A DNA stretch of 64,000 nt from Nemertoderma westbladi (Eukaryota > Animalia > Xenacoelomorpha): contig JAUCBJ010009084.1 in NCBI GenBank assembly GCA_032718475.1, positions 4,645 through 68,644 of the forward strand. The letters run 5' to 3'. Shown piece by piece: positions 1-64,000 of the stretch. The number at the start of each line of letters is the position of its first letter. Within the stretch, counting starts at the first letter, position 1. The notes below the pieces were generated by a model. The model did not search any database. It saw nothing but the letters and a program-made list of their open reading frames with translations, and had not been told where the DNA came from. The position numbers and the translations under genes are program-made.

Positions 1-1228
1 TGTTTAGTCCTCTCTGCGTAGGAAAAAATGAAAAAAACAAGTAACCAGCACTTTTCAGTTAGAACACAAAATTTTTAATTCACTTATACGATGCTATAAA
101 TTCACATTTTCAGGTTTTCGAGGGCGTTGATTCTAATGGAATATATTTCTAATATGCCAGATCATTGCTACTTGTATTTTTCGGCGCAATTTGGCAATTT
201 TTGGTGCTAGCACCAAATTTCGTACCCATCACCAAAAAGTACAAGTTTGCGATGTCCAGTGCTGTTTTTATGGATTCCATCGGATTCAGGACCCTCATAA
301 ACCCGTATAACGCAAGAAACAAGGTGATACTATCTCCTGATCAATTTGCATATTTTCCAAAATTTGGTGCTGGCACAACAATTTTCACCCACTGGCGAAA
401 AATACAAGTTTGAGAACTCTTATGAAATTTTTACTGATTCCATTGAATTCAGAACCATCACAAACACGTATAACGCAAGAAACAAGGTGACACAATCAAT
501 TGATATATTTGATGGTTTTCAAAATTTGGTGCTAGCACCACATTTTGCACCCATATCCGAAAAATACAAGTTTGAGATGTCTAGTTCGATAATTATATAT
601 TCCATTGAATTCAGAACAGCCATAAACCTCTAAAACGCAATAAATAAATTGTCACAAGCAATTTTATCTATTGAATGAATTTTCAAAATTTCGTGCTAGC
701 ACCAAAATTTGCACACAGCACCGAAAAATACAAGTTTGATACGCTTGGTGCAACTCGTATATATTTCATCGAATCCAAAACCCCAAAAAACCCCAATTGC
801 GTAAAAAACAAGTTTCAAACAATCAATTTACAAAATTTACATAATTCAAAATTTGGTGCTGGCACCAAAATTAGGCACCCACCGAAAAAAACAAGTTTGA
901 AATTTCTAAATCAATTTATATGAATTCCATCCAATTTCTAACACCAAAAAACCGGTGTAAATAAAAAAGAGATGTTACAATTCATATTTAATGAAATGTA
1001 ATTTTCAAAAAACGTCTCAAAAAAAGTGCCAAAAGTAGGGTTAAAAAATGGTGCTATAACTCGAAAAGTACCCAATATTTTTGAAAACGGTTTTCACTAC
1101 TAGGAAGACAATAGATTTTTAGGAAAAGTCATAAAATTTCAGATTCCCAACTGCGTTTGTTTCAGAATTATAATAAAAAAACCACGGGGGGGGTCATATT
1201 GACCCCCCCCCCCCCGGGTTTAATAGGG
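1..1228. mobile_element. Right end of a non-autonomous piggyBac-like (TTAA) DNA transposon; left end lies outside the window
   Basis: Ends ...AATAGGG followed by TTAA (1229-1232). There is a subterminal palindrome GGGGGGGGTCATATTGACCCCCCCC. LTR-element sequence resumes immediately after the TTAA. Confidence 0.6.
190..960. repeat. Degenerate ~163-bp tandem repeat (about 5 units) with palindromic core TTTGGTGCTAGCACCAAA
   Basis: The core recurs at about 202, 365, 527, 691 and 854, each followed by an AAAATACAAGTTTG-like motif. Confidence 0.8.
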
Positions 1229-3150
1229 TTAAGGTAATAATTTAGAGTACCGTACACTATTCACGCTGGGCGGTTATTTGAATTAGCGGACAAAATTCAC
1301 ATCGTAGTATACAGTACGCAGCGCGCATCAGTAAATTGCTGGCCTAAAGCCAGCCGCAGATAAGTTTGAGTCCCGAAATAATTACCGTACCGATTTTCGA
1401 TTATTTTAAATATTCTCACATTCACACATTCCGTTAGGGAACCCCAGTATTGCGATTAGACGTGATTAGAAAAGACGTAGTTGTAAGCACAATTTTACAG
1501 TAATATTAGGCTATAAAATACACTCTGAGTGTCAAATCTCTCACACTCGTTTTAAGTCAGCTTAGGGAGCCGATTCGGGTTTATTGTTTTGGTTATTCCC
1601 GCGTGGCTCATATATTCGAACAGTTAGCTCTCTATCGAGTAATCGGTAGAGAAAGGAATGAGAATTTAGTAGGAGCCGTAGAAATTTAGGAAATATATTA
1701 GCGGACGGCAGATTAGCGCCATCCAACGGTAAGTAGTGGTTTTCCGTATCTGAAACCCTATATTAGTAATTATACGCTCCTGATTGCCCCGTCTAGTAAA
1801 TAGAGCAGTTTGTGTCTTTATTGGTTAGGCTGGGGTAGTTCGTTTAACAGTAAAGGACGGTATTATTTTATTGCACACAGCAACAGTATTATTTACTGTT
1901 ACTTCGTAACAGTAAAGGACGTGATATTGGCTGTTGCTTGCAGCAGTAAAGAGTGTATTCAGCATTAGATTACTGTATTATTTACTGATACTTCGCAACA
2001 GTAAAGGATGTTTTTTGTTTTGCTGTACTGCGTACAGTAAAGTACGAATTAGATTACTGTATTAGGCACTGTCTGACTGTACTGCGTACAGTAGAACATA
2101 GAGTGTATTCTTAGGCTGTTAGTTTAGATTACTGTATTCACTGGTTGCATACAATAGTACAGTAGTACATTAGGCTGATTGCTGTTACTGCATACAAGTA
2201 GAAAATACATTTGTTTTGCTGTACCGCACACAGTATTCATTAGGCTGTTAGGTTGGTGTACTGTTTTACTTACTGTACTGCGTACAGTGGATATGCGGTA
2301 GTGCTTTTACAAATCACAAATACAGCGGTTCCTTAGGCCGTTAGGGCAGGCCGTAATTAGTAAGTTTTTGAAAATTTTAGCTAGGTTTGTGAGAATACAG
2401 TTTTGGTAAAAATTATTTTGTAATCAAATCTAGAGTTTTGTACCGGTATGTTGGATAACCGCTTAGTTATTTTATACCATCTGGAGATACATGGCAAGAC
2501 GGAGCTTCTGAGTTTGGGGTTCGTGTGGGTCTGCGGGTTCGGTTTGCAATCAGTGAAAGGACTGAAACTTTGGACGCGGACGTGGAATCTCACAGCAAAC
2601 AAGGTTAGTTGTTCTGTTGGCACCATTGTGTTTGTGGAAGCAGTAAAAAATTATCGGTTGTTTAACTGCGAAGCTGAACTCAATTTATTAGTTAGGATAT
2701 TTAGGTTTAGCCGACCATGGGTTTTTGAATCGCTCGAGTTAGAGAGAGAGAGAGAGGGTCGTAACCCGAAGATGTAGCCATGCGCTAGTGGATACATATA
2801 ATATTTGAAATTAAAATTGCGTTGATTAGAGTTATCTATGTAAAATTAGAAATATTCGGGTGGCAGGTATATTTTGAATATTTTGTATTAGATTCAAAAA
2901 ATTATTTGTGTCATACCAATATTTAAATACTATATAATAACTATAAATTAATATTTTGTTTAAATATTGTACTGGTATTTGCTAAAATTAGATCCTATTA
3001 AATTCACAATATTGCATTGCAAATTTATTTTGACATTTTGGACAAATTGATTATTTGACAATAATTTAATCGTATTTTCGGTTAAATTATATATATATCT
3101 CGAACTTTTGCGAGATATATTTTTGCCGGAAGGCAAATATTATTAAGACT

Positions 3151-5095
3151 ATGAGTGTCTCAGAGAAGGAGGCACTAGAGGACAGCTATGAGACGGCGGC
3201 AGGACCGCCGACTGACGATAGCGTTAATATTACTGTTGACGACAATGCCGACTATGACGACGCAGCGAGTGACGCTGACGTAAGCGAACAGGAGGACGAG
3301 ACAGTAACCAGTGAGGAAGAACAGCAACCTCAGGTAATAGTATTAGGATCCCCTACCGCTACTGTAAGGAAGGATTGTACAGCAACCCAACCAGAGGTGA
3401 GTGATAGGGAGGGTAGTGTAGCAGAAGCGAGAGCCCGGAGCCCGGTTTCCAGACCTGTGGGTATGGTAAGTGCCGTGGTCCCAGTGGCTAAAAGGAGTAC
3501 CCGTAGTTCCCGAAATAATCCTTCAAGTCCACTAAGTGTTAGTCAGGTAAGCGAAAGTGAACTAGACATCGCGATAAAGAAGAAACTTCGCGCGCATGCC
3601 GGACATATAACCCGTACGGCGGACAAGGTAAGGAAGATGTTAGCCGACTCAGCGAACATCGGAAGGGAAGGGTTAGTAGAGATTAGAAGAGGATACAACT
3701 CAGCGTTATTCAAACAAACGGAGGAGCTTGCAGTCCTAGCAAAGAAGGCAGTAGAGTCTCAGTCGAGCGACGTGGCGACGAGGATTTACGACAGGGTTTT
3801 AGCAGCCTTGTTGGAGCACCGCGCGTTATCGGAGCCATTTCGACGAGTTAGGACGGAGAACTGGCTGCTATGGGCATCACAAGCGCAGGCGACTCAGGTG
3901 AGTGACACAGAGTTGAGAGATTTAGTGGAGCGGGAAGAAACGCAAGATAAGGAGGAGCGCCGTTATCAGCGGGAAGTTACCAGCTGGCTGATGCAGAGTG
4001 GAGTGGTGGTACCGGGCCAGGTGCTACCGATGACGGAGAACATTCAACAGAGAACGTTAACTCCACCCGATGATGCATCTAGAAACAGTGGCGATTCCCA
4101 GGTTAGTCACGCGCGAGGTAAAGTTATATGTGCTAGATCCCTTGTTTCTCACAACTCGGCGGAGGAGAGAAGACGCCGACTGGACGAACAGCAGGTGGAA
4201 GTTTTGCGTGCATCGGAAGCACGGAAGGAAGCCGAGCGGGAATGGGAGTGCACACGTAAGTTAGACGCGAAGTTGCGAGAGTTGGAAGATAAAGGTAAGT
4301 GTGAGGGATAGGAAGATGGAGACCGAGAAGGGGATGCGAATGATCGAAGAATGTGGGGCGAGTGTAGGGACTGAGTTGCGAGAACTGTTTGCACTGCAGA
4401 AGGCCGAACAGGAAGCGAGAACTCCGACCATACGCGAGTCGACGATGACCATAATTCCTATACCCGGTCCAGCTATTACGAGTACACGGATCGCTAAACC
4501 GTTCTCTACATATCGCACGCCAGTTGGTATTAGTGCTTCACCTATCACGCAGAATCCAGCGCATCATCGCACCGCACCACTATACACGGAATGCGAGAAC
4601 GAAGAGTTTAGAGAAACTCCGACGGGCCGAGTATTTGGCGAACCGAACCCGCGGGTTTGGAATACGTGGACGGAGCGCCGACCCAGTTCGACGGAGAACT
4701 TCCGGGTTAAACCGGAAGAGGGATCATATGAGAGACAGCGGATTACTCAGATAGAGCCGACTATACAACAGAACCCTAGCCAGGAATTTATTACGAGGGA
4801 TGAGTTGAGTGCTAGTTTAGCGCAAGCTATATCGCCGCACATCCAACCTATAACGGACATGCTTAGCAACCTACGGTTAAAGGAAGCAGCCCAGGTAAGA
4901 AGTAATTCTAATCCTAGCAGGCCTGAGTTAGATAAAGTCCAGCCTAGTCAACGAGTACGCATATCGGAGGCAACTATACCACATAGACCTCATGTAAGGA
5001 CGCCTGTCCCGAATATCCATAATCCCGATTTCGAAAATTCGGCTGAGAAATTTATACAAGACGCTTGGATGCCTAAGGAGGTGAGGTCTCTATAA
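3151..5095 (+). pseudogene. N-terminal gag region of element A (acidic and coiled-coil), split into two ORFs
   Basis: ORFs 3151-4311 and 4301-5095 lie upstream of the gag core. The start context TAAGACTATGAGT resembles element D TAAGACATGAGT. Confidence 0.7.
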
Positions 5096-5096
5096 G

Positions 5097-6266
5097 TGTG
5101 TCCAAAACAGGCGGCGGCGGACTCGTGAGGGTCTGGGGACACGTTAAATCTAAATGCGTCTTGTATAGTGCAAGGGAGTCACTGAAGGCCCTCGTGTCTA
5201 ACGAACCATGAATTGCCATGGTGCCGTGGTAACGTCTAGTCGGCCTGTTGCCGTACTGCCAGTCCTGTACACAGTAGGGGTGGTGGCATGGCGTGATTTG
5301 TGGTTCATATGGTGTGAACTGTGATTTGTATGTGGGCGACCAGTGGCAGTTAGCTTTGGGGCTTGGATGTGTGCCATTGACCGTCAGCTGTTCCGTTTTT
5401 TTGATACTATATGTTATTGTCTCCATGTTCAGCTGATTGGTCTTTGGGGTGTGTTTAGGTCTGAGATGAGCTTTCTGTTGCTGTGGGTATGTGAGTACAC
5501 GTGATTGTATGTATGGCCACTGTGAGTGAGTGTGGGAAACCTTGCCGGTTGAGCCAGACGCCGCTGGTATTAGTAGGAACATACTTTACTGCGCCCCAGC
5601 ATGCTTTGTACACACAAGTTATTTTGCCCTGACGGTAAAATAAAGTACTCTCGACTATCTCTTTCGCGATGTCTCTAGTCGATACAACTAGTCCCTCCTG
5701 ATTTTGACCCCGATTTTGTCTTTCCCGATTATGTCCTCTGTGTGTGCATGGTATGTGTCAGATTTTGTGTTTACCGTAGTGTACTTGATATTGTGAACAT
5801 CTGTTGAGTACACGTGTATAGGACTGGTAAGTGGTTACTTGTTCCTAGCTTTCGAGCTAGTCAGTATTGCTTGCGGAACTTACTTCCCCTCAATACTGCT
5901 GGCGAGGCGGGTGAAAACGTGTCAATATTCCATGTTGGGTAGCGCAAGCCCACATGGGACAAGACCGTCGGTTAGGCCCAAGGGCGACCTTGGTGCTCGA
6001 TCGTTATCGACTGGTCCACCCGCCGGTTGACTCTCTGAGTTGGCTCAATGTACAGTCAGGCCACAGTAAGTTGACAGTAGCCGCCCATCTGGCTACACGT
6101 TCGACGAGCTGTGCCGGTGTGATCGGGGGACTGAAAACAGAACCCGGGAAGCATCGGGCCACCCTCCGGCCCGGTCTGATAATAACATCAGTCAGGCTGG
6201 CCCCAGGGGTGGTGGGACAGTGTCCGCCTCATGGGTGCGCCTCTGGGAGGAGCCCAGAAGGACACA
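5097..6266. mobile_element. Solo-LTR-like insertion (~1.17 kb) in gag of element A
   Basis: Termini TGTGTCC...GGACACA form a 7-bp TG..CA inverted repeat. Composition changes abruptly, an internal AATAAA lies near 5639, and gag-like coding resumes after it. Only AG/AAG is duplicated at the flanks. Confidence 0.55.
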
Positions 6267-7502
6267 AGCGCAGGGCCTCGGCGCATAAACCATCGCGAGC
6301 GCTAAGGACTGACACAGAATCGAGTGATGAAGAGGAAGACATGAGACGTCAGAAGTCCCGAAACTATAAGGAAAGAAGGACGGACGCGGAGCAGGTAAGT
6401 CTCAATCCCCGGGAAAGGACCAGACTTAACAACCCTGCAGAACTAAACCATTTGTTAACCCGGAACGACGCAACCCTTAGGGACATAGGTAAGTTTGCTG
6501 CTAGGCAAGGACTGCCGACGCAACAACCCCAGAAGTTTATGGGTAACCACAAGCACTGGAGGACTTTCAAAACCTATGTCGACGAGCAGCTAACCAACAG
6601 CACCTTTACTCCCAACGAGAAGTTCAACTATTTGCTTTAGATGCTCCATCGAGAACCTAGAGCCATTGCTGACAACTTCGTCGGCAATGAAAGAGCATTC
6701 GAGTTGGCAATGAAGATGCTTAGTGACATCTACGGGAATAAAACCAAGATGGCACAGTCGATAGTGGAAGACTTGGGTAAGGGCGGAAGGATTACAACTC
6801 CGTTAGAGCTGTTGAACTTAGCGAACGCTATTTCGAACGCATTGGACATCTTGAGGACGGTGAATCTACCTCATCCATCATGGTGATCACGCCGAAGTTT
6901 TGAAAAGCGTAATAAGACGTTTAAACATGCGTTACAGACAGAAATGGCGCAAATTAGAGAAGAAGTTGGAGGGTCAAGGTAAGGTGTTGACACTTCAGCA
7001 TATTCATGACATGATAGCCACAGACGCAGTAGCAGAGATGAAATCGAACTTCTCAGAAGAGAATATGAGAGAGTCTAAACCTGTTACCGGTAAGTCTATG
7101 GTAAGTTTTGACGATGACAGGACCACTGTGACATTTAACTTAGTAGACAGATATAATTCGAGTACCCCAGCCTTTAGATCAGACTCGCGAGTATGGTCAG
7201 GTGAGCGGTTAGATAGACCTAGGTTGAAGCAACAGGAGTTGCCGGATGGATTTGTAGGTTGCCAATACTGTTTACCCAAAGGAGGTAAGATCTGACGACC
7301 ATAATTTGGATAGTTGCAGACGGTTCAAAGAATTAAATTCGGAACAGAGAAGCGCGGACGTTGGACACCTGTTGGGCATGTCTTGCGCCAGGTCATGTAC
7401 GGCGGCAGTGCCCGAACAGCAAGGACAGATGCATGGAATGTGGCAGACTACATCACAAGTTGCTACATGCGGATTTCCACAACCCAACGGACCGTTACTT
7501 AC
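6267..7502 (+). pseudogene. Gag core (DUF1759-like) and zinc-knuckle region of element A
   Basis: Motifs QQPQKFMGN..W..F, EKFNYL, GCQYC and HHKLLH are present with in-frame stops and frameshifts. The region is homologous to 48947-50000 of element D. Confidence 0.85.
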
Positions 7503-8776
7503 GGATGTAGGACAATTCGGTCCCGGACAATTCGGTCCCGGACAATTCGGTCCCGGACAATTCGGTCCGGACAATTCGGTCCCGGACAATTCGGTCCCGG
7601 ACAATTCGGTCCCAAAACACTAAATAAATGGGACCGAATTGTCCGGGACCGAATTGTCCGGGACCGAATTGTCATAGGACCGAATTGTCCTAGGACCGAA
7701 TTGTCCAGGACCGAATTGTCCGGGACCGAATTGTCCGGGACCGAATTGTCCGGGACCGAATTGTCTGGGACCGAATTGTCCGGGACCGAATTGTCCGGGA
7801 CCGAATTGTCCGGGACCAAATTGTCCGGTTCCTAATAGCAACGAATGTTGAAGTGAATGTTCTAAAACATTAGTAGATATATTTGTTATGCTAGCTAGTG
7901 TTATTTACTAGATATAATTTTTTGAAATTTCAAAATACTGTATTTTTTTTTATTTTTGTTATTGGTAGTGTTCGAGAACATTATTATATATTATTTATTA
8001 AGGTGTAGCTAGTGTTTTTTTTTTAACAGCTAACATTTCCTTGAAATTATAAAAAAACTTGTGAATACATTGATATTTCAGTATTAGGCCTAAACTGTTG
8101 CTGATTATATTAATTACCCACAATATTGATGATATTATAACAGTCCCTGAATGAGATCCAGCTATTATCTAGGATAATAATTTAGGCTTGTTAACCAACC
8201 AACAACACATACATACATACGCAATAAATAAAAAAAATCAGTTTTAAAAATAAACATTTTAAATACATACTATTACTAGCTTGTAAATGATTCACAAGCT
8301 CCATAAAAACACTATGGTGTTTTTATGGAGGCTACCATAAATAATAATGTTAACAAAAAAAAGTAAATTTTTTTTATTTTTAAAAAAATGCTAGCTAGTA
8401 AAAAAAAACACTAGCTACCATATAATAATATATATTAAGGTTCTAGAACATTCACCATTATATAATACCAATTAAATTTGGTCCTGGACAATTCGGTCCT
8501 GGACAATTCGGTCCCGGACAATTCGGTCCCGGACAATTCGGTCCCAGACAATTCGGTCCCGGACAATTCGGTCCCGGACAATTCGGTCCCATTAATATGC
8601 ATGTTTTGGGACCGAATTGTCCTAGTCAGTATCCGGACAATTCGGTCCCGGACAATTCGGTCCCGGACAATTCGGTCCCAAAACACAAAATTAATGGGAC
8701 CGAATTGTCCGGGACCGAATTGTCCAGGACCGAATTGTCTGGACCGAATTGTCCGGGACCGAATTGTCCTGCTTCT
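7503..8776. mobile_element. Non-autonomous Mutator/foldback-like element with 15-bp subterminal repeats
   Basis: 9-bp TSD GTTACTTAC at 7494-7502 and 8777-8785. Imperfect TIRs GGATGTAGGACAATTCGGTCC / GGACCGAATTGTCCTGCTTCT. Arrays of GGACAATTCGGTCCC occur in both orientations around an AT-rich core. Excision restores HHKLLHADFHNPTDRYLQRNPH. Confidence 0.9.
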
Positions 8777-10420
8777 GTTACTTACAGCGAAATCCTCACA
8801 GGAAGGGGAGCAAAGAACCCGTATTGATAAGAAGGAATACGTATACCGGCATTCAAGACGATGGTTACCAACCAGGTTCGTCGGACGAGGATGGCGAGTT
8901 GAGCGCAAGAGAGGTGACCTGCCAAGGTTTCACCGCGGATAGTTCATCGACCAGCGCGCAGACGTATTTATCATCGGCCACATCGGAGATATTTAGCGTG
9001 ATTCCGGTGAAACTCACTGGCGATAAAGGATCGAAGCGAATATATGTGATGTTGGACACTGCGTCCACATTATCGTATATCGACGAGGAAGTGGCGAGAG
9101 CCGTTTCTAGCTTCCAGGACGCCGAGGAAATCCAAATAGAGTTGAAGTCTATGCATGGAGTAGGAGACCTCAAGGGACACATAATTTCGGTGGAACTAGA
9201 CTCCCTACTTCCAAGAGACCAACATACTCGACAAGAACGGAAAGCTTTGCCATTGGACGGATTTAAGTGTCTAGCTATGAAGGGGTTCGGCAGGCAGTTA
9301 GGTAAGGTGCCGCCGATGAGTCCCATAGCACAGGAGTATTTTGACAAGCTCAGGATACCGAGACACCAGGTAGGATATAGGAATGTTTCTATGTTGATTG
9401 GTGCAGAACAGCTGATCGCACACCAAATATGGGAAACGAGACCAGCTGAGCCGCATGTCAATGGACCACATGCCCATAGGACTATATTATGTTGGTATAC
9501 AAGAGTACCCATGTCTTATGAATTTACAGGTGGCGACAAACCAATAGACAGATATGACGAATTACAGCCTATAACTCAACCACCGTTAGTAGAACCACCA
9601 GACATAGACGAGTTTAGGAGAACCTGTATTGACCACTATAGTGACTTTAGCGAGTCGGACGAGGAGTTGATTCCCGATAATGTTAGGTTGTCGGAACCAC
9701 TTCATAACGACCGGACAGATAGTGAACCCGAGGACTACTGTTATCAGACCAGTGGGTCTGGTTCAGCGACCCACGCTACCTATTTGAGTAACGTTTTGAC
9801 TTATGCCAACATAGTGGAGGGTCAAGTGGCTAAATATCGAGACCTCAACATTTTCCAATACAGTGAGGAGGAATTACAGAAGGAATTGATACGCCAGGAC
9901 CTCGAGACAGGAGCTAGAACCGTCGAATGGCTGGATAGGGACGCAATGGAACCCGGTGGGTATGACCTAGCCATGTCCTCTGATGAGAAACGGTCGCTGG
10001 AGATGATGGAAGATACCATACGTCTACTACCGACTGGACATTTTGAAGTTGGAATGTTGTGGCATCGACAACCTCCTAAATTGGAGAACAACTACACTTT
10101 AGCCTTGAAAAGATTGAACGGAGTAAGGGCTCGGTTGTTAAGGAATCCGGACATTAGGGAGAAGTATTGCGCCCAGATCAACAACTATTTCACCAAGGGA
10201 TTTGCTGGGAAGGTAGAGGACCCTGACTTAGTGACAGACCAGACTTATTACCTCCCACACCACTATATGACTCACCCTGACAAGCCAGACAAAGTCTGAG
10301 TAGTCAACGACTGTGCAGCAGTCTATAGAGGTATGTCCCTGAATTCAGAGTTGATGGATGGTCCCAACCTGAATAATTATTTGATAGGAATATTGTTGCG
10401 TTTTAGACAGCGGCGATTCG
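8777..10420 (+). pseudogene. Pol N-terminus of element A: aspartic protease and start of Pao reverse transcriptase
   Basis: Motifs SVIPVKL, MLDTAS, MLIG, GHFEVGMLW, NNY.LALKRL and YYLPHH. A TGA at 10297 falls in the KVRVV motif. The sequence breaks into satellite at ~10421. Confidence 0.9.
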
Positions 10421-13400
10421 AGAACACAACAATATTAACAGGGAGATAGGCTACTTATCTCTTCACTCTGAGAGCCTCAAAAAGGGGGTGTTCCGACGCA
10501 ATCAAATTTCATCCATCTCCTGGGGAAAGACGAAGCAAATAACAGCTGATTACTTCTATAAATGAAAGTGTTGCCTGTTCTTATGACTTTCATTTAAGAT
10601 TCTCTATCTCGTGGAGTGGGTTAGAAGTTATAAATATGAAAATCTATGTGGTTTTTGAAAAAAATCAAAGGAGATTTTGATAAATTATTGCTGAAAAACC
10701 CCAATGATTTTGACATGGCTTTAATACTCATTATATTCATGAAATAGCTGAGAAATTTGAGGTGAATTATTGTATCACATATTAACTTCGGCTCCAGCCG
10801 CTTTGGCAATTCGATGAAACTATAATAAATATTCTAGAACACAACAATATTAACAGGGGGATAGGCTACTTATCTCTTCACTCTGAGAGCCTCAAAAAGG
10901 AGGTGTTCCGACGCAATCAAATTTCATCCATCTCCTGGGGAAAGACGAAGCAAATAACAGCTGATTACTTCTATAAATGAAAGTGTTACCTGTTCTTATG
11001 ACTTTCGTTTAAGATTCTCTATCTCGTGGAGTGGGTTAGAAGTTATAAATATGAAAATCGATGTGGTTTTTGAAAAAAATCAGAGGAAATTTTAATAAAT
11101 TATTGCTTAAAAACCCCAATTATTTTGACATGGCTTTAATACTTCATTATGTTCATGAAAAAACTTAGATATTTGAGGTGAATTATTGTGTTACATAACA
11201 ACTTTAACTCCAGCCACATTAGCAATACGATGAAACTATAATAAATATTCTACAACAGAACAATATTAACAGGGAAATAGGCTACTTATCTCTTCACTCT
11301 TAGAGCCTCGAAAAGCGGGTGTTCCGACGCAATCAAAATTCATCCATCTCCTGGGGAAAGGCGAAGCAAAGAATAGCTGATTACTTCTATAAATGTAAGT
11401 GTTACCTGTTCTTTTGACTTTCGTTTAAGATTGTCTAATGTCAAAAAGCGGGTGTTCCGACGCAATCAAAATTCATCCATCTCCTGGGGAAAGGCGAAGC
11501 AAAGAATAGCTGATTACTTCAATAAATGTAAGTGTTACCTGTTCTTTTGACTTTCGTTTAAGATTGTCTAATGTCTATCTCTTGGAGTGGGTTAGAAGTC
11601 ATGAATATGAAAATCGATGTCGTTTTTTGTAAAAAATCAGAGGAGATTTTAATAAATTATTGCTGAAAAACACCAAGGATTTTTACAAGGATTTAATACT
11701 CATTATATTCATGAAATAGTTGAGATATTTGAGGTGAATTATTGCATTACATATTAACTTTGGCTCCAGCCGCTTTGGCAATACGATGAAACTATAATAA
11801 ATATTCTACAACACAACAATATTAACAGGGAGATAGGCTACTTATCTCTCCACTCTGAGAGCCCCAAAAAGGGGGTGTTCCGACGCAATCAAAATTCATC
11901 CATCTCCTGGGGAAAGACGAAGCAAATAACAGCTGAATACTTCTATAAATAAAAGTGTTACCTGTTCTTATGACTTTCGTTTAAGATTCTCTATCTCGTG
12001 GAGTGGGTTAGAAGTTATAAATATGAAAATCGATGTGGTTTTTGAAAAAAAATCAGAGGATATTTTAATAAATTATTGCTGAAAAACCCCAAGGATTTTG
12101 ACATGGCTTTAATACTCATTATATTCATGAAATAGCTGAGAAATTTGAGGTGAATTATTGTATCACATATTAACTTCGGCTCCAGCCGCTTTGGCAATAC
12201 AATGAAACTATAATAAATATTCTAGAACACAACAATATTAACAGGGAGATAGGCTACTTATCTCTTCACTCTGAGAGCCTCAAAAAGGGGGTGTTCCGAC
12301 GCAATCAAAATTCATCCATCTCCTGGGGAAAGACGAAGCAATACGATGAAACTATAATAAATATTCTAGAACACAACAATATTAACAGGGAGATAGGCTA
12401 CTTATCTCTCCACTCTGAGAGCCTCAAAAAGGGGACGTTCCGACGCAATCAAAATTCATCCATCTCCTGGGGAAAGACGAAGCAAATATCAGCTGATTAC
12501 TTCTATAAATGAAAGTGTTGCCTGTTCTTATGACTTTCGTTTAAGATTCTCCATCTTATGGAGTGGGTTAGCAGTTATAAATATGAAAATCGATGTGGTT
12601 TTTGAAAAAAATCAGAGGATATTTTGATAAATTATTTCTGAAAAACCCCAAGGATTTTGACATGGCTTTAATACTCATTATATTCATGAAATAGCTGAGA
12701 AATTTGAGGTGAATTATTGCATCACATATTAACTTCGGCTCCAGCCGCTTTGGCAATACAATGAAACTATAATAAATATTCTAGAACACAACAATATTAA
12801 CAGGGAGATAGGCTACTTATCTCTTCACTCTGAGAGCATCAAAAAGGGGGTGTTCCGACGCAATCAAAATTCATCCATCTGCAGGGGAAAGACGAAGCAA
12901 ATAACAGCTGATTACTTCTATAAATGAAAGTGTTACCTGTTCTTATGACTTTCGTTTAAGATTCTCTATCTCGTGGAGTTGGTTAGAAGTTATAAATATG
13001 AAAATCGATGTGGTTTTTTAAAAAAAATCAGAGGATATTTTGATAAATTATTGCTGAAAAACCCCAAGGATTTTGACATGGCTTTAATACTTCATTATGT
13101 TCATGAAAAAACTGAGATATTTGAGGTGAATAATTGCATTACATAATAACTTTAACTCCAGCCACATTAGCAATACGATGAAACTATAATAAATATTCTA
13201 GAACACAACAATATTAACATGGAGATAGGCTACTTATCTCTCCACTCTGGGAGCCTCAAAAAGGGGGTGTTCCGAAGCAATCAAAATTCATCCATCTCCT
13301 AAGGAAAGACGAAGCAAATAACAGCTGATTACTTCTATAAATGTAAGTGTTACCTTTTCTTATGACTTTCGTTTAACCCTATTCCACCTGGGGTTGGGCA

Positions 13401-15910
13401 GAATCTGCCCAACACTTTTCATTTTTAGAAATTCATCATGATGATTTTTATGTATTATTATGAAATTCATTGACTTTTCCTAGAATTTAATTGGCTTTCT
13501 GATGGTAACAAAATATTTTTTTCATCATTTATACTTTTTGTGCTATGGTGTGTTTTTCATATCATAGTCACATTTTTTTATTATAATATCTTTATTAGCC
13601 TAACTGGTAGAAAAGATAATCCCTGGTTGGATACTTCCCCTGGTCAACAAGCTAGAATACAACCAATTACGGTCCAGTACATTCATTTGGCTGGGTTGTA
13701 AAGTTAAATTCAAACACGAGATTGTCTTCTGCTTGGATTAGTACACATCAATAACATTATTTTTTAATAACAAAATACTAAACTGACAGATAATCAATAA
13801 GTCTACTAGGATAAAACAACAACCACCATTGAAATCAGTATATTCCTAATGTAATAGAGCAGACATAAACAGAGGTGAATAAATCTATTCAATAACAGCA
13901 CCCCTGCAAGCAAAATTTTCACTTGGGATGTCTGGCAGAGTTAGGCAGACAGTGGTGTTGGGAGGAGTATGTATAGTATAGTATTATCTCATCTTTTTAC
14001 TGTAATGGGTTATCTTCATGATAATTAATTTATCTGGATATATTATTTAAAATTATGAATATATACAAGTCAGAACAGATGCATTATATATTTTCCTATA
14101 AACCTGCGAAAATTTGGAAAGTTTTGATAAAATTATCATTACTTTTTAGTGTATAATATACTGTTGGGCATATTATGCCCAACCCCAGGTGGAATCTCGG
14201 ACAAAAGAGCCCAGGTGGAATAGGGTTAAGATTCTCTATCTCGTGGAGTGGGTTAGAAGTTATAAATATGAAAATCGATGTGGTTTTTTGTAAAAAATCT
14301 GAGGATATTTTGATAAATTATTGCTGAAAAACCCCAAGGATTTTGACATGGCTTTAATACTTCATTATGTTCATGAAAAAACTTAGATATTTGAGGTGAA
14401 TTATTGCATTACATAATAACTTTAACTCCAGGCACATTAGCAATACGATGAAACTATAATAAATATTCTAGAACACAACAATATTAACAGGGAGATAGGC
14501 TACTTATCTGTCCACTCTGAGAGCCTCAGAAAGGGGGTGTTCCGATGCAATCAAAATTCATCCATCTCCAGGGGAAATACGAAGCAAATAACAGCTGATT
14601 ACTTCTATAAATGTAAGTGTTACCTGCTCTTTTGACTTTCATTTAAGATTATCTATCTCTTGGCGTAGGTTAGAAGTCATGAATATGAAAATCGATGTCG
14701 ATTTTTGTAAAAAATCAGAGGAGATTTTAATAAATTATTGCTGAAAAACACCAACGATTTTGACATGGCTTTAATACTTCATTATGTTCATGAAATAGCT
14801 AAGATATTTGAGGTGAATTATTGTATCACATATTAACTTCGGCTCCAGCCGCTTTGGCAATACGATGAAACTATAATAAATATTCTAGAACACAACAATA
14901 TTAACAGGGAGATAGGCTACTTTTCTCTCCACTCTGAGAGCCTCAAAAAGGGGGTGTTCCGACGCAATCAAAATTCATCCATCTCCAGGGAAAAGACAAA
15001 GCAAAGAACAGCTGATTACTTCTATAAATGTAAGTGTTACCTGCTCTTTTGACTTTCATTTAAGATTATCTATCTCTTGGCGTAGGTTAGAAGTCATGAA
15101 TATGAAAATCGATGTCGATTTTTGTAAAAAATCAGAGGAGATTTTAATAAATTATTGCTGAAAAACCCCAAGGATTTTGACATGGATTTAATACCTCATT
15201 ACGTTCATGAAAAAACTGAGATATTTGAGGTGAATTATTGCATTACATAATAACTTTAACTCCAGCCACATTAGCAATACGATGAAACTATAATAAATAT
15301 TCTAGAACACAACAATATTAACAGGGAGATAGGCTACTTATCTCTCCATTCAGACAGCCACAGATAGGGAGGGGTGTTTTGACACAATAAAAATTCCACC
15401 ATCTCCAGGGGAAAGACGAAGCAAATAACAGCTGATTACTTCTATAAATGTAAGTGTTACCTGTTCTTTTGACTTTCGTTTAAGATTCTTTATCTTGTGG
15501 AGTGGGTTAGAAGATATAAATAAGAAAATCGATATGGTTTTTGAAAAAATCAGAGGGTATTTTGATAAATTATTGCCGAAAATCACCAATGATTTTGGCA
15601 TGGCTTTAATACTTCATTATGTTCATGAAATAGCTGAGATATTTGAGGTGAATTATTGCATTACATAATAACTTTAGCTCCAGCCACTTTATCAATGCGA
15701 TGAAACAATAATAAATATTCTAGAATACAGTAATATTAATAGGGAGATAGGCTATTATCTCTCCACTCATACAACCACAGATAGGGTGTGTTCTGACACA
15801 ATCAAAATTCATTCATCTTCAGTGGTATGACATAGCAAATAACAGCTGATTACTTCTATAAATGTAAGTATTACCTGTTCTTTTGAAATTCATTTAAGAT
15901 TCTCTATCAT
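10421..15910 (+). repeat. AT-rich ~415-bp satellite array, block 1
   Basis: AGAACACAACAATATTAACAGGG recurs at 10421, 10836 and onward. Partial ~135-140-bp duplications lie near 11441 and 12340. Confidence 0.97.
13377..14225. mobile_element. piggyBac-like MITE (849 bp) inserted in satellite
   Basis: TTAA TSD at 13373-13376 and 14226-14229. Perfect 16-bp TIR CCCTATTCCACCTGGG. Subterminal palindrome GTTGGGCA..TGCCCAAC at both ends. The satellite resumes in phase. Confidence 0.95.
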
Positions 15911-15932
15911 AAACTTATTCTCTATCATATCA

Positions 15933-16271
15933 TAATAACCTAAACTAGCACCGGTATTGCACTGAGATAACTGAATTGGTATGATTACTGCCAAGTGGCT
16001 ATATTGCACGGTTGGCCTTGTTACTCTACCTAATCGATGCCTTTCCCCCCTCTGATTGGTTGATACCCTTGTTGGCGCCCTTTGGAGTGTTCCCGTTCAC
16101 TCCACCTATTCTCTCTGGGTTAGGGGTTTGGCCCCTGACCCTCTATTGTGTGCTTCCTTCCCACTCTTATTGGGATGGCACGAGTTGGTTAATTATCCAA
16201 TCTCGTGGCTCCCAATATTGCTTATCGGCTTATAACTTTATGGGGTATTAGCGGGATTGAATAAGCTAACA
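15933..16271 (-). repeat. 3' LTR of element B (probably truncated at its distal end)
   Basis: Matches 25861-26199 with one visible mismatch. Begins TGTTAGC on the minus strand. Confidence 0.9.
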
Positions 16272-16293
16272 CTCCCCCCCATGCTATCTTCCC
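16272..16293 (-). promoter_or_regulatory. Polypurine tract of element B
   Basis: Minus strand GGGAAGATAGCATGGGGGGGAG lies immediately before the LTR start TGTTAG. Confidence 0.8.
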
Positions 16294-17170
16294 GGTAAGA
16301 AGATAGCATCAACCAAAAAGTGCGCTACAATCCCGCTGGATCCTGATCTAGTATCGGGTGTGGGGTGGAATTCTTTTCTCTCGGAGCCGGCTTTCCAGGC
16401 CGCCCCCTATTGGTATGATAACGCTACCCTGTGTGCCTGGCGTCTCATTTCGGGCCGATCGCGCTCACCTCTCACGCAACTTTTGTTTCCCCAACACTTC
16501 CGCCCTATCTCTTCTTCACTCCCACCCTAACTCTCTCACACTCGGACCTCCTCGCCCCTCACTCAGCCTCTTACTCCCCCCCCCCCACACTAGAATTGCG
16601 TCCGCACTCTATCCGCACTCCGCACTATTATTCCGTCCCTCAACCTCACTTCGACTGTCTCTTCCCTTCTGACGAATCTCCCCCCCCCTCTCGTGCCGTC
16701 GCACTCAAGAAGTGTGAAATTGTCTGGTGTCTCGTCCATGGTGCCATAGTCAGTTTTCCCCCAGTCCCAGTAGCTAATTGAGAAAGGTTGTATGACTATA
16801 GTACTTACTCCGAACATATATATTTCTAGATTACTAATTACTACGTACGTACATACAAATTGCACTTATATGATTATTTTGCATTAATTAAATTTGTACT
16901 TAATAGTTCGTACATCCCACGCGGCGCCTTCCAGGCGTACCACGTCCAAGTCCCAGTCTCTCTCCCTCAACTCTGGGAACCTATCTGTTCCTCCGGGGGT
17001 AGTTCCCCCTGGCGTCCTCTTCCCTGGGTCATTTCTTGGTTATCACCGTTCCTCTGGCATCATCCGCTTTCTGCTTTCTGACCTTCGCCGCCACTTCCTT
17101 GCTGATCCCGGTCGTTGGCTCCTTGGGCGCTGGTGTTATTAGTGCCCGATATCGCTTCGCCGGTGGCCCC

Positions 17171-18130
17171 TCAGAGTGGCCCGGTTGTCTCCCTCTGGTG
17201 GCGTCCCATAGGATGATTGAGCAAACTTATCATCATCCAGTCCTCCTGCAGGATATATCGCTTCTGATATACCTTTATCGCTCCCCTGCGGAACTGATAT
17301 ACCTCCTGCTTTCCCGGTCTCGCTCCCCACTTTAGCGAGTTCGCTAGTTCTGCTCCGTATTCTTCCTTAAACTTCGCCCAATCCATTGGTTTGTGGCATG
17401 CGAGCCCCAATAATTGGCCCATCGCCACCGCCCCGCATTGGCCTGTGTTTTCGACTACCCCCAACCCATCCGGTGCCGTCATAGCCATAAAGACTTTCTG
17501 CATATCCAGGAGGTTGGTGGCGTCCGGACCGATGATTCTCTCCGCATCCTCGCGAATCGCCGATCCCACTTTCGTCGTCGACTTCTCTCTTACTAAGACT
17601 TGTACCGCTTTCGGTAACCGGTTTAGTTTCGGCCCGTCCTTCTTCCCATACGTCCCTAGGTCGAATAAGAAGATGTCCCCATTTGGCGCGGCCAAATGTA
17701 GGAGTATGGTCCTGGCCGACCCCGCCGTTCCTCGTCTCGAACCCGCCTCGTCTTCCACGGTTCCCTCGTCATCTAGGATCATATATCCTCCTCTGTTGAC
17801 GGACTCTATGAATCTCTTCCAGTCCTTCCTCGGTGATTCCCTCGGGTATTTCGGAATCCCGAACTTCGCCTCGTCCCCTTTCACCACATAGTGGAAGTGT
17901 TGGAAGATCGCGTTGTCCAGCGACGGGGTCCCGTAGGTCACGACCAGCCGCTGTTTGTGCACCTCCCGGAAGTGATCCTGCAGCGCTCGTGCCGCGTGAC
18001 TCCTTTCCAACCTCTCGTAGTATCCTCTCGTCTTCTCTTCCGGATGCCTCTCGGTGAAATCCACCAGTATCTCCTTTCCTCCTGACTCCGCCTTTCTCTT
18101 TCTGATCAACTTACTCGCCATTCCGAACAT
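17171..18130 (-). CDS. Accessory DEDDy-type 3'-5' exonuclease domain ORF, C-terminally deleted copy in element B
   Basis: Motifs YMILDDEG, LLHLA..IFLFDL, LP..V..LV.EKS.TKVGSAIREDA and YQKRYILQED match the WRN/Mut-7/EXD exonuclease pattern. Homologous to 59074-61159 up to SLLN. Confidence 0.7.
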   Translation of the reverse strand: MFGMASKLIRKRKAESGGKEILVDFTERHPEEKTRGYYERLERSHAARALQDHFREVHKQRLVVTYGTPSLDNAIFQHFHYVVKGDEAKFGIPKYPRESPRKDWKRFIESVNRGGYMILDDEGTVEDEAGSRRGTAGSARTILLHLAAPNGDIFLFDLGTYGKKDGPKLNRLPKAVQVLVREKSTTKVGSAIREDAERIIGPDATNLLDMQKVFMAMTAPDGLGVVENTGQCGAVAMGQLLGLACHKPMDWAKFKEEYGAELANSLKWGARPGKQEVYQFRRGAIKVYQKRYILQEDWMMISLLNHPMGRHQRETTGPL

Positions 18131-18619
18131 TCACTCGCTCACCTGCAAGGTGGTGCCTTACCAAGGCGCAATACAGATGAGTGATGTATCTAGGATGTTC
18201 TGTACAGTTCGATAATGGCCTATTTCCTACTCAACTGCGCCTTTTAACCTAAAATATTCCTAATTAATTTTGAAGCTAGTAAATGAGCGTAATTTACAAT
18301 TTCTGTCCGTTACTTTTATTATGTTCTAGAATAACTTCCCTTGTGTTGCCACTATTTTACAATTTTCAGCCCTATTCTATTTATTTTTATCTATTTACTT
18401 TGATTCTACTGTCCTACTACTTACTACTGCCTATGGATTATTCTATTCTCTAATCCACATTCTGGCCTACTCTGTATTCTGGCCTATGCAGTACAGCAGT
18501 ATGCGTCGTGTGGCCACACGATTTATCCAGCTGTACTCATATGCCCCCCTCTCTCTACTAACTGCTAACTAATACCTATATCTATATCCCCTTTTACCTC
18601 TCTCTTACTCTCTCTCTTC

Positions 18620-19440
18620 TTATTAACGGTACTTACGTACCCTCTAACTCTCTAACTAACTATCGGTACTACGTACCCTCTAACTCTCTAACTAACTATT
18701 GGTACTACATACCTTCTAACTCTCTAACTAACTATCGGTACTACGTACCCTCTAACTCTCTAACTAACTATCGGTACTACGTACCCTCTAACTCTAACTA
18801 ACTAGCGGTACTACGTACCCTCTAACTCTCTGACTAGCAGTACTACGTACCCTCTAACTCTCTAACTAACTATCGGTACTACGTACCCTCTAACTCTAAC
18901 TAACTAGCGGTACTACGTACCCTCTAACTCTCTGACTAACTAACGGTACTTACGTACCCTCTAACTCTCTACTACTACTACTACTATGATCGGCATGCTG
19001 CATTGCAGCTGCATTTCTAAGAATGCTGTGCCGGCTTGTCAACAAAATTGCACCGCCACAACTCCCTATCACCCATGACATTTGCTAGATCATCCGCATC
19101 TTTAAGGCCAGTGTCCTTTAAGATGCGTCTCAAGAAAGTCATGGGCTGTCCACCATGCTTATTCACTCCATGAGGCTGCCAAAGTACAAGCTCTAACTCT
19201 CTAACTAACTATCGGTACTACGTACCCTCTAACTCTAACTAACTAGCGGTACTACGTACCCTCTAACTAACTCTCTAACTGGCGGTACTACGTACCTCCT
19301 AACTAACTAACTAATGGTACTTACGTACCCTCTAACTAACTCCCTAACTGGCGGTACTACGTACCTCCTAACTAACTAACTAACTAGGTACTACATACCT
19401 TCTTACTAACTCTCTGCCTACTAACTGCGTACCTACCATG
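18620..19440. repeat. ~35-40-bp tandem repeat spacer with palindromic core GGTACTACGTACC
   Basis: CTAACTAACTATCGGTACTACGTACCCTCTAACT is repeated. The homologous array is at 61610-61895. Confidence 0.9.
18972..19190 (-). mobile_element. 5'-truncated RTE-like non-LTR retrotransposon 3' end with (TAG)n tail
   Basis: The minus strand reads LVLWQPHG..KHGGQP.TF...ILKDTG...DLANVMGDRELWR, typical of an RTE/RTEX C-terminus. A (TAG)5 tail follows, and CTCTAACTCTCTA is duplicated at 18959-18971 and 19191-19203. Confidence 0.75.
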
Positions 19441-19598
19441 TACTATTTTTTTTATTTTATTTTATTATTTTGTTTGTGGGAAGGGCGTCTCGCCCTCAAT
19501 CCTACCCCCCTCAGTCCAAAACTTGGACGACTAAACTTTTCTCTAACTCTGCTAAGGTGCCCCTTCTAATAGACAGGTAACACCTCTGCCCGCACCTT

Positions 19599-22256
19599 TT
19601 ACGGATCTAACTCTTCCATCCCAGTCCAACCTGTTGGACAACTCAGCGACCCAAGGGGTGATTCCTCCAGCAGGCAACTCTCCCACTGCCCCCCTATAGG
19701 TTCTCTAATTCTTCGCTCCGCTCTCCTTGTCAATTCGATAGGTGGTCTTTTCTCCTGTTTTTGCAAATGCTGTCTGTTATTTATGTTTCTGATCTCGTGG
19801 TTGTCCCTTGGCGGCAAAGTGCCACCCTTCAACGTGTCACCCGGCGGTATAATGCCGCCCCTGTTCTTCTCCTTAATCTTAGATGCCACCTCTGCTGGCC
19901 TCCCCCTTAATATGTGTGCTGGCATTAAAGGCTTCAACGACCCCCGTTCGTCCTTCGGTATACACGATGTCTGCCCATGTAATGCCCCCTCGCACTCTGT
20001 CAGTTCCGCGTGCGTACGCAGCACGCCTCCTACTCTCCCGGCTCCTTTTTCCACCATGTGTTTATTCATGGGCTTATCTGCCCCTTGTCTGATCGTCTCA
20101 CATCTTCTCCCTTTCCATCTTGTATTTTTACTCGGCTTCCCCCTTGTCGGTATGCTTCTCAACCGGACCGGCGTCTCTTTCGGACGCTCCTCTGGACACT
20201 CCACCGGACACTTCTCCGGTTTGTCCTCCCGACACTCCACCGTCCGCTCCTCTCCATCTCCATACCGATACTTGCTGGGACCCTTATTCCAACCCATCGT
20301 CTCTAGATCTTCTGCATCCATACCATTCTCCTCCGCCCACTCTCTTGGTGTTGCTTCTACCTCTAGCTGTCTACCACTATTGCCCATCTCTGGCCTCTCC
20401 TCTATCTCGTCAGTTCCTGGCACCATGCATCCTGAACTCTCGGACACATGGAATGGTATATTACTCTTAATTGGGCCTGTCAGTGTCCACCCGAATGGTG
20501 TTAATATGGCCACCGGGTCACTCTGCTTGTCTTCGCCGAAGACCGTTTGCATTCTTTCGTGGGCCGTTGGGCAGTCCATGCCTACTATGATGGACACCTT
20601 CCTAACGTCCACGTCTGGAATTGAGAAGTCAATGTCGTCCAGGAATTTATACTGCTCGACCTCGATGTTGGTTGGCCGCCTGGCATTGATATTAATTGAC
20701 TCTATCACTTGAATGGGGTCGATGGTTGCCCCATAGTCGCATCCTGGTGCCACTGCTGCAATTGCGCACCGTCCTGTTCTCATCTCAAGGATCTCATCTT
20801 TGCTAGAGATGGTTGTTACCGCCATCCTGCTTGGCCTCGTTCTCAATCCTATCTCCTCGGCCACCCATTCCTCGACTAATGTGAAGGCAGCTCCACTATC
20901 AACCAGCATTAGTGTTGTTACTGATCGATTGCCTTCCCCGATCACTCGTACTGGTACTACTCCAAGTAGCACCGTTCCTCTCTTCTTCGCCCCTACTGTG
21001 CTCGTCGCCATCGTTTGGCCTCTCCTTTGACCAAATTTCATTGGCTTCTCCTTGCACTCCCTTGCTCTATGTCCACTCATTACACATCGCGAGCAGATTT
21101 TATTGCTGAACGCATAATCTATCTGATCTTGCCTAGGTAGCGCCTGCCAGTACCTGCAGTTCATAGTTTGATGAAGCGCATTTGCGTGTAGCTGACATTT
21201 GCTCTTTGGGTCGTAGCCCTCTTTATACAGTGCATTGCGTATCGCAGTTGCGTTCGTACCAAAGTCCCTACTATTCTTATTGTTTGGGTTTTGCCTATTG
21301 GACGTACTGGGGTTATGTTTATTCGTGTTATTATTGTTTCCCTGTCCGTTCCATGGTGTTGTCTTATCCTCGGCTAGCTGTGGACTTGCAGTCCCCTGCG
21401 TCGCTGCATATGGCAATGATTGCCTGAGTCTCGGTAATGCGTTCGATGTGTTGTGCTCTGGTTTCGGTCTATGGTAGTCTGTCTTCGGTCCCTTTCCCAG
21501 GCTGTCTTCGCTATAGACTGGGTCAGTTATTAGTTCAGCCTCGTAGTTTAAGAAGTTTGACATTTCTTCTAAACCCGGTTCCGCACCCTTCTTATCTCGA
21601 GTGGAGAAGGCGATTTTCCTCCACTTGTTGCGCAGCCAGTTTGGTAGTGCCTGCGCTATCGTGGTGATGTTGTTGGACGCATTGAGCTCGTACGGCGCGT
21701 CTAGCGTCTTCAGCACGATTAGCGCCTTTTCGACTTTGTTAGCGAACGTCTTAATGCTAACGGGATTATCCTGTAGGCCACCCGATGTTATGCCTCTCAG
21801 CGTCTGCCTGATGATCTTGGCCGGGTGCCCGTATTCCCTATCCAGTGCCCGCCATGCTGTCGTGAAGCCGCCCTCTATTCCTTGATATTGCCTCACGATG
21901 TCGTATGCTGGGCCTCCCGTGTACACTTGTAGATACTTTAGGCACTCCGCCTGCGTCAAGTTTTTTGTTAGTATTTCGTTACTATACATGCGCCGAAACT
22001 GTAGATATTCTTCCGGCCTGCTCCCATCGAATTTGAATGGTTCCACGGGTGGTAACTCGATCCTCGTTTTCAACGCATCGATCAACGTGGCCATCCCCAT
22101 CGCCTGCGCTTCCAGTGGATTCGATGGGTGCTGCATAGTTTCTCCTGTCTGGTGCGTTCCGTCTGTCCTATTTCTTGACTTTCTCTGACTTGGGTATGTC
22201 ATCGGGGGTAGCGGCCCCCTCCATATGTCTGTGTCACACGACCTATTCTCATCCAA
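19599..22256 (-). CDS. Gag core, zinc knuckles and aspartic protease of element B, fused by deletion to an integrase C-terminal remnant
   Basis: Motifs PFKFDG..EY..F (DUF1759-like), CQLH..H...C and CSRC..GH.AREC, VLLGVVPV, LVDSGA, TPFGWTL. The ORF then jumps to ELTECEGALH..LMPAHIL.G, which is integrase-like. Confidence 0.85.
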   Translation of the reverse strand: MDENRSCDTDIWRGPLPPMTYPSQRKSRNRTDGTHQTGETMQHPSNPLEAQAMGMATLIDALKTRIELPPVEPFKFDGSRPEEYLQFRRMYSNEILTKNLTQAECLKYLQVYTGGPAYDIVRQYQGIEGGFTTAWRALDREYGHPAKIIRQTLRGITSGGLQDNPVSIKTFANKVEKALIVLKTLDAPYELNASNNITTIAQALPNWLRNKWRKIAFSTRDKKGAEPGLEEMSNFLNYEAELITDPVYSEDSLGKGPKTDYHRPKPEHNTSNALPRLRQSLPYAATQGTASPQLAEDKTTPWNGQGNNNNTNKHNPSTSNRQNPNNKNSRDFGTNATAIRNALYKEGYDPKSKCQLHANALHQTMNCRYWQALPRQDQIDYAFSNKICSRCVMSGHRARECKEKPMKFGQRRGQTMATSTVGAKKRGTVLLGVVPVRVIGEGNRSVTTLMLVDSGAAFTLVEEWVAEEIGLRTRPSRMAVTTISSKDEILEMRTGRCAIAAVAPGCDYGATIDPIQVIESININARRPTNIEVEQYKFLDDIDFSIPDVDVRKVSIIVGMDCPTAHERMQTVFGEDKQSDPVAILTPFGWTLTGPIKSNIPFHVSESSGCMVPGTDEIEERPEMGNSGRQLEVEATPREWAEENGMDAEDLETMGWNKGPSKYRYGDGEERTVECREDKPEKCPVECPEERPKETPVRLRSIPTRGKPSKNTRWKGRRCETIRQGADKPMNKHMVEKGAGRVGGVLRTHAELTECEGALHGQTSCIPKDERGSLKPLMPAHILRGRPAEVASKIKEKNRGGIIPPGDTLKGGTLPPRDNHEIRNINNRQHLQKQEKRPPIELTRRAERRIREPIGGQWESCLLEESPLGSLSCPTGWTGMEELDP

Positions 22257-22314
22257 GGGTCTCGTTGTTCTTGCTCCTATCGGGGTATATTGTTGATATT
22301 GTGATGGGGGAATG

Positions 22315-25300
22315 TCACCCTGTCCCCCCCCCCACCGGTATGTTTGGTACTGGGGTTGATGTTAATATGTTGGGGCCCATACACCTATCCGCAATAATTC
22401 CCCCCTCCCCTGGGTATATGTTATGTCCCTGCATGCTGTAGTCATACTGCTGTGCTGGTACCGGTATAGGCCTATCAGCTTCTGGCCTACTCGCCGGTAT
22501 GTATTCCGCGACTTCCGGGTTTAATCCCGTTGTCCACGCCATCCTATCGCCTACATTGCCTCTCTCAGTATGGCCTATGGTATGTGCAGTAAGGCCTACA
22601 GTATGTCCTACAGTCTGCATGTGTCGCTCGGGATCGAAGTTTATTCTTCTCGAATAATCCTCCCCGCGGCTACCGTATTCTCGATCGATAGGTGTATTCC
22701 GTCGGAAAGTTTCTCTTCGACCCCCCCCCTCTACTGTTCTCATCTTCGTACCGGTACATCGCGTACCCCTCCATCGGCGCGTAGTGCGCCTCGCCGGGTC
22801 GCATCTCTCCGGGGCGACGGCAATCTCCCGGAGTCCGACCCCACTGACTCTCCGTTCTCATCTCAACTACCGACGGCTCGCTATCCGTCCTCGCTCTTCT
22901 ATCGTTCGCGGCGATACCTCTACTACTGTCTTCTCTTCTTCTCCTTTCAGTGGAGTATTCCCGCTCGTGAGATCTCTCGTCGACCTCCCGGTTAAACCCC
23001 ACTGTTCTTCTTCCCTCTTCTGATCGGGCTCGACGCTTCGTCCGCCCTCTTACGACGTCAACCTGTCTCTCTCTGCTCGGTCGCACGCCGCTGGGGATAC
23101 TCGCAATCCCCCTATTACTTTCCGTCGCCGGTTGTTGCGGTTTACCTATTTCGGCCCGCGCATTATCCGCTGACGGCTGTGGGACACTCTCTGCCCCCCC
23201 CCTTTCGCCGCTAACTCGCTGTTGTGGGGTTCTCGTAGCCCCCCCCCCCCCCCACTCGCCACATCTAACTTCGCTACTCCTCACCCCGCTACTATATCCC
23301 TCTCCAGTCGACACATCAACCCTACCGCGGTCGGGTCTATTCACCCCCGCCTCTCCCTCTGCTATTGCGTGGCCTACCAGGCCCTCTACTCCCTGCCTAC
23401 CAACTATGTGGCCTACCAGGCCCTCGCTGGGTCTACCTAACCCAGCCACTCCCTGCCTACCAACTACGTGGCCTACCAGGCCCTCGCCGGGTCTACCTAA
23501 CCCAGCTACTTCCCTGCCTACCAACTACGTGGCCTACCAGGCCCTCGCTGGGTCTACCTAACCCAGCTACTTCCCTGGCCTACCAACTACGTGGCCTACC
23601 AGGCCCTCGTCTGTCTGGCCATACACGCCCGACGTGTTTACATTAATAGCACCCGTATTGGAAACGGAATTAATTTGTTCGTTCGAAATAAAATCATTTG
23701 AATTATCTTGCGCGACTACACTATCTGAATTATTTTGTAAATTCGGGCTCGCTGAATTATTTAAGTTATTTAGATTATTTTGTGTTATTGCATTACTTAA
23801 ATTATTTTGTAAGTTCGAATTTGGGTTATTACTTTGATTAATTGGATTATTTTGCGTAGCTACATTAATATTAGAATTATTTTCTACATTAGTATTAGGA
23901 ATGTTCTGATTTAAATTTAAATTACTACCACTAAGTAAAGTATTTCCTGCAATAAAGGTTTGATTAGAATTGTCCCACACGGTACTATTAATATTAACCA
24001 CGTCTACTGTACCATCATCATTATTACCCCCCCCCCCCCCCCCCCCCCTCCCGTACGGTCACACCAGTTTTGAGTCTGTCGTGCGGTCCCTGTAAGTGGG
24101 GTATTAATAAATGTATCCACGGCCCCCGGCTCCTCAAAAATACTCGAGCCAGCCTCGCTCTCAGACTCCCCCATCTGCGCCAGTTCCACCTCACGCGTGT
24201 GTACAGCTTCACACTCTACGAGTTTGTCTCGCTGTTTCTCCAATTCTTTTCGCTCACGCTCCACTTTTGCTATTTTATCCATAGCCTCCCGTTCGGTCTG
24301 CTTGGCCAATTCCACCTCTCTCCTAATCCCCTCCCTTCGCCTCGCCTCACGCGCTCTATGCTCACTCTCCTCCCTCACTTCACGCTCTCTGCGTTCACTT
24401 TCCTCCTTCGCTTCACGCTCTCTGCGTTCACTTTTCTCTCTCGCCACACGCTCTTCTTGTTCCTTCAACTCTATTTCCTCATACTCCCTGAGGCTCCTCA
24501 CGGCCCTTTCGGCCCTCTCTCTTATCTCTCCCATCGACGCCATTTCCCTCTCCATCAGCACTCTCCCTTCCTCTAGCCATCTACCTACTTCTCTATTACC
24601 TTGCACTGCTAGATTGAGACGATGCCTAGCGTCTATCTCTCTCACCCGTCTTTCTTTTGCGGAGGATGTAGCAGACTTATCGGTTGTGGAGGATTCCCTC
24701 CGCCTTCCCGATCTACTAGCTTTCCCCCTCCTCCCGGAACTCCCTCCGACCGACGAGACCGAATCCGCGGGGTCAGCCTCGGATTCGCCCTCCTCAGGTC
24801 TGTTCCAACCCACTAATTTTACTCCCCAGGCATCGACCAAGTATGGCCCTATGTACACTGACGCTACGCTAGGTTCCATACTCCCACATTCCCATAGTTC
24901 AAATAGTTCGCTGGCAACCCCTTTTGCTCTCTCCTCGGCTAGTTCTCTCTGCCCAAAACGCATTAGGTAATTAAAGTGTCTATCCGACTCACCTAGTCGT
25001 TTCCTCAGTCTCACCTCGTCTATCTTCGCCCCTTCCTTCTTAGCGTCCTTTAGTAGTCTTTGGGTCGCGTTGTAGGCCCGTCGGAGTCGATCAGAAACCC
25101 CGACGTCCTCGTCGCCGATCTTTCGTCCGTCTCTCCGGGTCCGACGTCGTACCGGCGGCCCCACCATCGCCGTTTCGGCGGGCCGTCCGTCGCCCTCGGC
25201 CTGTAGCTGGCCGGTGACATCGGTAGCGATGTCTCCTTCATCTCTCTGCATCCGGGGTCGCACCGTCGGCCCCACCGTCGCCGTTTCGGCGGGCCGCTCG

Positions 25301-25560
25301 TCGCCCTCAGCCTGTGGCTGGCCGGCGACACCGGTGCGTCGACCCCCGTCCCGTGTCGACTCGTCTCCGCCTCCCTCCGTCTCGCTCTCTCTCTCTCTCG
25401 GTTCGACCTCGGGTTCCAGGCCCCCCTCGTCCTGAACTGCCGGATGACCCGTTACCGATGGGTCCGGCGTTGTGGGCCTGTATCGCCTGGTTGCGGCCTC
25501 GCGGATCGTTAGCTCTTCGTCCGGGGTCCGCGTCGGTGTGGTGTCACCTGACCGACTCAT
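22315..25560 (-). pseudogene. N-terminal gag region of element B (coiled coil, Asn-rich and repeat segments), frameshifted
   Basis: Consecutive minus-strand ORFs 24004-25560, 23567-24001, 22670-23524 and 22315-22743 lie between the 5' LTR and the gag core. Breaks fall near G-runs and repeats. Confidence 0.7.
23365..23610. repeat. ~60-bp tandem repeat containing hairpin GGCCT-ACC-AGGCC
   Basis: The core occurs at about 23371, 23410, 23470, 23531 and 23593. Confidence 0.9.
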
Positions 25561-25858
25561 CTCTCTTCTGCAGATTGGTGACTGGTGGTTTAGCTAGTTT
25601 TACAGTTTGACTAGGGCGGCAGCTCGATTTAGTTACTGCCGAAGGGTTTAGTTACTGTGACGGGATCCAAGAGGGATCCCGGTTTATCCGGTTTTAGTTC
25701 ACGCGTCCCCGCCGTGTATAAAGAGTGAATGAGTTCTGATGTTTGTCGTATATAATATGATAAGTGGATATAGATACAGATATAGATATGGGATATATTG
25801 TTGTATATGGAAGGCGGGATATGGTAACTAAAGTCCCGGTCCTTCCCTAGCTAAACTA

Positions 25859-26199
25859 TGTAATAACCTAAACTAGCACCGGTATTGCACTGAGATAACT
25901 GAATTGGTATGATTACTGCCAAGTGGCTATATTGCACGGTTGGCCTTGTTACTCTACCTAATCGATGCCTTTCCCCCCTCTGATTGGTTGATACCCTTGT
26001 TGGCGCCCTTTGGAGTGTTCCCGTTCACTCCACCTATTCTCTCTGGGTTAGGGGTTTGGCCCCTGACCCTCTATTGTGTGCTTCCTTCCCACTCTTATTG
26101 GGATGGCACGAGTTGGTTAATTATCCAATCTCGTGGCTCCCAATATTGCTTATCGGCTTATAACTTTATGGGGTGTTAGCGGGATTGAATAAGCTAACA
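25859..26199 (-). repeat. 5' LTR of element B (shared part; may extend to ~25656)
   Basis: Direct repeat of 15933-16271 with TG...CA ends. CCAAT and TATA-like motifs are present on the minus strand. Confidence 0.88.
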
Positions 26200-28769
26200 T
26201 TAATGAACTAGCTGAGATATTTGAGGTGAATTATTGCATTACATATTAACTTTGGCTCCAGCCGCTTTTGCAATACGATGAAACTATAATAAATATTCTA
26301 GAACACAACAATATTAACAGGGAGATAGGCTACTTGTCTCTCCATTCAGACAGCCACAGATAGGGAGGGGTGTTTTGACACAATAAAAATTCCACCATCT
26401 CCAGGGGAAAGACGAAGCAAATAACAGCTGATTACTTCTATAAATGTAAGTGTTACCTGTTTTTTGACTTTCGTTTAAGATTATTTTCTTGTGGACTGGG
26501 ATAGAATTTATGAATATGAAAATCGATGTCGTTTTTTGTAAAAAATCAGAGGAGATTTTGATAAATTATTGCAGAAAAACACCAAGGATTTTGACAAGGA
26601 TTTAATACTCATTATATTCATGAAATAGCTGAGAAATTTGAGGTGAATTATTGCATTACATAATAACTTTAACTCCAGGCACATTAGCAATACGATGAAA
26701 CTATAATAAATATTCTAGAACACAACAATATTAACAGGGAGATAGGCTACTTATCTGTCCACTCTGAGAGCCTCAGAAAGGGGGTGTTCCGACGCAATCA
26801 AAAGTCATCCATCTCCAGGGGAAATACGAAGCAAAGAACAGCTGATTACTTCTATAAATGTAAGTGTTACCTGCTCTTTTGACTTTCATTTAAGATTGTC
26901 TATCTCTTGGAGTGGGTTAGAAGTTATAAATATGAAAATCGATGTGGTTTTTGAAAAAAATCAAAGGATATTATGATTAATTATTGCTGAAAAACACCAA
27001 CGATTTTGACATGGCTTTAATACTTCATTATGTTCATGAAAAAACTGAGATATTTGAGGTGAATTATTGCATTACATAATAAATTTAACTCCAGCCACAT
27101 TAGCAATACGATGGAACTATAATAAATATTCTAGAACACAACAATATTAACAGGGAGATAGGCTACTTATCTCTCCACTCAGACAGCTACAGATATGGGT
27201 GATCTGACACAATCAAAATTCAACCATCTCCAGGTGAAAGACGAAGCAAATAGCAGCTGATTACTTCTATAATTGTAAGTGTTACCTGTTTTTTGACTTT
27301 CGTTTAAGTTTCTTTATCTTGTGGACTGGGATAGAAGTCATGGATATGAAAATCGATGTGGTTTTTGAAAAAAATCAAAGGATATTATGATTAATTATTG
27401 CTGAAAAACACCAAGGATTTTGACATGGCGTTAATACTCATTATATTCATGAGATAGCTGAGAAATTTGAGGTGAATTATTGTATCACATATTAATTTCG
27501 GCCCCAGCCGCTTTGGCAATACGATGAAACTATAATAAATATTTTAGAACACAACAATATTAACAGGGAAATAGGCTACTTATCTCTTCACTCTGAGAGC
27601 CTCAAAAAGGGGGTGTTCCGACGCAATCAAAATTCATCCATCTGCAGGGGAAAGACGAAGCAAATATCAGCAGATTACTTCTATAAATGAAAGTGTTACC
27701 TGTTCTTATGACTTTCGTTTAAGATTCTCTATCTCGTGGAGTTGGTTAGAAGTTATAAATATGAAAATCGATGTGGTTTTTTAAAAAAAATCAGAGGATA
27801 TTTTGATAAATTATTGCTGAAAAACCCCAAGGATCTTGACATGGCTTTAATACTCAATTATGTTCATGAAAAAACTGAGATATTTGAGGTGAATAATTGC
27901 ATTACATAATAACTTTAACTCCAGCCACATTAGCAATACGATGACACTATAATAAATATTCTAGAACACAACAATATTAACAGGGAGATAGGCTACTTAT
28001 CTCTCCACTCTGGGAGCCTCAGAAAGGGGGTGTTCCGACGCAATCAAAATTCATCCATCTCCTAAGGAAAGACGAAGCAAATAACAGCTGATTACTTCTA
28101 TAAATGTAAGTGTTACCTTTTCTTATGACTTTCGTTTAAGATTCTCTATCTCGTGGAGTGGGTTAGAAGTTATAAATATGAAAATCGATGTGGTTTTTTG
28201 TAAAAAATTTGAGGATATTTTGATAAATTATTGCTGAAAAACCCCAAGTATTTTGACATGGCTTTAATACTTCATTATGTTCATGAAAAAACTTAGATAT
28301 TTGAGGTGAATTATTGCATTACATAATAACTTTAACTCCAGGCACATTAGCAATACGATGAAACTATAATAAATATTCTAGAACACAACAATATTAACAG
28401 GGAGATAGGCTACTTATCTGTCCACTCTGAGAGCCTCAGAAAGGGGGTGTTCCGACGCAATCAAAATTCATCCATCTCCAGGGGAAATACGAAGCAAATA
28501 ACAGCTGATTACTTCTATAAATGTAAGTGTTACCTGCTCTTTTGACTTTCATTTAAGATTATCTATCTCTTGGAGTAGGTTAGAAGTCATGAATATGAAA
28601 ATCAATGTCGATTTTTGTAAAAAATCAGAGGAGATTTTAATAAATTATTGCTGAAAAACACCAAGGATTTTGACAAGGATTTAATACTCATTATATTAAT
28701 GAACTAGCTGAGATATTTGAGGTGAATTATTGCATTACATATTAACTTTGGCTCCAGCCGCTTTTGCAA

Positions 28770-31700
28770 TACGATGAAACTATAATAAATATTCTAGAAC
28801 ACAACAATATTAACAGGGAGATAGGCTACTTGTCTCTCCATTCAGACAGCCACAGATAGGGAGGGGTGTTTTGACACAATAAAAATGCCACCATCTCCTG
28901 GGGAAAGACGAAGCAAATTTCAGCTGATTACTTCTATAAATGAAAGTGTTGCCTGTTCTTTTGACTTTCGTATAAGATTCTCCATCTTATGGAGTGGGTT
29001 AGCAGTTATAAATATGAAAATCGATGTGGTTTTTGAAAAAAATCAGAGGATATTTTGATAAATTATTGCTGAAAAATCCCAAGGATTTTGACATGGCTTA
29101 AATACTTCATTATGTTCATGAAAAAACTGAGATATTTGAGGTGAATTATTGCATTACATAATAACTTTAACTCCAGCCACATTAGCAATACGATGAAACT
29201 ATAATAAATATTCTAGAACACAACAATATTAACAGGGAGATAGGCTACTTATCTCTCCACTCAGACAGCTACAGATAGGGGTGATCTGACACAATCAAAA
29301 TTCAACCATCTCCAGGTGAAAGACGAAGCAAATAACAGCTGATTACTTCTATAAATGTAAGTGTTACCTGTTTTTTGACTTTCGTTTAAGTTTCTTTATC
29401 TTGTGGACTGGGATAGAAGTCATGAATATGAAAATCGATGTGGTTTTTGAAAAAAATCAAAGGATATTATGATTAATTATTGCTGAAAAACACCAAGGAT
29501 TTTGACAAGGATTTAATACTCATTATATTAATGAACTAGCTGAGATATTTGAGGTGAATTATTGCATTACATATTAACTTTGGCTCCAGCCGCTTTTGCA
29601 ATACGATGAAACTATAATAAATATTCTAGAACACAACAATATTAACAGGGAGATAGGCTACTTATCTCTCCACTCTGAGAGCCTCAAAAAGGGGACGTTC
29701 CGACGCAATCAAAATTCATCCATCTCCTGGGGAAAGACGAAGCAAATATCAGCTGATTACTTCTATAAATGAAAGTGTTGCCTGTTCTTATGACTTTCGT
29801 TTAAGATTCTCCATCTTATGGAGTGGGTTAGCAGTTATAAATATGAAAATCGATGTGGTTTTTGAAAAAAATCAGAGGATATTTTGATAAATTATTGCTG
29901 AAAAACCCCAAGGATTTTGACATGGCTTTAATACTCATATTCATGAAATAGCTGAGAAGTTTGAGGTGAATTATTGTATCACATATTAACTTCGGCTCCA
30001 GCCGCTTTGGCAATACAATGAAACTATAATAAATATTCTAGAACACAACAATATTAACAGGGAGATAGGCTACTTATCTCTTCAGTCTGAGAGCCTCAAA
30101 AAGGGGGTGTTCCGACGCAATCAAAATTAATCCATCTGCAGGGGAAAGACGAAGCAAATAACAGCTGATTACTTCTATAAATGAAAGTTTTACCTGTTCT
30201 TATGACTTTCGTTTAAGATTCTCTATCTCGTGGAGTTGGTTAGACGTTATAAATATGAAAATCGATGTGGTTTTTTAAAAAAAATCAGAGGATATTTTGA
30301 TAAATTATTGCTGAAAAACCCCAAGGATTTTGACATGGCTTTAATACTTCATTATGTTCATGAAAAAACTGAGATATTTGAGGTGAATAATTGCATTACA
30401 TAATAACTTTAACTCCAGCCACATTAGCAATACGATGAAACTATAATAAATATTCTAGAACACAACAATATTAACAGGGAGATAGGGTACTTATCTCTCC
30501 ACTCTGGGAGCCTCAGAAAGGGGGTGTTCCGACGCAATCAAAATTCATCCATCTCCTAAGGAAAGACGAAGCAAATAACAGCTGATTACTTCTATAAATG
30601 TAAGTGTTACCTTTTCTTATGACTTTCGTTTAAGATTCTCTATCTCGTGGAGTGGGTTAGAAGTTATAAATTAGAAAATCGATGTCGTTTTTTGTAAAAA
30701 ATCTGAGGATATTTTGATAAATTATTGCTGAAAAACCCCAAGGATTTTGACATGGCTTTAATACTTCATTATGTTCATGAAAAAACTTAGATATTTGAGG
30801 TGAATTATTGCATTACATAATAACTTTAACTCCAGGCACATTAGCAATACGATGAAACTATAATAAATATTATAGAACACAACAATATTAACAGGGAGAT
30901 AGGCTACTTATCTGTCCACTCTGAGAGCCTCAGAAAGGGGGTGTTCCGACGCAATCAAAATTCATCCATCTCCAGGGGAAATACGAAGCAAAGAACAGCT
31001 GATTACTTCTATAAATGTAGTGTTACCTGCTCTTTTGACTTTCATTTAAGATTGTCTATCTCTTGGAGTAGGTTAGAAGTCATGAATATGAAAATCGATG
31101 TCGTTTTTTGTAAAAAAATCAGAGGAGATTTTAATAAATTATTGCTGAAAAACACCAAGGATTTTGACAAGGATTTAATACTCATTATATTAATGAACTA
31201 GCTGAGATATTTGAGGTGAATTATTGCATTACATATTAACTTTGGCTCCAGCCGCTTTTGCAATACGATGAAACTATAATAAATATTCTAGAACACAACA
31301 ATATTAACAGGGAGATAGGCTACTTTTCTCTTCACTCTGAGAGCCTCAAAAGGGGGTGTTCCGATGCAATCAAAATTCATCCATCTCCAGGGGAAAGACG
31401 AAGCAAGTAACAGCTGATTACTTCTATAAATGTAAGTGTTACCTGTTTTTTGACTTTCGTTTAAGATTCTTTTTCTTGTGGAGTGGGTTAGAAGTCATGA
31501 CTATGAAAATCGATGTAGTTTTTTGTAAAAAATCTGAGGATATTTTGATAAATTATTGCTGAAAAACCCCAAGGATTTTGACATGGCTTTAATACTTCAT
31601 TATGTTCATGAAAAAACTGAGATATTTGAGGTGAATATTGCATTACATAATAACTTTAACTCCAGCCACGTTAGCAATACGATGAAACTATAATAAATAT

Positions 31701-34700
31701 TCTAGAACACAACAATATTAACAGGGAGATAGGCTACTTATCTCTCCATTCAGACAGCCACAGATAGGGAGGGGGTGTATTGACACAATAAAAATTCCAC
31801 CATCTCCAGGGGAAAGACGAAGCAAATAACAGCTGATTACTTCTATAAATGTAAGTGTTACCTGTTTTTTGACTTTCGTTTAAGATTCTTTATCTTGTGG
31901 ACTGGGATAGAATTTCTGAATATGAAAATCGATGTTGTTTTTTGTAAAAAATCAGAGGAGATTTTGATAAATTATTGCAGAAAAACACCAAGGATTTTGA
32001 CAAGGATTTAATACTCATTATATTCATGAAATAGCTGAGAAATTTGAGGTGAATTATTGCATTACATAATAACTTTAACTCCAGGCACATTAGCAATACG
32101 ATGAAACTATAATAAATATTCTAGAACACAACAATATTAACAGGGAGATAGGCTACTTGTCTCTCCATTCAGACAGCCACAGATAGGGAGGGGTGTTTTG
32201 ACACAATAAAAATGCCACCATCTCCTGGGGAAAGACGAAGCAAATTTCAGCTGATTACTTCTATAAATGAAAGTGTTGCCTGTTCTTTTGACTTTCGTAT
32301 AAGATTCTCCATCTTATGGAGTGGGTTAGCAGTTATAAATATGAAAATCGATGTGGTTTTTGAAAAAAATCAGAGGATATTTTGATAAATTATTGCTGAA
32401 AAATCCCAAGGATTTTGACATGGCTTAAATACTTCATTATGTTCATGAAAAAACTGAGATATTTGAGGTGAATTATTGCATTACATAATAACTTTAACTC
32501 CAGCCACATTAGCAATACGATGAAACTATAATAAATATTCTAGAACACAACAATATTAACAGGGAGATAGGCTACTTATCTCTCCACTCAGACAGCTACA
32601 GATAGGGGTGATCTGACACAATCAAAATTCAACCATCTCCAGGTGAAAGACGAAGCAAATAACAGCTGATTACTTCTATAAATGTAAGTGTTACCTGTTT
32701 TTTGACTTTCGTTTAAGTTTCTTTATCTTGTGGACTGGGATAGAAGTCATGAATATGAAAATCGATGTGGTTTTTGAAAAAAATCAAAGGATATTATGAT
32801 TAATTATTGCTGAAAAACACCAAGGATTTTGACAAGGATTTAATACTCATTATATTAATGAACTAGCTGAGATATTTGAGGTGAATTATTGCATTACATA
32901 TTAACTTTGGCTCCAGCCGCTTTTGCAATACGATGAAACTATAATAAATATTCTAGAACACAACAATATTAACAGGGAGATAGGCTACTTATCTCTCCAC
33001 TCTGAGAGCCTCAAAAAGGGGACGTTCCGACGCAATCAAAATTCATCCATCTCCTGGGGAAAGACGAAGCAAATATCAGCTGATTACTTCTATAAATGAA
33101 AGTGTTGCCTGTTCTTATGACTTTCGTTTAAGATTCTCCATCTTATGGAGTGGGTTAGCAGTTATAAATATGAAAATTGTGGTTTTTGAAAAAAATCAGA
33201 GGATATTTTGATAAATTATTGCTGAAAAACCCCAAGGATTTTGACATGGCTTTAATACTCATATTCATGAAATAGCTGAGAAGTTTGAGGTGAATTATTG
33301 TATCACATATTAACTTCGGCTCCAGCCGCTTTGGCAATACAATGAAACTATAATAAATATTCTAGAACACAACAATATTAACAGGGAGATAGGCTACTTA
33401 TCTCTTCAGTCTGAGAGCCTCAAAAAGGGGGTGTTCCGACGCAATCAAAATTAATCCATCTGCAGGGGAAAGACGAAGCAAATAACAGCTGATTACTTCT
33501 ATAAATGAAAGTTTTACCTGTTCTTATGACTTTCGTTTAAGATTCTCTATCTCGTGGAGTTGGTTAGACGTTATAAATATGAAAATCGATGTGGTTTTTT
33601 AAAAAAAATCAGAGGATATTTTGATAAATTATTGCTGAAAAACCCCAAGGATTTTGACATGGCTTTAATACTTCATTATGTTCATGAAAAAACTGAGATA
33701 TTTGAGGTGAATAATTGCATTACATAATAACTTTAACTCCAGCCACATTAGCAATACGATGAAACTATAATAAATATTCTAGAACACAACAATATTAACA
33801 GGGAGATAGGGTACTTATCTCTCCACTCTGGGAGCCTCAGAAAGGGGGTGTTCCGACGCAATCAAAATTCATCCATCTCCTAAGGAAAGACGAAGCAAAT
33901 AACAGCTGATTACTTCTATAAATGTAAGTGTTACCTTTTCTTATGACTTTCGTTTAAGATTCTCTATCTCGTGGAGTGGGTTAGAAGTTATAAATTAGAA
34001 AATCGATGTCGTTTTTTGTAAAAAATCTGAGGATATTTTGATAAATTATTGCTGAAAAACCCCAAGGATTTTGACATGGCTTTAATACTTCATTATGTTC
34101 ATGAAAAAACTTAGATATTTGAGGTGAATTATTGCATTACATAATAACTTTAACTCCAGGCACATTAGCAATACGATGAAACTATAATAAATATTATAGA
34201 ACACAACAATATTAACAGGGAGATAGGCTACTTATCTGTCCACTCTGAGAGCCTCAGAAAGGGGGTGTTCCGACGCAATCAAAATTCATCCATCTCCAGG
34301 GGAAATACGAAGCAAAGAACAGCTGATTACTTCTATAAATGTAGTGTTACCTGCTCTTTTGACTTTCATTTAAGATTGTCTATCTCTTGGAGTAGGTTAG
34401 AAGTCATGAATATGAAAATCGATGTCGTTTTTTGTAAAAAATCAGAGGAGATTTTAATAAATTATTGCTGAAAAACACCAAGGATTTTGACAAGGATTTA
34501 ATACTCATTATATTAATGAACTAGCTGAGATATTTGAGGTGAATTATTGCATTACATATTAACTTTGGCTCCAGCCGCTTTTGCAATACGATGAAACTAT
34601 AATAAATATTCTAGAACACAACAATATTAACAGGGAGATAGGCTACTTTTCTCTTCACTCTGAGAGCCTCAAAAGGGGGTGTTCCGATGCAATCAAAATT

Positions 34701-37700
34701 CATCCATCTCCAGGGGAAAGACGAAGCAAGTAACAGCTGATTACTTCTATAAATGTAAGTGTTACCTGTTTTTTGACTTTCGTTTAAGATTCTTTTTCTT
34801 GTGGAGTGGGTTAGAAGTCATGACTATGAAAATCGATGTAGTTTTTTGTAAAAAATCTGAGGATATTTTGATAAATTATTGCTGAAAAACCCCAAGGATT
34901 TTGACATGGCTTTAATACTTCATAATGTTCATGAAAAAACTGAGATATTTGAGGTGAATATTGCATTACATAATAACTTTAACTCCAGCCACGTTAGCAA
35001 TACGATGAAACTATAATAAATATTCTAGAACACAACAATATTAACAGGGAGATAGGCTACTTATCTCTCCATTCAGACAGCCACAGATAGGGAGGGGGTG
35101 TATTGACACAATAAAAATTCCACCATCTCCAGGGGAAAGACGAAGCAAATAACAGCTGATTACTTCTATAAATGTAAGTGTTACCTGTTTTTTGACTTTC
35201 GTTTAAGATTCTTTATCTTGTGGACTGGGATAGAATTTCTGAATATGAAAATCGATGTTGTTTTTTGTAAAAAATCAGAGGAGATTTTGATAAATTATTG
35301 CAGAAAAACACCAAGGATTTTGACAAGGATTTAATACTCATTATATTCATGAAATAGCTGAGAAATTTGAGGTGAATTATTGCATTACATAATAACTTTA
35401 ACTCCAGGCACATTAGCAATACGATGAAACTATAATAAATATTCTAGAACACAACAATATTAACAGGGAGATAGGCTACTTGTCTCTCCATTCAGACAGC
35501 CACAGATAGGGAGGGGTGTTTTGACACAATAAAAATGCCACCATCTCCTGGGGAAAGACGAAGCAAATTTCAGCTGATTACTTCTATAAATGAAAGTGTT
35601 GCCTGTTCTTTTGACTTTCGTATAAGATTCTCCATCTTATGGAGTGGGTTAGCAGTTATAAATATGAAAATCGATGTGGTTTTTGAAAAAAATCAGAGGA
35701 TATTTTGATAAATTATTGCTGAAAAATCCCAAGGATTTTGACATGGCTTAAATACTTCATTATGTTCATGAAAAAACTGAGATATTTGAGGTGAATTATT
35801 GCATTACATAATAACTTTAACTCCAGCCACATTAGCAATACGATGAAACTATAATAAATATTCTAGAACACAACAATATTAACAGGGAGATAGGCTACTT
35901 ATCTCTCCACTCAGACAGCTACAGATAGGGGTGATCTGACACAATCAAAATTCAACCATCTCCAGGTGAAAGACGAAGCAAATAACAGCTGATTACTTCT
36001 ATAAATGTAAGTGTTACCTGTTTTTTGACTTTCGTTTAAGTTTCTTTATCTTGTGGACTGGGATAGAAGTCATGAATATGAAAATCGATGTGGTTTTTGA
36101 AAAAAATCAAAGGATATTATGATTAATTATTGCTGAAAAACACCAAGGATTTTGACAAGGATTTAATACTCATTATATTAATGAACTAGCTGAGATATTT
36201 GAGGTGAATTATTGCATTACATATTAACTTTGGCTCCAGCCGCTTTTGCAATACGATGAAACTATAATAAATATTCTAGAACACAACAATATTAACAGGG
36301 AGATAGGCTACTTATCTCTCCACTCTGAGAGCCTCAAAAAGGGGACGTTCCGACGCAATCAAAATTCATCCATCTCCTGGGGAAAGACGAAGCAAATATC
36401 AGCTGATTACTTCTATAAATGAAAGTGTTGCCTGTTCTTATGACTTTCGTTTAAGATTCTCCATCTTATGGAGTGGGTTAGCAGTTATAAATATGAAAAT
36501 CGATGTGGTTTTTGAAAAAAATCAGAGGATATTTTGATAAATTATTGCTGAAAAACCCCAAGGATTTTGACATGGCTTTAATACTCATATTCATGAAATA
36601 GCTGAGAAGTTTGAGGTGAATTATTGTATCACATATTAACTTCGGCTCCAGCCGCTTTGGCAATACAATGAAACTATAATAAATATTCTAGAACACAACA
36701 ATATTAACAGGGAGATAGGCTACTTATCTCTTCAGTCTGAGAGCCTCAAAAAGGGGGTGTTCCGACGCAATCAAAATTAATCCATCTGCAGGGGAAAGAC
36801 GAAGCAAATAACAGCTGATTACTTCTATAAATGAAAGTTTTACCTGTTCTTATGACTTTCGTTTAAGATTCTCTATCTCGTGGAGTTGGTTAGACGTTAT
36901 AAATATGAAAATCGATGTGGTTTTTTAAAAAAAATCAGAGGATATTTTGATAAATTATTGCTGAAAAACCCCAAGGATTTTGACATGGCTTTAATACTTC
37001 ATTATGTTCATGAAAAAACTGAGATATTTGAGGTGAATAATTGCATTACATAATAACTTTAACTCCAGCCACATTAGCAATACGATGAAACTATAATAAA
37101 TATTCTAGAACACAACAATATTAACAGGGAGATAGGGTACTTATCTCTCCACTCTGGGAGCCTCAGAAAGGGGGTGTTCCGACGCAATCAAAATTCATCC
37201 ATCTCCTAAGGAAAGACGAAGCAAATAACAGCTGATTACTTCTATAAATGTAAGTGTTACCTTTTCTTATGACTTTCGTTTAAGATTCTCTATCTCGTGG
37301 AGTGGGTTAGAAGTTATAAATTAGAAAATCGATGTCGTTTTTTGTAAAAAATCTGAGGATATTTTGATAAATTATTGCTGAAAAACCCCAAGGATTTTGA
37401 CATGGCTTTAATACTTCATTATGTTCATGAAAAAACTTAGATATTTGAGGTGAATTATTGCATTACATAATAACTTTAACTCCAGGCACATTAGCAATAC
37501 GATGAAACTATAATAAATATTATAGAACACAACAATATTAACAGGGAGATAGGCTACTTATCTGTCCACTCTGAGAGCCTCAGAAAGGGGGTGTTCCGAC
37601 GCAATCAAAATTCATCCATCTCCAGGGGAAATACGAAGCAAAGAACAGCTGATTACTTCTATAAATGTAGTGTTACCTGCTCTTTTGACTTTCATTTAAG

Positions 37701-40262
37701 ATTGTCTATCTCTTGGAGTAGGTTAGAAGTCATGAATATGAAAATCGATGTCGTTTTTTGTAAAAAATCAGAGGAGATTTTAATAAATTATTGCTGAAAA
37801 ACACCAAGGATTTTGACAAGGATTTAATACTCATTATATTAATGAACTAGCTGAGATATTTGAGGTGAATTATTGCATTACATATTAACTTTGGCTCCAG
37901 CCGCTTTTGCAATACGATGAAACTATAATAAATATTCTAGAACACAACAATATTAACAGGGAGATAGGCTACTTTTCTCTTCACTCTGAGAGCCTCAAAA
38001 GGGGGTGTTCCGATGCAATCAAAATTCATCCATCTCCAGGGGAAAGACGAAGCAAGTAACAGCTGATTACTTCTATAAATGTAAGTGTTACCTGTTTTTT
38101 GACTTTCGTTTAAGATTCTTTTTCTTGTGGAGTGGGTTAGAAGTCATGACTATGAAAATCGATGTAGTTTTTTGTAAAAAATCTGAGGATATTTTGATAA
38201 ATTATTGCTGAAAAACCCCAAGGATTTTGACATGGCTTTAATACTTCATAATGTTCATGAAAAAACTGAGATATTTGAGGTGAATATTGCATTACATAAT
38301 AACTTTAACTCCAGCCACGTTAGCAATACGATGAAACTATAATAAATATTCTAGAACACAACAATATTAACAGGGAGATAGGCTACTTATCTCTCCATTC
38401 AGACAGCCACAGATAGGGAGGGGGTGTATTGACACAATAAAAATTCCACCATCTCCAGGGGAAAGACGAAGCAAATAACAGCTGATTACTTCTATAAATG
38501 TAAGTGTTACCTGTTTTTTGACTTTCGTTTAAGATTCTTTATCTTGTGGACTGGGATAGAATTTCTGAATATGAAAATCGATGTTGTTTTTTGTAAAAAA
38601 TCAGAGGAGATTTTGATAAATTATTGCAGAAAAACACCAAGGATTTTGACAAGGATTTAATACTCATTATATTCATGAAATAGCTGAGAAATTTGAGGTG
38701 AATTATTGCATTACATAATAACTTTAACTCCAGGCACATTAGCAATACGATGAAACTATAATAAATATTCTAGAACACAACAATATTAACAGGGAGATAG
38801 GCTACTTGTCTCTCCATTCAGACAGCCACAGATAGGGAGGGGTGTTTTGACACAATAAAAATGCCACCATCTCCTGGGGAAAGACGAAGCAAATTTCAGC
38901 TGATTACTTCTATAAATGAAAGTGTTGCCTGTTCTTTTGACTTTCGTATAAGATTCTCCATCTTATGGAGTGGGTTAGCAGTTATAAATATGAAAATCGA
39001 TGTGGTTTTTGAAAAAAATCAGAGGATATTTTGATAAATTATTGCTGAAAAATCCCAAGGATTTTGACATGGCTTAAATACTTCATTATGTTCATGAAAA
39101 AACTGAGATATTTGAGGTGAATTATTGCATTACATAATAACTTTAACTCCAGCCACATTAGCAATACGATGAAACTATAATAAATATTCTAGAACACAAC
39201 AATATTAACAGGGAGATAGGCTACTTATCTCTCCACTCAGACAGCTACAGATAGGGGTGATCTGACACAATCAAAATTCAACCATCTCCAGGTGAAAGAC
39301 GAAGCAAATAACAGCTGATTACTTCTATAAATGTAAGTGTTACCTGTTTTTTGACTTTCGTTTAAGTTTCTTTATCTTGTGGACTGGGATAGAAGTCATG
39401 AATATGAAAATCGATGTGGTTTTTGAAAAAAATCAAAGGATATTATGATTAATTATTGCTGAAAAACACCAAGGATTTTGACAAGGATTTAATACTCATT
39501 ATATTAATGAACTAGCTGAGATATTTGAGGTGAATTATTGCATTACATATTAACTTTGGCTCCAGCCGCTTTTGCAATACGATGAAACTATAATAAATAT
39601 TCTAGAACACAACAATATTAACAGGGAGATAGGCTACTTATCTCTCCACTCTGAGAGCCTCAAAAAGGGGACGTTCCGACGCAATCAAAATTCATCCATC
39701 TCCTGGGGAAAGACGAAGCAAATATCAGCTGATTACTTCTATAAATGAAAGTGTTGCCTGTTCTTATGACTTTCGTTTAAGATTCTCCATCTTATGGAGT
39801 GGGTTAGCAGTTATAAATATGAAAATCGATGTGGTTTTTGAAAAAAATCAGAGGATATTTTGATAAATTATTGCTGAAAAACCCCAAGGATTTTGACATG
39901 GCTTTAATACTCATATTCATGAAATAGCTGAGAAGTTTGAGGTGAATTATTGTATCACATATTAACTTCGGCTCCAGCCGCTTTGGCAATACAATGAAAC
40001 TATAATAAATATTCTAGAACACAACAATATTAACAGGGAGATAGGCTACTTATCTCTTCAGTCTGAGAGCCTCAAAAAGGGGGTGTTCCGACGCAATCAA
40101 AATTAATCCATCTGCAGGGGAAAGACGAAGCAAATAACAGCTGATTACTTCTATAAATGAAAGTTTTACCTGTTCTTATGACTTTCGTTTAAGATTCTCT
40201 ATCTCGTGGAGTTGGTTAGACGTTATAAATATGAAAATCGATGTGGTTTTTTAAAAAAAATC
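28770..40262 (+). repeat. 8-monomer higher-order repeat (~3325 bp, about 3.5 copies)
   Basis: Near-identical variant ORFs recur at 29828/33155/36478/39804, 31356/34679/38005 and 31890/35213/38539 (spacing 3323-3327). Confidence 0.92.
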
Positions 40263-40362
40263 NNNNNNNNNNNNNNNNNNNNNNNNNNNNNNNNNNNNNN
40301 NNNNNNNNNNNNNNNNNNNNNNNNNNNNNNNNNNNNNNNNNNNNNNNNNNNNNNNNNNNNNN
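40263..40362. other. Assembly gap (100 N)
   Basis: A run of N; the true length is unknown. Confidence 1.
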
Positions 40363-41115
40363 ATGAAACTATAATAAATATTCTAGAACACAACAATATT
40401 AACAGGGAGATAGGCTACTTATCTCTACACTCTGAGAGACTCAAAAAGGGGGTGTTCCGACGCAATCAAAATTCATCCATCTCCTGGGGAAAGACGAAGC
40501 AATACGATGAAACTATAATAAATATTCTAGAACACAACAATATTAACAGGGAGATAGGCTACTTATCTCTCCACTCTGAGAGCCTCAAAAAGGGGACGTT
40601 CCGACGCAATCAAAATTCATCCATCTCCTGGGGAAAGACGAAGCAAATATCAGCTGATTACTTCTATAAATGAAAGTGTTGCCTGTTCTTATGACTTTCG
40701 TTTAAGATTCTCCATCTTATGGAGTGGGTTAGCAGTTATAAATATGAAAATCGATGTGGTTTTTGAAAAAAATCAGAGGATATTTTGATAAATTATTGCT
40801 GAAAAATCCCAAGGATTTTGACATGGCTTTAATACTCATTATATTCATGAAATAGCTGAGAAATTTGAGGTGAATTATTGTATCACATATTGACTTCGGT
40901 TCCAGCCGCTTTGGCAATACAATGAAACTATAATAAATATTCTAGAACACAACAATATTAACAGGGAGATAGGCTACTTATCTCTTCAGTCTGAGAGCCT
41001 CAAAAAGGGGGTGTTCCGACGCAATCAAAATTCATCCATCTGCAGGGGAAAGACGAAGCAAATAACAGCTGATTACTTCTATAAATGAAAGTGTTACCTG
41101 TTCTTATGACTTTTG

Positions 41116-44100
41116 TTAAACAAACTACCCCGGCCTAACCAATAAAGACACAAAACTGCTCTATTTATTAGACAGGGCAATCAGGAGCGTATTATTGCTA
41201 ATGTGAGGGGCTGCTAAATACAAAACCGCTACTTACCATTAGATGGCGCTAACCTGCCGTCCGCTAATATGTTTTACTAATTTTCTACGGCTCCTGCTAA
41301 TTTCTTGTTCCTTTCTCTACCAATTACTCGATAGAGAGCTAACTGTTCGAATATATGAGCCACGCGGGAATAACCAAAACAACAAACCCGAATCGGCTCC
41401 CTAAGCTGACTTAAAACGAGTGTGAGAGGTTTTACACTCAGAGTATATTCTTACGCCTAATCTTACTGTTAAAGTATGCCAATGCCTACGTCTTTTCTAA
41501 TCGCGAATACTGGGGGTTCCCTAACGGAATGTGTGAATGCGAGAATATTTAAAATAATCAAAGTGGTACAGTGTTTATTAGGGCTAATACCTATAGTGGG
41601 ACTAAACTTGTCTGCGGCTGGCTTTAGGCCAGCAAATTACTAATGCGTTTTGCGTACTGAATACTGCTATCCAGTAAGCAAAGTCTAGCTTATTGCCCGC
41701 TAATTCAAATAACCGCTCAGCGTGAATAGTTTACGGTACTCTAATTATTACCTTAGCTACTCTCCGCTATGCTGCGTACTAATTCTTAATTTTACTAATT
41801 AATTACAGTCACAAATATGTAACAGCCTAAAATACTGTATTACTTTGACCTAATCAGTAATTATTTACAGTAAACTAAGAGATAGAAATCAATCAAAGGG
41901 AAAAGAGCGCCTATCTAAGCATTCGTAATCTTAGGCACACTTTAGTAACACACCAATCAGCGTCAGCAATCACAGCTCGCAATGCGCGATTCACAATTGT
42001 ACAATCCGCAATGCACGCAATTAGCAATTACACAGCACAATATAATAATTCGCAATACATGCAATTCGCAATTGTAAAGCACGCAGACCTCTCCCGGGTA
42101 CATCTAGGCTTCCTAACTAACCCAATTCCTGCCCCCCTAATACTAAATAGAGACAAAACCTGGATCATCAGCCCCCTAATTACTGTACCAGCGAGCTGCC
42201 CCCACGCTACAATGCAAATTGCCCGACCGCAACGGTGACCCCCCGCCAGCGTTGCTCGCCTTTGAATCCTCCGCTCCCTTCGTCGCTAACCCCCCGATGT
42301 GCCCACCGCCCACTGGCGCCTTAGCCCTCCATTATGCTAATAGCTACCGTAGCGGCGCATGCAAATCACAAAGTCTGACAGTCTCAGAAATCCCTTAGGA
42401 TTATTGCGCAGAAAGGAATCACATAGAACCATTAATCAAAAGGTAGAAATCATAGTTCCAGTTGTAATTTGCAGTAATCGAAGGAATTAATTGAGAAACA
42501 CAATCAAGAGTAATCGCACTAGCAAATCATTTTGAGATTAATCGAAAAAGCAAATTGCAGAACATACGCTAAAATATCCGTCAAAATTGAATAGAGACAG
42601 CTCAGCAAGTACAAGGTGATAGCAGATCATGTGAGGTGTCATGTGAGGCTCTACCGGCACACCGCCAATTTATAGGTGATCCGGATGGGGTGATGCAATA
42701 GGGTGACTCAATCGCTCTCCTATTGGCTCTCCAGTCCGTGCTAGCATTAGACCAACCTGGAAGCAGTTAATCCAATAAGGAGGCCGGATTGTAGCCCTAT
42801 TGCCTGCCCAAACCTCAAATTATTACCATATATGGTAATGGTTCACGTCCCTGGCTGCTGAGTGGCCAGGACAGCGTCCCTATATGCTAGCCCTATCGAT
42901 GCTAATATCAGCAAGCACAAAATCCAGGGTCCGAATAAACTCGCTACCCTGGAACTATCTACATATATCCTAATACAAAATTACGTAGGTAGGGCTACAT
43001 ACTATACAAAATGGATGGATTCAAATATATGGGTGTTTCGATTTCCCTATCTAAATACTACTGCGTTATTATGCCTTATCTAAAATATTATGCTGCACAA
43101 CGGACTAATATTACATACAGTATAACGGACTAATATTGTGTACAGTATAACGGACTAATATATTATACTGCATAATGGCTAATAATGTGGATACAGCGCC
43201 ATATACCATAACACCGCTCCAAGGGAAATCATATAATGTTTCCCTCCAATTGTAGAAGAGTATAAGGTGATGTATACAAACAAAATAAATTTCTTCCAAC
43301 TAATCTAAATACTTGATACTATAAATCCTACTATTTACAAATATTGCTATAGATATTGCATAATGAATTGCATACAAATTAAATTTACAAAATATTATCT
43401 CTCTCATTGTTAACGATTATTACATACAAATTAAATTTACAAAATACTGTTTCTCGTTCGTTCTACATAATGATTACTACATACAAAATTAAATTTACAA
43501 AATATTACTTCCTTTATTTATTTACAAATTGACGGTCTACATATTGAAATGGAACATGGCTAGGACAATGTCCCCCATTTCCCATCTCAAATTAACGATC
43601 AACATTAACAAGATAAACTAAATATAAACGTATTTGAGGCTAAATTTTTAACTAAATTGCATTAAAGGCCGATAATCAAATTAAATATAAAATACGTAAT
43701 AATTTCTTTCATTTTCGGACTTTACTTAATTTCTTATAAAAAACGCAAATCACCTTGGTTTGATGATTGCTCAGGTAAGTGATAGGAGTAAGCCAAACCC
43801 GCGGGTTTGTCTCCCCAATCACTTCCTTTGCCTCTTTCAATAAACTTTAGAGCAAATAAAGTCATATACACAAAATCAAATATAGTTAAAGTATTTACTA
43901 TTTCCAATCGGACTACAAAATAAAAGTATTTCCTTTCAATATTTTTCGGCCTTCGAAAATAAAATTCTAAAACATGGATACGACTAGTGTATATGAGTCC
44001 AGTCGAATGATTGATCAAAACCTACGATATACATCAGAGCGACGATGATGTATATGTCTAGAGTATGTCGCTCCGTGATATTATAGTCTCATCGGCTAGC

Positions 44101-44410
44101 TCCTGGGTCTCTCGGGCTCGCTCCCTTCTCCAGATACACCAGTCTACCCCCTGTAGACTCTGTTGACGGCGTCCTTGAGGCGTCACTTCCCGGAACCGGC
44201 GACGACGTTCCCTGGGCACCGACTATCTCCTGACTGGTGCTCCTCCCTCGGCCTCGTCCCATTTGCCGTGTCCCTGTGGGCGCCTCCGCCAACTCCTTTT
44301 CTTCAACCGTCGAATAGAACTGCTCGTCCTTGGCTTGACGCTTGCCAAGGACTCCTCCTTCTGGTACTTGCCGCGAGCTGTGAGCTCCGGCTGTTGTCGC
44401 TGTGGGGCTG
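41116..44410 (-). mobile_element. Inverted fragment of an element-A-related LTR retrotransposon (ORF end, AT-rich region, leader/LTR-like sequence)
   Basis: 41116-41755 is the reverse complement of a homolog of 1231-1848. The minus-strand ORF end lies at 44089-44400. No TSD was found. Confidence 0.7.
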
Positions 44411-46001
44411 TTATCTCTTCACTCTGAGAGCCTCAAAAAGGGGGTGTTCCGACGCAATCAAAATTCATCCATCTGCAGGGGAAAGACGAAGCAAATATCA
44501 GCAGATTACTTCTATAAATGAAAGTGTTACCTGTTCTTATGACTTTCGTTTAAGATTCTCTATCTCGTGGAGTTGGTTAGAAGTTATAAATATGAAAATC
44601 GATGTGGTTTTTTAAAAAAAATCAGAGGATATTTTGATAAATTATTGCTGAAAAACCCCAAGGATCTTGACATGGCTTTAATACTCAATTATGTTCATGA
44701 AAAAACTGAGATATTTGAGGTGAATAATTGCATTACATAATAACTTTAACTCCAGCCACATTAGCAATACGATGACACTATAATAAATATTCTAGAACAC
44801 AACAATATTAACAGGGAGATAGGCTACTTATCTCTCCACTCTGGGAGCCTCAGAAAGGGGGTGTTCCGACGCAATCAAAATTCATCCATCTCCTAAGGAA
44901 AGACGAAGCAAATAACAGCTGATTACTTCTATAAATGTAAGTGTTACCTTTTCTTATGACTTTCGTTTAAGATTCTCTATCTCGTGGAGTGGGTTAGAAG
45001 TTATAAATATGAAAATCGATGTGGTTTTTTGTAAAAAATTTGAGGATATTTTGATAAATTATTGCTGAAAAACCCCAAGGATTTTGACATGGCTTTAATA
45101 CTTCATTATGTTCATGAAAAAACTTAGATATTTGAGGTGAATTATTGCATTACATAATAACTTTAACTCCAGGCACATTAGCAATACGATGAAACTATAA
45201 TAAATATTCTAGAACACAACAATATTAACAGGGAGATAGGCTACTTATCTGTCCACTCTGAGAGCCTCAGAAAGGGGGTGTTCCGACGCAATCAAAATTC
45301 ATCCATCTCCAGGGGAAATACGAAGCAAATAACAGCTGATTACTTCTATAAATGTAAGTGTTACCTGCTCTTTTGACTTTCATTTAAGATTATCTATCTC
45401 TTGGAGTAGGTTAGAAGTCATGAATATGAAAATCAATGTCGATTTTTGTAAAAAATCAGAGGAGATTTTAATAAATTATTGCTGAAAAACACCAAGGATT
45501 TTGACAAGGATTTAATACTCATTATATTAATGAACTAGCTGAGATATTTGAGGTGAATTATTGCATTACATATTAACTTTGGCTCCAGCCGCTTTTGCAA
45601 TACGATGAAACTATAATAAATATTCTAGAACACAACAATATTAACAGGGAGATAGGCTACTTGTCTCTCCATTCAGACAGCCACAGATAGGGAGGGGTGT
45701 TTTGACACAATAAAAATGCCACCATCTCCTGGGGAAAGACGAAGCAAATTTCAGCTGATTACTTCTATAAATGAAAGTGTTGCCTGTTCTTTTGACTTTC
45801 GTATAAGATTCTCCATCTTATGGAGTGGGTTAGCAGTTATAAATATGAAAATCGATGTGGTTTTTGAAAAAAATCAGAGGATATTTTGATAAATTATTGC
45901 TGAAAAATCCCAAGGATTTTGACATGGCTTAAATACTTCATTATGTTCATGAAAAAACTGAGATATTTGAGGTGAATTATTGCATTACATAATAACTTTA
46001 A
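44411..46001 (+). repeat. ~415-bp satellite array, block 3
   Basis: Same monomer; near-identical to ~27580-29170. Confidence 0.95.
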
Positions 46002-46195
46002 CCCTTTCCGGCCTGAATTATTTTAATTTAGGAAAAAAAATTGGTTGGTGTTGTTAATGGGTTAATTATACACCAAATAATAATTTTCGATGAAAAAATT
46101 TTCAAAAAATTATTTCCAATGTTGTTTTTTTTATTGTATACAAAAGTATACGTTAGGTATATGAAACATGTTCCCAATGTATACTTTTGTATACG
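46002..46195. mobile_element. Left end of another piggyBac-like element inserted at a satellite TTAA
   Basis: The satellite stops at TTAA (45998-46001) and is followed by CCCTTT. An internal 16-bp inverted repeat GTATACAAAAGTATAC is present. No matching right end was found. Confidence 0.5.
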
Positions 46196-46248
46196 AACTC
46201 TAGATTGTAAGTACTTACTTACATACATACATCGTATAGTAAGTATAT

Positions 46249-46283
<35 letters not shown>

Positions 46284-46460
46284 CAAGGTAAGTTTGACAT
46301 TTGGACATTTCGACATTTTGACATTTCGACATTCTGACTTTGTTGATTTATTTGTACCGGTTAGGGTATATATATACTATATATACCAAGGTAAGGTTGA
46401 CATTTCGACATTCAGATACTTTGACGTTTTATTACCCGTACTTGACGCATATAATAAGAC

Positions 46461-49400
46461 ATGAGTGACACACCCCATTCGACTCGATACCCCTACCGAC
46501 TATGACTCGTGCGACCCGGACAGATCGACAGTAGACGAACCGAGAAGGAGAACCCGAGATTCTACCGATGTCACACCGTGTGCGTCACCGGTACCCCGAA
46601 CGGAATTACCGGAAGCCGCAACGCGTGGCGACGGCAGAATCGAAGATTTCCTTGCCGTCCCGCAGACCAGATCGCGGGAACCGAACATGGTAAGTTCGAC
46701 TGGAAGCCAGGAGAACATTATTAGGAGTATAGGAGGACACATGGCCCAGATTACTCGAAACTTCGGAGAAGGTTTTCGCCTTTTACGCGAGTTAACCGCC
46801 CCAATGTTGAGATACGAGTTCTACGCCTTACAGGTAAGGATAGAAAGTAGGGTACATGCTTCCATAGATAAACTTAAAGGTTTACACGAACTTGCAGAGT
46901 TGCGTGGCGACAACTTTACTCAGGTAAAGATAATCGATAAGTTGGTAAGTGCGAGGGAAAGCCTCATTCAGTTTAAGTCGGTTGAAGGATCGACTCATCA
47001 AGAACAACTCAACCAACTGTTAGGTGAGTCAGTTTCGGATGCGTTGTTACAACCCGAAGAGGAAGAAGAACTATACTGCCTGGACGGGAGGTTAGGGACG
47101 CTCACCAATTTTCTTCGTAGATGCGGAGTACCGATCGAAGAACCGGAAGTTGTACCGAGAGGGACGACGGAAGTTCTATCTACGGAAGGCTCGCGAGTCT
47201 ACCAAATTCCACAACTGGATAGATTGTTCGTTAGTGTACGGAGCGACGTTGGCGACGTTGGCGACGTTAGTAGAACAGCGTCTGGAATTACTCGACAACA
47301 ACAGGAGGTCGCACGCCGACAACAAGACGTCTAGGAAGAAGCGCAACGGCAGATGGCGCAGATCGCCATCGAAGGAGAAAGACAGCGCAGAGAGGATGTA
47401 GCAAAACTTGCGAAACTTCAAGTGCAGGCTGAGTTCGAAGCATCAGAGATGCGGAGACTGGAGGAAGACTTAGCGCGAGAAGCGGCCACGGCGGCAGCAG
47501 CCAACGAGTTAGCATGACAGGCAGCAGTGGCAGCAGCCAACGAGTTAGCACGACAGGCGGCAGCTGATGAGTTAGCATGACAGGCGGGGGCTGACGAGCT
47601 AGCACGAGTTGCGGCGGTAAACGCAGCTGAGTTAGCACAGAAGAAAGCAGCATCTGACGCTTGTGCCAAGTTGGAGGCGCGACAAATAAACACTCATTTA
47701 GCTATACAGGAAGCGGAGTAGGCAGTACAACAACAGGAAGCAGATCAACGCGAAAGGGAGATGCAGCTCCAGTTCAAACTAAATCGCAGATCGCGCGAGG
47801 CGGCGAACGCGCAAGAGGACCTCGAACTCGACGCGAGAGATCTATAAGATCTATAAGGTCTCGAGCTGGACACGACTTGTCTGCCCTGGATCGCATGGAG
47901 ACTCGATATTGCGGAATTCAGAAGCGAATCGAGGAAGGAAGTGTGGGAGCGATAGACCGAGGAGAGGAGTTCGTCAAGGATTACTGTAAACGTTTTCCCC
48001 AAGTTATTCCTATGCTCAAACCCACGACTCCAGTAAAACCGGTTATGGTTGCAAAACCGAACGAAATATCACCCGTGCAAGGTAATAGGTTTGTTATGTC
48101 GGAATCAATTCCGCAGGCACGAGCGACTTCATCGCCGATTCTCGCAGGTAAGATAAGTAGTACACCTACTGTAAACCGTAGTTTACTTGTAGAGAGAGAC
48201 GAACCTGCGTTTATGACAGTAAAACAGGTAAGTAAACCATTACAAGTTAAACCTGTGACGTGCTGCGCGAACCCAGTCATTTATAAACCTACAGTAGAGC
48301 TTAACTCTGATGTTTTTACTAAACCTCTCACCCAATGTTTATCGAGGCCTACGACTTCGTGGAAGGCTTGTGAGCCTACCGAACAACGGAGGAGGATGGA
48401 TGTGGGTAGTACCCACAGGATCGAACTGAGTTCAACGAGACCTACGACTTCGTGGAAGGCTTGCGAGCCTGTCGAACAACGGGGAGCCGTTATCCCAGAC
48501 CACGACGAACTCGACCAAGAATAATACGCCGGACGCAAACCCGCCAACCACCTTATCCGGACGACAGCGACTCATCTAGCGACTTGGAATCGACGGAACG
48601 GGAAATATTCTGTACTGGAGCGGCAGCGGCAGCGGATAACAAACGGGAGGAGAGATCAACGAACCCATACATTGACAATCCACCATGAGAAACACCCCAA
48701 CAGAAACTCTCTTTGCAAAAAGCGGAAGCGATCAGCACCAACAGACTCGCCGAAATAATGCGACCTGTAACGGACCGACTAGCTCAGATAGAAGAGCGAC
48801 TCGAAGCGCAACCGTCGGATCGATCACGAACCAGCGTGGAGTTAGAACAACCTGAACAACATCAACCACCAAGGAGAGAAAAGGAGACTAGACAGACCCC
48901 GACCCATCGAGAAGAAGATCCCGTAAATAATTCCTACCGATGAACAATGCGCGGAAGGGAGCGACTGGACGACGCCACCGAACAGGGACGCGGACAGTTG
49001 GATTTGGTTAGCGAGATTGCGAAATTCGCGGCTAGATACGGATTACCGGCACAGCAACCACCGAAGTTCTCTGGCAACGCGAAACACTGGCACTCACTGG
49101 TAGACTACGTAGAGTCCCAGATCGCTAAGTGTGCTTTCACCTCAACGGAGAAGTTTAATTACTTGCTCCTAGTCCTGTCTGGTGAGCCGAAACGATTAGC
49201 GGAAACCTTTATTGGTGTTCCCGATTGGCATACGACCGTTTGTATTAGATTTACGGCGGTAACGTCGCCATGGCTAAATCCATTATCGAAGACCTCTGTA
49301 GAGGAGGCAGCATTTCGAAACCGATCGATCTTCTACGACTCGCGGACGAAATAAAAAACGCTATAGGGACTTTACGGTCCATTGGACAACTCGAGTACGC

Positions 49401-50160
49401 TAACGCACCGACGGTTCTCATCAGGATAATCGGTCGACTTCATTATCGACTCCGACGAGAATGGCGACGCATCGAGTACCAGCGTGAAGAGGCCGGCGGG
49501 CTATTAAAACTCACCGACGTCTATCAACTGATTTCGCGGGAGGCCGTTATCGAGACTCGATCGAATTATACTGATCACCATATCGCGGCAGAAGGGATAG
49601 CTATTTCTGCGCCGAATCGGACTAAACCGTTTCCGACGAACGCGAAAGCCGTTACCTACGCCACCCCTACTGAGACTTCTAATGTTCTGATGCCTATCGG
49701 CACCACGCAGCCACGACAACAGTTGCCGGCAGACTTTGTGGGATGCTCATACTGCGAGCGGAACGGCAGAAACCATAGCGGACATAAACTTCGTGGATGT
49801 CGCGCTTTTAAAGAGTTAGGAATCGAGGAGAGGAGACTCCAAATACGATCTTTAGATTCTTGCTGGAGATGTACGAAGCCAGGACACGTCTGGAAGGATT
49901 GCCCGAGCGATGATACATGTCCTCTGTGTGGACGTAACCATGACGCGTTACTTCACACTACTAGTCATACTCCGACCAGACGCTTTCGACGAGAGCATCC
50001 AGATAAAGCGGCTAGATGCGACGCACTATATAAGGACCGTGCGCCGCACGAGATCCGTACGTTTTATACGGACTGCATGGATCAGTCAGGATCATCGGAC
50101 GAGTACGAGGAGGAAGACGACACTTTCTATGTGCATGCAGGTGAGGAACAGCCATCGGTA
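46461..50160 (+). pseudogene. gag of element D
   Basis: Coiled-coil N-terminus, QQPPKFSGN..W, EKFNYL, and knuckles GCSYC..H..C, CWRC..GH..DC and CPLC..HDALLH. Several stops and frameshifts. Confidence 0.88.
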
Positions 50161-53100
50161 ACGCTCCTCACACAGAACCAATTGAAAGGGTTTAGCGTGA
50201 TTCCTATAAAGATTACCGGAACCCGAGGGAGCAAGCGTATATACGCTATCTTAGACTCTGCGTCATCACACAGTTATGTCGACGAACAAGTAGCCGACGT
50301 GGTTACGGACATGAGTCAAGATAAGACTGCTCAGTATACTGTAAGCAGCATGCATGGTAAGAGAGCGATCCCTGTGATGAGAGTGAAACTAACCTTAGAC
50401 ACTCTTCTTTCCAAAGCGGAACACAGCAAGGAGGAGCGCTCATTACTTTCGGTAAGAAATTTGACCTTTGCAGCTACGAAGGACTTTAGTAACTTGCTCG
50501 GCCCTGTGCCAGAGCAATCACCGGAAGATCGTAAGTATTTCTGACACCTTGGAATACCGGAATGTCCTGTTAATTATCGTTCCATTGCGATGTTAATTGG
50601 GACAGACCAGTTTAACTTACATCAGGTATGGGAGACACACCTATCTGTTATTACAGCGGGCAACCCCTACGCATGTAGAACTCCCATAGGTTGGTATACT
50701 AGAGCACCAATACGTTCACTAGAGGTAAGTGACCAGGAGGACGATGTTTTGAGTACGTGTAGTTTATTGACTACTACGATAGATAACTCTCCTTCACACT
50801 CCCGTGGTCCAATTGTACGGACGGCACTATGACAGACTTGCGTCGATAACGCAGATGCCACCGATACTGACGTAACTGATCTGGACACGACCACACGGAC
50901 CTCTGACTTACAACTACTTGCAGTAAACCAGGTTGTATTGACTACCGAAGACCAAAGGGTTGTTGCTGTGGATGACTCGATGAACGAGGATTTTGGAAGG
51001 CTTGCGAGCCTACCGAAAAATCCAAAGGTCATTGACCCCACCCACCAGGCTTCGACACCGGTCGTTGATCTAGGAAGGCTTGCGAGCCTACCGATAGATC
51101 AAGAAGTTGTCGAACCGCCACACGACGATTCGACGCCGACTAGTGACACCAGAGGGCTTGCGAGCCTACCAGACGCATTGACACTAGCCACCGCAGCGGA
51201 CGAAGACGTGGACGCGGACCATGCCGCAGTGCAAGCAGCGCTTGACCGACTGCTGACTGAACGGACCATTAAATGGTTGGAACAGGATTCAGCAGAACCC
51301 AGTAGTTACGAGACCGCTATGTCAGAACAGGAAAAATGGTCATTAAATATTAAGAGAGATACCATGAGAGAGTCCTAATGCGTTTTAGACAAAGCAAAGT
51401 GGCTTTCACCTGTGACGTAGAGGCCATGTTTCACCAGGTTAAGGCTTTGGAGCGGGACAGTGACAGCTTGAGGTTTCTTTGGTATCCGGATGGAAATTTA
51501 GAACTTCCGCCAGAAACTTACCAAATGCAGGTAAGAGTCTTCGGAGCCAGGGACAGCCCCAACTGCACCATGTACGCCTTAAAGCAGACCGCATTGGACA
51601 GACGAGACCAATTTGACCCAGAAGTAGTTCGGACAGTGGAACGAGATTTCTACGTGGATGATGGCCTCAAGAGTTGTGACACTTTGGAGCGCGCTACAAC
51701 CGTAGCACACCAACTCCAGGATTGTCTCGCTGAGGGCGGATTCCGCCTGACGAAGCTTCCAACGAACCCGAGCTGGTGAACTCATTTGACCCGACGGATC
51801 GCAGTGGAGGTGACTTAGACTTAGACCTAGAGCCTCTACCGACGACCAAAGTATTCGGACTTAGTTGGGACCCTAACACCGACAATTTTAGGGTACGTGT
51901 AAGGTCCAACGACCAGACTAGACCTCTCACTAAGAGGCCTTGCTTATCGACCATGAGTCGATTGTATGACGCATTGTGTTTCATTAGTCCAGTGATCCTA
52001 CATGCTAGGATCATACTCCGCAGCATTTGGCAAGCCGGACTGGAATGGGACGATCCCATCCCAGAAAAGTTAGCTGAGCAATGGAGGGACTGGGAAGCCA
52101 AACTGACGTTCCTACAAGACTATACCATACCAAGGGTATACTTTCCTTTGCAGACCACCTTTCCAGCCGATTTAGAGCTTCACAGCTTTAGTGACTCTAG
52201 CAAGGATGGATTGGGGGTTACCTTATACGTTAGACGACAAGTGACATCGGACAGCTACGATGTGTCTCTCGTTACTTCTAATGCCATTGAAGTATATGAC
52301 TGTACCTCGTGGAGAGCTGCAAGCCGGGACGATATCCACCGATATTGTCAGTCTAGTTCAACGCGAGCTGGAGGCTAACTTGAAGGTCACATATTGGACG
52401 ATGCGACATTGGTACTTTGGTACATAAACAACGAAGCGTTTGAGTTCAACACTTTCGTAGCCAACAGGCGGGCTGAAATATTAGACCGGTCGCTCAAACA
52501 AGATTGGCGTCACTGTCCAGGGAAGCTGAACCCAGCTGACATCGCGTCACGGGGGATGCAACCGCTTGACTTTTGTAAACCGGACAATAAATCCTTTTGG
52601 TTTAGAGGACCCGATTTCCTACAGCGACCATCAGATGAATGGCCACCGTTATTCGAACGCGACAACCAACACCATACCAGAGGGTGCCGAGATATCGAAT
52701 CGACAAGGTTGTCAAATCTAAAGCGAAAGCCAACGCCAAGGTCAAGAGGAAACAAGGACGGACGAAATCTGATGACCTGGACGCCAGACCTGACATTACG
52801 CCTGACGTCTCACCAGACACTCGACCAGATGCTTGTACGAATCCTTCGCCGGATGTTCCGCGGGAGATTTCACCAGACGTTTCGCCGGATTGTTCACCAG
52901 ATTACTCACCAGACTATTCACCAGAAGCGATACCAGATTGTTCTCCGGATTGCTCGCCAGATTGTTTTATGGAACTCTCGACAGAATGTCTACCAGACAT
53001 CTCACCAGACTTTCCACCAGACATCTCGACAGACTGTCCACCAGACTTTGGACCAGACTTTCTGACAGAAGTTACGCCAGACAGACTTTGGGACCGACAA

Positions 53101-55059
53101 CCGGACATTTCGCTGGATGTTCCCCGCTATGTCTCACCAGACGTCTCACCAGACTGTTCACCGGACGCTTCACCAGACTCTCTACTAGACACTCCACTAG
53201 AAGACCCATTGGAGCGGACTTATAGAGACTTACCAAATTTGACTTCTTTGGACGACAAAGGTGTGGCCACAGCGATCACACTCCGGTCAAAGAAGGTACT
53301 TGACTTACCGCCAGCAGGTAAACGTGTGACTAAAGTTAGGAAGCTTACAGGCTCACAGGAACACACTGACACTGTAGAGTTGAAACCGTTACTGCCAGTC
53401 GACACATTAGGTGCGGACGGTAAAGGTAAGACCGTAGAGATTGACGTACTTGGGGACTCAGACAAACCTACCGGAAGGCCCGTGGGCCTACCAAGTCCAG
53501 ACAAGGATCCACAATACGACTATACTTTACCTGATGACGTCACTATCACTTACGTTGACCGGATAGTAAACCTAACTAGATCATGGACTGACGCGTGCCG
53601 CAAGTTAGCATGGCTCAAACGTTTGAGACAATATGCCAGAGGCAAACGCGACTTTCCTAGAAGACTTACCTTAAAGGAAGTTGGTCATTGTGAAGTTGAT
53701 ATCATTCGCCATTATCAATTGCGATATTTCGCACGAGAGTTCACAGCGATCAACCAAGGTAAACAGATTAAGTCTTCACCGATTTTGAGTTGGAGTCCTA
53801 TTATTTACCGGGGTTTACTTTGCCACAAGACCAGACTCCAAAACATCGACTTTGCACTTGACTTTAGGTATCCTATCATCATACCGCAACACCATGAATT
53901 ACAGTGCGCTATGATACTGGACGCACATGTACAACTCAAACACGTGGGTAGACACCACTGTCTATCACACTTACGTTTGAGGTTTGTACTGATTAGACCT
54001 AGTAAGGCACTGAGTTCGGTAATGCGGAACTGTATGATTTGTAAGAAGGTGCACGCAAGGATAGGACACCAAGAAATGAGTGAACTACCACTAGCGAGAT
54101 TACAGGCATTTAGACCCCCTTTCACTGAGACAGGGATAGACTGTTTTGGACCCATAATCGCGAAACGCGGAAGGGTACAGGTAAAACGTTGGGGATTGAT
54201 CTTCACTTGCATGGCCAGCAGAGCTGTCCATATAGAGCGTGTGACAGATTTGACCACCAATGCCTTTATCCTAGCCTTACGGCGATTTATCGCTAGACGT
54301 GAATTGGTCAAATCCATTTACTGCGACCAAGGGACAAACTTTGTGGGTGCACGGAACGAAATAACCAGAGCTTTGAGAAAGTTGGACCAAAACCAGATTT
54401 CCGAGGAACTACGTCCTCACTGAATTGTTTGGAATTTTAATACTCCAGACAGTCCGTGGAGAGGCGGCGTTTGGGAAAGGCTGATTGGTTCAATTAAGCC
54501 AGCTATGGCTAAAGTAGTACCGACGCAACACATATTGACAGACGACCAACTGACAACGTTGTTAATAGAAATCGAAGCGATTTTGAACACTAGACCGATC
54601 GCTTTGATCCCAGACAATAACGACACACAGTTTGCCTTGACACCAGCGCACCTGCTTATGCAGGCGCCGACGACATTGTTGCCCATTTCGGTACCCGTTG
54701 ATAGCGACGGATATGGCAACAAAGCTTGGAAAATCACTCAATTGCTTGCAAATAAATTATGGGAAATATGGCAGAAATATTATTTGCCCTCTATTTCAAC
54801 CAGAACCTCTTCGTATCTAAACAAACGATGTTTGAGACGTGGTGACCACGTTTTATTGGCTGAAGCCAATCTGAAAAGACGGTTTTGGCTGACTGGAGTC
54901 ATTTTGACCACGCACCCTACATCTGGTGTAATAAGGACAGTTACTGTAAGGACTATCGACGGACGTACAGTAGACAGACCTGTACAACGTCTCGTACTCC
55001 TTGAGGAGACTAGAAACGAGACAGGAGACTACAAATCTCCACCCAATATTAGTAAATAG
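50161..55059 (+). pseudogene. pol of element D: protease, RT, RNase H-like, integrase, DUF5641-like C-terminus
   Basis: Motifs ILDSAS; CDVEAMFHQ and FYVDDGL; LHSFSDSS; FVANR and NPADIASRG; HHCC zinc finger, GIDCFGP, CDQGTNFVG, WERLI; W..G.I..T. Compared with A, the start of RT is deleted near 51372. Confidence 0.92.
52790..53180 (+). repeat. In-frame 12-bp minisatellite encoding (xSPD)n between RNase H and integrase
   Basis: Repeated TCACCAGAC-type units give the peptide SPDVSPDCSPDYSPDYSPE. Confidence 0.8.
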
Positions 55060-58000
55060 AGATGTGGGACCTTTGTTGGCCGCCACATAGACTTACCGTA
55101 TTTTAGTAATTTAGTATTTTGTATTACTGTATGTGCATTTGTAATCCTCTTCACTGTAGATAGAGACAGTATCACATATGTATCACATATGTATCACATA
55201 GGAGCGGGATCGTGTGTACAGAAGGAATGGAATTCCACTTGGAACCCACAAGTGAGACAATTTTTCAAAAATTATTAGACAAATCCATTTAGTTGGATTT
55301 AAATTTAAGAAAAATGATTCTCCAGTGAATGCGAATTCTAGAATACAACTAGATAAAAATTAAAATTGGGGAGGACAAGAGCGGATGGAAGGCTTGCGAG
55401 CCTACCGATAAATTTTTTTTGGAAAAGAAAACCGGCCTTGTTCTACGTAGTCGTGTCTACTATTATTTAGACCGAATTAATTCTCGACTGCATTATTTCT
55501 TTGGGAATGTAGTTTGGGAAATTAAAAGGTGAGTATTTTAGACTCGCGGCTAGTTTACCCGAAATTCGTTTTTTATCGGCACAATTTTGGATTAGGAGCC
55601 AGTGCGAAATCACGCGAACCCGAAGTCATTAGGCAAATGGGTAAGGGTTTTAGAGCAAAGTTGAGCCGAAAGCCGACAAAACTCTAAGTCTCCTCACATC
55701 TAACCTCTGTTTGTGCTTCCTCTAGTAGACACACTACATATACAGGGATTCACGCAGGAACAGGAGCACCAGGCACCGTTTAATCGCTATGGAGCCAAAA
55801 CTTTAACGTGTTTGAAGTGGAGAGTATGGCTAGGAGTACAGCCAAGCTCACTAAGTCCAAGGCGGATCCAAACATCACGCGACAGCGATTGGACGCTTAT
55901 AACAAAAGAGAGGAGGAGTTACGCGCGGAGTTCAAAGCATTGTACCCCTACGATGCGTTATGCGACGCCAGCGACGTTTGCGAGAACCCCGAGCTGATAT
56001 TAGCGCGTTGCCCAAACCACCAAAGTCTGCATTACCAAGAAGGCGGTCGTTTCATTTCCCGGTATTCTAGAACCGCAGGCAACTCGACGTAGGAACCACC
56101 GACAGCTCAACACCGAAGTCCGAGTCCAGTTCGATCCCGACCACCACCCAATCGTATTAGAGGATGTGGACGAGCCCGTTCAACCAAGGATTAGGAGAGC
56201 GAGATGAAGGAAGGAAGGCTTGCGAGCCTACCGATTGGATATTATATTTGGATATTATATTTGGTATTGTATTGGACGTTACGTTTGGATGTTGGTTTTG
56301 GAGGAGCGAGATAGAGAAGGAAGGCCTGCGAGCCTACCGTTAGCAATTAGTGCTCAGGAGAAGACATCCAGACCAGCAGGACGAACTTTTCAGATCGTCA
56401 GGAGGACACTTTAAGACTTATTTGAAAGATTTTAGCGCCTTATGTTTATTTTATTTTTGAACTGATTTAATTTGGTGGAAGTTTATTATGTATATTTACA
56501 ATATAAAGATTTATTGAAAGAGTTGAAATTATTTGTTCAATTTGTTTTGATTTAATTTGTTCTGATTTGTTTAAATGGAATATCTTATTGCTCCAATGTG
56601 AGGCCATGGAATACTCTAGAAGATTCTAGTAGATTCTATGTCCCAGATTTAGTATATAAAGGGCTGGTTTGCATTCGGTTATCACTTCTCTTCACTACTA
56701 CTCCTTGTAAAACATTCTCACACTTAATTCATTTGTTAACTTTAGTTTCTTGTTGAAACTTTGCAATTCTGTTTTGATAAAGTCGTAAACTGTAAATATA
56801 ATACAAACTTCTGAACATGTTTTTCTGTATTTGTCCAACCTTGGGACAGTAAAGCATCAGGAAAATGGCCGCCTAGACCGTTAGGCCATCAGCAACGCAG
56901 GGAAAGGATGTCCACAACACGCTAGCACCCACATTAGCTTAGACCGCGCACCCCCTTCGCCCTTCGGAATACTCCACTTGCCATGCAGCGCCCGCTTTAT
57001 GAGGAAGGTAAGACTTTGTTTGACGCCCTTGCCCGACGTAAGACCTAATAGATCAGGGTAAGCGTGACACCGTCCTGGGACGCCGCAAATTTAGGATCAA
57101 ATAACTATATTTTAGGCAGAAACCCCCCCCCCCCCCCCTTCAGTAGTACGAATCCCTGGGTTACCTGTATACCTCACAGGTGCGAATTATTGCCGTTCGT
57201 CAGTACGCGAGTACACATTAGGTACGGACAGCATATGTTCCATAATTTAGTGATTCGCAGTACTGACTGTTTGGTACCGGTTCGCTTTGTAGAATATACA
57301 TTAGTACCCCCCCCCCCCCCCCCCACCTGCCTGAAGTTGGTTATTTGATCAGGCAAGGAGCATTTCTGCTACCGGCACACCGCTTGGCCTAGGGAGGTTT
57401 TTATTAATATCCTACCACGCCTTGCCACATACTGATAGGTATTGCTGCTAACTACCGCGGCAACAAAGTTCTAGAATTAAATTTGTATACCAGATCAGCT
57501 AACGTATGGTAGCAATTAATCCCTATTTCTTATCTTACAACCAGAATCTGGTATTTGTGCCGATCACGGGTGTAGTTACTAACACCGTGGTTGCCCAGTT
57601 GAGTTGTGGATAGGAAGGAGAGAGCTTTGACGTTATTTGTAAGTATAAAGCTCTACAAAACGCGACTAGCTTATTTTAGTAGCTAGCGCACGGTATTATT
57701 TCGGTCAGAGAATTACTAAAACCTAGTAAATGATATACACCAAAATTGTTTTATTGTAACACACCCACACACACACGCCCTAAAACATATTTACCCTTAG
57801 AGTTTCTACTAGTTATAGCGCACTTTAGATTACTTTTAGGTATAAATTATCTGAATTTGTAAATTAGGATCAGATATTTAGTTACGGCAAGAAGGAGTAT
57901 TTCATTTCGTTATTAAACTGTTGTTTTCTGCGCAGCAGTATTGTTACATTTAGGCACGACCTTTTAGACTGATTTCGTACAGGGGGATCAGTTATCGTTA

Positions 58001-58527
58001 CATTAAGGCACGACCTTTTTTAGGCTGATTCAGACAGGGAGATCAGTATTGTTACGCTAGGGCTGTAACCCACCTAGCTCGTATATAAACCATATAAATC
58101 ACACCGCGGCAAGTTACTGTATTTAGGACTGTCAGCGATAGTTAGGATTCGCTGCGCGGGGCTTGTTTTCCCGTGAGTTTGGTCTGTTACTGTAACTGTA
58201 CATCTGCCATACCGGTTAGAGGACAGGTATCCTTTTGTCTAGTTCGTAGGCATTAGACCCGCCCACGTACATAGAATAGACACCAGGCTCTGCTCCTCGC
58301 CAGTAGTAGTTTGTGTATTGTATCTGTTTGCTTAGATATCCTGGACTGGGATTTGTTGTCAGATACTGTACGAGCCCGTTTCATTACTAGAGACTTACAG
58401 TAAGATATATCATTACTAGGATCTGGTAAGCGGTATACTACTGGACTTTACGGATAGAGATATTATATAGCTTCGTATTAGTAGATTGTAGGCTGTAGGG
58501 TAGTCCCTATCGTAGAGGACACAACAG

Positions 58528-59086
58528 TCATATTTATAACTTCTATCCCACTCCATGAGATAGAGAATCTTAAATGAACGTCAAAAGAACAGGTAACACT
58601 TACATTTATAGAAGTAATCAGCTGTTATTAGCTATGTCTTTCCGCTGGAGATGGATGAATTTTGATTGCGTTGGAACACCCCCTATCTGTGGCTGTCTGA
58701 GTGGAGAGATAGGTAGCCTATCTCCCTGTTAATATTGCTGTGTTCTAGAATATTTTTTATAGTTTCATCGTATTGCCAAAGTTACTAGAGCTGAAGTTAA
58801 CTCATAATACAATAATTCACCTCAAATATCTCAGCTATTTCATGAACATAATGAAGTATTAAAGCCATGTCAAAATCCTTGGTATTTTTCTGTAATAATT
58901 TATCAAAATATCCTGTGATTCTTTACTATAACCATATCGATTTTAATATTTATAACTTCTATAACTTCTATAACGAGATAGATAATCTTAAATGAAAATC
59001 AAAAGAACAGGTAACACTTATATTTATAGATGTAATCAGTTGTTATTTGCTACGTTTTTCCGCTGGAAATGGATTAATTTTGATTG
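58528..59086 (-). repeat. Diverged inverted copy (~1.3 monomers) of the 415-bp satellite
   Basis: The reverse complement of monomer motifs is present, e.g. AGAACAGGTAACACTTACATTTATAGAAGTAATCAGCTG. Confidence 0.9.
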
Positions 59087-59103
59087 TTTTGATTGAATTT
59101 TGA

Positions 59104-61159
59104 CTTCGTCGTCCATCCAGTCGCACTGGCGTCCGTAATGTCCCCGAAAGTTACACTTCGAACATCGGTTATGCAACCGTGGACATGCCCCCATCCTGTG
59201 GCTCGACTCGCGGCAATAGAGACAACTAGTCCCTTTCTGGAACCGGTACAAACACCTGCTTTCCTGATGGGTCTGTCTCCCACAGTAGTCACAGCCGAGC
59301 ACCAATGTCTCCCGCCCCACGTCGTCTTTCGTCCCAAGCGATCTCCGCGGTCTGTGGAGTCGCTGGTAAGCGAATTTCCGGACATTAGCGTCCCTACTAG
59401 CGTTCCTACTACGTCGATCTCCTTGCCCCTCTCGGGCATCGTCTCCCCGAATACTACCCGGGGTGCCGTCCCCGGTTGCTCGCCCAACCTGATGGTGCTC
59501 CCCGCGAAATCCATTACCGGGTCCTCGTGCACCCAGGCCCGCTTGCCGGGTCTATCCCAGAAGGCCCTCGCCCCACTGGCCGTTACCACCCTCCCGCCAA
59601 CCCAGTCTGTGTCCGAGCGGCCGATCCTCTCGATGGGCGGCATCTCTCCGAACTCGTCGTCGTCCTCGTCCTCCTTTGGGAGTGGCTCCAGTCCCGGTAT
59701 CCCGGTGGACCCATTATGTCCCTTCCCGCCTTGGCTCTCGCCCATAGCTCTCCATCCCTCTAGCTCCCCTAGCTTCCTTAGTGGCTGGTCGCCCTCGGCG
59801 CCTGCTGGTATGGGCATTGCTTGCAATCCCGACGTCGACTGTTTCGGTGACCCCACCGTCCATCCCAGTTCTCGCCCTAGAGACTCCCCCGAACTCCCTG
59901 ATGAAGTCCAATGAAGTTCGTCTAAGCCCGCCTGTTCCTCGAAGCCGTAGCTCTGTGCCCTAGCTTCCTCCTCCCTTTCATCTGCTTCTCTCCTCTCCCG
60001 TCTAGCGACTTCTTCCAGTCGCTTCGCCTCTCGTCTATCCGCCTCTAGCTGCTCCCATCTCTGACACGGCGTATCCACCTCCCTGTCTACCAGATGTTGG
60101 CTGTTATAGTACACCAACTCGCCCTTCAGCCCCGGGTTGTCTACCAGACCCTCGAAAGCCGTCTTAAAGGCTCTTCTGTAGCTTAGGGGTGATCCCGATA
60201 ATAGGAATGCCGTTGGTTCCCTCTCGATAACCACGGTCATGAATAGGTTAAGCAAACCTATCATTATCCAGTCCTCCTGTAGGATATATCGCTTCTGATA
60301 TACCTTTATAGCTCCTCTCCGGAATTGATACACCTCTTGTCTCCCCGGCCTCGCTCCCCACTTCAGCGAGTTCGCCATGTCTGCTCCGTACTCCTCTCTG
60401 AACTTGCCCCAGTCCATCGGTTTGTGACACACAAGCCCCATTAACTGGCCCATCGCCACCGCCCCGCAATGTCCTGTGTTCTCTACTAGTCCCAATCCGT
60501 CCGGCGCTGTCATAGCCATGTAGACCGTCTGCATGTCCAGAAGGTTGGGGGTGTCCGGACCGATGATTCTCTCCGCGTCGTCGCGAATCGCCGATCCCAC
60601 TTTTGTCATCGACTTCTCTCTCACTAGTGCTTGCACCGCCTTCGGCAACCGGTTTAACTTCGGCCCGTCCTTCTTTCCATACGTTCCTAGATCGAATAGG
60701 AATATATCCCCATTTGGCGCGGCCAAATGTAGGAGTATGGTTCTGGCTGACGCCGCCGATCCTCTCCTCGAACCCTCCTCGTCTTCCACGGTCCCCTCAT
60801 CGTCCAGGACCATATACCCTTCTCTGCTGACGGACTCTACGAACCTCTTCCAATCCTTCCTCGGTGGAATCCTTGTGTACTTCGGAATCCCGAACTTTGC
60901 TTCGTCTCCTTTTATCACATAGTGGAAATGCTCGAAGATCGCGTTGTCCAGCGACGGCATCCCGCTGTTCGTGCACCTCCCTGAAATGGTCCTGTAGCGC
61001 CCGCGCTGCGTGACCCCTCTCCAACCGTTCGTAGTATCGCCTCGTTCTCTCTTCCGGATGCCTCTTGGTGAAATTCACCAGTATCTCCTTTCCTCCTAGC
61101 TCCGCCTTTCTCTTTTGCACTAGTTTGCTTGCCATCTCGAACTTTGCCCGATCGCTCAC
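59104..61159 (-). pseudogene. Accessory ORF: DEDDy exonuclease, coiled coil, low-complexity linker and three CCHC zinc knuckles (two frameshifts)
   Basis: ORFs 60797-61159, 59074-60960 and 59036-59320. A 17-bp deletion relative to B occurs at ~60963. Knuckles CDYCGRQTHQESRC, CLYCRESSHRMGAC and CSKCNFRGHYGRQC are present. Confidence 0.72.
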
Positions 61160-61609
61160 CCGTTGGGTGGTGCCTTACCAAGGCGCAATAGGGTGAGTGA
61201 TAGGTTAAGGTGGTTTATTTCAGTTCGATGGCCTATCTCCCTCTGGATTACTAAGTTAATTAGCCTATTTGCACTGCTTGATTTTGTACCTAAATTGTAA
61301 ATTTTGTCAGTTACTTTTATTATGTTCCAGAATTTTCTTGCTACTGTTACCATAATTTGTCAATTTCTTAGCCCTATTCTATTTTAATATTTTAATTTAA
61401 TTCAATCCTACTATCGTGCTATTACTTACTATTGCCTATGGATTATTCTATTTCATAATCCACATTCTGGCCTACTCTGTGGGCTTGTGCAGTACAACAG
61501 TATGCGTCGCGTGGCCTACACGATTTATCCAGCTGTACTCATATGCCCCCCTCTCACAACTAACTACTAACTAATGCCTATTATATATATACTAATCTAC
61601 CTCTTACTC

Positions 61610-61895
61610 TTACTAACCGGTACTACGTACCCTCTTAATAACTTCTAACTCCACTAACTAACTAACCGGTACTACGTACCCTCTTACTAACCTCTAACTC
61701 CACTAACTAACTAACGGTACTACGTACCCTCTTACTAACTAACTTCTGCCTACTGACGGTACTACATACCCTCTTACTAACTAACTTCTGCCTAGTGATG
61801 GTACTACGTACCCTCTTACTAACTAACTTCTGCCTACTGATGGTACTACGTACCCTCTTACTAACTAACTTCTGCCTACTACTGCGTACCTATTA
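61610..61895. repeat. Tandem spacer repeat with GGTACTACGTACC core
   Basis: About 41-bp units; homologous to 18620-19440. Confidence 0.9.
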
Positions 61896-62035
61896 TGTAC
61901 TATTCTAAGACTTTCTCTTCTTATTTTTTTTATTTTATTTTATTTTTAATTGTGTGGGAAGGGCGTCTCGCCCTCAATCCCACCCCCCTCAGTCCAAAAC
62001 TTGGACGACTAAACTCCACTAAAATCCACATTAAT

Positions 62036-64000
62036 TCAAGGTGCCCCCTCTAGTAGACAGCATTTCCCTACAGCCCTCCTGTAGGTCTTTCTGTCTTTCG
62101 CACCTATCTTTCCACCTATTCGCACTTCTACCGATCGGACTCTTCCGTCCTCATCGGAGTAAGTGCCCACAACTCTCGCCAACCGCCATTGGTTGTTGAA
62201 GATGGTATCGTCCATGACGATCACCAGATCACCCTCCTTTAGCTCTCTGTTCATGTTCCTCCACTTACTTCTTTTGTGTAGTGTGGGCAGATATTCCTCG
62301 ACCCACCTCCTCAAGTACTCTGCGCTTATCGCCTTAGCGACTTTCCAACTCTGGCGGGAGTGTATGTCACCTAGTCTACACCCCGCATGTCGATTGTCGC
62401 TGGCCTTTCCATTAGAAAGTGACTGGGCGTCAGCACGTCTAATGACTCAGGGTCATGATTCTCTGAATATAGCGGTCTGCTATTAATGATACCCTCACAC
62501 TTTGCTAGTACTGTCCTTAGTACGTCCTCTGTAACCATGTGGGTGTTCATCAACTTCGTCATCAGACGCTTCGAACTACCCACTAATCTCTCGACGCATC
62601 CTAGGGTATGCGGAGCATACGGTGTCCTCCTCTCCAACTTCACTTGTCGCCTTCTCATGGCCGCCCTGACTTCCTCCCCTTCCAGGATATCCAAGGCCTC
62701 TGCCATCTTGTTCTCCGCCCCCACAAAGTTGGTCCCGCTGTCAGAATACAGTACTGCGATCGTCCCATCTTTGCGGTCTCTAAGTCTTTCTAAAGCATTA
62801 ATGAATGCTGATGCGGTTGCATCTTGGGCGAGTTCTATTCCTACCGCCCGCGTGTTGTTACATACGAAGATGATACCGTAGCGTTTCTCCATGTGCCGCA
62901 TCACCTTAATCTTTATCGGCCCGAACATATCCACACCGCAATGCGTAAATGGCGGGTCGTGCTGTCTTACTCTACTGGCCGGTAGTGGCGCCATTTCCTG
63001 TATGGCCCGTTCCTTCTTCGCTCGTCGGCGGGTCTGGCACTGCCCCACTACCGCCTTTACCTTCTTTCTCAGCTGTTTGACCCAAAAGGTCCTCCGTATC
63101 TCCGTGAGGGTTCGGTTGGTGCCCCCGTGCAATATCGACTTATGGGAGTCCCATATAAACTGGTGGACTATCGGCGATTCAGTAGGTATGATGATGGGTT
63201 TTGGCGGTATTACAATACTGTTGTTGTTCAATACCCTCGAGTTCATTACTAGAATCCCGTCATCATTAAGTTGTGGTGACAGCGTGATCAACTCGCTGTC
63301 CCGTCGGAGATGTTGTTGTTTACCGACGCGTTCCACTTCGTCGCCGTAGTTCTTTCTCTGTTCGTAGCGGATGATTGCTTTGTCGCTCCCTCCAGATCGA
63401 TGGTTCTTCCAACTTTTACGTCTTTGTGGACTCCCTTGAGGAAATCTCAGAAGGCTCTCCAGTACGCCACTAACTTCTTGGTCTTGTACCAACTGGAGCT
63501 ATAGCTGAGGAGTTTATCTGTCGGGTTATCACACAGTTCTCCCGGTTTTGGTTGCACATCCCTTATCTCCCTCACCATTTGGCTGTATATCTCTTCTCCC
63601 TCTGAATCTCCCTCTTCTTCCTCTAACGCTCTTTCTCCTGAGCCCGGGTCCACCTTTCTCATTGGTGGCCAGGCTTCCTTATCGCTCTGAAACTGCGGCC
63701 CATGTTGCCACAATATCTCCCTTTTCAAGAAGGTGTGGCATGCCACGCCCCTCGATAACAAGTCCGCTGGAATCTCGTCCGTTTGGCAGTAGTGCCACCT
63801 TTCTAACTCTGTGGTCGCCCTTATTTCGTCCACCCTATTTGCGACGAATATAGGGTATCTCGTCCTCTCGTTGTGTAGCCAACCGAGCACTACCATGGAA
63901 TCCGTCCAGTAGTGTGTTTCCACTATGTTGGGAATAGCGTCCACTAAGTAGGCTGTGGCCCTAACTCCTAATCTCGCAGCTGTCAACTCGAGTTTCGGAA
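62036..64000 (-). pseudogene. C-terminal pol of element C: Pao RNase H-like, integrase and DUF5641-like tail
   Basis: Motifs YWTDSMVVLGW, FVANRV, PADLLSRG; H..HGG..C; GVDMFGP; YSDSGTNFVG; VERLV; RWVEEYL..L..R.KW and WRLARV. Frameshifted. Confidence 0.93.

Follow-up and report, generated by a model that had tools for sequence, protein, structure and literature searches.

A divergent Bel/Pao retrotransposon family with a selected third gene that resembles DEDDy exonucleases and probably carries a zinc-knuckle array

Third open reading frames (ORF3s) of the DEDDy exonuclease type have been described in the bdelloid rotifer LTR retrotransposons Juno and Vesta and in Terminons; these are of the DEED type, have no coiled coil and have no shown activity (Rodriguez et al. 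2017, PMC5408684). They are the captured DEDDy genes to which a preliminary description of the present locus had referred, and two further papers (PMC6338049, PMC6431247) deal with the rotifer exonuclease case only. Among cellular enzymes, Trypanosoma brucei RNase D (TbRND) has a DEDD domain followed by four C-terminal CCHC fingers, which raise RNA binding, cleavage and U-tail trimming (PMC7797062). The Belpaoviridae are given a length of 4.2-10 kb in the ICTV profile, where the only third genes named are env-like (PMC8742986); the paper of de la Chaux and Wagner likewise names env-like third genes only, and the word “exonuclease” occurs in it 0 times (PMC3118150). The preliminary description had known of no exonuclease-plus-knuckle architecture in BEL/Pao elements, and our search, which covered the main texts of mostly open-access literature, also found no Bel/Pao carrier of an exonuclease or of a knuckle array.

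The window analysed here, a 64-kb stretch of DNA, consists of a 417-bp satellite array into which several LTR elements have been inserted (Table 1). The element of interest, copy A, is the 3′ part of a minus-strand element; it continues beyond the window edge at 64000 and, at its other end, breaks off in satellite DNA at 59087 without a 3′ LTR. Neither of its LTRs is in the window, and its reverse transcriptase (RT) lies outside it. At the end of its pol, Pfam searches identified Integrase_H2C2 (E 9e-10) and then DUF5641 (E 2.5e-23), the integrase being the last enzyme encoded. From 2275 candidate proteins, 68 integrase relatives were retrieved at E up to 1e-20 (29-38% identity), all of them long proteins; PF05380 (Pao family) is listed on 64 of the 68, the other four carry PF03564, PF18701 or integrase families only, and PF01612 is listed on none. 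By these matches copy A is a divergent Bel/Pao element, and the Bel/Pao context proposed at the outset was further borne out by a second copy, copy B, with a DUF1759 gag and a protease. ORF3 lies approximately 0.9 kb past the integrase stop on the same strand, in the env-like position that had been claimed for it. An env reading of ORF3 was rejected, as the gene shows no env likeness and no transmembrane segment (best 19-residue hydropathy of 1.46 in copy A, whose far 3′ end is missing, and 1.07 in copy B).

Table 1 Features of the window (64 kb). Motifs, domains and signals of ORF3 and its spacer refer to copy A unless stated otherwise
Feature	Position	Strand	Remarks
417-bp satellite array, 48 or more units	10300-46000 and 58528-59087		higher-order period ~3.3 kb; several Bel/Pao insertions
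Copy B, non-autonomous element of the same family as copy A	15933..26199	-	
ORF3 of copy B, open 319-codon frame: N-terminus and whole predicted exonuclease domain	17171..18130	-	
100 N	40263-40362		
417-bp satellite units, inverted relative to the main array	58528..59087	.	copy A terminates there
Three CX2CX4HX4C zinc knuckles	59293-59252, 59224-59183, 59164-59123	-	
Gly/Glu/Pro-rich linker with acidic run, in the exonuclease frame	59380..59952	-	
Arg/Glu-rich charged helix, single alpha-helix or coiled coil	59953..60060	-	24/36 residues charged
Predicted DnaQ/DEDDy 3′-5′ exonuclease domain	60205..60879	-	
ExoIII-like YQKRYILQED	60300-60271	-	
ExoII-like KVGSAIRDDA	60603-60574	-	
LLHLA and IFLFDL	60735-60688	-	
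ExoI-like YMVLDDEG	60816-60793	-	
Candidate catalytic residues	D 60804, E 60798, D 60579, Y 60288, E 60276	-	residue after the last E is D
N-terminal piece of ORF3 from the shared ATG, ~57 codons	60964..61135	-	severed by frame change near 60960
Conserved hairpin directly before ORF3 start, 25-nt invariant run, two presumed splice-donor-like words	61150..61200	-	
Conserved non-coding block, two predicted hairpins	61415..61565	-	copy B counterpart ~18415-18560
Short tandem repeats in the pol-ORF3 spacer, common to copy B	61600..61880	.	
3′ end of Bel/Pao pol in three frames: tail of Peptidase_A17 region, integrase, DUF5641	62036..63998	-	Pfam and relatives

Other elements were noted in the window. 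At approximately 46400-58500 (plus strand) lies another Bel/Pao element, the integrase of which is 36% identical to that of copy A; the roughly 3.4 kb downstream of this integrase gave no exonuclease match and held no such ORF, so ORF3 is family-specific. A short decayed reading near 55700-56150 in this neighbour could be a different accessory gene. Within a decayed gag-protease-like element (approximately 1200-10300) there are two inverted palindromic arrays of a 15-bp unit (7500-7840 and 8350-8770), and a pentapeptide-repeat Pfam match in them was discarded as spurious and caused by the arrays. An inverted 620-bp pair (1230-1849 and 41114-41755), 82% identical, possibly represents LTRs of related elements.

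Copy B is bounded by LTRs of 339 bp that differ at a single site, and a purine tract adjoins its 3′ LTR; both features agree with what is expected of Belpaoviridae (LTRs of 0.2-1.2 kb). Its DUF1759 gag and protease are present, and RT, RNase H and integrase core are absent. The copy is young, with a fragmented gag and an open exonuclease ORF, and its gag-protease region spans about 6 kb. Since copy B measures 10.3 kb despite missing most of pol, complete elements, of which none occurs within the window, are probably longer than the range given for the Belpaoviridae. The last pol codons, the spacer and ORF3 follow one another in the same order in both copies, and the two ORF3s are 87% identical over 237 codons of shared domain, after which the sequences diverge. 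The charged helix and the knuckles of copy A were not found in the ORF3 of copy B. The gag of copy B has a single CCHC-pattern match, unlike the knuckles of copy A in sequence, and an origin of the knuckles from a duplicated gag nucleocapsid is not supported by this comparison. Following the exonuclease in copy B, the segment 16271-17216 contains decayed coding-like pieces, one of which includes a basic word resembling an NLS, as well as an ORF of 49 codons; it matches nothing elsewhere in the window and may correspond to a 3′ region of the family that copy A has lost.

Comparison of the two ORF3s over the 237 codons gave a dN/dS of 0.095 (dS 0.68), which identifies ORF3 as a selected gene. 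Third positions account for 73 of the 105 differences, the N-terminal piece alone gave a ratio of 0.089 over 55 codons, and the other reading frames gave 2.1-2.2. In four public DNA runs of one organism, 25,186, 10,198, 10,288 and 158 contigs mapped to 58400-64000, covering 30 of 30 bins in three runs and 29 of 30 in the fourth. In run X1 the knuckles had a summed depth of 58-62 thousand, compared with 24-56 thousand for the exonuclease and 24-79 thousand for the integrase, bearing in mind that contig depth is not copy number, that runs X1 and X2 come from one sample and that short contigs do not link the parts. Among the variant rows listed (40 of 991), 8 of 11 ORF3 sites fell at third positions by hand count. 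ORF3 is a real gene under purifying selection and a regular part of the family, found at the same place in copy B and in many variant contigs. A family variant that lacks the whole exonuclease domain and keeps the 3′ part was also observed, with contigs joining 59997 and 61118 in three of the four runs. As copy B has transposed recently without knuckles and this variant exists without the exonuclease, neither part is needed in cis, which is what would be expected of a trans-acting accessory protein.

The spacer between pol and ORF3 contains two conserved elements. The hairpin that immediately precedes the ATG has z values of -2.4 and -2.3 in the two copies, with 3 of 200 shuffles as stable in each; the two words within it resemble the splice-donor consensus. 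Further upstream, the non-coding block is 92% identical between copies A and B, compared with 64% for the adjacent spacer and 85% for the coding sequence, in which synonymous sites differ at 45%. It starts with a purine run, and the same two hairpins are predicted in both copies (z -2.3 and -4.2). No Rfam family fits the block, and the spacer gave one chance-level match. The block might act as a signal in packaging, in internal priming or in the expression of ORF3, which may be made as a separate protein with the help of these conserved upstream elements.

All of the exonuclease motifs quoted in the preliminary description were located in a single stop-free minus-strand frame (61074-59077), and the stretch rich in Arg and Glu was confirmed downstream of them. 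The three knuckles were recovered as well, against a mean of 0.004 and a maximum of 1 in 2000 shuffles. The gene is broken twice in copy A: the first break, which severs the N-terminal piece, is a short deletion relative to copy B, and the second, estimated from codon usage, falls near 59360-59400 and places exonuclease and knuckles in different frames. All parts of the proposed exonuclease-plus-knuckle gene lie on the same strand, but neither copy has exonuclease and knuckles in one frame. Because the frames differ in a broken copy and copy B has no knuckles, a single protein can only be inferred, and we consider that exonuclease, helix, linker and knuckles probably form one polypeptide. It is unlikely that the knuckles are instead encoded by a gene of their own, or that they stem from a piece of gag of another retroelement nested here. 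Such an arrangement would agree with the frame difference, with the missing knuckles of copy B and with the fact that none of the contigs among the matches listed bridges the second frame change. However, the coding signal is uninterrupted where it changes from the frame of the exonuclease to that of the knuckles (best score of 32.7 with a switch versus 14.6 without), no Met occurs in the knuckle frame from its upstream stop (59551) up to the knuckles, and contig depth is similar over knuckles and exonuclease.

Standard homology searches with ORF3 were negative throughout. Neither copy matched a Pfam family at E up to 10, the cut-off of PF01612 not being reached, and the PDB sequence search found nothing at E up to 10. 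Two word-seeded protein searches confirmed none of their 2097 and 2414 candidates, respectively, with the E limit at 0.01. A HMMER search against 1.84 billion representatives (50% clusters) at E up to 0.001 returned one match (E 1.4e-4), which was rejected as a repetitive hydrophobic singleton without exonuclease motifs. With tblastn four plasmid records were obtained (E 6-9), a phage collection gave no match, and motif pattern scans yielded 156 metagenome stretches and 59 viral ones, none of which was confirmed. Pairwise BLAST against a bacterial WRN-like protein gave an E of 12, and the hhalign profile-profile probability was 0.6%. An unguided AlphaFold2 model, built from two sequences only, reached a pLDDT of 32, at which level the Foldseek search with it (nothing at E up to 0.001) is uninformative.

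Three other lines of evidence point to the DEDDy family. The ESM Atlas language-model search placed both ORF3 copies at PF01612 clusters with a score of 0.94, a level to be read against the 4-10 in 100 shuffled or reversed proteins that reach 0.9; in the best clusters PF01612 is carried by 34-38% of members. For copy B the best named cluster was “Werner syndrome-like exonuclease” (186 of 256 features, 30 of 30 named matches), and in the case of copy A the PF01612 clusters came just behind three fungal ones without a name. A WRN-like profile was then used, built from bacterial sequences (75 extracted, 26 kept after removal of short and over-70%-identical ones); as a control, a 24-sequence alignment from the same set retrieved WRN in the PDB at E 1e-31. 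Over the 287 ORFs of the window the two ORF3s ranked first and second with this profile (E 0.057 and 0.22), and their whole-domain scores were reached by 0 of 300 shuffles (Z 5.2 and 5.4). Of 478 natural decoy windows, from which 118 ORFs matching exonuclease profiles had been excluded, none reached the ORF3s at two gap settings and two reached copy A at a third. An RNase D profile, the other of the two compared, fitted less well (Z 1.7-2.0). In an unguided MAFFT alignment, D, E, D, Y and E of ORF3 fell on the five catalytic columns, which occurred in 1 of 200 shuffles when either D or E was allowed, while 5 of 200 reached four exact residues. Of 24 invariant reference columns 8-9 were matched, a count that does not stand out from shuffles (mean 6.7, maximum 13), and identity to bacterial WRN-like members is 14-23%.

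A model guided by 24 WRN-like rows reached a pLDDT of 68, with 85-91 over most core elements and low values at three insertions. Structure searches with it gave 29 DEDD matches at E up to 0.001, and a second comparison had a best Z of 11.8 with an rmsd of 3.6 over 163 aligned residues; its top rows include the WRN and Pol I domains, and TbRND ranks first in Foldseek. Since the model was fed those rows it is circular, and its RNase H-like topology shows compatibility only. Four helices of the unguided model coincide with guided-model positions. The ORF3 domain very probably has a DnaQ fold and is likely to be a very divergent WRN-like DEDDy 3′-5′ exonuclease. The family assignment is supported indirectly by language model, whole-domain profile and catalytic columns, but not by Pfam, PDB, HMMER or profile-profile comparison. 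The likeness to the WRN/Nibbler/EXD1/Egalitarian group put forward earlier survives in that the WRN-like profile outperforms RNase D, but none of the results singles out Nibbler, EXD1 or Egalitarian as closer to ORF3 than the remaining DEDDy proteins. That ORF3 is selected and yet not of the DnaQ family, its motifs being a chance likeness in an alpha/beta domain, seems improbable: the failure of every standard search and the Atlas background speak for it, whereas the convergence of the three lines of evidence on one family and the four coinciding helices speak against it.

Whether the fold retains catalysis depends on the third motif, which is atypical as had been noted, with YxxxE(D) in place of YAAxD. 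D, E, D and Y are exact, the ExoII position is Asp in both copies, and the fourth acid is Glu followed by Asp; exonuclease activity may for that reason be altered or lost. Invariance of the five residues between the copies is not proof of catalysis, as at 87% overall identity it would be expected about half the time. On this basis ORF3 might have kept the fold with weak or dead catalysis and, together with its knuckles, act as an adaptor that binds RNA in the manner of EXD1 or Maelstrom, although we regard this as doubtful. The Glu that replaces the ExoIII Asp, preceded by two insertions of about 12 residues (hand count), would suit such an adaptor, and Maelstrom and EXD1 are described as inactive DEDD derivatives that retain RNA binding (PMC5408684). 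Nevertheless, all four positions are acidic and the Tyr is kept, and the rotifer ORF3s also show a D-to-E change, at a different position.

Hosts tail or target retroelement RNA. Our best explanation, which we hold tentatively and as somewhat short of probable, is that the ORF3 product is an RNA-binding 3′-5′ exonuclease that acts on RNA ends and counters host silencing. The exonuclease would be joined through the charged helix and linker to three RNA-binding zinc knuckles; by analogy with TbRND, these might grip single-stranded RNA so that its 3′ end is passed on to a two-metal site. The targets would be host-added tails on element RNA, or small RNAs aimed at the element, and the outcome would be protection of the element from host silencing. 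A viral precedent may be seen in the DEDD nuclease of arenaviruses, ExoN, a suggested suppressor of host immunity (PMC7968707).

A less favoured possibility, to which we give modest weight, is that an active exonuclease works inside the replication particle, recruited on the genomic RNA by the nucleocapsid-like knuckles, and that it proofreads or trims the ends of cDNA or of RNA primers in an element of unusual length. It draws on the same fold evidence as the anti-silencing explanation. The length of copy B without RT, RNase H and integrase core, from which complete elements would pass 4.2-10 kb (PMC8742986), fits it, as do the WRN and Pol I domains among the top rows of the guided model and the link drawn between nidovirus ExoN and genome growth (PMC7968707). 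However, ORF3 is separate from pol, and none of the 68 related Bel/Pao polyproteins matched either exonuclease profile (best E 0.42). Together with the neighbouring Bel/Pao element that has no exonuclease, these polyproteins indicate that replication does not generally need ORF3.

Extended further, the anti-silencing explanation would describe an abundant lineage of long Bel/Pao elements encoding a tail-trimming DEDDy enzyme with a three-knuckle RNA reader, convergent with TbRND and expressed from a structured RNA element inside the transposon, that would remove the tails added by the host or trim small RNAs aimed at the element; in this complete form we consider it speculative and unlikely. 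If true, it would be an animal retrotransposon-encoded enzymatic suppressor of RNA silencing, from a branch of exonucleases for which a set of 1.84 billion proteins holds no detectable relative. The architecture offers a testable handle, through RNA tails, small RNAs and cDNA ends, on animal retrotransposon enzymes directed against host silencing or serving replication fidelity.

The exonuclease ORF3s of rotifer LTR elements had been reported without a sign of function. The presence of a probable exonuclease ORF3 in the separate Bel/Pao family, under strong purifying selection and probably with an RNA-binding array of knuckles, is an argument that elements gain genes of this kind again and again and benefit from them. 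The two cases share a non-env gene after pol on the same strand, with a DEDDy-type domain that is predicted in the present gene, one D-to-E change and family-specific presence. They differ in that the carrier here is a Bel/Pao element, that the change affects the fourth acid and not the position altered in the rotifer DEED set, that a charged helix and three CCHC knuckles accompany the domain where the rotifer proteins are said to lack coiled-coil domains and are not described with an array of knuckles, and that strong profile homology in the rotifer proteins contrasts with none here; purifying selection, unlike in that report, was measured for the present gene. As in env-bearing Bel/Pao elements, a third gene follows pol ahead of the 3′ LTR, but ORF3 has neither transmembrane segment nor env likeness (PMC8742986, PMC3118150). 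With the WRN-exo family (PF01612: WRN, EXD2, Nibbler/Mut-7 and plant WRN-like proteins) it shares the order and spacing of ExoI-III, the KVG...D word and the Q..Y helix, but it lies below all family cut-offs, has three insertions and departs from the family at ExoIII. Like TbRND (PDB 7c42, 7c45) it probably combines a predicted DEDD exonuclease with a C-terminal CCHC array in a single protein; unlike that cellular mitochondrial enzyme, which has four fingers and a 28-residue linker, it has three knuckles about 320 residues after the domain and resides in a mobile element (PMC7797062). The likeness between the two is probably convergent.
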